Shown here: positions 1 through 45,959 of the stretch, piece after piece | Layout of the letters: the number at the start of each line of letters is the position of its first letter | Numbering within the stretch: the stretch's first letter is position 1 | Virus record (IMG/VR): IMGVR_UViG_3300025121_000006 | Length of the DNA: 45,959 bases | From: a virus | Direction: 5' to 3' (one strand) | Notes under the pieces: model-generated | Told to the model about the DNA's origin: nothing | Databases searched by the model: none | Seen by the model: the letters and a program-made list of their open reading frames with translations, nothing else | Program-made: the position numbers and the translations under genes

Positions 1-127
1 CTTTATTGACAGCATACCGAGGATAGCCGGCGCGGTCGATGCGATGGCGCTGGTTAAGGCAGAGGGGGTTATAGCGTTCGCATACGAAGAGCCGCAGCAA
101 GAAGACAAGGAAACGGATTTATTGGAC
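1..127. repeat. terminal direct repeat, copy 1 (identical to 45833-45959)
   Basis: Base-by-base identity of 127 nt at both window ends. Confidence 0.95.
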
Positions 128-139
128 GCGGATTTTTAA
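2..139 (+). CDS. C-terminal part of the hypothetical protein that starts at 45645 and crosses the circular junction
   Basis: The frame opened at 45645 is still open at the window end. The duplicated bases keep the phase, and the stop TAA at 137-139 lies inside a TTAACCACGAAGG element. Confidence 0.6.
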   Translation, partial: FIDSIPRIAGAVDAMALVKAEGVIAFAYEEPQQEDKETDLLDADF

Positions 140-224
140 CCACGAAGGGCACGAAGGGAAAAAAGATATGAACCACAGATTAACACAGATTTACACGGAT
201 TAAGAAATTAGAAATTAGAAATAA
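136..224 (+). repeat. junction element: A units, then B-like units (CACAGATT x2, CACGGATT), then GAAATTA heptamers x3
   Basis: TTAACCACGAAGGGCACGAAGGG; AACCACAGATTAACACAGATTTACACGGATTAAG; GAAATTAGAAATTAGAAATA. Confidence 0.9.
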
Positions 225-229
225 AGAAA

Positions 230-249
230 AGACGCAAAATGTTGCGTCT
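230..249 (+). other. perfect 8-bp hairpin upstream of the scaffold-like gene
   Basis: AGACGCAA-AATG-TTGCGTCT, with no U-tract. Confidence 0.5.
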
Positions 250-282
250 CTACGAACAATAAAAATTTGAAAGGATTCAAAA

Positions 283-1104
283 ATGCCATATCTGGATGAA
301 CAGGGACAGTTTACGGAGGATTTCAAGACGGCACTGCCGGAATTTATCGGCGAGGGCTACAAGGACGAACAGGGCAACACCACTAAGGTATTTGACGACG
401 TCAAGGATATCAGGGGCCTTGCTAAAAGTTTCTTCGATACCAAGCGAATGGTGGGTAAGAAGCTTGAGGGCGTTATCCAAAAGCCCGGCGAAAAGGCGAC
501 CGACCAGGAAAAGGCGGCCTACCGGGCACAACTGGCGGCGGAGATGGGAGCTCCTAAGGATGCCAAAGAATATAAGTTCTTTCGCGACCCCAATACCAAG
601 GATGGCCAGTACAGCCAGAAGGCCGAGGATTCGCTGCGAGCGATCGCCCATAAGCACGGAGTACCGGCAGCGTTCATGGAAGAGGCCAGCAAGACCTTAT
701 TCGAGGCACAGAGCGAGGAACTGACTAATTTAATGGCAAAGCAGGCCGACGACGCCCAAAAGGAGTTTGAGGCCGATTCGGCGGCGATAAAAAAAGACTG
801 GCTCGGCGACGCGATAAAGGTAAAACCGCGCCACGCCTTGAACGCGATGGCAGAGTTCATGACCAAGGAGAGTTTCGCCAAGCTGCAGGAGGCGAAAGTA
901 TTCGATACGCCCGACGACCTGGCTAAGTGGCGACAGCTGGGGATAAGCCCGGCGCAATTGCGGGTATGGGCCAATATCGGCGAGAAGATGAAATCGCCGG
1001 AATTCATACGCGGCAGTAACGCCGACGCCGGCGGCAAGGACAGCCCGAGAGCCAAGGCGATGAGGATGTATCCAAACAGCCCGGCTCTTTGGCCGAAAGA
1101 ATAA
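283..1104 (+). CDS. putative capsid scaffolding protein
   Basis: 273 aa, A/E/K-rich and helical-looking, no Cys. It lies upstream of the capsid gene, and its N-terminal part resembles podovirus scaffold proteins. Confidence 0.5.
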   Translation: MPYLDEQGQFTEDFKTALPEFIGEGYKDEQGNTTKVFDDVKDIRGLAKSFFDTKRMVGKKLEGVIQKPGEKATDQEKAAYRAQLAAEMGAPKDAKEYKFFRDPNTKDGQYSQKAEDSLRAIAHKHGVPAAFMEEASKTLFEAQSEELTNLMAKQADDAQKEFEADSAAIKKDWLGDAIKVKPRHALNAMAEFMTKESFAKLQEAKVFDTPDDLAKWRQLGISPAQLRVWANIGEKMKSPEFIRGSNADAGGKDSPRAKAMRMYPNSPALWPKE

Positions 1105-1133
1105 ACAGCCGTTTAACCACGAAGGACACGAAG
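1104..1133 (+). repeat. junction element: AACAGCC box + A units
   Basis: AACAGCCGTTTAACCACGAAGGACACGAAG followed directly by ATG. Confidence 0.9.
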
Positions 1134-1307
1134 ATGCCGATTATTAAACAAAGTAACGACAAAAAACCTAACATGGTTACAAAAAAACGCAAATATTATT
1201 GGGGAAAAGCCAGTAAGTTTTTCGTTTTTAGATGTTGGGTGAATCAATGTTGCATTGCGTTTCATTTCTGTGGGTATGAGTTTGCAGCGTGGAAGCGTAT
1301 TGTGTAA
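1134..1307 (+). CDS. small hypothetical protein (doubtful)
   Basis: The ATG directly follows an A-type element (GAAGGACACGAAG-ATG). The stretch is AT-rich and basic and could be non-coding. Confidence 0.25.
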   Translation: MPIIKQSNDKKPNMVTKKRKYYWGKASKFFVFRCWVNQCCIAFHFCGYEFAAWKRIV

Positions 1308-1335
1308 TCAGCGAAATCTGCGTAATCAGCGTTAA
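1305..1335 (-). repeat. junction element: C units, reverse orientation
   Basis: TAATCAGCGAAATCTGCGTAATCAGCGTTAA. Confidence 0.9.
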
Positions 1336-1364
1336 AAAAGGATTTGAAATAAGGAATTAAGAAA

Positions 1365-1607
1365 ATGGATATAAACAGTTTAAGGATCGATAAGCAGATA
1401 ACGGCGGCTGATATGCCAAATATCATCTTTTGTCTCTGCAAAGTGGTTCAGGATAAGGGCGGCAGGGTCGTTTTGCCGCGAGAGGCTATTAAGAACCTGC
1501 CCAAGGGCGCTGGCATCGAAATAGAGTACCTCCAGCAGGGCGATTGTTTCCGGATAACCGCGCACGGAACCAAGCCGATAAACCTGCGGATAGTGACGGG
1601 CAACTGA
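1365..1607 (+). CDS. hypothetical protein, possible AbrB/SpoVT-like fold
   Basis: 80 aa with an SD-like AAGGAA upstream. The 'GRVVLPREAIKNL..G..IEIEY' pattern is weakly AbrB-like. Confidence 0.4.
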   Translation: MDINSLRIDKQITAADMPNIIFCLCKVVQDKGGRVVLPREAIKNLPKGAGIEIEYLQQGDCFRITAHGTKPINLRIVTGN

Positions 1608-1615
1608 ACAGCGGG

Positions 1616-1631
1616 CTTTTGTTAACAATTG
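1616..1631. promoter_or_regulatory. palindromic box CTTTTGTTAACAATTG, copy 1 (upstream of the capsid operon)
   Basis: 16 nt identical to 41060-41075. The core TTGTTAACAA is a perfect 10-bp palindrome, and an AT-rich promoter-like stretch follows. Confidence 0.5.
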
Positions 1632-1694
1632 ATGATTTTTTTATTGAATTATAAAAATTTCAAGTACAAGATGTCATTATGAAAAGTAAATAGT

Positions 1695-1812
1695 GTTTTT
1701 TCAGACTACTCGCCGAAAGGCGGGCCTGATGCTTACCGCAAAGTGCGGAAGGTCTAAACAGCCTTTAAGTGTCAGGGGGCCTGATGTTCGTCAGATTACT
1801 CCCGAAAAAAAG
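1695..1812 (+). ncRNA. structured 5' leader of the capsid gene (candidate cis-regulatory RNA)
   Basis: Hairpins CGCC-GAAA-GGCG and CCGCA-AAG-TGCGG. The internal direct repeats CAGAYTACTC and GGGCCTGATG each occur twice. Confidence 0.35.
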
Positions 1813-1847
1813 AAGTTTTAACAATCTTTATTTTGGAGTAATTAAAA

Positions 1848-2876
1848 ATGGCTACACTAGGAAACACTGAATTAACCCTTGCCGAAATTCTGCGGCGGGA
1901 GGACCCGAAAGGTCAGCTTCGAGACATCACAGACGTCATATCGAAAGTAAACCAGTTCCAGGACTCGACCTGGATAGAGTGCAATAACGGAACATATCAC
2001 GAGGATGGCCGCCTTGTCAGTAAGCCCGCCGGTTCCCTGCGTATCTACGGGACGGGCGTTTCGGGCGAATCGGCGATAACCGAAGTTATCACGGAACCCA
2101 CCCAGATGCTGGCAGGTCTCTCAAAGGTCGATGCCAAAAAGATTGAGCATTCAGCCAATCCGGCAGGTCTGCGTGCCCAGGAGGATGGTTTCTTTATTTC
2201 CGGCATGTGGGAAACCCACCTTGCCCATATCTTTACCGGCAACCGGGCAACTAACCCCATCCAGATCAACGGTATAAACAACCGGGCCGATTACAACACG
2301 CTGTCAAGCGATTATGTCTATGACAACGCGGGCGGCAACGCAAGCGCCACGGCCAATAAGACAAGTATCTATATCGTGCAGTGGGGCGCGAAAAAGGTCA
2401 ACCTGACCTATCCGCGTAACGATAGCCCCGCCGGCGGCTCAATGCCCATCAAGGTCGAGGATTACAGTAAAGACCTCGAAACAGACCCGAACGCCTCGAC
2501 AAAGCAGCTTCCGATGTACAGGACGTGGTTTGAGGTCAATAACGGCCTGTTTATCCACGACCCGCGATGCATCAAGCGAATCGTCAATATCTCCACCAGT
2601 AATATCGACGGGGTCGATGACTTTTCGTTCGACGAAGAGGTCCTGATCGACGCCTATAACGATATGGAATACGGCGGAGAGGGCGCGGTTATCTACTGCA
2701 ACCGGACCGTCAAGGCCCAGATAATGAAACGGGCCAATGTCAAGGGCAACGCCTACTACGCCACACAGATGGAAGGCGAAGGGCCGTTCGCAAGGCCGGT
2801 GACAAGGTTCTGGGGCATTCCGGTAAGGGAACTATCGACTACGACCATTCCCAATACCGGCGCGCAGATTACATAA
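1848..2876 (+). CDS. major capsid protein
   Basis: 342 aa with a strong SD (TTGGAG) and a long structured leader. It sits between the scaffold-like gene and a strong terminator, and its size and composition are typical of T7-like HK97-fold capsid proteins. Confidence 0.7.
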   Translation: MATLGNTELTLAEILRREDPKGQLRDITDVISKVNQFQDSTWIECNNGTYHEDGRLVSKPAGSLRIYGTGVSGESAITEVITEPTQMLAGLSKVDAKKIEHSANPAGLRAQEDGFFISGMWETHLAHIFTGNRATNPIQINGINNRADYNTLSSDYVYDNAGGNASATANKTSIYIVQWGAKKVNLTYPRNDSPAGGSMPIKVEDYSKDLETDPNASTKQLPMYRTWFEVNNGLFIHDPRCIKRIVNISTSNIDGVDDFSFDEEVLIDAYNDMEYGGEGAVIYCNRTVKAQIMKRANVKGNAYYATQMEGEGPFARPVTRFWGIPVRELSTTTIPNTGAQIT

Positions 2877-2945
2877 ACAGCCGTTTAACCACGAAGGACA
2901 CGAAGAAACACGAAGGAAAAAATTGGAAATTGAAAATTTAAAATA
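2876..2945 (+). repeat. junction element: AACAGCC + A units x3 + AT-rich heptamers
   Basis: AACAGCCGTTTAACCACGAAGGACACGAAGAAACACGAAGG, then GGAAATTGAAAATTTAAAAT. Confidence 0.9.
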
Positions 2946-2957
2946 GGAGATTTTACG

Positions 2958-3410
2958 ATGTTCGATATTAACGAATATTTCACACACGATGGAGCCGGCG
3001 GACTTAGCCAGAGTTTCGCAGCCGACGTCGCACTTAGTACAAATGTCAAGGACCTTGGAGCCGACGGGATGCAGATAGCGGGCGGGCATAAAAAGCCCTC
3101 TGTCTTTATCCACGTAACTACCGCGTTCACAGGCGCGGCAAGCGGCGTGAAAATAACGCTTGAGGACGCCGATAACGCGGCAATATCAAGCAACGCCAGA
3201 GTTTTGTGGCGAAGCGGTATTCTCAACGTCTCGCAATTGGCTGCCGGTACGGTTATAGAGATTCCGCTGCCAGCGGTCGTTTACAAGCGGTATCTTGGCG
3301 TAAGACTGGCCAAGGTATCAGAGGCCGTCACCGCCGGGATCTGGCAGGTTCGGCTCGGACATGCGCCGGAACGCAATATCGCGGCGACAGATATGGACGA
3401 CACAGTATAA
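2958..3410 (+). CDS. putative capsid decoration/cement protein
   Basis: 150 aa immediately after the capsid gene, SD ATAGGAG, followed by a strong rho-independent terminator. The function is inferred from position only. Confidence 0.35.
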   Translation: MFDINEYFTHDGAGGLSQSFAADVALSTNVKDLGADGMQIAGGHKKPSVFIHVTTAFTGAASGVKITLEDADNAAISSNARVLWRSGILNVSQLAAGTVIEIPLPAVVYKRYLGVRLAKVSEAVTAGIWQVRLGHAPERNIAATDMDDTV

Positions 3411-3413
3411 AAA

Positions 3414-3436
3414 CGGGGGTGAAAACCCCCTTTTTT
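3414..3436 (+). terminator. rho-independent terminator after the capsid operon
   Basis: CGGGGG-TGAAAA-CCCCC followed by TTTTTT. Confidence 0.8.
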
Positions 3437-3483
3437 AAAAAAATCAAAAATCAAAACTCAAAATGTAAAAATGAGGTATAAAA

Positions 3484-5898
3484 ATGAAAAAGATAAAAAT
3501 TAACTGGTTGCTTGTTGCCGCTTGTCTGCTGCTGGTTTGTGCCAGTGCTTTAGGCGCGGCGACAAGCTTTAACATTGAGAAAAAGCCGACCGCCGACTGG
3601 TTTCGAAGCGGAGACGCAAAGGATACCGGCTGGGGCTGGGCAAAGGCGATAGATAGACTTGTTTCCGGCGGTTCCGTGACGGGTACGGGCAGTATATTCT
3701 ATGTCGATTCGGGCGTTACCAACGCGGGCGACGGGTCAAGCTGGTCAAACGCGGTCGCTACACTCGATGAGGCGATTGATTTGTGCACTGATGATGCCGG
3801 AGACGTAATCTATGTCGCGGAGGGACATGCCGAAAATATTTCAGGAGCCGGAACTGTAACTTGCGACAAAAGCGGCGTAACGATTATCGGCTACGGAAGT
3901 GGTGATTTGCGGCCAACGTTCACATGGACTGCTGCCGCTGGCACCTGGATAGTTTCCGATAATGCGGTGATGGTCTATAATTGCCGGTTCACCGCCGGAA
4001 TAAGTGCGGTAGTTACGGGCTTTTCGGTTTCCGCCACTGGCGATGCGTTTACCTTGACCGGATGCGAATTTGTGAATCCGGGGACATCGACCTATGAGTT
4101 TATCAATATGATTACTCTTGCGTCCGGCTCGGACTATGTAACCATTGAAGGCAATAAGATGGTTAGTACCGTATCTACTACCGGCTGCGTCAATGCTATT
4201 CTGGCATCGGCGGGCGTCGTTAATCGGCTTACGATTGTCAACAACGATATACAGGGTAACTTCATTACAACTGGCGCGATTTATTCAAACCAGATAAACA
4301 CTAACTGTTTTATTGGATATAATGCTATTCTGCAAACAGCAACCGGAGTTCCAGCTATTAACTTTACCGCAGCCGCAACTGGTTTTTGTGTTAAAAATGT
4401 ACTGTATTCTGATACATTTGGGACGGCGGGTGTTACTATCCTTGACCCGGGTTCAATGGTATGCGCGGAAAACTACGCCATAAACACTACCGACAAAAGC
4501 GCAATCCTTGTTCCGCCGTTGCCCGCTATCAGTACACAGAGCGTAACGGCAGGTTCGGAGGCGGATATTCTCGCCAAACTGTATTACACCGCGGACGGTA
4601 CAGGCGCATATCCGGCCACAATAGCCACAGATTCAGCTTTGGCTAAAATTATGGTCAAAAGTATTACTCCGGATATTACCGCTTACGACAACGCCACTGA
4701 TTCCTTAGAGGCGCTATCGGATCAATTATTGAAGATTGACGGAGTAACCCTTGCAACCGCTCCTACTGCCGCATCATTGGCTTCATTTATTGCCTCTGGC
4801 GGTGTAGCTCTTGGTACACAACTGGCAACCAGCAAATCTCTCGTTGACGCGCTTGGTTCAAACGGTACTACCGTCGCTGATACCGCGACCGGACTGGCCG
4901 GTATTGTTGGCGTTCCTACTGACGCTGATAATGTGGTGGATTCATCGACAATTGTTTCAAATCCAGACGGTTCAGTTCTCGAACGGCAGGAATATCAGCA
5001 GAAATGTCAGGAGATAATTCTGGCTGTCTCTGGTAGAAGCGTAGCAGGTTCAGCCATGCCTCTCGCCGTTTGGTATGTTGACGGCAATATAGGTTCTTCC
5101 GGAAACGGTAAGAGCCCGGCAGCGGCGTTTAAGACTATCGCCGAGGCGATTACCGCGTGCAGTAATACCGTAGATGACTGGGTATTGATCTATGATTTTA
5201 GCGGCGGCGGAGCGACATTAACGATAGACAAGTCGTTTGTCCATCTTATAGGCAACGCGGTAAAAGGTATGCCGTATCCGAGAATTAAACCGGCTTCCGC
5301 CGTTGCCGGTATTACATTTACCGATTCCGGCGACAGGGTTGAGATAGCTAATTTGGTTATCGGCGGCGGAGACCAGACTGTAGCCGCCATTGATTTTGTT
5401 GACTGTACTACCGGAGCTTACGGTAACTATATCCACGATTGTGTAATCGGACGCGATGCGGATGCCCCGGCTAACGACGGTATTTCAATACCGGCGGGCG
5501 CCGACGCGCCGTATTTGGTTGTGGAAAATTGCACATTTTACGGTACTGCGATGAGCGGTTGCGATCAGTCGGGCATTGATATCGCCGGAAACTGTACGGG
5601 CGGGTCAATACTGAATAACTACTTTGCCGATATTGGCTCATCTACTAATCCGGCAATTAACCTGTCCGGTACGGTTGGCAATATGCGAATTGAAGGTAAT
5701 CGCATTGCCGGGACTGATGATACTGCTGCGGGATGGGGGATAACCTTATCCGCTAATTGCACAAACATTTTCGTTGACGATACCCATGCCGCATCTTCTG
5801 ATGCCGCTGGCGACGCATCAGCTTTTCTTGACAGTGCTGCTGATGAAGCAAACGCTTGGGGTATTAACTACACCGATATCACGGCGGATTTACCATAA
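3484..5898 (+). CDS. right-handed beta-helix tail fibre/tailspike-like protein with N-terminal signal-like peptide
   Basis: 804 aa with repeated 'IEGNKM', 'NNDIQGN' and 'IEGNRI' beta-helix rungs. It is G/T/A/S-rich, and the N-terminus is MKKIKINWLLVAACLLLVCASALG. Confidence 0.6.
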   Translation: MKKIKINWLLVAACLLLVCASALGAATSFNIEKKPTADWFRSGDAKDTGWGWAKAIDRLVSGGSVTGTGSIFYVDSGVTNAGDGSSWSNAVATLDEAIDLCTDDAGDVIYVAEGHAENISGAGTVTCDKSGVTIIGYGSGDLRPTFTWTAAAGTWIVSDNAVMVYNCRFTAGISAVVTGFSVSATGDAFTLTGCEFVNPGTSTYEFINMITLASGSDYVTIEGNKMVSTVSTTGCVNAILASAGVVNRLTIVNNDIQGNFITTGAIYSNQINTNCFIGYNAILQTATGVPAINFTAAATGFCVKNVLYSDTFGTAGVTILDPGSMVCAENYAINTTDKSAILVPPLPAISTQSVTAGSEADILAKLYYTADGTGAYPATIATDSALAKIMVKSITPDITAYDNATDSLEALSDQLLKIDGVTLATAPTAASLASFIASGGVALGTQLATSKSLVDALGSNGTTVADTATGLAGIVGVPTDADNVVDSSTIVSNPDGSVLERQEYQQKCQEIILAVSGRSVAGSAMPLAVWYVDGNIGSSGNGKSPAAAFKTIAEAITACSNTVDDWVLIYDFSGGGATLTIDKSFVHLIGNAVKGMPYPRIKPASAVAGITFTDSGDRVEIANLVIGGGDQTVAAIDFVDCTTGAYGNYIHDCVIGRDADAPANDGISIPAGADAPYLVVENCTFYGTAMSGCDQSGIDIAGNCTGGSILNNYFADIGSSTNPAINLSGTVGNMRIEGNRIAGTDDTAAGWGITLSANCTNIFVDDTHAASSDAAGDASAFLDSAADEANAWGINYTDITADLP

Positions 5899-5904
5899 AT
5901 TAAC

Positions 5905-5928
5905 GGGGCGGGAAACCGCCCCTTTTTT
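5905..5928 (+). terminator. rho-independent terminator
   Basis: GGGGCGG-GAAA-CCGCCCC followed by TTTTTT. Confidence 0.85.
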
Positions 5929-5936
5929 AGTATGTA

Positions 5937-6004
5937 AACCGCGGATTTCGCGGATTACACGGATTGAAAAAACAATCAGCGAAATCTGCGTAATCAGCGG
6001 TTAA
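5937..6004 (+). repeat. junction element: B units, then C units (reverse)
   Basis: AACCGCGGATTTCGCGGATTACACGGATTG ... AATCAGCGAAATCTGCGTAATCAGCGGTTAA. Confidence 0.9.
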
Positions 6005-6018
6005 AAAGGTTTCAGTAA

Positions 6019-6657
6019 ATGGCGATCGATATACAAACCGTAAATCTTGCCCTGTTTATGATAGGGGCGAAAAAGCTTGCCAGTCTTAGTGACGATACCA
6101 AGGCGGCAAGGGAAGCTAATACCGTCGGCGACCAGTGCATCAAAGAGGTCTTTGACCTGCCCATCGACTGGCGGTTCGCCGTAGCCCGCGCCGAGCTTGC
6201 CAGGCTTGCGGTAACTCCGGCGTTCGGTAAATACGATTACTACTACGGCAAGCCGGAAAACTGCCGCCGGATCATAGCGACCGTCGATGAGGACGAGGAT
6301 GATATCGAATATGATTTCGACGAGGAAGTCTATATCGATGGGGCGATTCAGACGGATTGTATAGTGTGCAATGAAGAGGAGGTTTTCGTCAAGTATATCG
6401 TACTTCGCGATAATCCCGCCGTATGGCCGGCGTATTTTAAGAAGCTGGTCGCTATAAGAATCGCGCAGTATCTATCGGGCCCGATGAATCCGGAGGGCAA
6501 GGCCTTTTATAACAAACTGGTATTTTTGTGGGACCAGGCCTACGACGAGGCCAAGAGCGGAAACGCGGCCAGAGGAGCGAGGGTAAACAGCAATAATGAA
6601 CGAATAGACGACGGCAATACGGATATTGTCAATGCCGCCGACCGCGATATGGAATAA
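6019..6657 (+). CDS. tail tubular protein A / adaptor (T7 gp11-like)
   Basis: 212 aa. 'VNLALFMIGAKKLASLSDD...DWRF' and 'VKYIVLRDNPAVWPAYF' are laid out like T7 gp11 'VNDILASIGEPPVSTLEGD...GWTF' and 'VNIIRLRDYDEMPECF'. Confidence 0.65.
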   Translation: MAIDIQTVNLALFMIGAKKLASLSDDTKAAREANTVGDQCIKEVFDLPIDWRFAVARAELARLAVTPAFGKYDYYYGKPENCRRIIATVDEDEDDIEYDFDEEVYIDGAIQTDCIVCNEEEVFVKYIVLRDNPAVWPAYFKKLVAIRIAQYLSGPMNPEGKAFYNKLVFLWDQAYDEAKSGNAARGARVNSNNERIDDGNTDIVNAADRDME

Positions 6658-6724
6658 ACAGGAAGAACACGAAGAAAAGAAATAAACCGCGGATTACGCG
6701 GATTACGCGGATTACACGGATTAA
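6657..6724 (+). repeat. junction element: degenerate A + B units x4
   Basis: AACAGGAAGAACACGAAGAAAAG ... AACCGCGGATTACGCGGATTACGCGGATTACACGGATTAA. Confidence 0.9.
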
Positions 6725-6750
6725 AAGAAGAAAGTAAAGGGTAAATAAAA

Positions 6751-7443
6751 ATGAAAAAGAAAACAGACGAGTTAAACGCTGATTACGCAGATTACAAAAA
6801 TAAATTTGTGAAAATATGTGGAAACCTGCGGTTTAAATTCTTGTTTCTTGTTTTTTGGCTACTGTTTCCTGCGGCGTTTGCCGTCGGGGCGGACGGCTAT
6901 CAGCTTGAGACGGTTCAGAAGGGGGCATGGCTGATATCGGAGGCTGATTCGAACGACACGGCTCTTGATGTCAATACGGCAAGCTGGTCGGTGTGCCAGG
7001 ATTGGCGGCCGGATATACCGGCGTGGGCGAACGGACTAAAAGTGATGTTCTACGCTCAATATGTGGTAGTTGATGAGGTTAATGACCTTAACGAGCCTAA
7101 TGACAGCACTTTCAGTTATCAGTTTTATGTGGCCGATTACGGCGGAAACGCGCAGATTGTCGCAAGCGGCGACGCTACCGTCGGGGCCATGCAGCTTTCG
7201 CACGACCCTGTAACGCTTACCGAATTGAATGACGGCGATGCTGCGTTTCGCTATTGCTGGGTCGATACGCTGGGGGCGATTACAACCGACTGGAAGGGGG
7301 GCGTGACAGCTCAAAATGACGCACTGACCAATGATTGCGCGGCCTTTATATTCGACCGGCAATCGGCGAAAAAGGCATGGTGTCGAATTTACAGCAGGTC
7401 AAACGCCAACCTGAAGATATATTGCATAGCTTACGGCTATTAA
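6751..7443 (+). CDS. hypothetical virion-module protein with signal-like N-terminus
   Basis: 230 aa. A C-type element is translated in frame (ELNADYADY), followed by FKFLFLVFWLLFPAAFA. A GTG at 6808 is an alternative start. Confidence 0.5.
   Translation: MKKKTDELNADYADYKNKFVKICGNLRFKFLFLVFWLLFPAAFAVGADGYQLETVQKGAWLISEADSNDTALDVNTASWSVCQDWRPDIPAWANGLKVMFYAQYVVVDEVNDLNEPNDSTFSYQFYVADYGGNAQIVASGDATVGAMQLSHDPVTLTELNDGDAAFRYCWVDTLGAITTDWKGGVTAQNDALTNDCAAFIFDRQSAKKAWCRIYSRSNANLKIYCIAYGY
6762..6795 (+). repeat. junction element inside the 5' end of a CDS: C units, forward
   Basis: AACAGACGAGTTAAACGCTGATTACGCAGATTAC, read in frame as ELNADYADY. Confidence 0.85.
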
Positions 7444-7456
7444 GAAGGACGCAATT

Positions 7457-8272
7457 ATGCGGTATTTTTTAGTATTGCTTTTGTGTTTTACCTGCCTTGC
7501 GATAGACGGCGGAAGATATCAAACCGATACGTCGCATTATCTTACCTTTGACGGTTCGACCGGATATGTAACCGTGCCGGATAATGCCGCGTTGGATTTT
7601 GGTACGGGCAATTTTAGTATAGCGTTCTGGGCGAAGTGGACTTCGGGGCCTATTTTACGCAGATATACGCAGTATAGTATTTATAAATCAAGTATTTATG
7701 CTAATAAACTTGCGTTAAATATCAACGATGGCATCAATTCCGCAACGGTTAATTGCACCGTTACACCTAGTGTGTGGTGCCATGTGGTTTTTACTGCCGA
7801 CAGGTCTGGTTTCGCCAATGCGTATCTAAATGGAACAATCCAATTGGTCGAAATGTCTCCGATAGATAATGTTACCGGAAGTTTGAGCAGCCCGAGCGAG
7901 CCGTTGTTTGTCGGTTACGATGATTCCAGTGTTTTCCTGAACGGCTCACTTGACGACATCCGCATATACAAAAAAGCATTATCGGGGGCGGAGATACTGG
8001 CTATTTACAATCAGGGCGTCGGTGCGATTATGGCCGGAACGGAGACTGGGTTAAGCTGGGGGACAAATGCCGATGATGGGTCGGGCGATACGGTTACGGA
8101 TATTACAGAAACGGTCAATGGCACTATAACCGGCGGCGTTACATGGTCAGAGGGCGGCGTACCTCTAAAAAAAAAATGCGTGGGCGACAGCGATATGAAT
8201 GGTGATGGAATAGTAGATTTTCTGGATTTTGCGATATTCGCAGCCGACTGGCAGAAAGAAACAAATGATTAA
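7457..8272 (+). CDS. LamG/concanavalin-like lectin domain protein with C-terminal dockerin-like motif
   Basis: 'LNGSLDDIRIYKKALSGAEILAIY' is a LamG hallmark. The C-terminus 'DSDMNGDGIVDFLDFAIFAADW' is dockerin/EF-hand-like. The N-terminus is hydrophobic. Confidence 0.6.
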   Translation: MRYFLVLLLCFTCLAIDGGRYQTDTSHYLTFDGSTGYVTVPDNAALDFGTGNFSIAFWAKWTSGPILRRYTQYSIYKSSIYANKLALNINDGINSATVNCTVTPSVWCHVVFTADRSGFANAYLNGTIQLVEMSPIDNVTGSLSSPSEPLFVGYDDSSVFLNGSLDDIRIYKKALSGAEILAIYNQGVGAIMAGTETGLSWGTNADDGSGDTVTDITETVNGTITGGVTWSEGGVPLKKKCVGDSDMNGDGIVDFLDFAIFAADWQKETND

Positions 8273-9392
8273 CCACGAAGGGCACGAAGTGACACGAAGG
8301 GGATTGCTTCGCTGCGCTCGCAATGACAATCAGCGGAATCTGCGTAATCAGCGGTTAAAAATAATTCTCTGTGTTCTCTGTGTTCTCTGTGTCATCTGCG
8401 GCTCTTGTCTTGGCGAAGTGACAAGCAGTACGGTCCAGAATTTCACGACAAATATTGACGGCTTCAATTACGAACTGGATTTTATAAAGATGTCCAGTCT
8501 TTCGGCTACCGCGCCTGTTGTCTACGACGGGGCGGGAGTATTTTCGCTCGATTACGATATCAACGATTTCTGGCTTAACGGCACGACTTTAGAAATAAAC
8601 GACGTCAATATCCACCACGGCAGTTTGTACGGGCTGGCCGCCGACGACCACACACAGTATCTATTAGCAGACGGGACAAGGGGATTATCGGGCAACTGGA
8701 ACGCGGGTGTGTTTGGTATAACAGCCAATTCCTTTACTATAGGGGCCGATACGCTTGCAACGAGCGAATGGGCTTATCTCGATGGGCAGGACCAAGCGGT
8801 AAAAAGCACAAGCATCCCGACTTTCGACGGCCTGACGTCTACCGCACCTTTAGTCGATAATTATGATACTGTTAACGGAAGCGACTGGCTGACTTGTAAA
8901 GACAATGGGACGACAAGTTTTAGGATACTGCATTATGGAACAACCCACGTTAAGTTATTGGCAACCGACAATTTATATTTTGAATGTGACACCGTCGTGT
9001 TTAATCCTGCCAATGGCATATTTTCTGTGCAGGCCGGAACTAATGGAATTTTTGAGAGCTATGGAAGGCCCTGTATTGTAAGAAGCAGAGCTGGAGCGTA
9101 TGCCCTTATCCTAAAAACAAACGATATTACCGCCATCACAATAGACGGCACTTCTCAAAATGTCGCCGTAAGCAACTATCTTAGGGTCGGTTCTGCCGTT
9201 GCCCCTACCGTACCTCTCGACGTTACCGGTGCAATCCTCGGTTCGACTACGATAGAGGCAGGAACAGGCTTTAAGTGCGGCGGAACTGCGGCGGTAGCTG
9301 ACGGTACTTATAATTTTGATGGTACGGCGGCAGGGACAGTATCAACGATGACTTTCAAGGGTGGTATTTGTACGGGAATAACAACAAGATGA
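8265..9392 (+). CDS. tail fibre protein
   Basis: 'HHGSLYGLAADDHTQYLLADGTRGLSGNWNAG' is a common phage tail-fibre motif. The ATG at 8265 overlaps the upstream stop. The first ~55 codons are encoded entirely by junction elements. Confidence 0.6.
   Translation: MINHEGHEVTRRGLLRCARNDNQRNLRNQRLKIILCVLCVLCVICGSCLGEVTSSTVQNFTTNIDGFNYELDFIKMSSLSATAPVVYDGAGVFSLDYDINDFWLNGTTLEINDVNIHHGSLYGLAADDHTQYLLADGTRGLSGNWNAGVFGITANSFTIGADTLATSEWAYLDGQDQAVKSTSIPTFDGLTSTAPLVDNYDTVNGSDWLTCKDNGTTSFRILHYGTTHVKLLATDNLYFECDTVVFNPANGIFSVQAGTNGIFESYGRPCIVRSRAGAYALILKTNDITAITIDGTSQNVAVSNYLRVGSAVAPTVPLDVTGAILGSTTIEAGTGFKCGGTAAVADGTYNFDGTAAGTVSTMTFKGGICTGITTR
8269..8391 (+). repeat. composite: A units x3 + palindromic unit + C (reverse) + TTCTCTGTG x3
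   Basis: TTAACCACGAAGGGCACGAAGTGACACGAAGGGG; GATTGCTTCGCTGCGCTCGCAATG; AATCAGCGGAATCTGCGTAATCAGCGGTTAA; TTCTCTGTG x3. Confidence 0.9.
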
Positions 9393-12007
9393 AAATGAGA
9401 AATAAGAAATTAGAAATTAAAAGCCTTCGTGGAACTTCGTGTTCTTCGTGGTTAAAATTCTTGTTTCTTGTGTCTTGTGTCTTGTTTCTTGCCGCCCCTG
9501 CGGCGGCTTATCGCCAGACGACAAATACGCTAAACGGGGGGGAACTATCGCCACTGCTCGAGGGCAGGAGCGATATTGAAAAGTATTACAGCGGATGCCG
9601 GACTCTTGAAAATTTCCTTGTTCTCTCGCACGGAGGCGTAACAAAAAGGCCAGGGACGGCCTATATTGCAACCGCCAAGACTGCGGGCGATACAGTCAGA
9701 TTGATACCTTTTGAGTATTCGACCGAACAGGCCTATATCCTCGAATTCGGCGATGAGTATATAAGGTTCTATAAAGATAGCGGCCAGATAACATCCGGCG
9801 GCAGCGCTTATGAGATAGTTTCACCTTACGATAAAAGCGATCTATTTGAATTGCAGTATATTCAGTCCGCCGATGTGATGTATATAGTCCATCCCGATTA
9901 TGCTCCGCGTCAGCTTACAAGGACGGGTCACACGGCCTGGACTATATCGGCGGTCGATTTCCAGCGTGGGCCGTTTCTGGCCGAGAATACGACCGATATC
10001 ACAATAACGCCGTCGGCGACGACCGGCACGATAACACTTACGGCAAGCGATGATATATTCGATGCCAATCACGTCGGGGCGCTGTGGCAGATAAATCATA
10101 CCATAGGGACTGAAAAGGCACTGCCGTACTGGTCGGGTACCGATACCGGAACGGAGGCCGGCCCGACGGTTCAACTGGGCCGCAGGTGGGAGCTTACCAC
10201 GCACGGGACATGGAACGGGGTATTGAAGCTGGAAAAAAGTTACGATGGTACAAACTGGACAGATGAATATATAGTATCGAGCGTAAACGACGATAACCGG
10301 CAGGCGCCGGGCATAGAGGAAAGAGACGACGCGGTGTACCGGCTGAATATGGAAAGCCACATATCCGGAACGATATACGTGCGGTTTTACGCCTTTAGCC
10401 ACGAGATACAGGGCGTTGTCCGCATAACGGCCGTCACAAGCGCAACAAGTGCAACGGCGACGGTAGTTAATACCCTTGGTGGTACGACGGCGACGGCCAG
10501 ATGGGCGGAAGGGGCGTTTAGCGAAGATGAAGGGTATCCGCGGGCTGTAGCGTTCTACGAAGAGCGGCTCGCCTTTGCGGGCACGAGGAACAGCCCGCAG
10601 ACTATATGGATGAGCCAGACGAACGATTGGCCGAACTTTTACGCAGGCGCCGAGGCCGATCAGGCGATAAGCTACACAATCGCAAGCGATAAGGTGAACG
10701 CGATATACTGGATGGCGGCGGCAAATTCGCTGCTATTGGGGACTTCGGGCGGGGAGTGGAAACTAAACGGCGGCAATAACGGAGAGGCTCTTAGCCCGTC
10801 GGTTCCGCCGGTATGCCGAAGGCAGTCGAGCTACGGAAGCGAATATCTCCAGCCGCAGCTTACCGAGAACGTCGTTTTGTACGTGCAGAGGCAGAGCAAG
10901 AAGATTCGGGAAATGGCCTATTCGTTCGAGCAGGATGGCTACGTCAGTCCTGATATGACCATACTTGCCGACCATATAACAGGCACAGGGATAACGCAGA
11001 CGGCGTTTTCCAAGACGCCCGACCCGATACTGTGGTGCGTTACGGGCGATGGATACCTGGCCGAGCTTACCTATAACAGGGAACAGAATGTCACCGCGTG
11101 GAGCCGGATAGTTACAGATGGCGACATTGAATCGGCTGCGGTAATACCCGGCGATGGCGAAGATGAGGTGTGGGTTTCGGTAAAGAGGACTATCGACGGC
11201 ACAGATTACCGGTATATTGAGCAGTTCAGTGCGAGAGATTTTGGCTCGGATCAGGCGGACGCGATATTAGTCGATTCAAGCCTGTCTTTCGACGGCGGCG
11301 ACAGTGTTACGATAACCGGCGTTACAAACGCAAATCCGGCGGTTGTCACGGCGGCAGGTCACGGCTTCGCCGATGGCGAGCAGATTCGGTTTTCAAGCGT
11401 CGGCGGAATGACGCAGTTAAATAATAAGGTCTTTACCGTCGATTCGCCGGGGTTAAATAGTTTCACCCTGTACGATAAGACAAACGCAGTCGCGATAAAT
11501 TCCAGTGCGTTTTCTACATATACAAGCGGTGGATCGTGCGAGCAGGTAGAGAATACATTTACGACGCTTAGCCATTTAGAGGGCCAAACGGTTCAGGTCG
11601 CAGCAGACGGGGGCTATTACGGCACAGAGACGGTTAGTTCCGGTACCGTGACACTTGCCGATTTTTACAATAAGGTTCATATCGGACTTGGCTACACGGC
11701 CAAATTACTGCCGCAGCGGCTTGAAGTGCCGGGCGGGAATCTTACGGGCAGGGAAAAGAGGATAACGAAACTTACAATGCGGTTTAATAAGAGCCTTAGC
11801 TGTCGGGCGGGGGTAAGCTGGACGGAATACGACAATATAGTGTTTCGCGATGCCGACGATCTGCTGGAGGCGGCAAGCCCGTTATACAGCGGCGATAAGG
11901 AAATAGACTTTGACGGAGACTGGGACACGCAGGGCGATATCTATATCTTAAACGAGCTGCCCGTGCCGTGTACGATACTATCGATTACGACGGAGTTTGA
12001 TTTATGA
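9389..12007 (+). CDS. tail tubular protein B / nozzle (T7 gp12-like)
   Basis: About 870 aa. 'TNTLNGGELSPLLEGRSD...GGVTKRPG' parallels T7 gp12 'IKNLKGGISQQPDILRYPD...EGLQKRPP'. An ATGA overlap couples it to the upstream gene. Confidence 0.6.
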   Translation: MKMRNKKLEIKSLRGTSCSSWLKFLFLVSCVLFLAAPAAAYRQTTNTLNGGELSPLLEGRSDIEKYYSGCRTLENFLVLSHGGVTKRPGTAYIATAKTAGDTVRLIPFEYSTEQAYILEFGDEYIRFYKDSGQITSGGSAYEIVSPYDKSDLFELQYIQSADVMYIVHPDYAPRQLTRTGHTAWTISAVDFQRGPFLAENTTDITITPSATTGTITLTASDDIFDANHVGALWQINHTIGTEKALPYWSGTDTGTEAGPTVQLGRRWELTTHGTWNGVLKLEKSYDGTNWTDEYIVSSVNDDNRQAPGIEERDDAVYRLNMESHISGTIYVRFYAFSHEIQGVVRITAVTSATSATATVVNTLGGTTATARWAEGAFSEDEGYPRAVAFYEERLAFAGTRNSPQTIWMSQTNDWPNFYAGAEADQAISYTIASDKVNAIYWMAAANSLLLGTSGGEWKLNGGNNGEALSPSVPPVCRRQSSYGSEYLQPQLTENVVLYVQRQSKKIREMAYSFEQDGYVSPDMTILADHITGTGITQTAFSKTPDPILWCVTGDGYLAELTYNREQNVTAWSRIVTDGDIESAAVIPGDGEDEVWVSVKRTIDGTDYRYIEQFSARDFGSDQADAILVDSSLSFDGGDSVTITGVTNANPAVVTAAGHGFADGEQIRFSSVGGMTQLNNKVFTVDSPGLNSFTLYDKTNAVAINSSAFSTYTSGGSCEQVENTFTTLSHLEGQTVQVAADGGYYGTETVSSGTVTLADFYNKVHIGLGYTAKLLPQRLEVPGGNLTGREKRITKLTMRFNKSLSCRAGVSWTEYDNIVFRDADDLLEAASPLYSGDKEIDFDGDWDTQGDIYILNELPVPCTILSITTEFDL
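9397..9491 (-). repeat. composite: heptamers + A units (reverse) + degenerate reverse A (CTTGTKTCTTG run)
   Basis: CCTTCGTGGAACTTCGTGTTCTTCGTGGTTAA is about 30 nt identical to 45016-45047. It is followed by TTCTTGTTTCTTGTGTCTTGTGTCTTGTTTCTTG. Confidence 0.9.
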
Positions 12008-12008
12008 G

Positions 12009-12048
12009 AACAGCCAATAGAAACGCAGATTACGCTGATTTATTAACC
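12009..12048 (+). repeat. junction element: AACAGCC + C units
   Basis: AACAGCCAATAGAAACGCAGATTACGCTGATTTATTAACC. Confidence 0.85.
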
Positions 12049-12049
12049 C

Positions 12050-12074
12050 AAGCCGCCGCGGCGCATGAGCGGAG
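12050..12074 (+). promoter_or_regulatory. conserved leader box, copy 1 (upstream of the portal gene)
   Basis: AAGCCGCCGCGGCGCATGAGCGGAG, ending 6 nt before the ATG. It contains the 10-bp palindrome CGCCGCGGCG. Confidence 0.6.
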
Positions 12075-12080
12075 TATGTT

Positions 12081-13763
12081 ATGATTGATTTTACGCAGTT
12101 TGATAGCGATGAAAAAATAGTAAAGGCGATAAGCAGCCATAACGGTCAGCTTCGCAATATCCGAAAGTTCTACGAGGGACTTTGGGATGTCGAGGCTAAG
12201 TTATTTTTGCCCAGAAGATACGACCTTTTGCGGCAGGCGATGAAGGGTCAAAAATACGGGGCAAAGGTCTATGACGGGCATCCGGCCAACGCGGTCAATA
12301 AATTCGTTCTTGGGCTGCAAGGAAACATGATAAGCCGGTCGGTGCCGTGGCTGCAATTTACGACAAGTAACCAGAGATTGTTAAATAACGACGAGGTCAA
12401 AAAGTATTTACAGGAATCGACAGAGCAGGTTCTATGGTCGTTTAATCGCAGTAATTTCTACGGTTCCAGCGTATGGCAGGGTAAAGACGCCTGCACTTTC
12501 GGAACGGGGGCGATGGTACCGGAAATTGATATGGCAAAAGGCAGGATTGTATATCATACCGTCCATCCCGGCGAAAGCTGGATAGCAGATGATCAGTACG
12601 GAAGCGGGGCGGTCTATCAGAGAGAATTCAAGATGGCGGCGATTACGCTATTGGAAAAGTTCGGAGCCGATAAGCTGCCAAGCCAGGTATTGAGGGACGC
12701 GCAGGGCAAGGGGCAGGGTCAGCCCTTTACCGAATATAAATGCCTGCTGGCGATCTATAAGAATGTAAAGCCCAATCCGGATAGTCTCCTGCCGGAGGAT
12801 AAGCCGTATAAGGTATTTTATATCCTTGAAAGCGGGGCGCATTCCAAGAAGGATTCGCTTTTACAGAAAAGCGGTATGGACTGGTTTCCTCTTCTTTGGC
12901 GGCAGGGCAGGGAAGATGGGCTTGCCTACGGGACAAGTATCGCAGCCGACGCCCTTACCGAGGGATTGCAGGTAAACCAGATAGGTAAAAAGCAGCTTGA
13001 GCTATTAGCCATAGCGATAGAGGGCAGATGGCTCATTCACGAGAACCTGCGGAATAAGTTCAAGACTAATCCAGGCGGCAGGACGTATTTTGCAAAAACC
13101 GATGAGGATGTAAGACCCCTATCAGATAAGGCGCAGAACTGGCCCTTGGCCGATGACTACGCGGAGAGGATTCATAGTTCCATAGATGATAAGTTCTTTA
13201 TCAGGTTCTTTGAGCTGCTTAGCAGCGGGGAATTTAAGAATATTACCGCATACCAGGCAAGCCAGATGCTCGGTGAAAAGGCAAGCCTTATGTCGGCGAT
13301 CGTGGGCGAATACGAAGAACATGTTTTAGAGCCGGCGGTCGATATCCAGTTCGCGTTCGAGCAGATGGCAGGCAGAATGCCCCAGCCTCCGGATATACTG
13401 CTCGAAGAGGGCGGCAAGGTGGATATCAGCTATATCGGGCCGTTGGCGCAGATGCAGCGGGCGGTCATGCAGAGCAAAGGGATTGTCAACGCACTGCCGT
13501 TAATGCAGGCGATCGGTGCGATTTGGCCGCAGGCGCTTGTAAAGATAAACGAGATGGAACTTATCGAGGACGCCGGTATCAGCCAGGGTATGAAACAGAC
13601 GTACTTCAAATCGGATGAAGAGGTTAAGGCGATACTCGAACAGCAGGCAGCGCGTCAGGAGGCGATGGAGAACGCCGAAATGGCGGGAAATATGGCAAAG
13701 GCGGCAGGGCCGATGGGTAAACAGATCGAGGCGGGCAGTCCGCTTGATGCGATGATGGGATGA
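12081..13763 (+). CDS. portal (head-to-tail connector) protein, T7 gp8-like
   Basis: 560 aa. Its size, the 'ANAVNKFVLGLQGNMISRSVPWLQF' segment and the M/A/Q-rich C-terminal tail resemble podovirus connectors. Confidence 0.7.
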   Translation: MIDFTQFDSDEKIVKAISSHNGQLRNIRKFYEGLWDVEAKLFLPRRYDLLRQAMKGQKYGAKVYDGHPANAVNKFVLGLQGNMISRSVPWLQFTTSNQRLLNNDEVKKYLQESTEQVLWSFNRSNFYGSSVWQGKDACTFGTGAMVPEIDMAKGRIVYHTVHPGESWIADDQYGSGAVYQREFKMAAITLLEKFGADKLPSQVLRDAQGKGQGQPFTEYKCLLAIYKNVKPNPDSLLPEDKPYKVFYILESGAHSKKDSLLQKSGMDWFPLLWRQGREDGLAYGTSIAADALTEGLQVNQIGKKQLELLAIAIEGRWLIHENLRNKFKTNPGGRTYFAKTDEDVRPLSDKAQNWPLADDYAERIHSSIDDKFFIRFFELLSSGEFKNITAYQASQMLGEKASLMSAIVGEYEEHVLEPAVDIQFAFEQMAGRMPQPPDILLEEGGKVDISYIGPLAQMQRAVMQSKGIVNALPLMQAIGAIWPQALVKINEMELIEDAGISQGMKQTYFKSDEEVKAILEQQAARQEAMENAEMAGNMAKAAGPMGKQIEAGSPLDAMMG

Positions 13764-13771
13764 AAAAATAT

Positions 13772-13887
13772 TTAACCACAAAAAACACGAAGAAAAAGAA
13801 ATTAACCGCGGATTTCGCGGATTACACGGATTAAGAAAATGAAAAAAAACAAAAAAATCAGCGGAATCTGCGTAATCAGCGGTTAAG
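13772..13887 (+). repeat. composite: A + B + C (reverse)
   Basis: TTAACCACAAAAAACACGAAG; TTAACCGCGGATTTCGCGGATTACACGGATTAAG; AATCAGCGGAATCTGCGTAATCAGCGGTTAAG. Confidence 0.9.
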
Positions 13888-13911
13888 AAACGGATTTTAA
13901 AAAGGTTTTAT

Positions 13912-14166
13912 ATGCGAATAACTGAAAACTTAAAATGGCTCTTGAAAAGAAAGCGGTATGGAAAGTTTGGCGGCGGCGATGTGCCCAAGGTGTCGCCTGC
14001 GGCTATTACGCCCACGGCGGGCGATAAAAGCGTTACAGCGGCCAAGGATAACCTGCGTGAGAAACTTCGACGCCAGCAGGGCAGGGCGGCTACGCAGCTT
14101 ACTACGCCGGGGATGCTGAAACCGCCTGATTTGAGTAAGCCGTATCTGAAGGATTCATTGGGATAA
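13912..14166 (+). CDS. small basic virion-module protein
   Basis: 84 aa, K/R-rich, SD AAAAGG, located downstream of the portal gene. Confidence 0.45.
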   Translation: MRITENLKWLLKRKRYGKFGGGDVPKVSPAAITPTAGDKSVTAAKDNLREKLRRQQGRAATQLTTPGMLKPPDLSKPYLKDSLG

Positions 14167-14221
14167 AATAAAAAATCAAAAAGCAAAATGAAAAAATACA
14201 GATTAAATATCAAAAAGTTAA

Positions 14222-14246
14222 AAGCCGCCGCGGCGTTTGAGCGGGG
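14222..14246 (+). promoter_or_regulatory. conserved leader box, copy 2
   Basis: AAGCCGCCGCGGCGTTTGAGCGGGG, ending 6 nt before the ATG at 14253. Confidence 0.6.
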
Positions 14247-14252
14247 ATAGCA

Positions 14253-14789
14253 ATGTTAAAGTTTAGAGAATTTACAGCCAAGGATGCAGAGCTGATCGCG
14301 GCAAACGCGGTCGATAGCGAGCTGCGCGGTAAAAGCGGCGAATGGGTCAAATACTGGTCTTTAGTTTGTGAAAATAAAGGGTTCGGATATACGGCGTTTT
14401 TAACCACGAAAAACACGGAAGAAAATAAAACAGCCGGGTTAAACGCTGATTCCGCAGATTACGCTGATGGAAAATCAGAGGCGGGAGATATTATCGGGGC
14501 GGCGGGGGTGACTTTTTCGGCCAATAGCTGCGGGACGGTGTGGGCGATATTTACGCAGCAGGTCCGCCGATACAGCAAAGAGACTCTGCGGAGTATGAGG
14601 ACTGTTCTTTATGATTTTATTGTGCCGGAATGCGGACTAAAAAAACTGCGGGCATTGTCGAGAGTTAATTTCACGGCGTCGCAGAGATTGCTGGAGGCGA
14701 TGGGGTTTGTTAAAAAGGGAAAAAGAGGCGATTATTATCTATATATAAAACAGTTTAACCACGAAGGACACGAAGATGCACGAAGATAA
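14253..14789 (+). CDS. GNAT-like acetyltransferase carrying an in-frame junction-element insertion
   Basis: The C-terminal 'KKLRALSRVNFTASQRLLEAMGFVKKG' is GNAT-like. Residues 'LTTKNTEENKTAGLNADSADYADG' are encoded by an A + AACAGCC + C composite element. Confidence 0.45.
   Translation: MLKFREFTAKDAELIAANAVDSELRGKSGEWVKYWSLVCENKGFGYTAFLTTKNTEENKTAGLNADSADYADGKSEAGDIIGAAGVTFSANSCGTVWAIFTQQVRRYSKETLRSMRTVLYDFIVPECGLKKLRALSRVNFTASQRLLEAMGFVKKGKRGDYYLYIKQFNHEGHEDARR
14400..14470 (+). repeat. composite A + AACAGCC + C embedded in frame in the GNAT-like CDS
   Basis: TTAACCACGAAAAACACGGAAGAAAATAAAACAGCCGGGTTAAACGCTGATTCCGCAGATTACGCTGATGG. Confidence 0.9.
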
Positions 14790-14790
14790 G
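14749..14790 (+). repeat. junction element: A units spanning a stop/start overlap
   Basis: AACAGTTTAACCACGAAGGACACGAAGATGCACGAAGATAAG. Confidence 0.9.
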
Positions 14791-15360
14791 TGGTTGCGTG
14801 ATTTTGTAAGGCAGGCGGGCAGGTACGTTCCCGATGATGTCGAATTGATAGAGCGTGGCGGAAGAATTTTCTTCGCGCATGCAAGGTTTCGGTTCGACCT
14901 TCTAACATTGGGAGTAATGGCGGCGGGCACGACGATGAACGCGATGGCGGCAAGGCAGCAGGGTAAGGCGAGTGCTGCGATAAATAAATATAACGCGGCG
15001 GTCGATGAGAAGGCGGCCGGCCAGATAGAAAAGGCGGGACTTGCCGAGCAGGCCGAGCGGAAGGACAGGACAAGGCAACTATTAGCGGCCAATAGGGTCG
15101 CTTACGGCAAGAGCGGCGTTGGTATGGCGGGTAGTCCCTTATTAAATGACCTTGACGTTTTGGAAAAAGGAGTGCTCGATAGCGAGATGACCGGCTACAA
15201 CGCAAGGACTTCGGCTGACCAGAAGAGAAGCGAGGCGGTAGCCTCGAGGCTTGCGGCAAATTCGGCCCGAAGGGCGGGCAGGCTGGGGATAGGGCAGGCG
15301 CTGTTCGGCGGTGCGACGGACGCTTTGATACTGAATAGCAGGAAAAAAGAATATGCTTAA
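14776..15360 (+). CDS. putative internal virion (ejection) protein
   Basis: 194 aa, A/G/R-rich. The ATG follows GAAGGACACGAAG directly, and the stop TAA lies inside the next TTAACCACG element. The function is inferred from position. Confidence 0.4.
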   Translation: MHEDKWLRDFVRQAGRYVPDDVELIERGGRIFFAHARFRFDLLTLGVMAAGTTMNAMAARQQGKASAAINKYNAAVDEKAAGQIEKAGLAEQAERKDRTRQLLAANRVAYGKSGVGMAGSPLLNDLDVLEKGVLDSEMTGYNARTSADQKRSEAVASRLAANSARRAGRLGIGQALFGGATDALILNSRKKEYA

Positions 15361-15473
15361 CCACGAAGGACACGAAGAGACACGAAGGAAACAGCCAATT
15401 TTAACGCTGATTACGCAGATTACGCTGATGAAAAAAAGTTTAGGGTTTAGGGTTTAGAAATTAGAGATTAAAG
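15357..15473 (+). repeat. full composite: A x3 + AACAGCC + C x3 + GTTTAGG/AATTAGA heptamers
   Basis: All module types occur in one 117-nt spacer, ending 3 nt before the ATG at 15477. Confidence 0.95.
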
Positions 15474-15476
15474 AAA

Positions 15477-17138
15477 ATGCCGATAGCAAAAGGACAAAGA
15501 CAGGTTTTACCGACGGGCGAAGTTGGAGAGGTTAAGATAAATCCCGGCCTGTACAATAACGAGGCGGGCGCGTTATCGGGGCTTGCCGGAAGCGTATCGA
15601 GACTGGGCATAGCCAATTTCGAGGAAGGGCAGAGGATAAACAGTATTCAGGCGACAAAAGAAACCACGGACGGGATACTGGCCTATGAGACCGATTTTCG
15701 CGATAAGATAGTCGAGCTTAATAAGGATCCCGATTACGCGGGGCGCGGCAAGAAGTTTGACGACTGGCATAAAAAGACCACGACCGAGATTATGGCGGAT
15801 AAAAAGAATCCAAGGGCAATAAAAGACCTCCAGATCGAATTCAAAAGATTGCAGAACAGTCACGGTATGCAGATAGAGTTTGCGGCGGATCGAAGTATCA
15901 TTCAGGACGAGAGGGCGGCCATTCCGGCGAAGACGTCGATATTTGCCGATAACTTTGTCGCGGCGAACAGCGAACAGGAAAAAAAGATTCAACTGAACAG
16001 GGCCGTTGCCTACCTTAAGCAACTGCATATTGACGGGGTACTTAGTAAAAACGAGTTAGAGACGCAGATGCTTAACCTCGACAACACGTTTGTTAAGGCG
16101 ATCCAAAATAAGCTAAAAACCAGTATCGAGGTCGACGCGTTCGCTATCGCGGCAAAGGATGGTTACCCGGCGGCGGAAAAGATGCTGCGTGACCCTGTGG
16201 TCAGGGAAAATCTTATAGCGGGAGGTATGAAGCGGGAGGACGCGGCTGCCCTTTTGAGGGATATCGAGGATAACGTAAAGGACGCCAGGGCGGGCGAACA
16301 GGAGGCATTGAGACAAAACCGCCAGGCGCTTGGCAATGAGGTCTTTAAGGCCATTACAGAGAAGCGGTACGCCGACGCGAGGACGCTTATAAATAGCGGC
16401 AAAGACGGGGTCGCGTTTGAGGCTACAGGGGAAAATTCAAAGACGAGCTGGACGTCGCTATTGGATGGGGCCAAGACAAAAGGCGGCGAAACAGAGCTTA
16501 ACGAAAAGACCTGGGATGTTTACTGGAATACACTCAAAAAGGTCACAAACAACCCAGATTCGATTAAAGAGGGCGAACTGGAGGCGATGGTAGGTAAAGG
16601 TATAAGTATCGGCGATTACAAGGAATTTCAAGGCATTTTAGGCAAGAATAAAGAATCCGATATCCTCAAAAACGAGGGTGTCGTCAACGGGCTAAAGACC
16701 ATTTACGGGCTGCGAAGCGCCGGTTCGTTTGTCGGATTGAAGCCCTCTGATATGGAGACGGTCGATAAACTGGCCAACGAAAAGGCGTGGCGGACTGTCA
16801 CACAGGAGTTTACTCGCTGGGCAGAGGCTAACGCCGATAAGGTGAACGACCCGGTATGGGACGAAATGGTATCGGAAAAAATCCAGAAATTAACACAGCC
16901 GTTCGAGCAGAAGGCGCAGCTTAGCAGCTTTGTCAGTTTCTTTCGTCCGGGCGGCAGGGATAAGGCAAAGCTTGAAAAGCTGCGAAACGAGCAGTTGGCC
17001 GAGGCGGTCGGCGATACCGGCGGCGGCGTAAAGACGGTTGATAGCGAGGCGGTCAGTAAATATTACGACCTTGCCAATGGCGATGAAGCGGAGGTAAAGC
17101 GACTGATGAAAAAGGATGGATACACGATAGAGGATTAA
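15477..17138 (+). CDS. putative internal virion (ejection) protein
   Basis: 553 aa, helical and charged, located between the portal module and the giant ORF. The stop is embedded in an A-type element. Confidence 0.4.
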   Translation: MPIAKGQRQVLPTGEVGEVKINPGLYNNEAGALSGLAGSVSRLGIANFEEGQRINSIQATKETTDGILAYETDFRDKIVELNKDPDYAGRGKKFDDWHKKTTTEIMADKKNPRAIKDLQIEFKRLQNSHGMQIEFAADRSIIQDERAAIPAKTSIFADNFVAANSEQEKKIQLNRAVAYLKQLHIDGVLSKNELETQMLNLDNTFVKAIQNKLKTSIEVDAFAIAAKDGYPAAEKMLRDPVVRENLIAGGMKREDAAALLRDIEDNVKDARAGEQEALRQNRQALGNEVFKAITEKRYADARTLINSGKDGVAFEATGENSKTSWTSLLDGAKTKGGETELNEKTWDVYWNTLKKVTNNPDSIKEGELEAMVGKGISIGDYKEFQGILGKNKESDILKNEGVVNGLKTIYGLRSAGSFVGLKPSDMETVDKLANEKAWRTVTQEFTRWAEANADKVNDPVWDEMVSEKIQKLTQPFEQKAQLSSFVSFFRPGGRDKAKLEKLRNEQLAEAVGDTGGGVKTVDSEAVSKYYDLANGDEAEVKRLMKKDGYTIED

Positions 17139-17166
17139 CCACGAAGGACACGAAGAAAGCACGAAG
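17135..17166 (+). repeat. junction element: A units x3
   Basis: TTAACCACGAAGGACACGAAGAAAGCACGAAG. Its TAA is the stop of the upstream gene. Confidence 0.9.
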
Positions 17167-17176
17167 AAATTAAAAA

Positions 17177-20100
17177 ATGGCAGATTTTGCAACAACATTC
17201 GCGGCGGTCGATAAGCAGAAAAAGGACAGGTTCGCACAGACTTTTAGAGAGGTCGAACAGGCCAAAGAAAACGAGGCATGGAATACGCTTGCCGCGGAGG
17301 GGGCTGTTTACGAGCCGTTCTTTGAGAAAATTGAGCAGGCCGAACTTGCCGAGCGGGAACTGTTTAGCAAAGAGCAACTTGATTACAGTAAGAGACTGGG
17401 CGGGAAAGTGCCCAATATGGCGTTATACGACGAGGCACTTAACTACGCCGACGATAAGACCATCAGTAAAATGGACGACAGCCAAAGGTGGGAACTGGTC
17501 AAAGAGAACAGGGCAAAAAGAGCCGAAATGGGTTATAAGTTTCTGCCGGTAGATAAGAAAAAACTTATGACGGGAGGCTATTCGGCGGACGGAAAGCCGG
17601 TTTTTAACGGGCCGACTATCAGGGCGGCCAACGCGACGTATTTAGCGGGCGCTACGGGGATGGAGGTCGAAAGTGCGGCGGTTCTCTACGATTCGCTGGT
17701 GACGGGGCTTTGGGGCGATAAAGAACCGAACGACATCAAGCCGTTGGGTAAATTGATTCGAAAATGGTATTCGGATAAAAGGCTTATAGAAAGCGGGATA
17801 TATCCCGAGATTTACAGGGCTGCGCAGAGGTACGCGGCGGGCGATAATACGGTTGACTGGGATATTGTAAGGGGCAATCTTTCGAGGGAAAAAGAGGAAC
17901 TGTTCAATTCCTATATCAGCCAGATGGGCAGGCCAAAACAACGGGGCGTTTTCGGCAAGACAGCGGAGGTCTTAAAACGAAGTATCGGCAGATCGGCGCA
18001 GAATATAACGGATTTTAGAACCTTGGTTGTGCCGGAAAAAACATTAAGCCAGCCAATTGAGCAGATGAAGGCCTTTAGCGAATTTAAGGCAAGGGAGGGC
18101 AGAGAGCCGACGGCGGAAGAATCTTTGCTGATTATGCAGGAAGCGACAAGCCGAATGAAAGAGCGGGTAATAGGCCGCAAAAAGAGTAAAGAGGCACTTG
18201 AAGCGGGCGATCCGGTTAAAGGGGAAAGCATACCCGGCAAACTGTTCTACGGCACACTTTCAATTGCGCCAGATGTACTGGCAAGCGCAGGACTGACGAT
18301 AGCGGCAAAAAGCCCCGTAGCGAGCTTTCAATACTGGTATATGCTGACGGCGACGGATATCTATACCGATATGGCCGATCTGGGATTCGAGGACGAGGCG
18401 GCCACGAATACAGCGAAAATCCTTGCCCTGCCGGTCGCGGCGGTAGAGTTCCTGCAGGCGGGCCAGTGGACGAAAGGATTGACCGGTGCGGCCAGGAAAA
18501 AAGCGGTCGCAAAGGCGCAGCAGGGTTTGACAAATTATCTGGCCGGTAAGCTCAAAGGTGGGCTGGTCAATTTCGGCAAAGAATACGGCCAAGAGATTCA
18601 GCAAAGCGGCCTGAAGGTCGCGGGCATGGCGTTTGCCTCATCGCTTACAGAGGATGCGCCGGATGTGAACTGGTGGGACGATGTGATAAGCCCGGAGATT
18701 GGCGGACTGGGCGAGGCGCTTTGGAGTTTTCCGGGGCTTACCGTTGGGTTTGGGGCAGCCGAGATTGGCAGCGAAGCGAAGATGGTACGCAGGATTATGA
18801 AAGATCATCCCGGCATCGATGCGGCCACGGCTCGCGCGGCGGTCTATAACGCCAAAAGTGGGGCGTTCGATGACGCGATAGAGGCAGGACTGGAAGCGAA
18901 ACAATTGATTCCGTTTACGGTCGAGGAACTAAATAGCCGGGTCGAAGAGACAAAGGCAAAATTAACTGACCTATCAGCGATGGAGGGCGGGCAAAATAGC
19001 GAACTTCTTGAATATACCCAGCGCAGGCTTGCGATACTGAAGGATGGCGGGGACAGGGGCGAACTTGCCGCATCGGCCAGCCGTTACGGGATTGACGAGG
19101 ATTTCGACGAGGAAACAGCCGAACAGCCATTCACCACAGAAGGCACAGAAGAAATAAAAGGCACAGAAGGGAAAATGGGGGCGGAATACAGGGATGCGGT
19201 GGTTGGGGCGGTGCGGGGGATTTTAGAGGCGAATGGGATTGCGGCACAAATCAGGGCGGTCGAAAATATAGAACTGCCCGAAGGTGCGGAAGGTCAGCAG
19301 GCGGCGGCGCAGCAGGCAAGGGGGGCGTTCTATTTCGATGGGGACGGGGCCAAGGTAATACAGCTTGCGTTTGCGTATAACGAAAATCGCAGGCCGGCGG
19401 ATATCACAACGGCGGGTCATGAATCGTATCACGCGCTGGCGGAGCTATTGACCGATGAGGAACGGGCGGCGGTCGCTGCCCAGTTTGGCGAAAATGAGGA
19501 TATGCAGGCGGAAGGGTTCGGGGTATGGTTAGGGGATAGGGTACAGGGTAGAGGGGATAAAGCAGGGGGAATAGTTTCACGGGCGTTTGAGAGGATCGCG
19601 GAGCTTTTAAAAAAGATTTATGCGGCGTTAAAAAAAGAGGGGCTTACTTATAAAAGTGTGTTTGAGGGTGTCGCCGCAGGCGAGTTAAAAGGCAGAACAT
19701 CGAACATCGAACGCTCAACATCGAACGTTGAATCAGGAAGGCAAACAGCCGGTAGTATTTTATATCACGGTACAGATAATGCAGAATCTATTTTGAAAAA
19801 CGGATTTACTTTCAAAAGTAGAAATTTCAAAGGGGAACGGGGCGAATTTGGAAACTCCATATCACTTTCGCCGGATAAAAATTTCGCCAAAATATACGGC
19901 AAAGATGTCATAGAAATAAAACTTAAGCCCAATATCAAATTGTTTGAAAATGAGGGCTATTCCGTTGATCATTTCAGTAGAACGAAATTTCATGATAGAG
20001 TGGAAGAGTTAGAGTCTAATGGGATTTCCGGTGAAAAAGCCACAGAAACGGCTATCGACGAATTAAAAGAGCAGGATTATGGCGGTATAAAAACCACTTA

Positions 20101-23100
20101 CGATTCAGGAAAAATAGAAATAACCATTTTTAACCCCAAAGATATCCAAATTCAGAAAGTCGAACAGCCGAATTTAGCCACAGAGGACGCAGAGAAGGCG
20201 GGGTTGAAATTCCAGACGGAAGATGATACAATGGGCGGCATGGCAGGCAAAAAGGCTGCCCGCGACATAGCCTCTCAAAAAACAGCCGAAGCGGGAAAGG
20301 GGCCGGTGAAACCAGCCGAATTGCAAAGACTTGAAGGGTTGTGGGATGAAGTTCAACCGCAGGTCATTCAATGGGAAAAAGAAAACCCAAAGCCAAAGCG
20401 CCCACAAGATATTGGGTTGCGGGCAAATAGCGAAATTCCACTGGATACACCAGGCCGGAAAGTTATTATTGAAGATATTCAAAATCGATTAAAACAGTCA
20501 AAAAAAGATTGGGAAGTAAAAAGAGATGAGGTGGTCAATAACTTTTTGGGAGGGGATTTAGACAAACTTCAACAATTACAAGCTGAATTTCGTTTTTCAA
20601 AAGAAGATTTTCGGAAAAGTCAATTTCCTCAAACCTATTCAAAAGAAATCAAATCTTTTAGAGATTTAGGATTAAACAGTTTAGCTGATAGTGTGGCGGA
20701 ATGGGGACGCGATGCTCTTGGTCTTTTTAAGCCCGATTGGTATGCACACGCCAAATATGTTGCCATAAAAATAATAAAAGAAAACGGCGGGATACAGACA
20801 TACAAAAGTAACAAAGGTGAATCAGGGTCAATTTACTTTAAGATGCCCAGTGGTCAAGAAATAAGGATTTCAGACCATGAACTACCAGAACACAGAGCAG
20901 GCCTTAATGAAATCCCAAATTGGGACGAAATTATATTAGATAAAATCATACCAGTGCAAGATATAATCGAAAGAACAAACGACATTCTGGGCATCGAATC
21001 CTCTTTTAACCACCCCGCCCCCGATGCAGGGGGGCAAGCCCCCGCGGCGAATGAGCGGGGCGAAGTTAAATTCCAGATCGATACCCAGCCGGTCAGCAAG
21101 CTGGAAGCTTCTTTCCGTAAGGATGCGGAGGAATATGTGGCCAATGTCTATATCGAAGGGGCGGACAGGGTGAACGCCTTTATCGAAGAGACAAGAGGCA
21201 GGGCAGGCCAGATTTCAAACGAGATGGATAAAAACGACGCGATGGCCGAGGTTGACGCAGCCAAGGCGGCGGCGGATGAGGCGTTTGCGGCGGCGGGGCT
21301 GGTGGGGGCTTTGCAGGGTATGAAGGGGGCAAAAAAGCCGGTTCTTGTCAATGACGCCAAGGGGGTCTATAAAGGCCAGCAGCAGCTTGCGATAGAGGCA
21401 GGCATCAGAGCCAAGGCGGCGGTCGATAAGGCCTTGTATCAGCAGCAGGCAAGGCCGAAGCGGGCAAAATACCTCGATGGATTTGCCAACAGGTTTTTCG
21501 GCCATTTGAATGACGCCAAGAGACTTGCCGGCAGGGGCGCGGCAAAGAGCGGAAAGCAGGCGAAAAAGACCTTTGAATATCTGGCCGTGCCGATAGCCAA
21601 CAGGCTCGAGGCGATAAGCCCGACCGTATTTCAGCAGGTTTTATATACCGAGTATAAAATCAAGACAAGGACGGCGGCGATGGCCAGGGAGGCGGTTCCG
21701 TTGCTTGAGAAGCTAAACCGGTTTCAAAAGGATAATACCGCCAAATTCGACGATTTCGCCATTGCATGGCGGGATGGCGACTTTACCGAGGCCGACAGGA
21801 TTGCAGAGCGGTACGGGTTCGCCGATGAATTTACGGCGGTTCGGGCGGTACTCAACGAGATATTCGCAATGGCTAACCGGGTGGGGATGGAGATAAGATA
21901 CGCTCAAGGGTACGGGCCAAGGCACATAACCGATATAGAAGGGTTTATGGAAGCCATCGGGGGCACGGAGGCACATTCGCAGATAGCCGAGGCTATACGC
22001 AACGCCGAAAAGAAAAAAGGACGCCAGCTTGAAGCTGACGAGAGGCTGCGGTTGATTAATACACTGATTCGCGGCTATACGTCAAGCGGGATCGCGTTAT
22101 CGAGGGCGGGACACGCTAAAGAGAGGGGTATCGAGAACACAAGCGAACTGGGCGAATTCTACGCAAGTCCGCAGGTAGCCCTGATGCACTATATAACAGA
22201 GATGAACGAAAAGGTTAGCTGGCGGGAGTTTTTCGGCAAGGAGACAAAGGATCTTGTAAATCTGCGTGGTGAAAAATCCAGGCTCCTGACCAGATTAAAC
22301 GCGTTATCGGGCAAGACGGCGGGCAAGGTCTTTTTGATGGGTAAGGGCTTTAGCGAGCTAAATGAAATAGACTACGCAGAGCATATCAAGAGTGAGTGGA
22401 AAAAACTCGACGAGGTCAGCGCAAAGATAACAGTTGCCGACCAGAAAAGCCTATCGGAATCGGTGGCAAGCTATGTCGACGAAAAGTATATCAGGCCAAG
22501 CGAGGCGGCGGGCAGTCCCGGTAAACGGGGCGAGGATTTGGCCAGTTTATTGCAGGCTCTTATCGAGCCGAAATCGGTGAGCGACCGCAATCTTAAATTC
22601 CTGCGAGACCTGGGCTATATTACCACACTTGCAAATCCGTTTTCGGCGATGACGCAGTTGAAAGATATCGGCGTCTCGGCGTATCGTGATATCTGGGGTT
22701 TTTTGCCACAGACAATTAAGGCCGCCGTCAATAAGGGTGAGCTAAACTTAGAGGATATCGGGGCGGCTCTGTTCGGCGAGGAGCTTACGGCCGAATCCGT
22801 GGGCAGGGCGGTCGCCGCGTCAATGAAATATTCGGGATTCGCTTATATAGATAGATTAGGCAAAACGACCTATATAAACACCGTAATAAACAAATACCGC
22901 AGGGAATCGGCTGGTTTGAGCGATGCCGATATCTCGCAGATGGCGGCTGGCACGAAGAAAAAGAGCGAGACATTTGAGCGGGTCGAACGGTTCTTCGGCG
23001 ATAAGACAAGCGATGTGGTCAAAGAAATCAGGGACGGCGGGATAACGGATAATATAAAATTCCTTGCGTTCGCCGAACTTGCGGACGTGCAGCCGATAGC

Positions 23101-23575
23101 GATGAGCAGTATGCCGGCCGGCTACGCCAGGGCGGGCAACCTGCGGCTGATGTATATGATGAAAAGCTTTACGATCCGCCAGATAAACTGGATTTACCGC
23201 GAATCGATAAAAGAGATGGGCAGTAAAAAGACGTTCGCACGAGGGGCGAAAAGGCTTATCCAGCTCGCGATTACGCTGGAGGCGTTCAATATCGGCATCG
23301 AAGTGCTGCGTCAGCTTGCCAAGGGCAAAGAACCCGACGAGATAGACATCGCAGATATCGCCATTGATGAGGCGATGGGTTATATGATGGCAAGCAGGTA
23401 CAGTGTCCAGAATATAAGGAGGGAAGGATTCGCAGGGTATATGAAACAGGTCGCCCCGCCGACAAAGCCATTCGACTGGATAGTGCAGGGCAAACCAGAT
23501 AAAGCGGTAAGGAATATCCCGATACTGGGCGAGCCGTATTACTGGTGGTTCGGGGCGGGCAGTGAAAAGAAGTAA
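17177..23575 (+). CDS. giant mosaic virion/ejection protein (polyvalent-like) with HExxH and PARP-like ART motifs
   Basis: An uninterrupted 2132-aa ORF in the position of T7 gp16. It contains HESYH (19418-19432), 'LYHGT...GEFGNSISLS...KIEITIF' (19741-20160), and vestigial in-frame junction elements. Confidence 0.6.
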   Translation: MADFATTFAAVDKQKKDRFAQTFREVEQAKENEAWNTLAAEGAVYEPFFEKIEQAELAERELFSKEQLDYSKRLGGKVPNMALYDEALNYADDKTISKMDDSQRWELVKENRAKRAEMGYKFLPVDKKKLMTGGYSADGKPVFNGPTIRAANATYLAGATGMEVESAAVLYDSLVTGLWGDKEPNDIKPLGKLIRKWYSDKRLIESGIYPEIYRAAQRYAAGDNTVDWDIVRGNLSREKEELFNSYISQMGRPKQRGVFGKTAEVLKRSIGRSAQNITDFRTLVVPEKTLSQPIEQMKAFSEFKAREGREPTAEESLLIMQEATSRMKERVIGRKKSKEALEAGDPVKGESIPGKLFYGTLSIAPDVLASAGLTIAAKSPVASFQYWYMLTATDIYTDMADLGFEDEAATNTAKILALPVAAVEFLQAGQWTKGLTGAARKKAVAKAQQGLTNYLAGKLKGGLVNFGKEYGQEIQQSGLKVAGMAFASSLTEDAPDVNWWDDVISPEIGGLGEALWSFPGLTVGFGAAEIGSEAKMVRRIMKDHPGIDAATARAAVYNAKSGAFDDAIEAGLEAKQLIPFTVEELNSRVEETKAKLTDLSAMEGGQNSELLEYTQRRLAILKDGGDRGELAASASRYGIDEDFDEETAEQPFTTEGTEEIKGTEGKMGAEYRDAVVGAVRGILEANGIAAQIRAVENIELPEGAEGQQAAAQQARGAFYFDGDGAKVIQLAFAYNENRRPADITTAGHESYHALAELLTDEERAAVAAQFGENEDMQAEGFGVWLGDRVQGRGDKAGGIVSRAFERIAELLKKIYAALKKEGLTYKSVFEGVAAGELKGRTSNIERSTSNVESGRQTAGSILYHGTDNAESILKNGFTFKSRNFKGERGEFGNSISLSPDKNFAKIYGKDVIEIKLKPNIKLFENEGYSVDHFSRTKFHDRVEELESNGISGEKATETAIDELKEQDYGGIKTTYDSGKIEITIFNPKDIQIQKVEQPNLATEDAEKAGLKFQTEDDTMGGMAGKKAARDIASQKTAEAGKGPVKPAELQRLEGLWDEVQPQVIQWEKENPKPKRPQDIGLRANSEIPLDTPGRKVIIEDIQNRLKQSKKDWEVKRDEVVNNFLGGDLDKLQQLQAEFRFSKEDFRKSQFPQTYSKEIKSFRDLGLNSLADSVAEWGRDALGLFKPDWYAHAKYVAIKIIKENGGIQTYKSNKGESGSIYFKMPSGQEIRISDHELPEHRAGLNEIPNWDEIILDKIIPVQDIIERTNDILGIESSFNHPAPDAGGQAPAANERGEVKFQIDTQPVSKLEASFRKDAEEYVANVYIEGADRVNAFIEETRGRAGQISNEMDKNDAMAEVDAAKAAADEAFAAAGLVGALQGMKGAKKPVLVNDAKGVYKGQQQLAIEAGIRAKAAVDKALYQQQARPKRAKYLDGFANRFFGHLNDAKRLAGRGAAKSGKQAKKTFEYLAVPIANRLEAISPTVFQQVLYTEYKIKTRTAAMAREAVPLLEKLNRFQKDNTAKFDDFAIAWRDGDFTEADRIAERYGFADEFTAVRAVLNEIFAMANRVGMEIRYAQGYGPRHITDIEGFMEAIGGTEAHSQIAEAIRNAEKKKGRQLEADERLRLINTLIRGYTSSGIALSRAGHAKERGIENTSELGEFYASPQVALMHYITEMNEKVSWREFFGKETKDLVNLRGEKSRLLTRLNALSGKTAGKVFLMGKGFSELNEIDYAEHIKSEWKKLDEVSAKITVADQKSLSESVASYVDEKYIRPSEAAGSPGKRGEDLASLLQALIEPKSVSDRNLKFLRDLGYITTLANPFSAMTQLKDIGVSAYRDIWGFLPQTIKAAVNKGELNLEDIGAALFGEELTAESVGRAVAASMKYSGFAYIDRLGKTTYINTVINKYRRESAGLSDADISQMAAGTKKKSETFERVERFFGDKTSDVVKEIRDGGITDNIKFLAFAELADVQPIAMSSMPAGYARAGNLRLMYMMKSFTIRQINWIYRESIKEMGSKKTFARGAKRLIQLAITLEAFNIGIEVLRQLAKGKEPDEIDIADIAIDEAMGYMMASRYSVQNIRREGFAGYMKQVAPPTKPFDWIVQGKPDKAVRNIPILGEPYYWWFGAGSEKK
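19113..19174 (+). repeat. vestigial junction element in frame inside the giant ORF
   Basis: AAACAGCCGAACAGCCATTCACCACAGAAGGCACAGAAGAAATAAAAGGCACAGAAGGGAAA followed by an in-frame ATG. TTAAC has changed to TTCAC, so there is no stop. Confidence 0.8.
19684..19751 (+). repeat. tandem ACATCGAAC units + AACAGCC box in frame inside the giant ORF
   Basis: GTTAAAAGGCAGAACATCGAACATCGAACGCTCAACATCGAACGTTGAATCAGGAAGGCAAACAGCCGG. Confidence 0.8.
20162..20203 (+). repeat. vestigial junction element in frame inside the giant ORF
   Basis: GAACAGCCGAATTTAGCCACAGAGGACGCAGAGAAGGCGGGG. Confidence 0.75.
21036..21060 (+). promoter_or_regulatory. conserved leader box, copy 3, embedded in frame in the giant ORF
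   Basis: AAGCCCCCGCGGCGAATGAGCGGGG, with no ATG downstream. Confidence 0.5.
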
Positions 23576-23578
23576 AAA

Positions 23579-23645
23579 TGGAAAATTTGAAATTTGAAAA
23601 GGAGTTCAATATGCTTAACCACGAAAAGCACGAAGGGCACAAAAG
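23579..23645 (+). repeat. heptamers + SD + ATG + A units (translated)
   Basis: GGAAAATTTGAAATTTGAAAAGGAG...ATGCTTAACCACGAAAAGCACGAAGGGCACAAAAG. Confidence 0.9.
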
Positions 23646-25632
23646 AGGCTATAGACTATGGACTAAAGGCTATGGGTTGCTTGTTGTTTGTTTCTTGTTT
23701 CTTGCCCCTTGTCTGGCGACGGTGACGGAGACTTCGACCAAAGTGCAGTATTCATGCAACGGGTCGAGTACGGCATTTGCGTTCAGTTTCCCCATTGTAG
23801 AAACTTCGGATATCGTCGTGATTCTGCGGACGGTAGCGGACGGGACGGAGCTTGTTTTGACCGAGGGGGTCAATTACAATGTGTCGGCGACAAATAACGA
23901 TTATTCGCAGGGCGGGACCGTAACGGCGACTACGGCTTATTCGAGCCTATACCAGCTTACCATCATGAGAGACACGCCCGATACGCAGGAGGCCGATCTC
24001 GATGATTCAGGCACGCTTAGACTGGAGACGCTCGAAGATGCGATGGACAGGGCGACAATGCAGATTCAGCAGCTTACCGAATCGTATAGCAGGGCTATAC
24101 ATTATCCGCGAAGCGATTCGACTTCGCTTACGGGCGAGCTTGACGACTCGATAAGCAGGAAGGGCGGGTATTTAGGTTTTAGCAGCTCTACCGGCGAGGC
24201 GCTTGTGGTGGCGGGACTTACTCCTTCGGATGTGACGGTGTCGCCGTTTGCCGAAACGGCTCTTGACGATGCGACAGGGGCGGCCATGCTGACTACGATG
24301 GGGGCAATGGCGGTATTTAATGTCAAGACCTACGGAGCAATCGGCGACGGCGATACAAACGATACGGCGGCGATAACCTCGGCGATAACCGCCGCGGCGG
24401 CGGCGGACGGCGGAATCGTGTGGTTCCCGACGGGGGTGTACCTGTGCAATGTGACGCTCTCTAACGACAATATCCGCCTATTGGGGGCGGGCAGCGAATC
24501 GCCGGTCGATTGGGACGGCGGGGATGAAAACTGCTCGATGCTGAAGGCGTACACGACCGACCCCGTTATAACGATATATCCAAGTTCCGGCGGCGGGCAG
24601 GTCAGCGGGATACAGATAAGTAATCTGACAATTGACGGCAACGATACAAGCAAGGGAATTTATTATCAGGCCGACAACCCGTATATACTCTATTTTTGCA
24701 GATTTGAAAATCTTAATATAAACAATACCACTTACGGCATCGATTTATATACCTACGGCGGGGTAAGCGCGGTAAAGAATACTATGAACCAATGCGTGTT
24801 CGACCATATTACCGTGTGGGATTTTACCGTTAACGGAATTATGACATCTTCCGTCGGCAGTTATAACAACTGGAGCAGAATTTTAGTTTATGACAGCGGC
24901 AATACATCGACCAGTTACGGTATTTATCATAGAGGGTTGAATGATAACTGGAACGGCGTTACAACAAACACCAAAGTAAGAATTGACGGCGCTAATACAG
25001 AAATGGCAAATCTGACCGTAGAGGGAATATATGGTACAACCGGAGTGGCTACAACTGCTACAACGCCGGCAATAACCGTCGCAGGTTATGCTCAAACTTT
25101 TATCAATGTCGATCTGAAGAGTACCGACGACGGAGGCGGCACGGCGAACTATGGAATAGCGGCGTATAACGGGCCAAACTACTTTATAAATGTCAGATAC
25201 TGGGGCAATGTCACAGAATTAACTTACCCGTTTACAATCAACCAGAATTCAAAGGGATATGTCTATTTTTACGCATTCCCGTCAACGGGTACGAAATTAG
25301 ACTCTACCGCCCATTATAACGCTACCCTTGCAACTTATTCCAACGCCTTTAAGAACTGGACTATCGCGGGCGATTTGACTTACGTCTGCGACGGGCTTGG
25401 TCAAATCCCTATGCCGCAATCGGCACTGCCAGCCCATTCGGCGAATCCGACAAACGCGGTCGATGGATTGAGAGGCCGCATAGTATTTAATGATACAGGC
25501 GACGACCACTTTTACGGGACGGTGCAAAAGAACGGGTTAAGAGTCTGGAAGCGATTAGACACAGACCCGGCGGATTTTATAAGCTATGAGAATGCAAGCG
25601 TATTTTACGAAGAAGAAATTGTCACGTACTGA
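23611..25632 (+). CDS. tailspike with pectate-lyase-like beta-helix domain
   Basis: 'FNVKTYGAIGDGDTNDTAAITSAI...GGIVWFPTGVYL' is the pectate_lyase_3-type tailspike signature. A strong SD (AAGGAG) lies 7 nt before the ATG at 23611. Confidence 0.7.
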   Translation: MLNHEKHEGHKRGYRLWTKGYGLLVVCFLFLAPCLATVTETSTKVQYSCNGSSTAFAFSFPIVETSDIVVILRTVADGTELVLTEGVNYNVSATNNDYSQGGTVTATTAYSSLYQLTIMRDTPDTQEADLDDSGTLRLETLEDAMDRATMQIQQLTESYSRAIHYPRSDSTSLTGELDDSISRKGGYLGFSSSTGEALVVAGLTPSDVTVSPFAETALDDATGAAMLTTMGAMAVFNVKTYGAIGDGDTNDTAAITSAITAAAAADGGIVWFPTGVYLCNVTLSNDNIRLLGAGSESPVDWDGGDENCSMLKAYTTDPVITIYPSSGGGQVSGIQISNLTIDGNDTSKGIYYQADNPYILYFCRFENLNINNTTYGIDLYTYGGVSAVKNTMNQCVFDHITVWDFTVNGIMTSSVGSYNNWSRILVYDSGNTSTSYGIYHRGLNDNWNGVTTNTKVRIDGANTEMANLTVEGIYGTTGVATTATTPAITVAGYAQTFINVDLKSTDDGGGTANYGIAAYNGPNYFINVRYWGNVTELTYPFTINQNSKGYVYFYAFPSTGTKLDSTAHYNATLATYSNAFKNWTIAGDLTYVCDGLGQIPMPQSALPAHSANPTNAVDGLRGRIVFNDTGDDHFYGTVQKNGLRVWKRLDTDPADFISYENASVFYEEEIVTY

Positions 25633-25633
25633 C

Positions 25634-25726
25634 AAAAAAAATTAAAAATAAAATATTAAAAATCAAAAATGAAAGGAGTCAAAAACAATGTTTAACCACG
25701 AAGGACACGAAGGGACACGAAAAGGG
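25634..25726 (+). repeat. A-rich heptamers + SD + ATG + A units x3 (translated)
   Basis: AAAAATTAAAAATAAAATATTAAAAATCAAAAATGAAAGGAG...ATGTTTAACCACGAAGGACACGAAGGGACACGAAAAGGG. Confidence 0.9.
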
Positions 25727-26155
25727 ATTTGCTGCTTGTTAATTGTTGCCTGCTGCTTAATGGGGTTTGCAAGCGCGGCGGATTTGAAGGAAAAGAGTAT
25801 CTCGCTGCTCTCGGCGACGACGGTTGCCTTTAACGCCAACGCCGATACTACGCTTTATACCGTGCCGACGGGTAAGCGATGCGTTCTGCATTCGGCGGTA
25901 GTTGTGGCGGGCGCGGACGCGGGGGCGACGACGACGCTTTCTATCGGGCAAAATACGGCGGAAACCGACTTTGTTGCCGCCCATACGCTCTCGAACCTCG
26001 ACGCGGCTTACGATGCGGTTATATTGCAGCCGGTACCGGCTACCACACCGTTGAAGATAAAAAGCTACGCAGCCGGCACGGTGATACAGGCGCAGGTCGC
26101 CAGCCAGTCGGGCGGAGCGACAAATACGGTGTACCTGTTCGGATTTTTGTATTAA
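25688..26155 (+). CDS. small secreted-type virion-module protein
   Basis: 155 aa, SD AAAGGAG. The N-terminus MFNHEGHEGTRKGICCLLIVACCLMGFASA is encoded by an A-type element followed by a hydrophobic core. Confidence 0.5.
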   Translation: MFNHEGHEGTRKGICCLLIVACCLMGFASAADLKEKSISLLSATTVAFNANADTTLYTVPTGKRCVLHSAVVVAGADAGATTTLSIGQNTAETDFVAAHTLSNLDAAYDAVILQPVPATTPLKIKSYAAGTVIQAQVASQSGGATNTVYLFGFLY

Positions 26156-26217
26156 ACGGCCGGTTTAACCACGAAGGACACGAAGAAAAATTTAATCACG
26201 GATTTCACGGATGAACA
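26154..26217 (+). repeat. junction element: A units + B units
   Basis: AAACGGCCGGTTTAACCACGAAGGACACGAAG ... TTTAATCACGGATTTCACGGATGAACAC. Confidence 0.9.
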
Positions 26218-26245
26218 CTAATTAAGGCAAAAGGCAGGAAGCATT

Positions 26246-26506
26246 ATGGCAAAGGAAAATAGCGTCGGAAAAGTTATCAGTATTATCGCAATGATTATTA
26301 CGATAACGATTAGTTTTGCAAGTCTTGTTTTCGCGGTGGCGACGCAAAATGAACGGCTTAATTATACATGCGCCGAACAGGATAAAATGAAGGCCAAGAT
26401 AGAAAGCCATGATCTTGCCATCACTGAAATCCAGACCGATATAAAGTATATCAGGCTTGGAATTGATGAGATAAAAAGGGAGGTCAAAAAGCAAAATGGC
26501 AACTAA
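26246..26506 (+). CDS. putative holin-like membrane protein
   Basis: 86 aa with one TM segment (VISIIAMIITITISFASLVFAVA) followed by a coiled-coil tail. The call rests on position and topology only. Confidence 0.35.
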   Translation: MAKENSVGKVISIIAMIITITISFASLVFAVATQNERLNYTCAEQDKMKAKIESHDLAITEIQTDIKYIRLGIDEIKREVKKQNGN

Positions 26507-26651
26507 CAGGGAAGACAGGGAGGATTTGCAGGATACGGTCAGAACGTGCCTGAAACTATTGGCGGACCTGAATGATATTTCTAAAAAGGCGGCAGTGGAA
26601 TGGCAGAAAGTAAAAAAAATATGCGATAAAACTATGAAAAAATTAGGTTAA
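26496..26651 (+). CDS. small hypothetical protein (51 aa)
   Basis: The ATG overlaps the end of the previous gene, and a terminator hairpin follows. It is below the ORF-track size cutoff. Confidence 0.35.
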   Translation: MATNREDREDLQDTVRTCLKLLADLNDISKKAAVEWQKVKKICDKTMKKLG

Positions 26652-26685
26652 AAAGTTTTCTCTCATCACTCCTCCTCCTTAAAGG

Positions 26686-26723
26686 CGGGCGGATGGCTGT
26701 GTAGGCTGTCCGCCCGTTATTTT
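26686..26723 (+). terminator. terminator between convergent gene blocks
   Basis: CGGGCGGA ... TCCGCCCG (8-bp stem, 15-nt loop) followed by TTATTTT. Confidence 0.6.
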
Positions 26724-26765
26724 AGCACTATCGTGCTAATTGATTATTGAAAATATATACAAGTG

Positions 26766-27314
26766 TTAGTAATTTTGCATTCTGTTCATCATGAAAAACC
26801 TGTAATCCCATTCGGCTTGGTTCTGTTTTTTGTCCAAGTCTTGTATTTTTCTTTCGGCTTGCTCGAACCAAACCGTACGTTCGTCTTGTAATAGAACAAT
26901 TTCATCATACAACTCACCTTTTCGTGATAGCAAAAGAGTAATCTCGGAAAAAATATTGGGATCACACACTTTTCGCAAATTTCGCAATGTTATCTCATTC
27001 GAAGCCAAATCATCGGCTTTGTAAGCCTTATCTGCCAATTGATAGGCAACGAGTTGGTCGTCAGTCAGTTTTTTGACCAGTTGCATTTCGTCAGATAGTA
27101 ATTTATCCATTTTTTCTTTGGCTAAATTTTCTCGCCGACGGATATCGTCTATTTTTTCCGTTGCATCGCGAAGGTCGGTATTTACATATTCAGAAGGCAA
27201 ATCACCAATCTTAACAGCAGGTGTATAATTTTCGTGGCCTTGGTACGTTTCGCACGCACACAAAAGAGTAATAGAAAAAATAACATACATAAGCAATTGT
27301 TTCATAGTTCGCAT
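26766..27314 (-). CDS. coiled-coil lipoprotein (moron; possible superinfection-exclusion factor)
   Basis: The N-terminus is MRTMKQLLMYVIFSITLLCAC, with SD AAAGGA 8 nt upstream. The gene is AT-rich, on the minus strand, and next to the integrase. Confidence 0.5.
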   Translation of the reverse strand: MRTMKQLLMYVIFSITLLCACETYQGHENYTPAVKIGDLPSEYVNTDLRDATEKIDDIRRRENLAKEKMDKLLSDEMQLVKKLTDDQLVAYQLADKAYKADDLASNEITLRNLRKVCDPNIFSEITLLLSRKGELYDEIVLLQDERTVWFEQAERKIQDLDKKQNQAEWDYRFFMMNRMQNY

Positions 27315-27347
27315 ATTTGTTTCCTTTCTAAACAAGAAAATTTATAT

Positions 27348-28163
27348 TCAATTCTCCAATATATTGGTTGTGCCTTTGAGAGTTTCTTCCGACCAGTGGA
27401 CATAGACGTTTTCGGTCACTTTGGTATCGGCATGACCCAGAAGGCGGCTGATAGTATACATATCGACGCCCCGGTGGTAAAGCTCATTTGCAAAAAAATG
27501 GCGGCAGGAATGAGGGCTAAAGGTTGGGATTTTAGCGGAGGCGGCGAGTTTTTTGCAGGTTCGCCACATCCAAAGCCTCTTTTTGCGGCGGACGAATGAA
27601 AAATCAGGGTATTTTCGGACTATTGAGATGGCGGTGGAATTCAAGGGAATAGAACGGTTGCGGCGGCCCTTGCCGACGATGCGAAGGAAGCCATTTGCAA
27701 GGTTGTCGGGGCCCAGGCCGGCAAGTTCGGAAACCCGAAGGCCGGTATGGCAAAGGAATTGAAAGCAGGCCAGTTCGTCGTCGGCAGGGTTTTTGCGGCA
27801 GACTTTTTTATATTCGGCCATGGATAGTATCCGCTGATCCGGCGGCAAGGCGGGAAGCGTATTCAACAGACGGCCAAGGTCGGCGGTATTGATGCGGCAG
27901 CTTAGCCACTTGTAAAAGCTTTTGATGGCGTTGATGTAGAGATTGCAGCTGCTTGCCTTGCGGCCTTTGGCTCGCTTACGCAAGATGAAGGTTTCTATAG
28001 TTTCAACCTTGACGACGGTTAGGTCATTGCCGACATATTTGGCAAGGTCGAGAAGCACTTTGCGATAGGTTTTTAGGGTATCGTCAGAGAAGGTTCTGTT
28101 AAAAAATAAAAAATTTTCCACAGTTGACGCAAAATTTTTTTCGTCTGTAAACATCGTTCCCAT
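27348..28163 (-). CDS. int: tyrosine integrase
   Basis: 'HSCRHFFANELYHRGVDMYTISRLLGHADTKVTENVYVH' carries the R..HxxR..Y catalytic signature of phage integrases. Confidence 0.85.
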   Translation of the reverse strand: MGTMFTDEKNFASTVENFLFFNRTFSDDTLKTYRKVLLDLAKYVGNDLTVVKVETIETFILRKRAKGRKASSCNLYINAIKSFYKWLSCRINTADLGRLLNTLPALPPDQRILSMAEYKKVCRKNPADDELACFQFLCHTGLRVSELAGLGPDNLANGFLRIVGKGRRNRSIPLNSTAISIVRKYPDFSFVRRKKRLWMWRTCKKLAASAKIPTFSPHSCRHFFANELYHRGVDMYTISRLLGHADTKVTENVYVHWSEETLKGTTNILEN

Positions 28164-28281
28164 AAGACATTATACAAAACGACGCGCCGGATAGTCAAAT
28201 ATTTTCTAAAAAAAACTTGCAAATGAAACATAACATATATAAACTTTAAGCATGAATGAAAATTATGCTTGAAGGTGTGTT

Positions 28282-29001
28282 ATGTTTTCAAAATTTTGGC
28301 ACGCGGTTGTATCCTTAAATCCTGTTTGTTCCCATCAAAAAAGTTTCCTCGCTCAATCCGTTTCGCGACTTGCCGAAAAGGATTGTAACAAAACAGAGCC
28401 GATAAGTCAACAACAAAATAGAAATAGGCGGCTGCTCAATTCGTCACTTTCAAGCAGTTTCAGAAAAAGCGGTCGCCTTTTTTATAATCTCCCTCCGCTG
28501 GCGGGGTCGGTAATCGTCACGATCGTATTGCTGGCCCTGCCGTTTTTTGGTTCTTCGCCACTTGGTCGGGGACAGGGTACTTCTTTTTCCTCCCACCTAA
28601 AGAAAACTCCCGTCCCCGTTTTTGTCATTATTATGCTTTTGCTCGCCAGTACCGCCTTTGCCGCCGATTTTGACCGATTGCTTGACGCGATCGAGCAGGT
28701 CGAAAGCGGCGGCAGGGTGTGCACAGGTGACGGCGGAAACGCGGTCGGGTCGTATCAAATCTGGAAAATCTATGTCGATGATGTCAACAGGATAATCGGC
28801 AAAAATAGGTATAGTTACGCTGACAGGTACAGCCGCGTAAGAAGCCGCCAGATGGTCAGGATATATCTAAACCATTATGGCAAGGGCAAGAGCTTTGAGG
28901 CAATGGCACGGATTCATAACGGCGGGCCCAAGGGCGATACGAAGCAATCGACGGTTAAATACTGGGAAAAGGTGAAAGAGGCGATGGGAGGTGCAAAATG
29001 A
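28282..29001 (+). CDS. SLT-type lytic transglycosylase (endolysin) with long N-terminal extension
   Basis: 'IEQVESGG...AVGSYQI...ARIHNGGPKG' matches the E-S / G-x-x-Q-I / (A)YN-G-G SLT motifs. The catalytic part is ~28650-29001, and ATG 28633 (MLLLASTAFA) is an alternative start. Confidence 0.6.
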   Translation: MFSKFWHAVVSLNPVCSHQKSFLAQSVSRLAEKDCNKTEPISQQQNRNRRLLNSSLSSSFRKSGRLFYNLPPLAGSVIVTIVLLALPFFGSSPLGRGQGTSFSSHLKKTPVPVFVIIMLLLASTAFAADFDRLLDAIEQVESGGRVCTGDGGNAVGSYQIWKIYVDDVNRIIGKNRYSYADRYSRVRSRQMVRIYLNHYGKGKSFEAMARIHNGGPKGDTKQSTVKYWEKVKEAMGGAK

Positions 29002-29372
29002 GCGGAACCACGAAGGGCACGAAGAGACACGAAGTTTGTCAATTTACAAAACAGCCGTTTAACTGTGGCGTATGTGAGGGAGCAAAAAACAAATTGTCGG
29101 CAGGGAAATTTCACATGTGCCAGAGTATCGACGGGCCATTGAGAAACTGGGGGAAAAAACAATGGAAAAATGCAACATCATACATGACAGGAGATAATGG
29201 TAAAAGGTTTACAAGTGATGAGTTGAAGGATGAATTTTTTAACATGCACAACAAAGGCTGGACGTGTATGCCTGTTGGGGAATGCGATAAGTTCTGTTTC
29301 AAAAAAGGATGCATGGGGCATAAAAAAGAATCTGCGGAATCAGCGAAATCCGCGGTTAAGGAGGATTGTTAA
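28998..29372 (+). CDS. Cys-rich hypothetical protein
   Basis: 124 aa, joined to the endolysin by an ATGA overlap. Both ends are encoded by junction elements (TTKGTKRHE ... ESAESAKSAV). Confidence 0.4.
   Translation: MSGTTKGTKRHEVCQFTKQPFNCGVCEGAKNKLSAGKFHMCQSIDGPLRNWGKKQWKNATSYMTGDNGKRFTSDELKDEFFNMHNKGWTCMPVGECDKFCFKKGCMGHKKESAESAKSAVKEDC
29005..29062 (+). repeat. A units x3 + AACAGCC-TTTAAC, translated in a different frame
   Basis: GAACCACGAAGGGCACGAAGAGACACGAAG ... AACAGCCGTTTAAC. Confidence 0.85.
29328..29360 (-). repeat. junction element: C/B hybrid, reverse
   Basis: GAATCTGCGGAATCAGCGAAATCCGCGGTTAAG, followed by GAGG (SD) and an ATG. Confidence 0.85.
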
Positions 29373-29546
29373 ATGACACTGGCGGAATTGAAGGCTTATT
29401 ATATCGACCTGCGGGAAGAACTTGAGATGTGTAAGGATAAATACGATTACATGCGCGGGGCGACAATAGCGGGGATAAAGCGGACGGTGCAGCAGAAAAT
29501 AGAACGGATAGAAGAGAAGGTTTTTGCGGGAAGGAATTCAAAATGA
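29373..29546 (+). CDS. small hypothetical protein (57 aa)
   Basis: A strong SD (TAAGGAGG) lies 7 nt upstream, and an ATGA overlap joins it to the next gene. It is below the ORF-track cutoff. Confidence 0.55.
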   Translation: MTLAELKAYYIDLREELEMCKDKYDYMRGATIAGIKRTVQQKIERIEEKVFAGRNSK

Positions 29547-30073
29547 CTACTAAAGGGCATGTAATCGGATTTGCGATTGTTTTGGCTCTGTGGCTGGTTC
29601 TGTGCCTGACGGGGTGTTCATCCCCCCAGAAGGCGTTAAAGGACACTCCGGCTTATTTTAGGGCTAATATAGGCCAGTTCAAAGTAACGCTTAATCCACT
29701 GCTGGCAGGGTACGTTAAAAGCGGCGACGCCGAGGGCGTTATTTATATATCGCCATTGGCGACGGGGCGGGAGATAAGACATGAGGCGTTCCATAGCTTC
29801 GAGATCAGGGCTGGCTATAACAGGCAGGCCGAGTGGGGGCGGTTCTATAATAGTTTCCGTTGCGAGGGGGGTGGTGGTGAAAAGAAGTATATGGGCAAGC
29901 CGTTACTACTGGCACGGTTCGCTGTATGGATGCCGTCGAGGCTTTACGGGAAGGTCAATCACTTTGAGGACGCGGCGGAAAGTTTCTGCCGGGGCGATAG
30001 CGATGCGGTGACGAGATTTACCGAAGGAAAATTTAGCCACGGATTAACCCGGATTAACCCGGATGAAGAATAG
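29543..30073 (+). CDS. lipoprotein with HExxH motif (putative zinc metallopeptidase)
   Basis: The signal peptide plus lipobox is ...LVLCLTGC, and 'IRHEAFHSFE' contains HEAFH. The C-terminus is encoded by a B-type element. Confidence 0.45.
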   Translation: MTTKGHVIGFAIVLALWLVLCLTGCSSPQKALKDTPAYFRANIGQFKVTLNPLLAGYVKSGDAEGVIYISPLATGREIRHEAFHSFEIRAGYNRQAEWGRFYNSFRCEGGGGEKKYMGKPLLLARFAVWMPSRLYGKVNHFEDAAESFCRGDSDAVTRFTEGKFSHGLTRINPDEE

Positions 30074-30137
30074 CCGCAAAAAGGCACAAAAGACACAAAA
30101 AAAATCTGCGTAATCTGCGGTTAAGAAAGGGGCTGTT
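30032..30137. repeat. composite: B units, degenerate A, then inverted C + inverted AACAGCC box
   Basis: TTTAGCCACGGATTAACCCGGATTAACCCGGATG; GGCACAAAAGACACAAAA; AATCTGCGTAATCTGCGGTTAAG...GGCTGTT. Confidence 0.85.
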
Positions 30138-30141
30138 AAAA

Positions 30142-30552
30142 ATGAGTACAGAGACAAAGCATGTGGCAAATCATGTTTTATACGAGCCGAAATATGTGGG
30201 ATACGGTATCGGGCTTATTGCGGCAATTGACGACGCAATGACGATGGGCGTGCCTCTGGCGGTAAAAAGGCAGGAGATCAAGGATTATATTCAAAACCAT
30301 ATCAGGCCGGCTCCCAGGGTAGAGATAATCGTTTTGAGCGATTATTCTGCAAGGCAGATAGGGCATATCGAAGAGATAAAGGCGATCCTCGGCGATGCAA
30401 AGGTTATGAGTGTTTTGATGGCGGCGGGCGCCGATACGGTGGAGCTGGTTCTTACGCTGCCCAGGTGGGCGGCGGCTAAATATACCAAGGGCGTCGTCGA
30501 TGAGGCAACATGGGCTAAAATAGAGCGGCCGAAAGAGATCTTAAAAAGGTGA
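30142..30552 (+). CDS. hypothetical protein
   Basis: 136 aa with an SD-like AAAGGGG upstream. Confidence 0.5.
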   Translation: MSTETKHVANHVLYEPKYVGYGIGLIAAIDDAMTMGVPLAVKRQEIKDYIQNHIRPAPRVEIIVLSDYSARQIGHIEEIKAILGDAKVMSVLMAAGADTVELVLTLPRWAAAKYTKGVVDEATWAKIERPKEILKR

Positions 30553-30649
30553 CAGCGGAACAGATGTGTTAAACGCTGATTACGCTGATTACGCAGATTG
30601 AAAATTGAAGAAAACTTCGCAGAACTTCGTGTTCTTCGTGGTGAAAAAA
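30551..30649. repeat. composite: C units (forward) + A units (reverse)
   Basis: GTTAAACGCTGATTACGCTGATTACGCAGATTG ... ACTTCGCAGAACTTCGTGTTCTTCGTGGTG. Confidence 0.9.
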
Positions 30650-30818
30650 ATTGGTCCGGATTAGTTACCAGGCGGCGAGAGCCGTCCGGCTTCGGCGTGC
30701 CGATGGCAGAGATGCCCAAACGCCGGATTTTAAGTTGGGTTTAGCCCCGAAGGCTTAGAGGTTAGGAATTAGAGTTTAGAGTTTGCCCGCCGCAGGCGGG
30801 GAAATGGAGTAGTGAGTT

Positions 30819-31541
30819 ATGCAAGGGAATGCTGTTAGTCAGAAGTCGGAAGTTAAAGAGCATCCGATGCTTTTTATGGGCGAAATGGTTCGGGCGACTC
30901 TTGACGGCAGGAAGACGCAGACGAGAAGGGTAATAAATCCGCAGCCGCATTTCATAATTAAAGACGGTTCACAATGTTGTCCTTATTGGCTTTGGATAAA
31001 AGGCAAAAGACGCGCGGCATGGACGGAGAATGGAGATAAAACTCTTATTCTCCATCAATGCAAATATCAAGTTGGCGACAGGCTTTGGGTGAAAGAGGCG
31101 TGGAGATATGAGGGTGAAACACACAAAGGATGTCCCTATTGCTGTTCCATAGAAGAAGCCGACAAGCATATCGCTACGGTGGTTCACTATAAAGCTGATG
31201 ATGAACACAAAACAATAGCTGGTCGATTTAAAACGACAAAAAGTTATTGTAGAGAAGGCTATCTTCCTTCAATCCACATGCCCCGCTGGGCTTCCCGCAT
31301 TCTGCTGGAAGTAACTGAAATCAGGGTACAGCGGGTGCAGGATATAAGCGAAGAGGATGCGAAAGCGGAGGGTTGCCAACCAGAAGTTGTCAGAAGTTAC
31401 GGCCTGATGAATACGGGCACCTGGATGGATTATCCTTTATACAAGGCTGGATATAAGACGCTTTGGGATTCCATCAACGCCAAACGCGGGTTTGGCTGGG
31501 ATGTAAATCCGTGGGTGTGGGCGATTACATTTAACGGATAG
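30819..31541 (+). CDS. ASCH-domain-like protein
   Basis: 'MLFMGEMVRATLDGRKTQTRRV' is the typical ASCH N-terminal beta-barrel motif seen in many phage proteins. Confidence 0.5.
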   Translation: MQGNAVSQKSEVKEHPMLFMGEMVRATLDGRKTQTRRVINPQPHFIIKDGSQCCPYWLWIKGKRRAAWTENGDKTLILHQCKYQVGDRLWVKEAWRYEGETHKGCPYCCSIEEADKHIATVVHYKADDEHKTIAGRFKTTKSYCREGYLPSIHMPRWASRILLEVTEIRVQRVQDISEEDAKAEGCQPEVVRSYGLMNTGTWMDYPLYKAGYKTLWDSINAKRGFGWDVNPWVWAITFNG

Positions 31542-31590
31542 CAAAAAGCTAAAAACGAAAAATTTATTTTTTAGAAAGGAATTTAGAAAG

Positions 31591-32409
31591 ATGGATCAGA
31601 TTAAGGAATTTATCGAAGGTGTCCAGCAGGGGCAAAACAATGTGATTTCGCTTGTGCGAAAAGTGCTGGATGGAAAAGAAAACGTTACGGTGGAACTGGT
31701 CAATAAAAAGGCCGAACCAGTCCGTGCCGAATCCCCGGCACGTGCCCACGTATTTCATACGGCATCGGGTTTTATTGATTTTGTCGGCAAGAATAAAACC
31801 CCAAACACGATTGTTTTGGCGGATACTGAAAATCTTTGTGTGGCGGCGGTGCTCGATGACAAGGCGGAAAAAGGTTTTGAGGTAGTGGAGCTTCGGCCAC
31901 TATATTGGCCGCAATTCAAGCTGCTCAACGATACTTTGCTGGGTGCCGAGGATATGGATATTCACAAGTTCGGCAAGCAGGTTATGCGTAACCGCGAAAT
32001 AATTGTCACCGATAACGGACAGAGCGGCAGGGATATCGCCATGTTAATGCAGCAGATAACGGTTGCCAGCAAAATAACCGCATGCAGCGGCAGCGGCAAA
32101 ACGAGCGTAAACGGCGTTATGATCCATACCGAGGTCAAGGCCGGTACAGGCGAGGAACTGGTAGAGATACCCGATACAATCAAGGTATCGACCCCGATAT
32201 GGTTCGAGACGGAGGTTGTCGAATTCGGATTGGATATCACCATGGCCGCACACCCAAGGGGGGAATTTGTCAAAGTGATAGTCGACAGCCCGGAACTTGC
32301 GATGAAGCAGGCGAAGGTGTTCGAGCGGATGCTTGAACCTATTAAGGCAATGGAGGGTGTGCTGGTTGCGCTGGGTAATTACCAAACGGCTGGATGGCGG
32401 TATATCTAA
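31591..32409 (+). CDS. hypothetical protein, possibly DUF2303/YfdQ-like
   Basis: 272 aa. Its size and the 'ARAHVFHTASGFIDFV' segment recall prophage YfdQ-family proteins, but the similarity is weak. Confidence 0.3.
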   Translation: MDQIKEFIEGVQQGQNNVISLVRKVLDGKENVTVELVNKKAEPVRAESPARAHVFHTASGFIDFVGKNKTPNTIVLADTENLCVAAVLDDKAEKGFEVVELRPLYWPQFKLLNDTLLGAEDMDIHKFGKQVMRNREIIVTDNGQSGRDIAMLMQQITVASKITACSGSGKTSVNGVMIHTEVKAGTGEELVEIPDTIKVSTPIWFETEVVEFGLDITMAAHPRGEFVKVIVDSPELAMKQAKVFERMLEPIKAMEGVLVALGNYQTAGWRYI

Positions 32410-32414
32410 AGGCC

Positions 32415-32473
32415 GCTATCAGCTATCAGAGGGCAGACATCAGAAATTAGATATTTGAAATTTGAAAATTAAG
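32415..32473 (+). repeat. heptamer runs (CTATCAG family, then TTTGAAA family)
   Basis: CTATCAGCTATCAGAGGGCAGACATCAG AAATTAGATATTTGAAATTTGAAAATTAAG. Confidence 0.8.
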
Positions 32474-32486
32474 AAATGGAGTTTTT

Positions 32487-32846
32487 ATGCCAACGAGTTT
32501 TGTTGAACTGGAACTTGCCAATATCGATGAGGGCAGGTTTTTGGGGGACGCCGAAGAGACGTTCCGAAAATTAACGAAGGATTTGATTGGGCACTGCGAG
32601 AAGCACGGCGACGCGCAGGCTACGATGACGGCCAAGGTCACCGTCAAGCGTAAAGACGGCAATTACGTTATCGTTACCGATACCGAGGCCAAGCTGCCCA
32701 AAAGGCCGGCAAAGGTCACTACGGCGCTGGTTGACCATAACCAGACCGAGGAGGTGTGCCTGTTCACGAAATTTACCGGCACCGATAAGGACAATCCCCG
32801 GCAGATGAAATTCTGCCGTGAGGATGGCAGCCTTCCAAAAGATTAA
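32487..32846 (+). CDS. hypothetical protein
   Basis: 119 aa with an SD (GGAG) upstream and a hairpin plus short T-run downstream. Confidence 0.5.
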   Translation: MPTSFVELELANIDEGRFLGDAEETFRKLTKDLIGHCEKHGDAQATMTAKVTVKRKDGNYVIVTDTEAKLPKRPAKVTTALVDHNQTEEVCLFTKFTGTDKDNPRQMKFCREDGSLPKD

Positions 32847-32849
32847 ATC

Positions 32850-32869
32850 CCCGGATGGTCCGGGCTTTT
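32850..32869 (+). terminator. weak terminator-like hairpin
   Basis: CCCGGA-TGG-TCCGGG followed by CTTTT. Confidence 0.4.
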
Positions 32870-32933
32870 ACGGCGGGTGCGGTTTTTAAGAAACTAATTC
32901 CTTTTTAATTTTGCCGCATCCGCCTGTTTTGAA

Positions 32934-32965
32934 TTTAGCCACAAAGGGCACGAAGAAGCACGAAA
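32934..32965 (+). repeat. junction element: A units x3 ending at an ATG
   Basis: TTTAGCCACAAAGGGCACGAAGAAGCACGAAA followed by ATG. Confidence 0.85.
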
Positions 32966-33814
32966 ATGGATATCTTAAATAATCATTTTGTTCAGGCGCC
33001 GACGGGGCTGATTGTGCCGGAATATGTCGCTGACGAGGTTTATAATGCACACAAGCCGATTCGGGGGATAGACCTTTTTGCCGGGTGCGGGGGCTTTTCG
33101 CTTGGGATGATACGGGCGGGCGTCGAAATTGTCGCGGCTGTGGAATGGGACGCTGCTGCGGCTTTGACCTATATGTACAACCTTGGGACATATCCCTGCA
33201 AGTTTCATTTCGTCGAGCAAAAAAATCAGGAGGATTTTGAAAAAGAGGTGAAGCGGTCGATAGGTGAACACAAGAAGCTAAATAAACAGGGGTACGACAG
33301 GCCGTGCATGGCCGGGCAAGGATGGATTTCGCATTATCCGCACGTAAAGGGCGTCAGTCACTTTTGGCTGGGTGACGTAAGGAAAGTTAAAGGCAGTGAA
33401 ATACTGGAATCGCTTGGGTTGGAAAAAGGCGGCATTGATATTATCTGCGGCGGACCGCCGTGCCAGGGGTTCAGCCATGCCGGTAAAAGACAGGTTATGG
33501 ACCCGCGAAATTCGCTTGTATTTGAATTTGCCCGGCTGATTTGCGAAATCAGCCCCAAGACGTTTGTGATGGAAAATGTCACGGGGATTATATCAATGGT
33601 GACGCCTGAGGGCATCGGCGTTATCGACGCTTTTTGTCATATTCTTGAGGACGGCGGTTTTGGAAGCTATGACGCGATGAAAAAGGCGATGGCTATGCAG
33701 GCGGGAAACATGGGCGCCGTCAAGACTAAAGCGAAACAGGGAAAGGTTAAAGATGCAGATGACGCAGACGAAGACAATGTCGAGGTGGAAGATAAGCAGT
33801 TGCAGTTATTTTGA
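32966..33814 (+). CDS. C5-cytosine DNA methyltransferase-like protein, truncated after motif VI
   Basis: Motif I 'DLFAGCGGFSLG', motif IV 'GGPPCQGFS' and motif VI 'MENVTG' are present. No QxRxR, TRD or motifs IX/X follow. The tail is acidic. Confidence 0.65.
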   Translation: MDILNNHFVQAPTGLIVPEYVADEVYNAHKPIRGIDLFAGCGGFSLGMIRAGVEIVAAVEWDAAAALTYMYNLGTYPCKFHFVEQKNQEDFEKEVKRSIGEHKKLNKQGYDRPCMAGQGWISHYPHVKGVSHFWLGDVRKVKGSEILESLGLEKGGIDIICGGPPCQGFSHAGKRQVMDPRNSLVFEFARLICEISPKTFVMENVTGIISMVTPEGIGVIDAFCHILEDGGFGSYDAMKKAMAMQAGNMGAVKTKAKQGKVKDADDADEDNVEVEDKQLQLF

Positions 33815-33865
33815 ACTGTGAACTAGGGGCTAAAAACTAAGAACTGACAGAGGCAAAGGATTGCA

Positions 33866-34702
33866 GTGAGTAAGAATAGAAACCATGACAAGAAACAGCA
33901 GGAATTACCGCGAAAATTCAAGGCGTTAATTATCCCGCGTGAGATATGGCTCGATGGAAATCTTTCGATTCAGGAGAAGGCGTTTTTGGCTGAAATCGAC
34001 AGCCTCGACCACGACGACAAGGGCTGCTATGCATCGAACAGTTACTTCGCAAAATTCTTCCATATATCCATCCGGCAGGCGCAGAGAGTTATCGGAAAAC
34101 TGGCCGAAAAAAAGCTGTTAAAAATAGAGGTAAATCAGGCCAAAGGCAATACCCGAATTTTAAGTTTGCTTACGACAGAAACGTCGCTACCCCCTCACGA
34201 CAAAAGTGTCGTGACCCCCTCACGACAAAAGTGTCGTGACCCCCTTACGACAGAAACGTCGTTACCTTACGACAAAAGTGTCGTGACCCCTCACGACATT
34301 TTGGGCGCGCACAATAAGGAATATAGAACAATACCAATCCCAATAGGGATTGGAGAGATAAAAATAAAGACAACAGCCAAAGAATTGGGGATTGATAATT
34401 TATCTGAAAAAGGGTTGGGATTGGGGCTTGAAATTGCGAAAAAAAGGATGTGGTTTTGCGGCGAGCTCGGAAAGATTTTTTCGATGACTGAAAACGAGGC
34501 GGTAACATTCGCCCGGATAGCAAGACATCTGGAGGAGATGGTCAGGACGGGCGGTGTGGGCGCAGGGGTTTTCACCGAGGCGATAGGCTGGGCGAAAGAG
34601 GCAAGGGCAAGTACCGCGATTAACAAAAAGGGGCTGTTCGTCAAGAAGGTCAAACAGGAGACGGGATTTGCCGCGCAGAGTCGCATGCTGCGAAAAATTT
34701 AA
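33866..34702 (+). CDS. replication initiator (winged-helix/HTH) containing its own iteron array
   Basis: GTG start with SD AAAGGA. 'IPREIWLDGNLSIQEKAFLAEIDSL...YFAKFFHISIRQAQRVIGKLAEKKLL' is an HTH typical of phage replication organisers. The iterons lie at 34169-34298. Confidence 0.6.
   Translation: MSKNRNHDKKQQELPRKFKALIIPREIWLDGNLSIQEKAFLAEIDSLDHDDKGCYASNSYFAKFFHISIRQAQRVIGKLAEKKLLKIEVNQAKGNTRILSLLTTETSLPPHDKSVVTPSRQKCRDPLTTETSLPYDKSVVTPHDILGAHNKEYRTIPIPIGIGEIKIKTTAKELGIDNLSEKGLGLGLEIAKKRMWFCGELGKIFSMTENEAVTFARIARHLEEMVRTGGVGAGVFTEAIGWAKEARASTAINKKGLFVKKVKQETGFAAQSRMLRKI
34169..34298. repeat. iteron array (candidate origin of replication) inside the initiator gene
   Basis: Five and a fraction direct repeats of ~23-25 bp. 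Three are CTCACGACAAAAGTGTCGTGACCCC-type and two are CTTACGACAGAAACGTCGYTACC-type, and each has an internal ACGAC..GTCGT inverted repeat. Confidence 0.7.
34299..34440. promoter_or_regulatory. AT-rich stretch with inverted repeat next to the iterons (candidate unwinding region)
   Basis: CCAATCCCaataGGGATTGG (34334-34353) plus further GGGATTG boxes in an AT-rich background. Confidence 0.45.
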
Positions 34703-34759
34703 CCACGGATTTTCACGGATGAAAAATATTAACCACGAAGGACACGAAAGGGCACGAAG
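34699..34759 (+). repeat. junction element: B units + A units x3 ending at an ATG
   Basis: TTAACCACGGATTTTCACGGATG...ATTAACCACGAAGGACACGAAAGGGCACGAAG followed by ATG. Confidence 0.9.
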
Positions 34760-35113
34760 ATGAGAAATGGAAAATCACAAATGTTGCGGCCATGCCCTGT
34801 TGAGTTCGATGATAAAAAAACGCCGTGGTGGGCGGAGCCCAGACGCGATGAACTTATCGGCAGGGTTCGGCTGGCTTTTACGATTATTCACGGGGCGAAT
34901 GCCAAGATTGCGGATGAATTCAAAACCGAGGACCTGCGGGCAATAGGCGGCGACGCGGCGACGGTCAAGACAAACGCTATCGGTAAGATTCGCAATATGG
35001 CCGCGAGGCGGGGGTATCGGCGGATAATAATACACAAAATTTGGATGGAAACAGCCGTGTTAACCGCAGATTTCGCAGATTACGCTGAGTCAAGAAAGGC
35101 AGGTAAAAAATGA
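34760..35113 (+). CDS. hypothetical protein
   Basis: 117 aa. The ATG directly follows an A-type element, and the C-terminus is encoded by a C-type element. Confidence 0.45.
35049..35089 (+). repeat. AACAGCC + C units, in frame at the 3' end of a CDS
   Basis: AAACAGCCGTGTTAACCGCAGATTTCGCAGATTACGCTGAG. Confidence 0.9.
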
Positions 35114-35400
35114 GTTGGGGCGAACGAAGTTGTAAAACACCATGCAGGGTGGAAAAATGCACGTTTGAGACCTGCAATGTGGATTGCCCGGAATATCAGT
35201 GGGATGGCAATACGGAGCCGGATAGTAAACCATCGCCAAAGGTAACGGAAAAGCAATTTTATAAATCCAAGTACAAAGATACGAGATTTGTGCCGGCGTT
35301 AAAATCTCGAAGGATCGGCAGAAACGATTTGTGTCCCTGCGGTTCGGGGAGGAAATACAAAAAGTGTCACGGGGATTTTCAATCAGCGAAATCTGCGTAA
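35110..35400 (+). CDS. SEC-C motif (zinc-binding) protein
   Basis: The C-terminal '[14 protein letters not shown]' is the SecA-type SEC-C metal-binding motif. An ATGA overlap joins it to the upstream gene. Confidence 0.6.
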
Positions 35401-35413
35401 TCAGCGTTTAAGG
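35381..35413 (-). repeat. junction element: C units, reverse
   Basis: AATCAGCGAAATCTGCGTAATCAGCGTTTAAGG. It contains the stop of the upstream gene. Confidence 0.9.
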
Positions 35414-35420
35414 AAAAATT

Positions 35421-35675
35421 ATGGAAATCTTGGGTTTGGTTTCGGGATGTTTTGCGGTTGCCGGTGTGGTGTTGAATAACCGGCTAAACAGGGCATGTTT
35501 TATCCTCTGGCTGCTAAGTAACGCCGCAAGCGGCGTCATTCACGTAGAGACAGGCGTTTGGTCGCTTGCTCTGCGGGATGCGGTGTTTTTTGTGCTGGCG
35601 GCGGAAGGATGGTTTCTATGGTCGAAAAGAAATATTAACCACAAAGGGCACGAAGGGACACAAGAAGGATGGTAA
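35421..35675 (+). CDS. small 3-TM membrane protein (PnuC-like?)
   Basis: 84 aa with three hydrophobic segments and a 'GWFLWSKR' end, resembling short phage PnuC-like proteins. The similarity is weak. Confidence 0.35.
   Translation: MEILGLVSGCFAVAGVVLNNRLNRACFILWLLSNAASGVIHVETGVWSLALRDAVFFVLAAEGWFLWSKRNINHKGHEGTQEGW
35634..35668 (+). repeat. junction element: A units x3 ending at an ATG
   Basis: ATTAACCACAAAGGGCACGAAGGGACACAAGAAGG followed by ATG. Confidence 0.85.
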
Positions 35676-35998
35676 TTTTGATTATTGCGGTGTTGTTTGC
35701 TTTTGGCGAGACTGCGTATTTCGGCTTTAATCCGCATCCGGCAAGTTTCGCCGAATGGGTGTGCGATATGATAGCTTTATTTCTGGGTTTTTTGGGGGTA
35801 TGCCGCATCGGTTACAGCAGAGGCCAAGATGCCGCGAAAAAAGAATATGAAGCAAAAATAGAAAACAACCGTGCCACAGAGGTCACAGAGGAAAAGTTGG
35901 CTGATTTGCTTTGGAAAACTTGTTCATTTAGGCCGGATATAAACTGTATGGTGGATGAAGATTGTACAGATTGTCTGCATAATCCAGAAATCGTTTAG
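35669..35998 (+). CDS. membrane protein with Cys-rich C-terminus
   Basis: 109 aa with two TM segments. A degenerate A-type element is translated in frame (ENNRATEVTEEK) between the two halves. Confidence 0.45.
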   Translation: MVILIIAVLFAFGETAYFGFNPHPASFAEWVCDMIALFLGFLGVCRIGYSRGQDAAKKEYEAKIENNRATEVTEEKLADLLWKTCSFRPDINCMVDEDCTDCLHNPEIV

Positions 35999-36005
35999 GT
36001 GAATT

Positions 36006-36902
36006 ATGAAAAAGCGTGGCAGAAAACAGTTCGGGTTTTATCAGGACGAGAAGGCGGTTATCGAGATAGTCAAACTCAAGAGCCGCAGGCGCCGGGATGG
36101 CAAAACTCCGTCGTACCGCCAGATAGCAAGCGAACTAAACGCCGAGGGTCATAAGACGCAGTCGGGCAGGCAGTTCGCCGCGCAGACGGTCAAGAATATA
36201 ATTTTAGCGATAGCAGGCGGTCAGGCTGTCAAGAGGAAAAAACAGGTCAGGAAAACAAGTCTGGGCACATGCGATTATCTGACCCGAAAGCAGTTAAGGC
36301 TTGTATGCGGGGTTTGCCGTGATCAGCGGGATGAGATAATCGTGGCTATGCTGGTCGGGGCGGGCCTTCGGGCGAGCGAGGCGTGCGCACTGGAGATTCG
36401 GGATTTGGGTATTTTCGGGGGTAAAAGCCAGATCGATGTCAGGAGGGGCAAAGGGTCAAAGCAGCGGGTGATTTTCATCAGTCCTGAACTGGCGGAAAAG
36501 CTGCGGGTCTGGGTCAGGGCTTACCGCAATGACGCCGGGGCGAAGGGTAAGGTTTTGGTTACGGAGGACTGGACGGATATGAATTACGATACGCTTTATA
36601 AGCGGGTAAAAAAAATAGGGATACTTGCCGCAATGAGCTGGCTGCATCCGCATTGCCTGCGGCACACATTCGCTACGCTTTTATACGATAACAGAAAAGA
36701 CGTTTTTTTCGTTAAAGAGCAGCTCGGACACGCCAGTATCGCGACAACGGAGATTTACGCTAAGACGTTGACAAAGGATAAGTTAGAGCAGATGAAAAGT
36801 TTCGGCAGGGAGTTTGACGGCCTGTTTTCCGGCCAGACGATTACAGAGACTATAAGAGAAAAGAGAATAAAAGACATAAACGATGAAAATAAAGGAAGTT
36901 AA
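36006..36902 (+). CDS. second tyrosine recombinase with N-terminal HTH
   Basis: 'HCLRHTFATLLYDN...LGHASIATTEIYAK' is a catalytic signature. The N-terminal 'SYRQIASELNAEGHKTQSGRQFAAQTVKNI' is an HTH-like segment. Confidence 0.8.
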   Translation: MKKRGRKQFGFYQDEKAVIEIVKLKSRRRRDGKTPSYRQIASELNAEGHKTQSGRQFAAQTVKNIILAIAGGQAVKRKKQVRKTSLGTCDYLTRKQLRLVCGVCRDQRDEIIVAMLVGAGLRASEACALEIRDLGIFGGKSQIDVRRGKGSKQRVIFISPELAEKLRVWVRAYRNDAGAKGKVLVTEDWTDMNYDTLYKRVKKIGILAAMSWLHPHCLRHTFATLLYDNRKDVFFVKEQLGHASIATTEIYAKTLTKDKLEQMKSFGREFDGLFSGQTITETIREKRIKDINDENKGS

Positions 36903-36978
36903 ATCGGGATTGGATAGTTTTATGATTTACATAGTTTCTTCAGTAAAAAGTGACACAGTGACAAGGAAGTGACAAATT

Positions 36979-37746
36979 ATGGCTAAGGATGGCAATAAAA
37001 CTGGGACCAAAGAATGGGCGGAAACGACGGTGAACTGCGTGGTTGGGTGCAGCCACGACTGCCGGTACTGCTACGCGAGGGAGATGGCCGAGCGGTACGG
37101 CAGGGTAAGGAGGGGTTTATGGCAGTTCGAGAAGCCGGATTTTGTGAGGGTACACCGCAAATACGGGAAAAAGAAGGGTAGGATAATGTTCCCTTCTGCC
37201 CACGATATAACGCCCGCCGTTTTGCCGCATTGCCTTGTTGTTCTGGAAAGTATGCTCAAGGCGGGTAATGACGTGCTGATAGTAAGCAAACCGCATACCG
37301 AATGTATCACGGCGATTTGCTGGATGTTTGAGGAGTTCAAGGAAAAAATTGAATTTAGATTTACGATAGGTTCGGCGGATAACGATATCCTTCGATTCTG
37401 GGAGCCTGGGGCGCCGGATTTTGCCGAGAGGCTTAGCTGCCTCAAGCACGCATTCGATAACGGATTTAAGACAAGCGTATCCTGCGAGCCGTATCTGGAC
37501 GCTTATGTGGTTTATACATATTCCGCGTGCCTGCCGTATCTGACCGAGTCGTTTTGGGTGGGGAAGTTGCGGGATTTTAAGCGGAGGGTTGATACAAGCG
37601 GTTTGACGCAGGCCGAACTCGAACAGTTTGATTTGCCCCTGCAGGCGGTGCAGTCGGATTACATAGTGCGAAGTATCTATGGCCTATTGGATGGCCAGAG
37701 GTTTATCAAGTGGAAGGACAGTTTTCGCAAGGTCATTGGGATATGA
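36979..37746 (+). CDS. radical SAM protein (SplB/DNA-photolyase-like family)
   Basis: 'VGCSHDCRYCYAR' contains the canonical CxxxCxxC cluster motif in the context typical of the COG1533-type family. Confidence 0.6.
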   Translation: MAKDGNKTGTKEWAETTVNCVVGCSHDCRYCYAREMAERYGRVRRGLWQFEKPDFVRVHRKYGKKKGRIMFPSAHDITPAVLPHCLVVLESMLKAGNDVLIVSKPHTECITAICWMFEEFKEKIEFRFTIGSADNDILRFWEPGAPDFAERLSCLKHAFDNGFKTSVSCEPYLDAYVVYTYSACLPYLTESFWVGKLRDFKRRVDTSGLTQAELEQFDLPLQAVQSDYIVRSIYGLLDGQRFIKWKDSFRKVIGI

Positions 37747-38111
37747 GTGTATCGTTTAATAAACTGGCAGAGGAGTTTCTGGATGGCAAAGGCGCAGCCG
37801 ATATCTGCCTGGAGTATCATGTAACGTACTACCGGTTTCGCCATGAAACGGTTAGGCGGATAGGCATTGACAGGTGGAAGGTGTTGTCGGCAAAAAACAA
37901 GGACGATGGCAGAAAAACCGGCGGCAGGAAACAGGCCGAGCCGACAATTGAACAGACGGAAGACGCAAAATGCGCGGGGTTTGAATCTTATACCGAGTGC
38001 CAGATATGCGGTAATGAGGACAAAAAGAAATTTGATAAATTCGGCAGGTGTCTTTGCTGCATGACGGGCGGGTATGTTGTCGAAACGAAAAGGCCGGTAA
38101 TTTTGCGGTGA
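37743..38111 (+). CDS. HTH plus zinc-ribbon protein
   Basis: An ATGA overlap joins it to the radical SAM gene. The C-terminus is 'CQICGNEDKKKFDKFGRCLCC'. Confidence 0.45.
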   Translation: MSVSFNKLAEEFLDGKGAADICLEYHVTYYRFRHETVRRIGIDRWKVLSAKNKDDGRKTGGRKQAEPTIEQTEDAKCAGFESYTECQICGNEDKKKFDKFGRCLCCMTGGYVVETKRPVILR

Positions 38112-38368
38112 GAACGCTGATATTCATCTTGGTTGTTTGGTTAACGGCGTCGAGTTTCGGGGCGTATCAGTGGATACGCATTGAAAGAGCGGTTGCAGAT
38201 AAAGTATTGCGGGGCAGGCGGGTTGAAATAACTTTAGAAACGTTTTCGGCCAAAGGCAATTGGTTGCGGGAAAAGACAACTGACGGGGTTCTGTTAGGTG
38301 ACTTGAATAATGACGGGACCGTAAACTTTGTTGATTTCGCTATTTATCAAAAGGATTACAAAAAATGA
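38108..38368 (+). CDS. signal-anchored protein with dockerin-like motif
   Basis: GTGA overlap start. It carries the TM segment 'LIFILVVWLTASSFG' and the motif 'LGDLNNDGTVNFVDFAIY'. Confidence 0.4.
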   Translation: MRTLIFILVVWLTASSFGAYQWIRIERAVADKVLRGRRVEITLETFSAKGNWLREKTTDGVLLGDLNNDGTVNFVDFAIYQKDYKK

Positions 38369-38625
38369 AAAAATGGATTCCGGTAATTTGGTTAATGGCG
38401 TTTGTCGGAGGTTGCACGAATACAGATGTTCGGACGGATGGCTGGAGTCTGCAGATGAGCCGGCTTTTAACCGATACGGAGTTCGATAAGGCCAGCGTGC
38501 GAATCGAGCCAAACGATGTGGTGACAATAACTTTTGAGAAGTTCAAAAGCGAAGGGCAGCAGATGGCGGAAATACTGGAAAAGGTAATTCCTGCCGCCGC
38601 AGTGGGGGCAGGAATGGCACAATGA
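38365..38625 (+). CDS. lipoprotein
   Basis: 'MKKWIPVIWLMAFVGGC' is a signal peptide plus lipobox. The start overlaps the upstream stop as ATGA. Confidence 0.5.
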   Translation: MKKWIPVIWLMAFVGGCTNTDVRTDGWSLQMSRLLTDTEFDKASVRIEPNDVVTITFEKFKSEGQQMAEILEKVIPAAAVGAGMAQ

Positions 38626-38786
38626 AGAAAGGTGGGGAAAAAATTTGCGGGCATTGCAGGTATTACAATGAAAACCCTGACGAAATTAAAAACGGCTGGT
38701 GCAATCACCCAAACCAGGTCGCAGATAAAGAATGTAATTATTATCAAAGCTGTAATTTATTCAGCAAAGAAAGGAGTCTTGAATGA
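38622..38786 (+). CDS. small Cys-rich protein (54 aa)
   Basis: ATGA overlaps at both ends and a CxxC...C...C pattern. It is below the ORF-track cutoff. Confidence 0.4.
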   Translation: MKKGGEKICGHCRYYNENPDEIKNGWCNHPNQVADKECNYYQSCNLFSKERSLE

Positions 38787-39514
38787 AGTTTTCAGCAATC
38801 AGGTTTAATGACAGGGATGTTGTTTTGTTTCGGGGAAAAGGGCTTATAAGCGCGGCGATAATAATATTCTGCTCGCTGTTTAAGGGCAGGCTGCTGCGGG
38901 ACTGGATTACTAAAAAGAAGCGGTATTCGCATATCGGGCGAATAGTGATAATGACGCAGGAACTGGTAAACCTGATGAGGCAGAAGATAGGAATCGGGCT
39001 GGAAACAATTCAGCATTTTCAGGATAACGTGGGAAAGCCGTTTCTTTTGGAGAGTACTACGATGGACGTGGGGCTTGAGACATTTAACGGCGTGAGGCTG
39101 GTTCTGATGGCCGATATTGTAGAGTATTACAGGGGCCTGATTGTGTGGCGTGCGTTTAAGATATTCAGGGACGGGGTCTGGAACGGCGATTCCAAGTATA
39201 TCAAAGGATTGACCGAGCAGGAGAGGCGGGCGTATTATCAGTTTATCTTCGATACGTACCATAAGCCTTATGAACAACATGGTTTTGAACTTGCGGGCAT
39301 GGGTACGCCCTGGCAGACAGGCAAAAATAACAATAGCGATTTCGCGTGCTCGGAGCACAGCGCCCGATTCGATATCAGTATGGGTCTGCTGAAACGCAAG
39401 GCCAACGAGTTCAGCCCGCAAAATTACGCAATGGGCGACGCGGTGGATTGGGAACTGGCAATGCACGATTTTACCTGCTGCCTTGGGCGTGAAATCGAGA
39501 TAGAAAAAGGGTGA
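38783..39514 (+). CDS. permuted papain-fold (YiiX/NlpC-P60-like) peptidase candidate
   Basis: 'DVVLFRGKGLISAAI...YSHIGRIV...LLESTT..GV' followed by 'FACSEHSARF' fits the His-then-Cys order of YiiX-like amidases. Confidence 0.4.
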   Translation: MKFSAIRFNDRDVVLFRGKGLISAAIIIFCSLFKGRLLRDWITKKKRYSHIGRIVIMTQELVNLMRQKIGIGLETIQHFQDNVGKPFLLESTTMDVGLETFNGVRLVLMADIVEYYRGLIVWRAFKIFRDGVWNGDSKYIKGLTEQERRAYYQFIFDTYHKPYEQHGFELAGMGTPWQTGKNNNSDFACSEHSARFDISMGLLKRKANEFSPQNYAMGDAVDWELAMHDFTCCLGREIEIEKG

Positions 39515-39521
39515 ATTGCAA

Positions 39522-39698
39522 ATGCGGGTTCTGCGGGAATGCAAGGCTGCTTTACGTGAACTGCCATTAACTAAATTCGACGACAAAACGGAAGAACTTA
39601 TCAATCACGCGATAATATACCTTGATATGGTTATCAGGGATCGTGAAAAGACAGTAGAGGCGATAAGAGAGGCGCAGAGGGCAGAGTTGGAAGGCTAA
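39522..39698 (+). CDS. small hypothetical protein
   Basis: 58 aa from the ATG. A TTG at 39516 is an alternative start. Confidence 0.4.
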   Translation: MRVLRECKAALRELPLTKFDDKTEELINHAIIYLDMVIRDREKTVEAIREAQRAELEG

Positions 39699-39710
39699 CG
39701 AGGCTGTAAG

Positions 39711-40100
39711 ATGGGAATGGATGTAAAACGGAAAACTGAAAAAGTTAAATGTTACCCAGGGGAGAAGATGAGCGAAGTAACGGAAAGTTTCTATTGTCGC
39801 AATTGCGGCAAGGAATTGTCACGATCGCAAGTTGTTTCGGGTATTTTGCCGGATTGTGAAAGTGAAGATTATAATAAGAAACGGACGGCGGGCATGGACG
39901 CCGAAAACAACAAGCAACCAGTAACCAGTAACCGGCAACCAGTCTGCGGGTTCTGCGAATCGGGGCCGGTCGAAAAGGACGGGCTTTGCAAAGGCTGCTA
40001 TAACGTGTGGGCAGAGCATCAGCACATGATTAAGAACCTGCTGGATATGCAAAAGATAGTGAAGAATAGCAGGAATAGGATAAGTGAACAGCCGGTGTAA
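39711..40100 (+). CDS. zinc-finger-like Cys-rich protein
   Basis: 'CRNCGKE' and 'CGFCESGPVEKDGLCKGC'. It contains an in-frame AACCAGT heptamer run, and the stop lies inside a junction element. Confidence 0.45.
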   Translation: MGMDVKRKTEKVKCYPGEKMSEVTESFYCRNCGKELSRSQVVSGILPDCESEDYNKKRTAGMDAENNKQPVTSNRQPVCGFCESGPVEKDGLCKGCYNVWAEHQHMIKNLLDMQKIVKNSRNRISEQPV

Positions 40101-40131
40101 CCGCGGATTTCGCAGATTACACGGAGTTAAG
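40086..40131 (+). repeat. junction element: AACAGCC + B/C hybrid units
   Basis: GAACAGCCGGTGTAACCGCGGATTTCGCAGATTACACGGAGTTAAG. Confidence 0.9.
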
Positions 40132-40140
40132 AAAGAGAAA

Positions 40141-41043
40141 ATGGATTTACCTGTAAATAAAATTATCTGCGGGGATTGCAAAACCATCCTGCAGGCGGTC
40201 CCTGATAATCTGGTGGATTTAGTTTTCTGTTCGCCGCCATACGAGGATGCAAGGACGTATGGTATTGATTTTAAGTTAACAGAGCAGAAATGGGTAGATT
40301 GGGCTGTCGAGAGATTTATAGAGTGCGTTAGAGTATGCAAAGGTGTTGTTTGTTGGGTGGTCGAAGGTAAAACAAGGGACTTTCGATGGTCGGCAACACC
40401 GGTATTATTGATGGCGGATTTACATAGAGCAGGAATACATTTGCGAAAACCGCCGATTTACAAACGATACGGAATTCCCGGCAGTGGCGGGCAAGAGTGG
40501 CTGCGTAATGATTATGAATTTATTGTTTGTGCAAGTCGTGGCAAATTGCCGTGGAGTGACAATACAGCAATGGGGCATCCGCCAAAATACGAAATGGGCG
40601 GCCGGTGCAGCAATAGAACAGCAGATGGGCGAAGGGCAAATGAACAGAGATACGCAGCGTTAGACGCCATGCGATTAACACCAAGTGAAACCAGCAGGCG
40701 AAACGGCGCAAAAGGTAACGGCGGTTATGCGAAACCAAAGATAGCAAATCCGGGCAATATAATTGATTGTGGAGCTGCTGGCGGCGGGAGAATGGGAAGT
40801 AAACTGGCCAGTGAGAACGAAGCACCTTTTCCGGAAGCACTTGTCGAATTTTTTGTTAGGTCTTTCTGTCCTGCATGCGGAATCGTACTCGATCCATTTT
40901 GTGGTTCAGGAACAACAGTAAGCGTCGCAAAACAGTGGGGAAGAAATTTTATCGGAATTGACATTAGGCAATCACAGGTCGATTTATCCTGCATGCGAAT
41001 AAGGGAAATAAAGGAACAGTATGGTTTGTTTGAATCTGCGTAA
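40141..41043 (+). CDS. beta-class DNA methyltransferase (N4-cytosine or N6-adenine)
   Basis: 'VDLVFCSPPYEDA' (motif IV, SPPY) lies N-terminal to 'VLDPFCGSGTTVSVA' (motif I). This permuted order defines beta-class amino-MTases. Confidence 0.8.
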   Translation: MDLPVNKIICGDCKTILQAVPDNLVDLVFCSPPYEDARTYGIDFKLTEQKWVDWAVERFIECVRVCKGVVCWVVEGKTRDFRWSATPVLLMADLHRAGIHLRKPPIYKRYGIPGSGGQEWLRNDYEFIVCASRGKLPWSDNTAMGHPPKYEMGGRCSNRTADGRRANEQRYAALDAMRLTPSETSRRNGAKGNGGYAKPKIANPGNIIDCGAAGGGRMGSKLASENEAPFPEALVEFFVRSFCPACGIVLDPFCGSGTTVSVAKQWGRNFIGIDIRQSQVDLSCMRIREIKEQYGLFESA

Positions 41044-41055
41044 TCAGCGGGTAAG
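41032..41055 (-). repeat. junction element: C units, reverse (short)
   Basis: GAATCTGCGTAATCAGCGGGTAAG. It contains the MTase stop codon. Confidence 0.8.
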
Positions 41056-41059
41056 AAGA

Positions 41060-41075
41060 CTTTTGTTAACAATTG
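41060..41075. promoter_or_regulatory. palindromic box CTTTTGTTAACAATTG, copy 2 (upstream of terS)
   Basis: 16 nt identical to 1616-1631. Confidence 0.5.
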
Positions 41076-41125
41076 CTGGTTTTTCGCTTGCGGTTGTTGA
41101 ACCAATAGTAGGAAGATAAGGCTTT

Positions 41126-41713
41126 ATGGCTAAAAGAGCAAAAAAACAATCAAAAACAGAAAGGGCAAAAAAATGCACAACGTCTAAACCCCGTAAAAGG
41201 TCTGCCTCCGCTTCTGTGCGTAATACCGGCAGCGGGGGCAGGCCTGATCTGTTCGAGTCGCAGTTCTGTGAGAGGGCGAAAAGGTACTGCTCGAGGTACA
41301 AGGCCGACTGGGGGGATTTGGCCAAAGAGTTCAAGGTTTCAGAGCGGACGATTTTCGCATGGATGGCAAAGTACCCAAAATTCAAAAAGGCAATCGAGGA
41401 GGGCAGGGCGCTTGCCGCAGGGCCGATTGAACTGAATCTTCGCCAGCTTGCTATGCCGCATGACGAAGTTCAGGAAGAGCATGAGCTGCGGGGTAAGGGG
41501 AAAAATAAAAAGCTGGTGGTGGTCAAAAGGAAAATAAAAAAAGGGTGTGTCGATGTGACGGCGGCGATCAAGGTACTGGCGGCCGACGACCCAAAGAGGT
41601 TCGGAAACAAGGTCAGTATCGGCGGCGACGAAGGGATGGACCCTTTGAGGATGCTGATAACCGAGATACGCCAGCAGCCGACGGTTCTGCCGCAGGATGA
41701 AAAGAAAGTTTAA
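41126..41713 (+). CDS. terS: terminase small subunit
   Basis: 'GGRPDLFESQFCERAKRYC...LAKEFKVSERTIFAWMAKYPKFKKAIEEG' is the usual TerS HTH pattern. It lies directly upstream of TerL. Confidence 0.7.
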   Translation: MAKRAKKQSKTERAKKCTTSKPRKRSASASVRNTGSGGRPDLFESQFCERAKRYCSRYKADWGDLAKEFKVSERTIFAWMAKYPKFKKAIEEGRALAAGPIELNLRQLAMPHDEVQEEHELRGKGKNKKLVVVKRKIKKGCVDVTAAIKVLAADDPKRFGNKVSIGGDEGMDPLRMLITEIRQQPTVLPQDEKKV

Positions 41714-41730
41714 CCACGAAGGACACGAAG
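41709..41730 (+). repeat. minimal junction element (A units) forming a complete 17-nt intercistronic spacer
   Basis: TTTAACCACGAAGGACACGAAG. Its TAA is the TerS stop, and the next ATG follows immediately. Confidence 0.95.
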
Positions 41731-41949
41731 ATGAAAGTAAATCAAATCAGCGTAACTTATGGAGAATTGCGAAGTACAGGGTATCCGGCGTTCAGCAACA
41801 AACGACACGAGGTGACAATCGGGGCTGTACTGTCCGATACTGATTCGCCGCAACTGGTCTATGAAAAATTACATGACAGGGCAAAGCATTTAGTAAAAAC
41901 GGCGTTTGGTGACAAGGATATAGAGGGGCAGCAGGAAATGCCGTTTTAA
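41731..41949 (+). CDS. hypothetical protein
   Basis: 72 aa. The ATG directly follows TTAACCACGAAGGACACGAAG, and the stop lies inside a C-type element. Confidence 0.5.
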   Translation: MKVNQISVTYGELRSTGYPAFSNKRHEVTIGAVLSDTDSPQLVYEKLHDRAKHLVKTAFGDKDIEGQQEMPF

Positions 41950-41972
41950 TCAGCGGAATCAGCGTTAAAAGG
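41947..41972 (-). repeat. junction element: C units, reverse
   Basis: TAATCAGCGGAATCAGCGTTAAAAGG. Confidence 0.85.
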
Positions 41973-41977
41973 ATTTT

Positions 41978-43513
41978 ATGACCGAGCGGGAATTTACAGA
42001 CAATATGAAGAACAGGTTATGGCGGCTAAATAACCTGTATATGGTCATGGACGACCAGGGCAATAAGGTGCGTTTCAGACTGAACGCCGTGCAGCATATC
42101 CTGTATAAGGCTCTGTGGTGGCTAAACGTGGTCTTAAAGAGCCGCCAGCACGGGATAACTACCTTTGTCTGTATATTCTTTCTTGACGCATGCCTGTTCA
42201 ACGAGAACGTCCGCGCCGGTATTATCGCCCACAAGTTAAAGGACGCGCAGAAGATATTCCGCGATAAGATAAAATTCGCTTACGACAACCTGCCCGCGTC
42301 GCTTAAAAAACAGTGCGTTCCGGTCAAGGACGATGCGCTGGAGCTGTTATTCGAGCATAACAGCGGCATCTACGTCGGGACCAGTATGAGGTCCGGCACT
42401 CTTCAATACCTGCACATTTCCGAATACGGATGGCTTTGCGCCCATACGCCGCAGAAGGCAAAGGAAATAAAATCAGGCGCTATGGAAACGGTTCATCAGG
42501 GCGGTATTATTATCGTCGAATCGACCGCCGAGGGCGTTGGTAACGACTTTCAAAAGCTGTGTACGACCGCCCAGAATAATAGCGGTAAAGAACTATCGAG
42601 GATGGATTACAGGTTCCATTTCTTCCCCTGGTACAAAAAGCTGGAAAACCAGTTGTTTGAGGCGGTAGCTATAAGCGAGGATTTGCAGAAGTATTTCGCC
42701 CGGATAGAAAACGAGACCGGCGACAGGATAGCGGATTCCTATCGTGCTTGGTATTCGAAGAAAAAGATTACGCTTGGCAGCGATACCTATAAGGAGCATC
42801 CATCGACCGCCGAAGAGGCGTTTTTAGCCAGTATCGAGGGCAGCTATTACGGGGCAAGGATGATACAGGCCGAGGAAGAGGGCCGCGTTACGATGGTCCA
42901 GCCGGTAGCTTACGCCAAGGTCTATTCGTTTTGGGATATCGGCGATATCCATACCAGTATCTGGTTTTGCCAGTTCATTAAAAATCAGATCCGATGCGTC
43001 GATTACTACGAGGATAACGCAGGGCTGGGACTGCCCGAATACGGCAGGGTATTGCAGGCCAAGCCCTATATCTACGGCGACCATTTCGCGCCGCCCGATA
43101 TAGGCGGCAGTAACCGAAAAAGCTTCCAGACGGGTAAGACTACGCTGGATATCGCGGCGGAGGCGGGGATACACTTTAAGGTTATCGAACCGCACAGGAT
43201 AGAGGATAGGATTGCCGCGGTAAGGGATGTTGTCTTAAATCAATGCTGGTTCGATAAGATACGCTGCGAGTTTGGCATTAAGTGCCTTAAAAACTACCGA
43301 AAGGAAAAAGACGAGCTTGCCAGCAGCGAGGATATCACGGTTTATAAGAATAGGCCATATCACGACGGGTTCAGCCACGGGGCGGACGCGTTCGGGTATA
43401 TGGCGATGGCGTTTATGTACGAGATGATCGGCGGGTCAAGACTGGGCGCGACAAGGCCGCAGTCGATACACGAGGATGCGCCGGAGCCGGAATACGACTT
43501 GTTGGGACTATAG
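41978..43513 (+). CDS. terL: terminase large subunit
   Basis: 511 aa. It has the ATPase segment 'VVLKSRQHGITTF', then 'IIIVESTAEG', and a C-terminal nuclease-like half with 'DIGD' and 'HGADAFGY'. Confidence 0.8.
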   Translation: MTEREFTDNMKNRLWRLNNLYMVMDDQGNKVRFRLNAVQHILYKALWWLNVVLKSRQHGITTFVCIFFLDACLFNENVRAGIIAHKLKDAQKIFRDKIKFAYDNLPASLKKQCVPVKDDALELLFEHNSGIYVGTSMRSGTLQYLHISEYGWLCAHTPQKAKEIKSGAMETVHQGGIIIVESTAEGVGNDFQKLCTTAQNNSGKELSRMDYRFHFFPWYKKLENQLFEAVAISEDLQKYFARIENETGDRIADSYRAWYSKKKITLGSDTYKEHPSTAEEAFLASIEGSYYGARMIQAEEEGRVTMVQPVAYAKVYSFWDIGDIHTSIWFCQFIKNQIRCVDYYEDNAGLGLPEYGRVLQAKPYIYGDHFAPPDIGGSNRKSFQTGKTTLDIAAEAGIHFKVIEPHRIEDRIAAVRDVVLNQCWFDKIRCEFGIKCLKNYRKEKDELASSEDITVYKNRPYHDGFSHGADAFGYMAMAFMYEMIGGSRLGATRPQSIHEDAPEPEYDLLGL

Positions 43514-43572
43514 GCTGTGGGCTTTGGGCTTTGGGTACTAAAGTCTATAGCCTAAAGGCCAGGGACTAAATT
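43513..43572 (+). repeat. heptamer run (GGGCTTT / ..CTA family)
   Basis: GGCTGTGGGCTTTGGGCTTTGGGTACTAAAGTCTATAGCCTAAAGGCCAGGGACTAAATT. Confidence 0.7.
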
Positions 43573-43761
43573 ATGAAATATATTGTCACATGTCCGAAAT
43601 GCAGAACCGATATCGGGGCGAAGATGCCCGATGGCTCGGTGGATAAGGCGATGTGCGGCAACTGCGGGCTTGTTTTCGATACCTCGCAGGTCAGCGGCCG
43701 GATACTGAAGGAACTGCCCGAGCGGGAGGAAGAGGAAATTGATTTATTGGCGATGGACTGA
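43573..43761 (+). CDS. zinc-ribbon protein
   Basis: The 'CPKC...CGNCG' pair, 62 aa. Confidence 0.5.
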   Translation: MKYIVTCPKCRTDIGAKMPDGSVDKAMCGNCGLVFDTSQVSGRILKELPEREEEEIDLLAMD

Positions 43762-43771
43762 AAAGAAAAAG

Positions 43772-43818
43772 AAACAGCCGTATTAAACGCTGATTTCGCA
43801 GATTACGCAGATTAAAGG
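43772..43818 (+). repeat. junction element: AACAGCC + C units
   Basis: AAACAGCCGTATTAAACGCTGATTTCGCAGATTACGCAGATTAAAGG. Confidence 0.9.
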
Positions 43819-44072
43819 AAAGTTAAAAATGAACAAAAGGCTTGAAAAGGATATTATCGGTGAAGTGTAGTAGCCGTAAATTTTATATGGAGAATGCGTA
43901 TGTTGTAAAGAACATACGAGAAAGTTCACTGGACTTTTTGGCGAATAGTTGCCCCATTGAGGCGGCCAGCCTACAGAACACGGACTTCTTGTGCGTTCCC
44001 GTTTTGAAATTTGTCGGTTTTGTAGTTAATGCCCTGCCGTAAGAGGTGGGGCAGAACTACCGAAAGTCAAGG

Positions 44073-44399
44073 ATGGCGAAAACAAAAAAACAATTCAACC
44101 GTGAGTATTACCTAAAATATCGGGATAGCATTTTGGCCACTCGAAAGTTAGACAGGGCAATAAACGGCCAGAAACAATACAGAACGGACAAGAAATATAA
44201 TTATGGAAATAGGTATAATACAAGGTATTACGCCAGCCGTGAGCGGTATAGACAATCGGAAAAATGCCGAGCGGCTACGGTAAAACGATTACAGCGTTGG
44301 ATAGACACTCACCCAGAAGCATCGGAAAAGACGCTGGAAAAAATGGAATACTATATCAGGGTAAACGAAAGAACCGTGTCGCTGGCAAGTGTTGAATAA
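44073..44399 (+). CDS. K/R/Y-rich hypothetical protein in an AT-rich island
   Basis: 108 aa from the ATG at 44073 (SD-like AAGGA). The ORF track begins at GTG 44046. Confidence 0.4.
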   Translation: MAKTKKQFNREYYLKYRDSILATRKLDRAINGQKQYRTDKKYNYGNRYNTRYYASRERYRQSEKCRAATVKRLQRWIDTHPEASEKTLEKMEYYIRVNERTVSLASVE

Positions 44400-44465
44400 A
44401 TCAGCGAAATCTGCGTAATCAGCGTTAAAAATGGATTTGAAATTTGAAATTTAATAGTTGAAAGG
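44399..44465. repeat. C units (reverse) + TTTGAAA heptamers
   Basis: AATCAGCGAAATCTGCGTAATCAGCGTTAAAA is identical to 1307-1338. It is followed by GGATTTGAAATTTGAAATTTAAT. Confidence 0.9.
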
Positions 44466-44474
44466 AAAAAAAGA

Positions 44475-44984
44475 ATGGCAAAGAACCAGAAGTCAGACAT
44501 TAGTAATCAGAAACCAGAGGATATCGGCACAGGTCAAGGTCCTGATACCGATGAACAACCGGTAGTGAACGAAAACGCGGCGGCGGATCTGGCAGCCGAG
44601 AACGCAGAGCTAAAAAAGAAGCTGGCGAAGGCTACGGCTGAAAAAGGGATACCGTCGGTCAATAAGACAGTGCAGGGCGAACAGCCCAGGATGGAGGAGA
44701 TTATGGGTAAGCAGTTCGCGCATGCGAAAATCAAAAAGACATCGGAGCTGACCAAAGAGGATATCGTCTCCATCGAACGCGAGATCCGACGGTATGTCAA
44801 AAGGGGCGGCATTGTCGCCGGTAAAGAGGTTAAAGGCGGTTACGTCAAGGGCCTGACCGCAGAGAAGAAGGCCAACGCCGATAGACTGCTGAAACTTATC
44901 GGCAGGGTCGATGACAAGGGCAATCCTATTGCAAAATGGGATGAATCTATCGACGTGCCGGGTATGAGCAACGCGCTGAAATAG
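44475..44984 (+). CDS. hypothetical protein
   Basis: 169 aa, SD AAAGGAAAAA, with an acidic N-terminus and a basic C-terminus. Confidence 0.5.
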   Translation: MAKNQKSDISNQKPEDIGTGQGPDTDEQPVVNENAAADLAAENAELKKKLAKATAEKGIPSVNKTVQGEQPRMEEIMGKQFAHAKIKKTSELTKEDIVSIEREIRRYVKRGGIVAGKEVKGGYVKGLTAEKKANADRLLKLIGRVDDKGNPIAKWDESIDVPGMSNALK

Positions 44985-45013
44985 GGAATAGGTTGTAGGC
45001 GATGGGCTTTAGT

Positions 45014-45084
45014 ACTTCGTGGAACTTCGTGTTCTTCGTGGTTAAAAATGGATTTGAAATTTGAAATTTAAAATTTGAAAAGGG
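45014..45084. repeat. A units (reverse) + TTTGAAA heptamers
   Basis: ACTTCGTGGAACTTCGTGTTCTTCGTGGTTAAAA, then GGATTTGAAATTTGAAATTTAAAATTTGAAAAGGG. Confidence 0.9.
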
Positions 45085-45091
45085 TAAAATT

Positions 45092-45616
45092 ATGGATGAA
45101 TGTAATGGTCAGGGAAATTGTGTGGCGGTTATGGAAAAGTACATCGGCACGAAGATTGTCAAAGCCAGACCGATGAATCTCGGCGACTACCACCAGTATC
45201 GCGGTTGGGTAATACCAGCGAACGAGAATCCTGCAATAGAAGGATTTTTGGTTGCGTATGAGGATGGTTACGAATGGTGGAGTCCAAAAGAGGCGTTTGT
45301 TGCTTATAGGAAAACCAGCGGTATGAATTTTGGCCTTGCTATTGAGGCGTTGAAGAAGGGTTGCAAAGTTGCCCGCGCCGGCTGGAACGGCAAGAATATG
45401 TGGTTGGTTTATATGTCCGGTATGACACTGCCGCCGTTCAACACTCAAGGCACAGACCGCAAAGTCAATGACCGAACGGCGAAGTGGATTGGCGAAGATA
45501 CACCACTTGAAACTTTGCCGTATATTGCGATGTGGACTGCGGATAAAAAGTGGCTTCCTGGGTGGCTGGCATCACAAACGGATATGCTGGTCGATGACTG
45601 GATGATTGTCGAATAA
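45092..45616 (+). CDS. DUF2829 (Tad2-family) domain protein with N-terminal extension
   Basis: 'MNFGLAIEALKKGCKVARAGWNGKNMWLVYM....PYIAMWTADKKWLPGWLASQTDMLVDDWMIVE' matches the DUF2829 pattern as I remember it. Confidence 0.65.
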   Translation: MDECNGQGNCVAVMEKYIGTKIVKARPMNLGDYHQYRGWVIPANENPAIEGFLVAYEDGYEWWSPKEAFVAYRKTSGMNFGLAIEALKKGCKVARAGWNGKNMWLVYMSGMTLPPFNTQGTDRKVNDRTAKWIGEDTPLETLPYIAMWTADKKWLPGWLASQTDMLVDDWMIVE

Positions 45617-45640
45617 AAGCCCTCGCGGCGATTGAGCGAA
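45617..45640 (+). promoter_or_regulatory. conserved leader box, copy 4
   Basis: AAGCCCTCGCGGCGATTGAGCGAA, ending 4 nt before the ATG at 45645. Confidence 0.55.
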
Positions 45641-45644
45641 TATT

Positions 45645-45959
45645 ATGAAATGGTATGAAAAAGATGAAACGCAGTTTACGCCGCCCGATTTTATCGACCG
45701 GCGGCATGCGTATCTGCAATGCTTCTATGGCGGTGACGAAGGGCGGGCTGTTCTATGCGACCTTCGCCGCCGAGTTGCTGAAAAAACCGTGGGTACGCCC
45801 GAAGAGGCGGTCGCGAAGCTATTGCTCTTGGACTTTATTGACAGCATACCGAGGATAGCCGGCGCGGTCGATGCGATGGCGCTGGTTAAGGCAGAGGGGG
45901 TTATAGCGTTCGCATACGAAGAGCCGCAGCAAGAAGACAAGGAAACGGATTTATTGGAC
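45645..45959 (+). CDS. hypothetical protein, N-terminal part (continues at 2..139 across the junction; 108 aa in total)
   Basis: 105 codons with no stop before the window end. It is preceded by a copy of the AAGCC..CGCGGCG..TGAGCG leader box. Confidence 0.6.
   Translation, partial: MKWYEKDETQFTPPDFIDRRHAYLQCFYGGDEGRAVLCDLRRRVAEKTVGTPEEAVAKLLLLDFIDSIPRIAGAVDAMALVKAEGVIAFAYEEPQQEDKETDLLD
45833..45959. repeat. terminal direct repeat, copy 2 (identical to 1-127)
   Basis: Base-by-base identity of 127 nt. The length is typical of a k=127 assembly overlap. Confidence 0.95.

Follow-up and report, generated by a model that had tools for sequence, protein, structure and literature searches.

An ADP-ribosyltransferase-fold cargo domain in a candidate polyvalent virion protein of an uncharacterised temperate short-tailed phage

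ADP-ribosyltransferase (ART) domains occur in the polyvalent proteins of phages and conjugative elements, where they are described as the Pfam family ART-PolyVal (PF18760, 'N4-ART'; Iyer et al. 2017, PMC5512222; Iyer et al. 2022, PMC9503650). That polyvalent proteins deliver ARTs with the virion is an idea already published, as a prediction from genome comparisons (PMC5512222, PMC9503650). In T4, the ART Alt sits in the capsid, is delivered with the DNA and modifies host proteins before phage genes are expressed (PMC5512222, PMC9503650). In Bxa, an experimentally tested phage ART toxin, the ART is joined to the capsid-internal carrier MuF in a polymorphic, exchangeable effector arrangement (PMC11699363). 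Giant core proteins that carry enzymes are also known from podovirus ejectosomes, including T7 gp16 and cyanophage A4 gp28 (PDB 9k3a; PMC12002296); the enzymes described there are peptidoglycan hydrolases, and the A4 gp28 paper annotates no ART domain (PMC12002296).

Here we describe a giant protein, a candidate virion component, from a temperate short-tailed phage (temperate podovirus) that is uncharacterised. It is encoded in the window, the whole 45,959-nt stretch of viral DNA that was analysed, and its position corresponds to that of T7 gp16 (Table 1). The sequence-only reading had spoken of an ejection protein, and gene order supports that context: a gp14-like gene is followed by a 553-residue ORF, the giant ORF and a tailspike gene, and the gp14-like gene places the giant ORF within an ejection-protein gene set. 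Its backbone homologues P0026 (the closest) and P0027 are likewise giant ORFs within podovirus-like structural modules, and the C-terminal backbone recurs in eight IMG/VR loci and in one Elusimicrobiaceae MAG. In searches of Pfam and PHROGs, the giant ORF matched neither T7 gp16 nor any PHROG over any part of its length, so virion packaging and ejection rest on gene order and analogy, by which the protein probably enters the host together with the DNA.

Table 1 Features of the giant ORF and its neighbourhood; residue n of the giant ORF starts at nucleotide 17177+3(n-1).
Feature	Coordinates	Strand	Remarks
gp14-like internal virion protein gene	14776-15360	+	phrog_418 'internal virion protein' E 5.3e-19; PF24072 T7_gp14 E 2.1e-5, under the PF24072 cut-off
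553-residue ORF	15477-17138		between gp14-like gene and giant ORF
Giant 2132-residue ORF	17177-23575	+	uninterrupted; polyvalent virion/ejection protein candidate; ART domain carrier
N-terminal backbone, residues 1-842	17177-19702	+	conserved; 56% identity to P0026 residues 1-830; GC3 0.58
HExxH motif (H748-E749-S-Y-H752)	19418-19432	+	candidate zincin-like metallopeptidase module, about residues 715-830
In-frame 21-nt tandem duplication (RTSNIE / RSTSNVE)	19689-19730	+	backbone-cassette linker; repeat family D1, 76% identity
19-nt imperfect direct repeat, left copy	19733-19751	+	repeat family D2; 16/19 identical to right copy
ART-fold domain, residues 860-996	19754-20164	+	PARP-like/ART-PolyVal-related; triad positions H864, S896, E981, plus Y907
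His864 (CAC)	19766-19768	+	NAD+-binding His, strand 1, in 'ILYHGT'; His in 22/23 family members; aligned with 'FHGT' of PARP15
Ser896 (TCA)	19862-19864	+	triad Tyr position, strand 2; aligned with Y of PARP15 'GKGTYFA'
Tyr907 (TAC)	19895-19897	+	second Tyr, in 'AKIYG'; Y 15, F 8 of 23, within invariant A..(Y/F)G motif
Glu981 (GAA)	20117-20119	+	candidate catalytic Glu, penultimate strand start (E-x-x-I-F-N/D), in 'KIEITIFNP'; E 13, Q 3 of 23
19-nt imperfect direct repeat, right copy	20152-20170	+	repeat family D2
Linker, residues 1001-1070	20177-20386	+	native composition, GC 0.53; 'LKFQ' delimiter motif, residues 1010-1013 (20204-20215)
Second AT-rich cassette, residues 1071-1295	20387-21061	+	orphan cargo module; GC3 0.33
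C-terminal backbone, residues 1296-2132	21062-23575	+	conserved; starts 'VKFQIDT'; 64% identity to P0026 residues 1629-2439; 26% to P0027 C-terminus
Tailspike gene	23578-25632		directly after giant ORF; T7 gp17-type N-terminal adaptor

Between the two conserved backbones, residues 843-1295 form an exchangeable cargo region of which the ART domain is part. P0026 aligns only to residues 1-842 and 1296-2127 and lacks this region, and in P0027 two canonical copies of ART-PolyVal (E 2.4e-42) occupy that central position. The cargo DNA is foreign in composition and low in GC. The first cassette (residues 843-1000), previously described as AT-rich, has a GC of 0.367 and a GC3 of 0.348; GC3 is 0.35 and 0.33 in the two cassettes, compared with 0.58 and 0.64 in the flanks of the same ORF. 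We regard the ART domain as horizontally acquired. The second cassette had no match in Pfam, PHROGs, NCBIfam, the PDB or a 5.8-billion-protein index. Just upstream of the ART domain lies the HExxH module, whose H, E and H are invariant across eight backbone relatives and are followed by a conserved acidic/Ala-x-x-F-G helix; its external matches are weak and non-significant (DUF5700, E 0.0036-0.012; Zmp1/PPEP-1 and oligopeptidase A, E 0.05-0.13). Module boundaries in the giant ORF, P0026 and P0027 repeatedly show the motif [VIL][KR][FY][QS].

Residues 860-996 of the giant ORF adopt an ADP-ribosyltransferase fold of the H-Y-E (PARP/diphtheria-toxin) division. The peptide in which a PARP-like motif set had been noticed is in frame in the giant ORF (19741-20160, about residues 856-995), and the resemblance goes well beyond chance. 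An exhaustive phmmer search against 1.84 billion representative proteins returned 25 matches with E<=1e-3, the strongest having E 5.9e-9, and many of these relatives lie inside proteins of 1200-2700 residues with LPD14 or LPD38 polyvalent-protein domains. The closest, P0001, occupies the same relative position in a giant ORF on a podovirus-like contig of 41% GC. When the profile of the resulting family was searched against the PDB, it matched only PARP catalytic domains (PARP15, PARP10, PARP14 and tankyrase; E 1.8e-4), followed by Tpt1. An alignment-based AlphaFold model of the domain (pLDDT 83.4, pTM 0.75) gave the same picture: Foldseek matched it to tankyrase, PARP4 and PARP1 in the PDB (E 2.4e-4, probability 1.00). 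The profile search, structure prediction and fold comparison proposed with the sequence-only reading all lead to the ART fold, and no solved structures come closer than PARP catalytic domains. Foldseek also listed the ART-fold NAD+ phosphorylase toxin MbcT (E 2.7e-3) and 6kyf, titled only 'anti-CRISPR protein', which we take to be the ART AcrIF11. Chain 9k3a_B matched weakly (E 9e-3). Among predicted viral structures in BFVD, the matches included a 'PolyVal ADP-ribosyltransferase', a 'PARP catalytic domain-containing protein', MuF fusions, a virion RNA polymerase protein and the 1495-residue gp26 of Phormidium phage Pf-WMP3.

The domain belongs to a small metagenomic family lying between Pfam ART-PolyVal and PARP. 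At E<=0.01, 17 of the 23 family members match ART-PolyVal and 9 match PARP (PF00644). For the isolated domain, ART-PolyVal is the best Pfam match (E 1.8e-4), although its 22.8 bits fall under the curated cut-off of 31.2; PARP follows at E 0.046, far under its own cut-off (13.7 against 26.7 bits). Like ART-PolyVal, the domain sits inside a giant multidomain phage protein beside a HExxH peptidase-like module, and it shares the motifs YHGT, GxGxY(L/F)T...A..YG and G(Y/F)DG(I/V) and the final strand. The published family, however, is H-Y-D, with Asp in strand 5 (PMC5512222, PMC9503650), and at the position of this family's Glu (E-x-x-I-F) the two canonical P0027 copies show Thr or Ser. With the PARPs compared (tankyrase, PARP15, PARP10, PARP14, PARP4 and PARP1) it shares (F/Y)HG(T/S), GxG(I/T)YF, a Y-X10-Y spacing and, judging from the pattern, a Glu opening an E-x-(I/V)-(I/V)-(Y/F) strand near the C-terminus. 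Unlike them, it has no helical regulatory domain, no donor loop and no sign of chain elongation, and its helical insert between strands differs; identity is 10-14% and the TM-score about 0.5.

The His and the candidate catalytic Glu proposed earlier both fall at family-conserved positions. Glu981 lies in predicted strand 135-139 of the AlphaFold model, and from pattern and strand order, rather than from a printed alignment, we infer that it is equivalent to PARP1 E988. Tyr907 follows residue 896 by 11 residues, giving the Y-X10-Y spacing. The central Tyr had been read as Ser ('SISLS'), and both the sequence and the family alignment confirm Ser896, a departure from both ART-PolyVal and PARP. 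This column holds Y 16, T 3, S 2, F 1 and N 1 in the 23 sequences; the first Tyr is thus absent in 6 of the 22 relatives (three Thr and one each of Ser, Phe and Asn). Strand 2 reads 'GNSISLS' against a family consensus of 'GxG(I/V)Y(L/F)T', Ser894 replacing the second Gly of GxG. With two substitutions in this motif, one of them at the triad Tyr, reduced or lost activity is possible.

We regard it as reasonably probable that the giant protein is packaged and injected, and that its ART-fold cargo domain transfers ADP-ribose to a host macromolecule early in infection; activity, target and ejection are inferred. As proposed for the polyvalent proteins of Iyer et al. (2017), and as in T7 gp16, the protein would be packaged in the capsid core and would move into the cell when the phage infects. 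In the cytoplasm, the domain would bind NAD+ through His864, the Gly865 backbone and Tyr907, and would use Glu981 to transfer ADP-ribose before any phage gene is expressed, thereby redirecting host machinery or disabling a defence. It may act while joined to the rest of the protein, or the HExxH peptidase-like module next to it may first cut it free at the recurring (V/L)KFQ junctions. The logic would be that of T4 Alt, but Alt is of the R-S-E division (Alt/VIP2 clade) and, in its myovirus, forms a head-internal protein of its own rather than a domain of a giant protein in the gp16 position. Bxa resembles this system in its capsid-internal carrier and exchangeable effector; its ART, however, lies C-terminal to MuF, a different carrier, acts on arginine and has immunity and ARH genes as partners (PMC11699363). 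Among the 10 ORFs that follow the tailspike gene (25688-33814), we found no ADP-ribose hydrolase or recognisable immunity gene, which neither supports nor refutes ART activity. We class the giant protein as a new example of a polyvalent virion effector protein, a kind already predicted, and not as a new principle.

It is unlikely, in our judgement, that the fold is catalytically dead or impaired and the domain a pseudo-enzyme that serves as a structural spacer, binds NAD+ or ADP-ribose, or is decaying after a recent acquisition. Ser896 and Ser894 speak for this, as does a score against ART-PolyVal below that of the best family members. The cassette is also compositionally unadapted (GC3 0.35), which points to a probably recent arrival on which selection could be relaxed; its best homologue is only 35% identical and none is close, so selection on it is not measurable. 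However, His864, Gly865, Ala904, Tyr907, Gly908, Glu981 and Phe985 all fit the family consensus, and the reading frame is intact across 2132 codons. Moreover, five other members without the Tyr keep the His, the second-Tyr aromatic and the Glu (Thr in P0001, P0006 and P0010, Ser in P0018, and one Asn). On the favoured reading, Ser896 probably changes affinity or substrate choice without abolishing function.

An active NAD+-using enzyme that is not a protein ADP-ribosyltransferase, but modifies nucleic acid (DarT or Tpt1 type) or degrades NAD+ (as a NADase or MbcT-like phosphorylase), seems distinctly unlikely. The family profile does touch the RNA 2'-phosphotransferase Tpt1 (E 0.067), MbcT is among the Foldseek matches, and a changed acceptor or reaction could explain why the strand-2 Tyr was lost. 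Yet sequence and fold alike clearly single out PARP catalytic domains as the best matches, the Tpt1 match spans the first motif only, and the conserved Arg set of the Tpt1 type is absent from the invariant and nearly invariant columns of the family alignment.

We consider it very unlikely that the giant protein stays out of the host cytoplasm as a capsid-internal or tail-associated structural protein, its ART acting late in the producing cell or never. Its backbone has no detectable homology to T7 gp16 or to any annotated ejection protein, but the gene order, the same position of relatives in other podovirus-like contigs and the published polyvalent-protein model (PMC5512222) all argue for ejection. 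A chance motif match in a low-complexity AT-rich insert, to which a poor single-sequence AlphaFold model (pLDDT 44.5) and an empty word-index search might have pointed, is refuted by the phmmer relatives, the profile match to PARP and then Tpt1, the alignment-based model and its Foldseek ART matches.

Two repeats lie around the ART cassette. The 21-nt tandem duplication sits just past the end of P0026 homology at residue 842. The 19-nt copies bracket the cassette. They lie 419 nt apart, a distance not divisible by three, and so are translated in different frames; an equally good repeat arose at the flanking positions in 0 of 200 shuffles, and anywhere in the region in 22%. As to naming, the sequence-only reading had spoken of PARP; among named families, ART-PolyVal of phage polyvalent proteins comes closest, and that reading did not mention it.

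An ART-fold domain bearing a His, a second Tyr and a Glu lies in the exchangeable cargo region of a giant ORF, among internal-virion-protein genes. The frame of this ORF is unbroken, and the peptide in which a sequence-only reading had seen a PARP-like H-Y-E ADP-ribosyltransferase (ART) motif set was found in frame at residues ~856-995. The AT-rich cassette of that reading is equally clear: residues 843-1000 have a GC of 0.367 and a GC3 of 0.348, against GC3 values of 0.58 and 0.64 in the flanks of the same ORF. A second block, at residues 1071-1295, has a GC3 of 0.329, and the 70-residue linker separating the two low-GC blocks is of native composition.

Landmarks of the giant ORF and positions of neighbouring genes in the window.
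Feature	Position (nt)	Strand	Remarks
Weak-GNAT ORF	14253-14789		upstream of the gp14-like gene; weak matches to GNAT (PF13302, E 0.0033) and to 'internal virion protein' (phrog_308)
gp14-like internal virion protein gene	14776-15360		phrog_418, E 5e-19
553-residue ORF	15477-17138		directly before the giant ORF
Giant ORF	17177-23575	+	2132 residues
HExxH module	19418-19432		H748-E-S-Y-H752; module ~residues 715-830; invariant in eight backbone relatives
21-nt tandem duplication	19689-19730		in frame (RTSNIE / RSTSNVE), just before the ART cassette
19-nt imperfect direct repeat	19733-19751 and 20152-20170		16/19 identical; brackets the ART cassette almost exactly
His864	19766-19768	+	codon CAC, read from the DNA
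Ser896, at the triad-Tyr position	19862-19864	+	codon TCA, read from the DNA
Tyr907, second Tyr	19895-19897	+	codon TAC, read from the DNA; 11 residues past 896
Glu981, candidate catalytic Glu	20117-20119	+	codon GAA, read from the DNA
LKFQ, residues 1010-1013	20204-20215		cargo-module boundary
Second cassette	20387-21061
VKFQ, residues 1297-1300	21065-21076		cargo-module boundary
Tailspike gene	23578-25632		directly after the giant ORF
Tyrosine integrase	27348-28163	-
C5 cytosine DNA methylase	32966-33814	+

The isolated domain (residues 860-996) matched the ART-PolyVal profile (PF18760) at E 1.8e-4 with 22.8-23.3 bits, over profile positions 8-130 of 140; with the whole ORF the score was 17.4 bits. 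These scores lie under the curated gathering cut-off of 31.2 bits and so do not confer membership. The match to the PARP profile (PF00644) extended no further than the first half of the domain (E 0.046; 12.3-13.7 bits), also under its cut-off of 26.7 bits. A word-index homologue search returned no relatives of the domain; 25 came from searching 1.84 billion representative proteins exhaustively with phmmer (E<=1e-3; best 5.9e-9, 32-47% identity). All of those checked are unnamed metagenomic proteins; many are embedded in proteins of 1200-2700 residues, and some of these large proteins also bear the polyvalent-protein domains LPD14 or LPD38.

We aligned 23 segments, the giant ORF's copy and 22 relatives, and recovered the motifs YHG(T/S), GxG(I/V)Y(L/F)T, A..(Y/F)G, GYDGI and E-x-(V/I)-I-F-(D/N)-P-K. 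In the PDB, the profile of this alignment matched only PARP catalytic domains (PARP15, PARP10, tankyrases and PARP14; E from 1.8e-4), followed by Tpt1. Membership of the Tpt1/KptA family was rejected, that match being limited to the first motif at E 0.067. An AlphaFold model built from the single sequence was unusable (pLDDT 44.5); with the 23 segments as its alignment, the model reached a pLDDT of 83.4 and a pTM of 0.75. Foldseek searches of the PDB returned the ART domains of tankyrase 1 and 2, PARP4 and PARP1 (E from 2.4e-4, probability 1.00, TM-score ~0.5), and the best 31 matches were tankyrase or PARP4 ART domains, all at probability 1.00. The same list holds the ART-fold toxin MbcT and 6kyf, an entry titled only 'anti-CRISPR protein', which we take to be the ART AcrIF11. 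Against BFVD, the names returned were 'PolyVal ADP-ribosyltransferase', 'PARP catalytic domain-containing protein' and 'ART-PolyVal-like domain-containing protein', along with MuF fusions and a virion RNA polymerase protein. Since PARP and PolyVal ARTs were matched both by profile and by Foldseek, the ART fold proposed from the sequence stands, and we regard its assignment to residues 860-996 as secure.

To which ART family does the domain belong? The ARTs of polyvalent proteins have been described as having an H-Y-D site whose Asp lies in strand 5, and as members of the Tox-ART-HYD2 clade (Iyer et al. 2017, PMC5512222); the giant ORF's copy is instead H-S-E. Like ART-PolyVal domains, it is housed in a large multidomain phage protein, here one that comprises an HExxH module and a pair of cargo cassettes. 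We compared the family profile with the two canonical ART-PolyVal copies of P0027, a giant protein homologous to the backbone of the giant ORF. In this comparison (E 6.7e-5 and 3.5e-4), the His and Tyr motifs, GYDGI and the last strand aligned; at the Glu of the family's E-x-x-I-F, the canonical copies carry Thr or Ser. Seventeen of the 23 family members match ART-PolyVal at E<=0.01 (best 3.5e-9), against nine that match PARP (best 4.2e-8). Given this Glu and these matches, we place the domain on the periphery of ART-PolyVal, in a related PARP-like group that bears the Glu; it scores below both Pfam cut-offs.

The active site keeps part of the configuration of the H-Y-E (PARP / diphtheria-toxin-like) division. 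The His of the sequence-only reading is H864, at a position where 22 of the 23 segments have His, and the Gly that follows it (G865) is present in all 23. The pair sits in 'YHGT' and supplies the strand-1 His and Gly of the H-Y-E division; in the profile alignment, YHGT pairs with FHGT of PARP15, and GeGvYlT with GKGTYFA. That reading had also held the central Tyr to be replaced, and Ser896 is indeed what we read at the triad position (family column: Y 16, T 3, S 2, F 1, N 1), so the strand-2 Tyr of the division is absent. The second Tyr, at residue 907, is retained (Y 15, F 8; n=23), as is Glu at residue 981 (E 13, Q 3; n=23). Ser894 replaces the second Gly of the family's GxG. The site therefore combines H-S-E with the second Tyr. 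The penultimate strand predicted by the model (its residues 135-139) begins at Glu981, and its pattern E-I-T-I-F-N resembles the E-Y-(I/V)-(I/V)-Y strand of PARPs; judged by this pattern and by strand order, rather than by a printed alignment across it, Glu981 is a candidate equivalent of PARP1 E988. An Asp five residues upstream, D976 in 'TTYDS', is at a position that is not conserved in the family.

The substitutions at residues 896 and 894 favour one of the main alternatives to an active transferase, namely that the domain is inactive or only binds its ligand. Five other members of the family lack the triad Tyr as well (P0001, P0006 and P0010 with Thr, P0018 with Ser and P0020 with Asn), and all five retain the His, an aromatic residue at the second-Tyr position and the Glu. 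This argues, at the level of sequence, that loss of the Tyr is tolerated within the family, although tolerance in relatives does not prove that the giant ORF's copy is active. The Ser-for-Tyr exchange is a natural experiment on how far an H-Y-E site tolerates the loss of its strand-2 Tyr.

The surroundings of the domain vary among relatives of the giant ORF. Its closest homologue, P0026 (2441 residues), aligns to residues 1-842 (56% identity) and 1296-2127 (64%), but its middle, 798 residues holding MuF_C and a second HExxH, is unrelated. This places the ART domain and the second cassette in an exchangeable central region, which takes in both low-GC cassettes. P0027 (2668 residues, on an SU10-like contig) has the HExxH module and the C-terminus in common with the giant ORF, and its two ART-PolyVal domains (E 2.4e-42) lie in the same place as the cargo region. 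One ejection-protein backbone would thus carry differing cargo, a PARP-like ART in one protein and MuF_C or two ART-PolyVal domains in the others, which makes a compact test case among close relatives.

With a single C-terminal sequence as query, no relative was found in IMG/VR; with a three-sequence backbone alignment, the C-terminal backbone proved common to 8 IMG/VR loci and a prophage in one Elusimicrobiaceae MAG. This was the only prophage relative of the giant ORF, a distant one, found in 185,579 species genomes. Cargo in these loci and the MAG is mostly without recognised identity, and none of them has the ART cassette, although at one locus, L003, a weak ART-like region of another kind is present. 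For the ART domain as such, the nearest relative is P0001, part of another giant ORF that has the same relative position on a podovirus-like contig of 41% GC. The GC of its ART region, 38%, is close to that of the cassette (37%), which is consistent with the cassette having come from a phage of lower GC. For the second cassette there was no significant match in Pfam, PHROGs, NCBIfam, PDB phmmer or a 5.8-billion-protein word index, nor in a local phmmer search of all retrieved giant proteins; NCBIfam returned only noise. The cassette holds a 'KENGGIQTYK...SIYFKMPSGQEIRISDHELP' stretch, and the string 'KENGGI.TYK' also occurs in P0027.

The edges of the ART cassette are marked by repeats. The 21-nt duplication sits exactly at the end of homology to the closest backbone relative. 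The two copies of the 19-nt repeat are read in different frames; a repeat as good arises anywhere in the region in 22% of shuffles, and at the flanking positions in 0/200. It may be a recombination scar. A simple insertion of the cassette together with one repeat copy, by target-site duplication, does not agree with the 419-nt spacing of the repeats, as this is not a multiple of three. Matches to [VIL][KR][FY][QS] stand at cargo-module boundaries of all three homologous giant proteins (residues 1438 and 1630 of P0026; 939, 1131, 1318 and 1406 of P0027, where they flank each ART-PolyVal copy), with 0.4-0.6 occurrences per protein expected from shuffling.

The HExxH module might process the protein at this motif, or the motif might serve as a junction when modules are exchanged. 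The module lies ~110 residues upstream of the ART domain; H748, E749 and H752 and a downstream acidic helix are conserved in the backbone relatives, and the module is also present in P0001. It was not recognised by Pfam, and its external matches are weak (DUF5700, E 0.004-0.012; Zmp1/PPEP-1 and oligopeptidase A, E 0.05-0.13). In sequence it looks like the zincin peptidase of polyvalent proteins, and the metallopeptidase-plus-ART arrangement is likewise theirs; autoprocessing has been proposed for proteins so arranged (PMC5512222). Polyvalent proteins bring together several effector and enzyme domains of unrelated kinds in one chain, typically alongside a zincin-like metallopeptidase, and are encoded with virion genes (Iyer et al. 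2017); the giant ORF has the ART domain and the virion-gene context, and its HExxH module is a weak candidate for the peptidase (E 0.004-0.13).

The phage is podovirus-type: the window encodes a large terminase, a T7-type portal and a GP7-type major capsid protein, as well as a tail tubular B-like protein and a tailspike whose N-terminal adaptor is of the T7 gp17 type and which also has a pectate-lyase domain. The tubular protein (9368-12007; phrog_376, E 2e-217) also matched, at residues 658-727, the E1 FCCH domain of ubiquitin-activating enzyme (PF16190, E 5e-12). No GenBank phage shares more than 27% identity with the portal; the nearest are the pelagiphage HTVC010P group and Salmonella phage SPN1S. 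Given its integrase and C5 cytosine methylase, the phage is probably temperate and self-methylating. These two genes were all that we found among the 10 neighbouring ORFs scanned, which include no ADP-ribose hydrolase or immunity gene. The weak-GNAT ORF precedes the giant ORF at a distance of two genes; in certain polyvalent proteins of phages, GNAT and ART domains are neighbours (Iyer et al. 2017, PMC5512222).

By gene order (gp14-like gene, 553-residue ORF, giant ORF, tailspike gene), the giant ORF occupies the position of T7 gp16. If it acts as that position suggests, the giant protein would be packaged in the virion and would enter the cell at infection, whole or as fragments, and the ART domain would take NAD+ as its substrate and alter a host macromolecule ahead of phage gene expression. 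Another main alternative is that the protein is not ejected. Its backbone has no similarity to T7 gp16 or internal virion proteins in Pfam, PHROGs or a tblastn search of 50,697 phage records; megablast and tblastn gave no match of the ORF to GenBank phages, and PHROGs none for the ORF or either cassette.

The functional model for an injected ART is T4 Alt, and among ARTs carried in the capsid the MuF-ART Bxa has been tested experimentally (PMC11699363). A role in anti-defence seems as plausible as transcription take-over, because the anti-CRISPR entry 6kyf is among the structural neighbours of the modelled domain. A further main alternative keeps the domain active and gives it a non-protein acceptor or NADase chemistry. 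A broader proposal, which we consider quite unlikely, would make the Tyr-less copies (giant ORF, P0001, P0006, P0010 and P0018) a distinct class of ejectosome-delivered, NAD+-using enzymes whose acceptor or reaction differs from that of canonical H-Y-E and H-Y-D ARTs, and the cargo region a cassette-exchange system in which modules delimited by (V/L/I)(K/R)(F/Y)(Q/S) and flanked by short direct repeats are swapped between phages that differ in GC, and released by the HExxH peptidase after injection.

The principle of virion-borne ARTs is itself not new: their delivery was predicted computationally in 2017 and 2022 (PMC5512222, PMC9503650), and similar viral proteins are already named PolyVal or PARP ART in UniProt-derived libraries. 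In the literature we found no experimental paper on an ART inside a protein at the podoviral gp16 position. The domain is a divergent new ART, made modestly unusual by its H-S-E site and clean cassette boundaries. If it is active, the predicted commonness of virion-delivered ART effectors would then also cover a lineage of temperate podoviruses that lacks a cultured relative.

Two further fold matches to the ART model were gp26 of Phormidium phage Pf-WMP3 (E 4.3e-4) and, weakly, chain B of the cyanophage A4 pre-ejectosome (PDB 9k3a, E 9e-3). The cyanophage A4 paper annotates only peptidoglycan hydrolase domains, reports no ART and leaves an alpha+beta domain of gp28 unassigned (PMC12002296). 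An ART-like domain may have gone unrecognised in this solved ejectosome protein.

What the first reader, a model, noticed from the sequence alone, without database searches (positions are those of the whole stretch)
41709..41733. Junction elements physically supply stop codons, SD-like motifs and start contexts
The TAA inside TTAAC is the actual stop codon of the ORFs ending at 139, 8272, 15360, 17138, 34702 and 41713. GTAACC does the same at 40100.

The TAA inside reverse C units (CTGCGTAATCAGCG) is the stop for the ORFs ending at 1307, 35400, 41043 and 41949.

In six cases the ATG follows the last A unit with no extra base: 1134, 14776, 32966, 34760, 35669 and 41731. This places GAAGGA 7 nt upstream of the ATG, which is ideal SD spacing.

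At 41709-41730 a single 22-nt element contains the complete TerS-to-next-gene intercistronic region. The element therefore behaves as a portable 'stop + RBS + start' connector.
Basis: seen in the sequence. Interest (0 to 1): 0.7.

Follow-up and report, generated by a model that had tools for sequence, protein, structure and literature searches.

The report
Capped nonamer repeats joining phage genes
Short capped arrays of 9-base repeats fill most gene junctions of this phage and really do carry stop codons, ribosome-binding sites and start contexts, and the same 21-base arm also occurs in bacteria of many phyla, so it looks like a spreading cassette end that the phage also uses as a translation signal.

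Summary
The sequence facts hold. At 41709-41730 the TerS stop (TAA in TTAAC), two CACGAAG units and the ATG of a conserved 72-aa gene are contiguous. All other listed coordinates check out.

The phase is far beyond chance. The stop lies inside the element at 11 of 27 junction arrays (0.8 expected). The ATG abuts an A array at 4 of 12 (0.2 expected).

Homologues confirm ATG 41731 and stop 41949. GAAGGA plus 7 nt matches this phage's usual Shine-Dalgarno strength and spacing, and the connector is unstructured.

The elements are not phage-specific translation devices. The window holds 44 arrays with a TTAAC/GTTAA cap and 2-4 nonamers (families A, B, C) at 30 of 53 junctions. The exact 21-mer A arm occurs in more than 120 loci from many bacterial phyla and in 13 unrelated viral contigs. 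There it is usually one arm of an inverted pair at gene 3' ends, sometimes enclosing small accessory genes. Eighty TerL relatives have none.

The 72-aa gene with its arms is an insertion between TerS and TerL, flanked by TTAA. Removing it restores a normal junction.

Best reading: these are ends of MITE-like cassettes inserted at TTAA, and the sense arms double as stop, RBS and start. The mobilising mechanism is unknown.

The parts
41126..41713 (+). TerS gene. Its stop TAA (41711-41713) lies inside the TTAAC cap.
   Evidence: phrog_309 terminase small subunit, E 1.4e-16; stop checked.
41710..41730 (+). Focal A arm, TTAAC + CACGAAGGA + CACGAAG. It is the entire TerS/orf72 spacer and carries the stop, the GAAGGA SD and the start context.
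41731..41949 (+). orf72, a conserved 72-aa gene inserted between TerS and TerL.
   Evidence: Four homologues at 47-63% identity share its N- and C-termini. It is absent from 80 TerL relatives, where TerS abuts TerL.
41948..41968 (-). Reversed C arm AATCAGCGG AATCAGCG TTAA. TAA 41947-49 is the orf72 stop. TTAA 41965-68 precedes AAGGATTTT ATG of TerL.
41978..43513 (+). TerL gene.
   Evidence: phrog_2 and related families.
136..156 (+). A arm. TAA 137-139 is the stop of ORF 45645..139.
169..200 (+). B-like arm (CACAGATTA units).
1113..1133 (+). A arm abutting ATG 1134. The ORF is unverified.
1306..1335 (-). Reversed C arm. TAA 1305-07 closes ORF 1134-1307.
2885..2915 (+). A arm with 3 units, 13 nt after the stop within TAAACAGCCGTTTAAC.
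5934..6004 (.). B+ arm plus reversed C arm, forming an imperfect hairpin.
   Evidence: -30 kcal/mol, z -6.0.
6682..6721 (+). B arm with 4 units.
6772..6792 (+). C+ arm lying inside the 5' end of ORF 6751-7443.
8269..8299 (+). A arm. TAA 8270-72 is the stop of ORF 7457-8272.
8328..8358 (-). Reversed C arm. With 8269-8299 it forms a 90-nt TTAA-flanked element whose arms are not complementary.
9425..9455 (-). Reversed A arm, read in frame inside the ORF that starts at ATG 9389.
12024..12039 (+). C+ units.
13772..13792 (+). Degenerate A arm.
13802..13886 (.). B+ arm plus reversed C arm, a hairpin flanked by TTAA on both sides.
   Evidence: -27.9 kcal/mol, z -6.3.
14439..14468 (+). C+ arm inside ORF 14253-14789.
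14755..14785 (+). A arm containing ATG 14776, the start of a T7 gp14-like ORF.
15357..15387 (+). A arm. TAA 15358-60 is the stop of ORF 14776-15360.
15405..15429 (+). C+ arm.
17135..17166 (+). A arm. TAA 17136-38 is the stop of ORF 15477-17138. ATG 17177 lies 10 nt downstream.
23615..23644 (+). A arm in the 5' region of the tail-fibre ORF.
25692..25722 (+). A arm read in frame directly after ATG 25688.
26165..26212 (+). A arm followed by a B arm.
29004..29034 (+). A arm with a GGAAC cap, inside the 5' end of ORF 28998-29372.
29329..29359 (-). Reversed C arm, followed by GTTAAGGAGG and ATG 29373.
30085..30124 (.). A-like units followed by a reversed C arm.
30569..30640 (.). C+ arm plus reversed A arm. 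The arms are not complementary and do not fold.
32935..32965 (+). A arm with a TTAGC cap, abutting ATG 32966 (dcm-like gene).
34699..34720 (+). B arm. TAA 34700-02 is the stop of ORF 33866-34702.
34729..34759 (+). A arm abutting ATG 34760. The database's gene calls start this ORF at the second ATG, 34781.
35060..35080 (+). B/C+ units inside ORF 34760-35113.
35381..35411 (-). Reversed C arm. TAA 35398-400 is the stop of ORF 35110-35400.
35635..35665 (+). Degenerate A arm. ATG 35669 lies 3 nt after it.
40097..40117 (+). B arm with a GTAAC cap. TAA 40098-100 is the stop of ORF 39711-40100.
41033..41054 (-). Reversed C arm. TAA 41041-43 is the stop of the methylase ORF.
43783..43812 (+). C+ arm, the left end of a TTAA-flanked 638-nt segment that holds two small ORFs.
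44399..44428 (-). Reversed C arm, complementary to the arm at 43783. The stop at 44397-99 abuts it.
45015..45045 (-). Reversed A arm.

Best explanation
The 'junction elements' are arms of a widespread, MITE-like repeat family that has not been described.

Anatomy. An arm is a 5-nt cap (TTAAC at a left end, GTTAA at a right end) followed by 2-4 tandem units of about 9 nt with a conserved 7-nt core. Family A is CACGAAG-NN. Families B and C are CGC[G/T/A]GATT-N. A typical arm is 30-31 nt.

Outside the phage. In cellular genomes the arms mostly occur as inverted pairs at the 3' ends of genes. They are either empty (a hairpin) or enclose a small accessory gene.

In this temperate podovirus. Forty-four arms sit on 30 of 53 gene junctions.

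Inferred mechanism. Arm-bounded segments insert at TTAA, which in these genomes is typically the T+TAA stop of one gene lying just before the A-rich SD of the next. This leaves the upstream stop inside the left cap. It leaves a second TTAA in front of the downstream SD.

Why sense arms persist. In a densely packed polycistronic phage genome only sense-oriented arms survive. They are purine-rich and unstructured, they carry GAAGGA, and they lack stops in two frames. A terminating ribosome can therefore re-initiate 17 nt downstream.

At 41709-41730. The arm acts as the stop + SD + start context for a cargo gene (orf72) that was inserted between TerS and TerL.

Shown: the anatomy, the phase statistics, the genuine start and stop, the typical SD strength, the lack of structure, the cross-phylum distribution and the insertion status of orf72.

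Inferred: TTAA-targeted mobility, translational re-initiation and selection on orientation.
For: Coordinates and stops/starts were verified.

Phase: the stop lies in the element at 11 of 27 arrays against 0.78 expected, the ATG abuts at 4 of 12 against 0.2 expected, and A orientation is 17:3 and B 10:0.

Census: 44 arrays on 30 of 53 junctions.

Distribution:
- The exact 21-mer occurs in 13 IMG/VR contigs with GC 45-64%.
About 0.5 matches are expected by chance in 596 Gb, by my own calculation.
- The organisms include Acidobacteriota, Verrucomicrobiota, Chloroflexi (among them the complete Herpetosiphon aurantiacus genome), Bacteroidota, Planctomycetota, Spirochaetota, Desulfobacterota and Gammaproteobacteria.

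Cellular arrangement:
- 56 of 122 arms have an inverted partner within 150 nt, and 13 more within 1.5 kb.
- The enclosed genes include GxxExxY/PDDEXK_3 genes, one of them between gcvPA and gcvPB, and a PIN toxin-antitoxin pair.
- The elements favour gene 3' ends: 16 sit between convergent genes and 4 between divergent genes.

Not inherited with the phage lineage: no arm in 1 Mb of 80 TerL relatives.

orf72:
- Its homologues share the N-terminus MK..V.YGELRSTGYPAFSNKR and the C-terminus ..PF*, and lack arrays.
- Relatives have TerS abutting TerL and no orf72.
- The insert 41714-41964 is flanked by TTAA on both sides. Deleting it gives ...GTTTAAAAGGATTTTATG, a normal stop/SD/start.
- Five other arm-bounded segments reconstruct to a sensible TTAA(TAAA)+A-rich+AGG+ATG junction in the same way.

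Translation signals: the SD duplex is -5.9 kcal/mol with a 7-nt spacer, equal to the phage norm. The connector is unstructured. Promoter-like and terminator-like hits are no more than chance in 40-46 kb, which fits a polycistronic unit.
Against: - No transposase or other recurrent gene lies next to the arms.
- TTAA is palindromic, so a target-site duplication cannot be told apart from the tip of an inverted repeat, and no empty allele was observed.
- In the phage most arms are solo, or are paired with a non-complementary arm (A+ with C-, C+ with A-), and these pairs do not fold.
- In cellular hairpins the 7-nt cores are conserved on both arms but the 2-nt spacers are not complementary. This looks like recognition of the units by a factor rather than simple maintenance of an inverted repeat.
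- Identity of 21 of 21 nt across phyla implies strong sequence-specific constraint that a passive transposon end does not obviously need.
- Exact copies are low-copy in the cellular genomes seen (1-2 per genome).
- Several arms are read through in frame at the 5' ends of ORFs.
- The host, and hence its anti-SD sequence, is unknown.
- Translation was not measured.
Confidence: 0.45

Rival explanations
1. RNA-level cis-regulatory arrays. The units are binding sites on the mRNA for a widely conserved or co-transferred RNA-binding factor, such as S1, a Csp or a CsrA-like protein. This factor would tune translation initiation or re-initiation at junctions. Mobility would be secondary or absent.
For: - A and B arms show a strong sense-strand bias.
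- Within arms the core heptamer is conserved and the spacers are free.
- In three-unit A arms the first and third units carry GGA/GGG, 18-19 nt apart.
- The arms are unstructured.
- The SD is of normal strength.
- A published analogue exists: TAACTGA and TTTTGAA heptamer arrays just upstream of start codons, for which a binding protein and a translational role were proposed (PMC4679880; bioRxiv 10.1101/2022.06.06.494920).
- The phage contig L013 mixes A arms with (TCAGTTA)n arrays.
Against: - In cellular genomes single arms are not clearly oriented with the genes (15 against 11), and half of all arms are inverted pairs at gene 3' ends, not near starts.
- C arms occur in both orientations in the phage (7:11).
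- No candidate factor was identified.
- The idea does not explain the TTAAC/GTTAA caps or the bracketing of inserted genes.
Confidence: 0.2
2. Recombination linkers. The conserved arms are short shared homologies at gene boundaries. They let phages and other mobile DNA swap genes by homologous or microhomology recombination, as in the 'linker' version of the modular theory. No transposase is involved.
For: - Arms sit exactly at gene boundaries and bracket an inserted gene.
- Hybrid A+/C- and C+/A- combinations are what exchange between different elements would produce.
- Identical 21-31-nt arms occur in unrelated phages.
- No transposase lies nearby.
Against: - No mosaic pair with breakpoints at arms was found. 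All related contigs were either identical or too distant.
- Homologues of orf72 travel without arms.
- The idea does not explain the hairpin form or the cap.
Confidence: 0.15
3. DNA operators. The tandem units are binding sites for a DNA-binding regulator. Examples are ribbon-helix-helix proteins, which bind heptad or nonamer arrays in either orientation, and a stoperator-type repressor that blocks transcription through the junctions of this temperate phage.
For: - The architecture is one of tandem units with a conserved core, in direct and inverted arrangements.
- The sites are dispersed across the genome of a phage that has an integrase module.
- From memory: the omega repressor binds heptad arrays, and L5 has stoperators.
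Against: - Identical arms in many phyla and in unrelated phages argue against a phage-specific repressor.
- At least three unit families, plus many heptamer families, in one genome would need several regulators.
- The exact register with stops and starts would be left unexplained.
Confidence: 0.08
4. Integron-type attC sites or RNase III processing hairpins. On this view the inverted arms fold in ssDNA or RNA and are recombined by a tyrosine recombinase or cut by RNase III.
For: - The caps give AAC ... GTT at the outer ends, as in the R''/R' boxes of attC.
- The phage encodes two Xer-like tyrosine recombinases.
- The B+/C- pairs at 5934-6004 and 13802-13886 fold strongly.
- The cargo genes (TA modules, small ORFs) resemble cassette genes.
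Against: - Both recombinases score far below the integron-integrase cut-offs.
- ORFs lie between the arms rather than upstream of a complete site.
- Most phage arms have no complementary partner.
- The spacers of cellular hairpins do not covary.
- Single hairpins occur per locus, not cassette arrays.
Confidence: 0.05
5. Chance or neutral slippage. The repeats are low-complexity intergenic filler, and their overlap with stops and starts is a coincidence.
For: - Heptamer and nonamer tandem arrays of many sequences fill the intergenic regions.
- Slippage is known to favour 5-11-nt units (reviewed in PMC4679880).
Against: - Phase P values are about 1e-11 and 3e-5.
- The same 21-mer occurs in more than 130 unrelated loci where about 0.5 would be expected by chance.
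Confidence: 0.02

Closest known systems
Start-associated sequences (SAS/ESAS) of Cluster K mycobacteriophages (Pope et al. 2011, PMC3203893)
   Same: - A short asymmetric repeat dispersed through a phage genome, almost always in one orientation.
- It lies a few bases upstream of start codons and contains an SD core.
- It sometimes contains the stop codon of the upstream gene.
- About half of the copies are accompanied by an imperfect inverted repeat.
- Its function is unproven, and translation initiation has been proposed.
   Different: - SAS is a single 13-bp motif (GGGATAGGAGCCC), not a capped tandem array.
- SAS is confined to one phage cluster and is absent from host genomes. The arms here are absent from the phage's relatives but present in many bacterial phyla and in unrelated phages.
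Intergenic short tandem direct repeats: TAACTGA in Beggiatoaceae, Cyanobacteria and Bacteroidetes (MacGregor 2015, PMC4679880); TTTTGAA heptamers in Nostoc 7120 (bioRxiv 10.1101/2022.06.06.494920); cyanobacterial STRR (from memory)
   Same: - 2-6 tandem copies of a 7-9-nt unit in intergenic DNA, often ending within a few bases of a start codon.
- The same unit is shared by distant phyla with no known transfer mechanism.
- The function is unknown.
- The window also has ATTTGAA, AAAATCA and GTTTAGG heptamer arrays.
- Contig L013 carries (TCAGTTA)n beside A arms.
   Different: - The units here are nonamers with a 7-nt core and 2 free bases.
- The arrays carry a TTAAC/GTTAA cap and occur as inverted pairs that bracket genes.
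- None of the A, B or C strings was found in the searchable literature.
Bacterial MITEs and REP-like elements that supply expression signals, such as the Neisseria Correia elements (reviews PMC10969869, PMC2229807)
   Same: - Small non-coding inverted-repeat elements in intergenic DNA, preferentially at gene ends.
- A short AT-rich target sequence is found at both ends.
- They can donate promoters, terminators and processing sites, and can be co-transcribed.
   Different: - No cognate transposase or RAYT was found.
- The arms are built of tandem nonamers.
- The elements are cross-phylum rather than species-specific.
- In the phage the arms are mostly solo or hybrid.
Integron attC sites
   Same: - Imperfect palindromes placed directly after a cassette ORF, with AAC ... 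GTT at the outer ends.
- From memory: the stop codon often lies within the site.
- The cargo is small accessory or TA genes.
   Different: - There is no integron integrase and there are no cassette arrays.
- ORFs lie between the arms.
- There is no extrahelical-base architecture.
- The arms are repeat arrays.
Ordinary translational coupling (stop-start proximity with an SD in the upstream gene or spacer)
   Same: - A 17-nt spacer, an SD 7 nt upstream of the ATG, and no secondary structure.
   Different: - Here the whole spacer is a copy of a dispersed repeat rather than unique sequence.

Membership tests
Shine-Dalgarno / translational-coupling junction | A purine-rich anti-SD complement lies 5-10 nt upstream of the start. 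| tested here: met
   GAAGGA with a 7-nt spacer gives a duplex of -5.9 kcal/mol with ACCUCCUUU, equal to the phage's gene mean of -6.1; random positions give -3.7. This is met literally at 1134, 14776 and 41731 only.
Shine-Dalgarno / translational-coupling junction | The downstream ATG is a genuine start. | tested here: met
   For 41731, four homologues begin at the aligned Met. It was not established for 1134, which has no homologue, or for 34760, where the gene caller prefers 34781.
Shine-Dalgarno / translational-coupling junction | Complementarity to the host's 16S 3' end, and measured initiation. | not testable with these tools
   The host is unknown and no expression data are available.
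MITE | Terminal inverted repeats. | tested here: inconclusive
   Met in cellular copies: 56 of 122 arms have a reverse arm within 150 nt. In the window only the B+/C- and C+/C- pairs are complementary. Most arms are solo or hybrid.
MITE | Target-site duplication. | tested here: inconclusive
   TTAA lies on both sides of six arm-bounded segments, and five of these six reconstructed empty sites give a sensible stop/SD/start junction. However, TTAA is palindromic and no empty allele was seen.
MITE | A related autonomous element or transposase. | tested here: not met
   No recurrent neighbouring gene family was found in 133 loci. None is recognisable in the window.
REP / REPIN | Species-specific 20-40-nt palindromes with an associated RAYT. 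| tested here: not met
   The identical arm occurs across phyla, and no RAYT-like neighbour was found.
Integron attC | A cognate integron integrase and arrays of ORF-attC cassettes. | tested here: not met
   The two recombinases score 77 and 45 bits against a cut-off of 265 for integrase_gron. ORFs lie between the arms, and single elements occur per cellular locus.
Integron attC | R''/L''-L'/R' folding with extrahelical bases. | not testable with these tools
   No attC model is available. The outer AAC/GTT is present, but the arms are unit arrays with non-complementary spacers.
SAS/ESAS (Cluster K mycobacteriophages) | The 13-bp motif GGGATAGGAGCCC, restricted to the phage cluster and absent from hosts. 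| tested here: not met
   The sequence is different. The arms are absent from 80 relatives and present in cellular genomes.
Intergenic short tandem direct repeats (LSSR / STRR / TAACTGA type) | At least 2 tandem copies of a 5-11-nt unit, intergenic, often next to starts, with the unit shared by distant taxa. | tested here: met
   The defining papers give no function (PMC4679880).
Rfam RNA families | A match at the gathering threshold. | tested here: not met
   No family matched in the window or in seven cellular loci that carry hairpins.

The most novel reading that the evidence does not exclude
The capped nonamer arms are the ends of a previously unrecognised, cross-phylum class of 'plug-and-play' gene cassettes. 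The left arm brings an unstructured leader with an SD and abuts the cargo start. The right arm overlaps the cargo stop. The TTAA-flanked unit drops into the stop/SD gap of any operon without disturbing its neighbours. Cassettes would be moved between phages and bacteria of different phyla by an unknown TTAA-specific or unit-recognising machinery.
Probability: 0.2. Interest if true: 0.85.

Novelty: new variant of a known kind. Interest (0 to 1): 0.64.

Why it matters
If the arms are cassette ends that carry their own translation signals, they would explain how small accessory genes ('morons') can be inserted between essential, translationally coupled phage genes such as TerS and TerL without polar effects.

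They would also define a repeat family shared by phages and at least eight bacterial phyla. Its spread and its recognition factor are unknown.

The system further gives a concrete, sequence-defined case for the long-standing puzzle of intergenic heptamer and nonamer arrays (STRR, TAACTGA), whose function has never been established.

In practice the 21-31-nt arms are easy markers. They can be used to find inserted genes and to link uncultured phages to hosts that carry the same repeat repertoire, for example Herpetosiphon-like Chloroflexi.

Tried and rejected
- GenBank phages: no close relative by DNA, no A arm, and only two weak B-like hits in faecal phage contigs. Portal relatives are at most 27% identical and give no clue to the host.
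- Rfam and tRNA scans found nothing relevant.
- Literature searches for the repeat strings found nothing relevant. A search for nonamer-repeat terms was also unproductive.
- Other samples: 14 contigs carry the 72-aa gene; the 7 loci retrieved and aligned are 99.8-100% identical to the window, so they hold no array polymorphism.
- Pairs of array-bearing viral contigs were identical, so no mosaic breakpoints could be examined.
- The syntenic relative L002/L273 shares only 33-40% amino-acid identity, and its arrays are not at orthologous junctions.
- Looking for GxxExxY cassettes in IMG/VR gave nothing.
- Neighbour-gene clustering found no transposase.
- Compensatory pairing in the hairpin spacers was tested and not found.
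- Open-frame counts in cellular loci showed no significant frame preference (26, 19 and 16), but that control is weak because no gene calls were available.
- Resemblances to DnaA boxes, boxA, dif/XerD arms, Chi, KOPS, MraZ boxes, the T7 epsilon enhancer and IS5 ends were considered from memory. All were dropped because they were partial and could not be tested.
- Folding of 41610-41850 showed no significant structure.
Full report
**What the window is.** The window is a complete, circularly assembled phage genome of about 45.8 kb; its first 127 nt repeat at the end. The phage is podovirus-like. It has a T7-type tail tube protein, a portal, a gp14-like internal protein, TerS and TerL. It also has two Xer-like tyrosine recombinases, so it is probably temperate. 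Nearly all genes are on the + strand. No close relative exists among GenBank phages. The 7 loci retrieved from other samples are 99.8-100% identical to the window.

**Checking the observation.**
- Every coordinate in the finding is correct. The TAA inside TTAAC closes the ORFs ending at 139, 8272, 15360, 17138, 34702 and 41713. GTAAC does so at 40100. The TAA in TAATCAGCG closes those ending at 1307, 35400, 41043 and 41949, and a further case abuts at 44399.
- The ATG follows the last A unit directly at 1134, 32966, 34760 and 41731. At 14776 it lies within the array, and at 35669 it follows a degenerate unit.
- At 41709-41730 the spacer between the TerS stop and the next ATG is 17 nt, and all of it is element.
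- Caveats: GAAGGA at exactly 7 nt holds for three of the six starts. The 57-aa ORF 1134-1307 has no homologue. The gene caller prefers ATG 34781 over 34760.
- Against random placement of each array within its own junction, the stop lies inside the element in 11 of 27 arrays (0.78 expected, P about 1e-11). The ATG abuts an A array in 4 of 12 (0.20 expected, P about 3e-5).

**Anatomy.**
- The window has 44 arrays, 1.2 kb in total, on 30 of 53 gene junctions.
- Each array is a cap plus 2-4 units of 9 (occasionally 10-11) nt. A arms are TTAAC + CACGAAG-NN. B arms are TTAAC + CGCGGATT-N. C arms are TTAA(A/C) + CGC[T/A]GATT-N.
- C arms often appear reversed, as AATCAGCG-AAATCTGCG-TAATCAGCG-(G)TTAA. 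A full arm is 30-31 nt.
- A and B arms are strongly sense-biased, 17:3 and 10:0.
- Heptamer arrays (ATTTGAA, AAAATCA, GTTTAGG, TTCTTGT and others) usually lie between an arm and the next SD.
- B+ and reversed C arms are nearly complementary. They form long imperfect hairpins at 5934-6004 and 13802-13886 (-30 and -28 kcal/mol, z about -6).
- A+/C- and C+/A- combinations do not fold, and the focal connector is unstructured.

**The focal gene is real and is an insertion.**
- The 72-aa ORF has four homologues at 47-63% identity. Their N-termini (MK..V.YGELRSTGYPAFSNKR) and C-termini (..PF*) align with ATG 41731 and stop 41947-49. Those homologues have ordinary unique junctions with no arrays. The start is therefore genuine, and the stop position predates the element.
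- None of 80 TerL relatives has this gene, and in them TerS abuts or overlaps TerL.
- The segment 41714-41964 (A arm, orf72, reversed C arm) is flanked by TTAA on both sides. Removing it together with one TTAA gives ...AAAGTTTAAAAGGATTTTATG. That is a normal TerS stop, SD and TerL start.
- Five other arm-bounded segments reconstruct in the same way to a sensible TTAA (TAAA in one) + A-rich + AGG + ATG junction.

**Translation signals.** This phage's genes typically use AAGGA or GGAG 5-9 nt upstream of the start. The A arm's GAAGGA with a 7-nt spacer gives -5.9 kcal/mol against a generic anti-SD. That matches the gene mean of -6.1, and random positions give -3.7. Promoter and terminator consensus matches in 40-46 kb are at or below chance, which fits a polycistronic unit where coupling matters.

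**The elements are not phage-specific.**
- The exact 21-mer TTAACCACGAAGG(A/G)CACGAAG occurs in 13 IMG/VR contigs with GC from 45 to 64%.
By my estimate about 0.5 matches would be expected by chance in 596 Gb.
- The organisms include Acidobacteriota, Verrucomicrobiota, Chloroflexi (three Herpetosiphon species, one with a complete genome), Bacteroidota, Planctomycetota, Kiritimatiellia, Lentisphaerae, Spirochaetota, Desulfobacterota and Gammaproteobacteria. GC ranges from 32 to 70%, and housekeeping genes lie next to the elements.
- 56 of 122 arms have a reverse arm within 150 nt, and 13 more have one within 1.5 kb. The enclosed genes include GxxExxY/PDDEXK_3 genes, one of them between gcvPA and gcvPB, and a PIN toxin-antitoxin pair.
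- The elements avoid divergent intergenic regions: 16 lie between convergent genes and 4 between divergent genes. They are therefore features of gene 3' ends.
- B arms are likewise found in 19 viral contigs with GC 38-65%, often as hairpins. Some show the same grammar of stop, nonamer array, heptamer array, ATG.
- One Mb of TerL relatives contains no arm at all, so the arms were not inherited with the phage lineage.
- Nothing matches in Rfam, and the repeat strings do not appear in the searchable literature.

**Limits on 'portable connector'.** The complete stop-A-A-ATG string occurs in only seven stretches of 241 million metagenome records. Only one of them, the distant syntenic relative L002/L273, has a real ORF at that ATG. 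In cellular hairpins the 7-nt cores are conserved on both arms, but the 2-nt spacers are not complementary. This points to unit recognition rather than pairing. No transposase or other recurrent gene accompanies the arms.

**Best explanation.**
- The arms are ends of a MITE-like, cassette-forming repeat family, and they land on TTAA. In these genomes TTAA is typically the T+TAA stop of one gene, lying just before the SD of the next.
- This places stops in left caps and leaves TTAA + AAGGA after right caps. It also accounts for the 3'-end bias in bacteria.
- In a compact polycistronic phage genome sense arms are retained because they are unstructured and carry an SD. They are also stop-free in two frames, and several are read through at ORF 5' ends.
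- The junction therefore works as stop + RBS + start.
- The steps inferred rather than shown are TTAA-targeted mobility, termination followed by re-initiation, and selection on orientation.
- I give this reading about 0.45.
- The main rivals are an RNA-binding-factor array (0.2), recombination linkers (0.15), DNA operators (0.08), attC- or RNase III-type hairpins (0.05) and chance (0.02).

**Comparison with known systems.**
- Functionally the closest phage precedent is the SAS/ESAS of Cluster K mycobacteriophages (PMC3203893). That motif is cluster-specific, not tandem, and absent from hosts.
- As a class, the arrays belong with the unexplained intergenic tandem heptamers of Beggiatoaceae, Cyanobacteria, Bacteroidetes and Nostoc (PMC4679880; bioRxiv 10.1101/2022.06.06.494920). 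One array-rich phage contig even carries (TCAGTTA)n beside A arms.
- The capped nonamer architecture, the inverted pairing around cargo genes and the breadth across phyla are not described in what I could search.

**Verdict.** I class it as a new variant of known kinds (dispersed junction repeats, MITE-like elements and short tandem intergenic repeats). There is a non-negligible chance that it marks a new class of cross-phylum gene cassette.

Noticed in passing
window 34172-34298: 5.2 tandem copies of a 25-nt unit (ACGACAAAAGTGTCGTTACCCCCTC, with an internal palindrome ACGACA..TGTCGT). They lie inside ORF 33866-34702, which has an HTH_36 domain. They look like replication-origin iterons embedded in an initiator gene.
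   Followed up: no
window 9389-9500, 23611-23720, 25688-25760, 6751-6860: Arms and T-rich heptamer arrays (TTCTTGT and similar) are read in frame at the 5' ends of four ORFs. The ORFs include the tail-tube-B-like and tail-fibre-like genes. The result is signal-peptide-like N-termini, for example MKMRNKKLEIKSLRGTSCSSWLKFLFLVSCVLFLAAPAAA. ATG 9389 overlaps the upstream stop as ATGA. It is unclear whether these extensions are translated.
   Followed up: partly
window 1102-1117, 2874-2889, 14425-14443, 15388-15404, 26153-26169, 43770-43787, 29052-29068: A further conserved motif, (T)AAACAGCC(G/A), lies 2-5 nt upstream of many TTAAC/TTAAA caps. In four cases its leading TAA is the stop of the upstream gene. 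Its function is unknown.
   Followed up: partly
L226 670-1260: An unrelated phage contig that carries an orf72 homologue has its own junction repeat, TGACCACCTATTCACGAG, three times. The TGA is the stop of the upstream gene, and an SD and ATG follow shortly after. This is an independent example of stop-containing junction repeats.
   Followed up: no
L013 (IMGVR_UViG_3300035698_022356) 2580-13115: The intergenic regions consist of long heptamer arrays, including (TCAGTTA)n, which is the reverse complement of the TAACTGA repeats described in Beggiatoaceae and Cyanobacteria. AGAAGTT/AGAAGTC and GTGAATA arrays and A arms are present as well.
   Followed up: partly
L048 1640-2010; L061 2840-3300; L022 2846-3330; L058 1166-2160: In bacterial genomes inverted A arms enclose GxxExxY (PD-(D/E)XK-like) genes. 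One is truncated and sits between gcvPA and gcvPB. Another pair of arms encloses a PIN toxin-antitoxin pair. This suggests small selfish modules travel between these arms.
   Followed up: partly
window 27348-28163 (-) and 36006-36902 (+): There are two Xer-like tyrosine recombinases. The first lies in the only minus-strand block, next to a roughly 700-nt region with no called gene (26651-27348), and is probably the integration module.
   Followed up: no
window 45092-45616, 36979-37746, 35421-35675, 32966-33814, 40141-41043: Accessory genes are annotated by precomputed Pfam as a Tad2-like (anti-Thoeris family) protein, a radical SAM protein, an NMN-transporter-like small protein, a cytosine-5 methylase and an N6/N4 methylase. 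This is a counter-defence-rich early region.
   Followed up: no
window 3411-3440 and 5899-5930: Two classic intrinsic terminators (a GC hairpin followed by a T run) follow ORFs 2958-3410 and 3484-5898. The repeat arms are therefore not the phage's terminators.
   Followed up: no
window 39908-39943: AACCAGT heptamer repeats lie inside ORF 39711-40100. They resemble the cyanobacterial STRR units CCCCAGT and CAACAGT, which I recall from memory.
   Followed up: no
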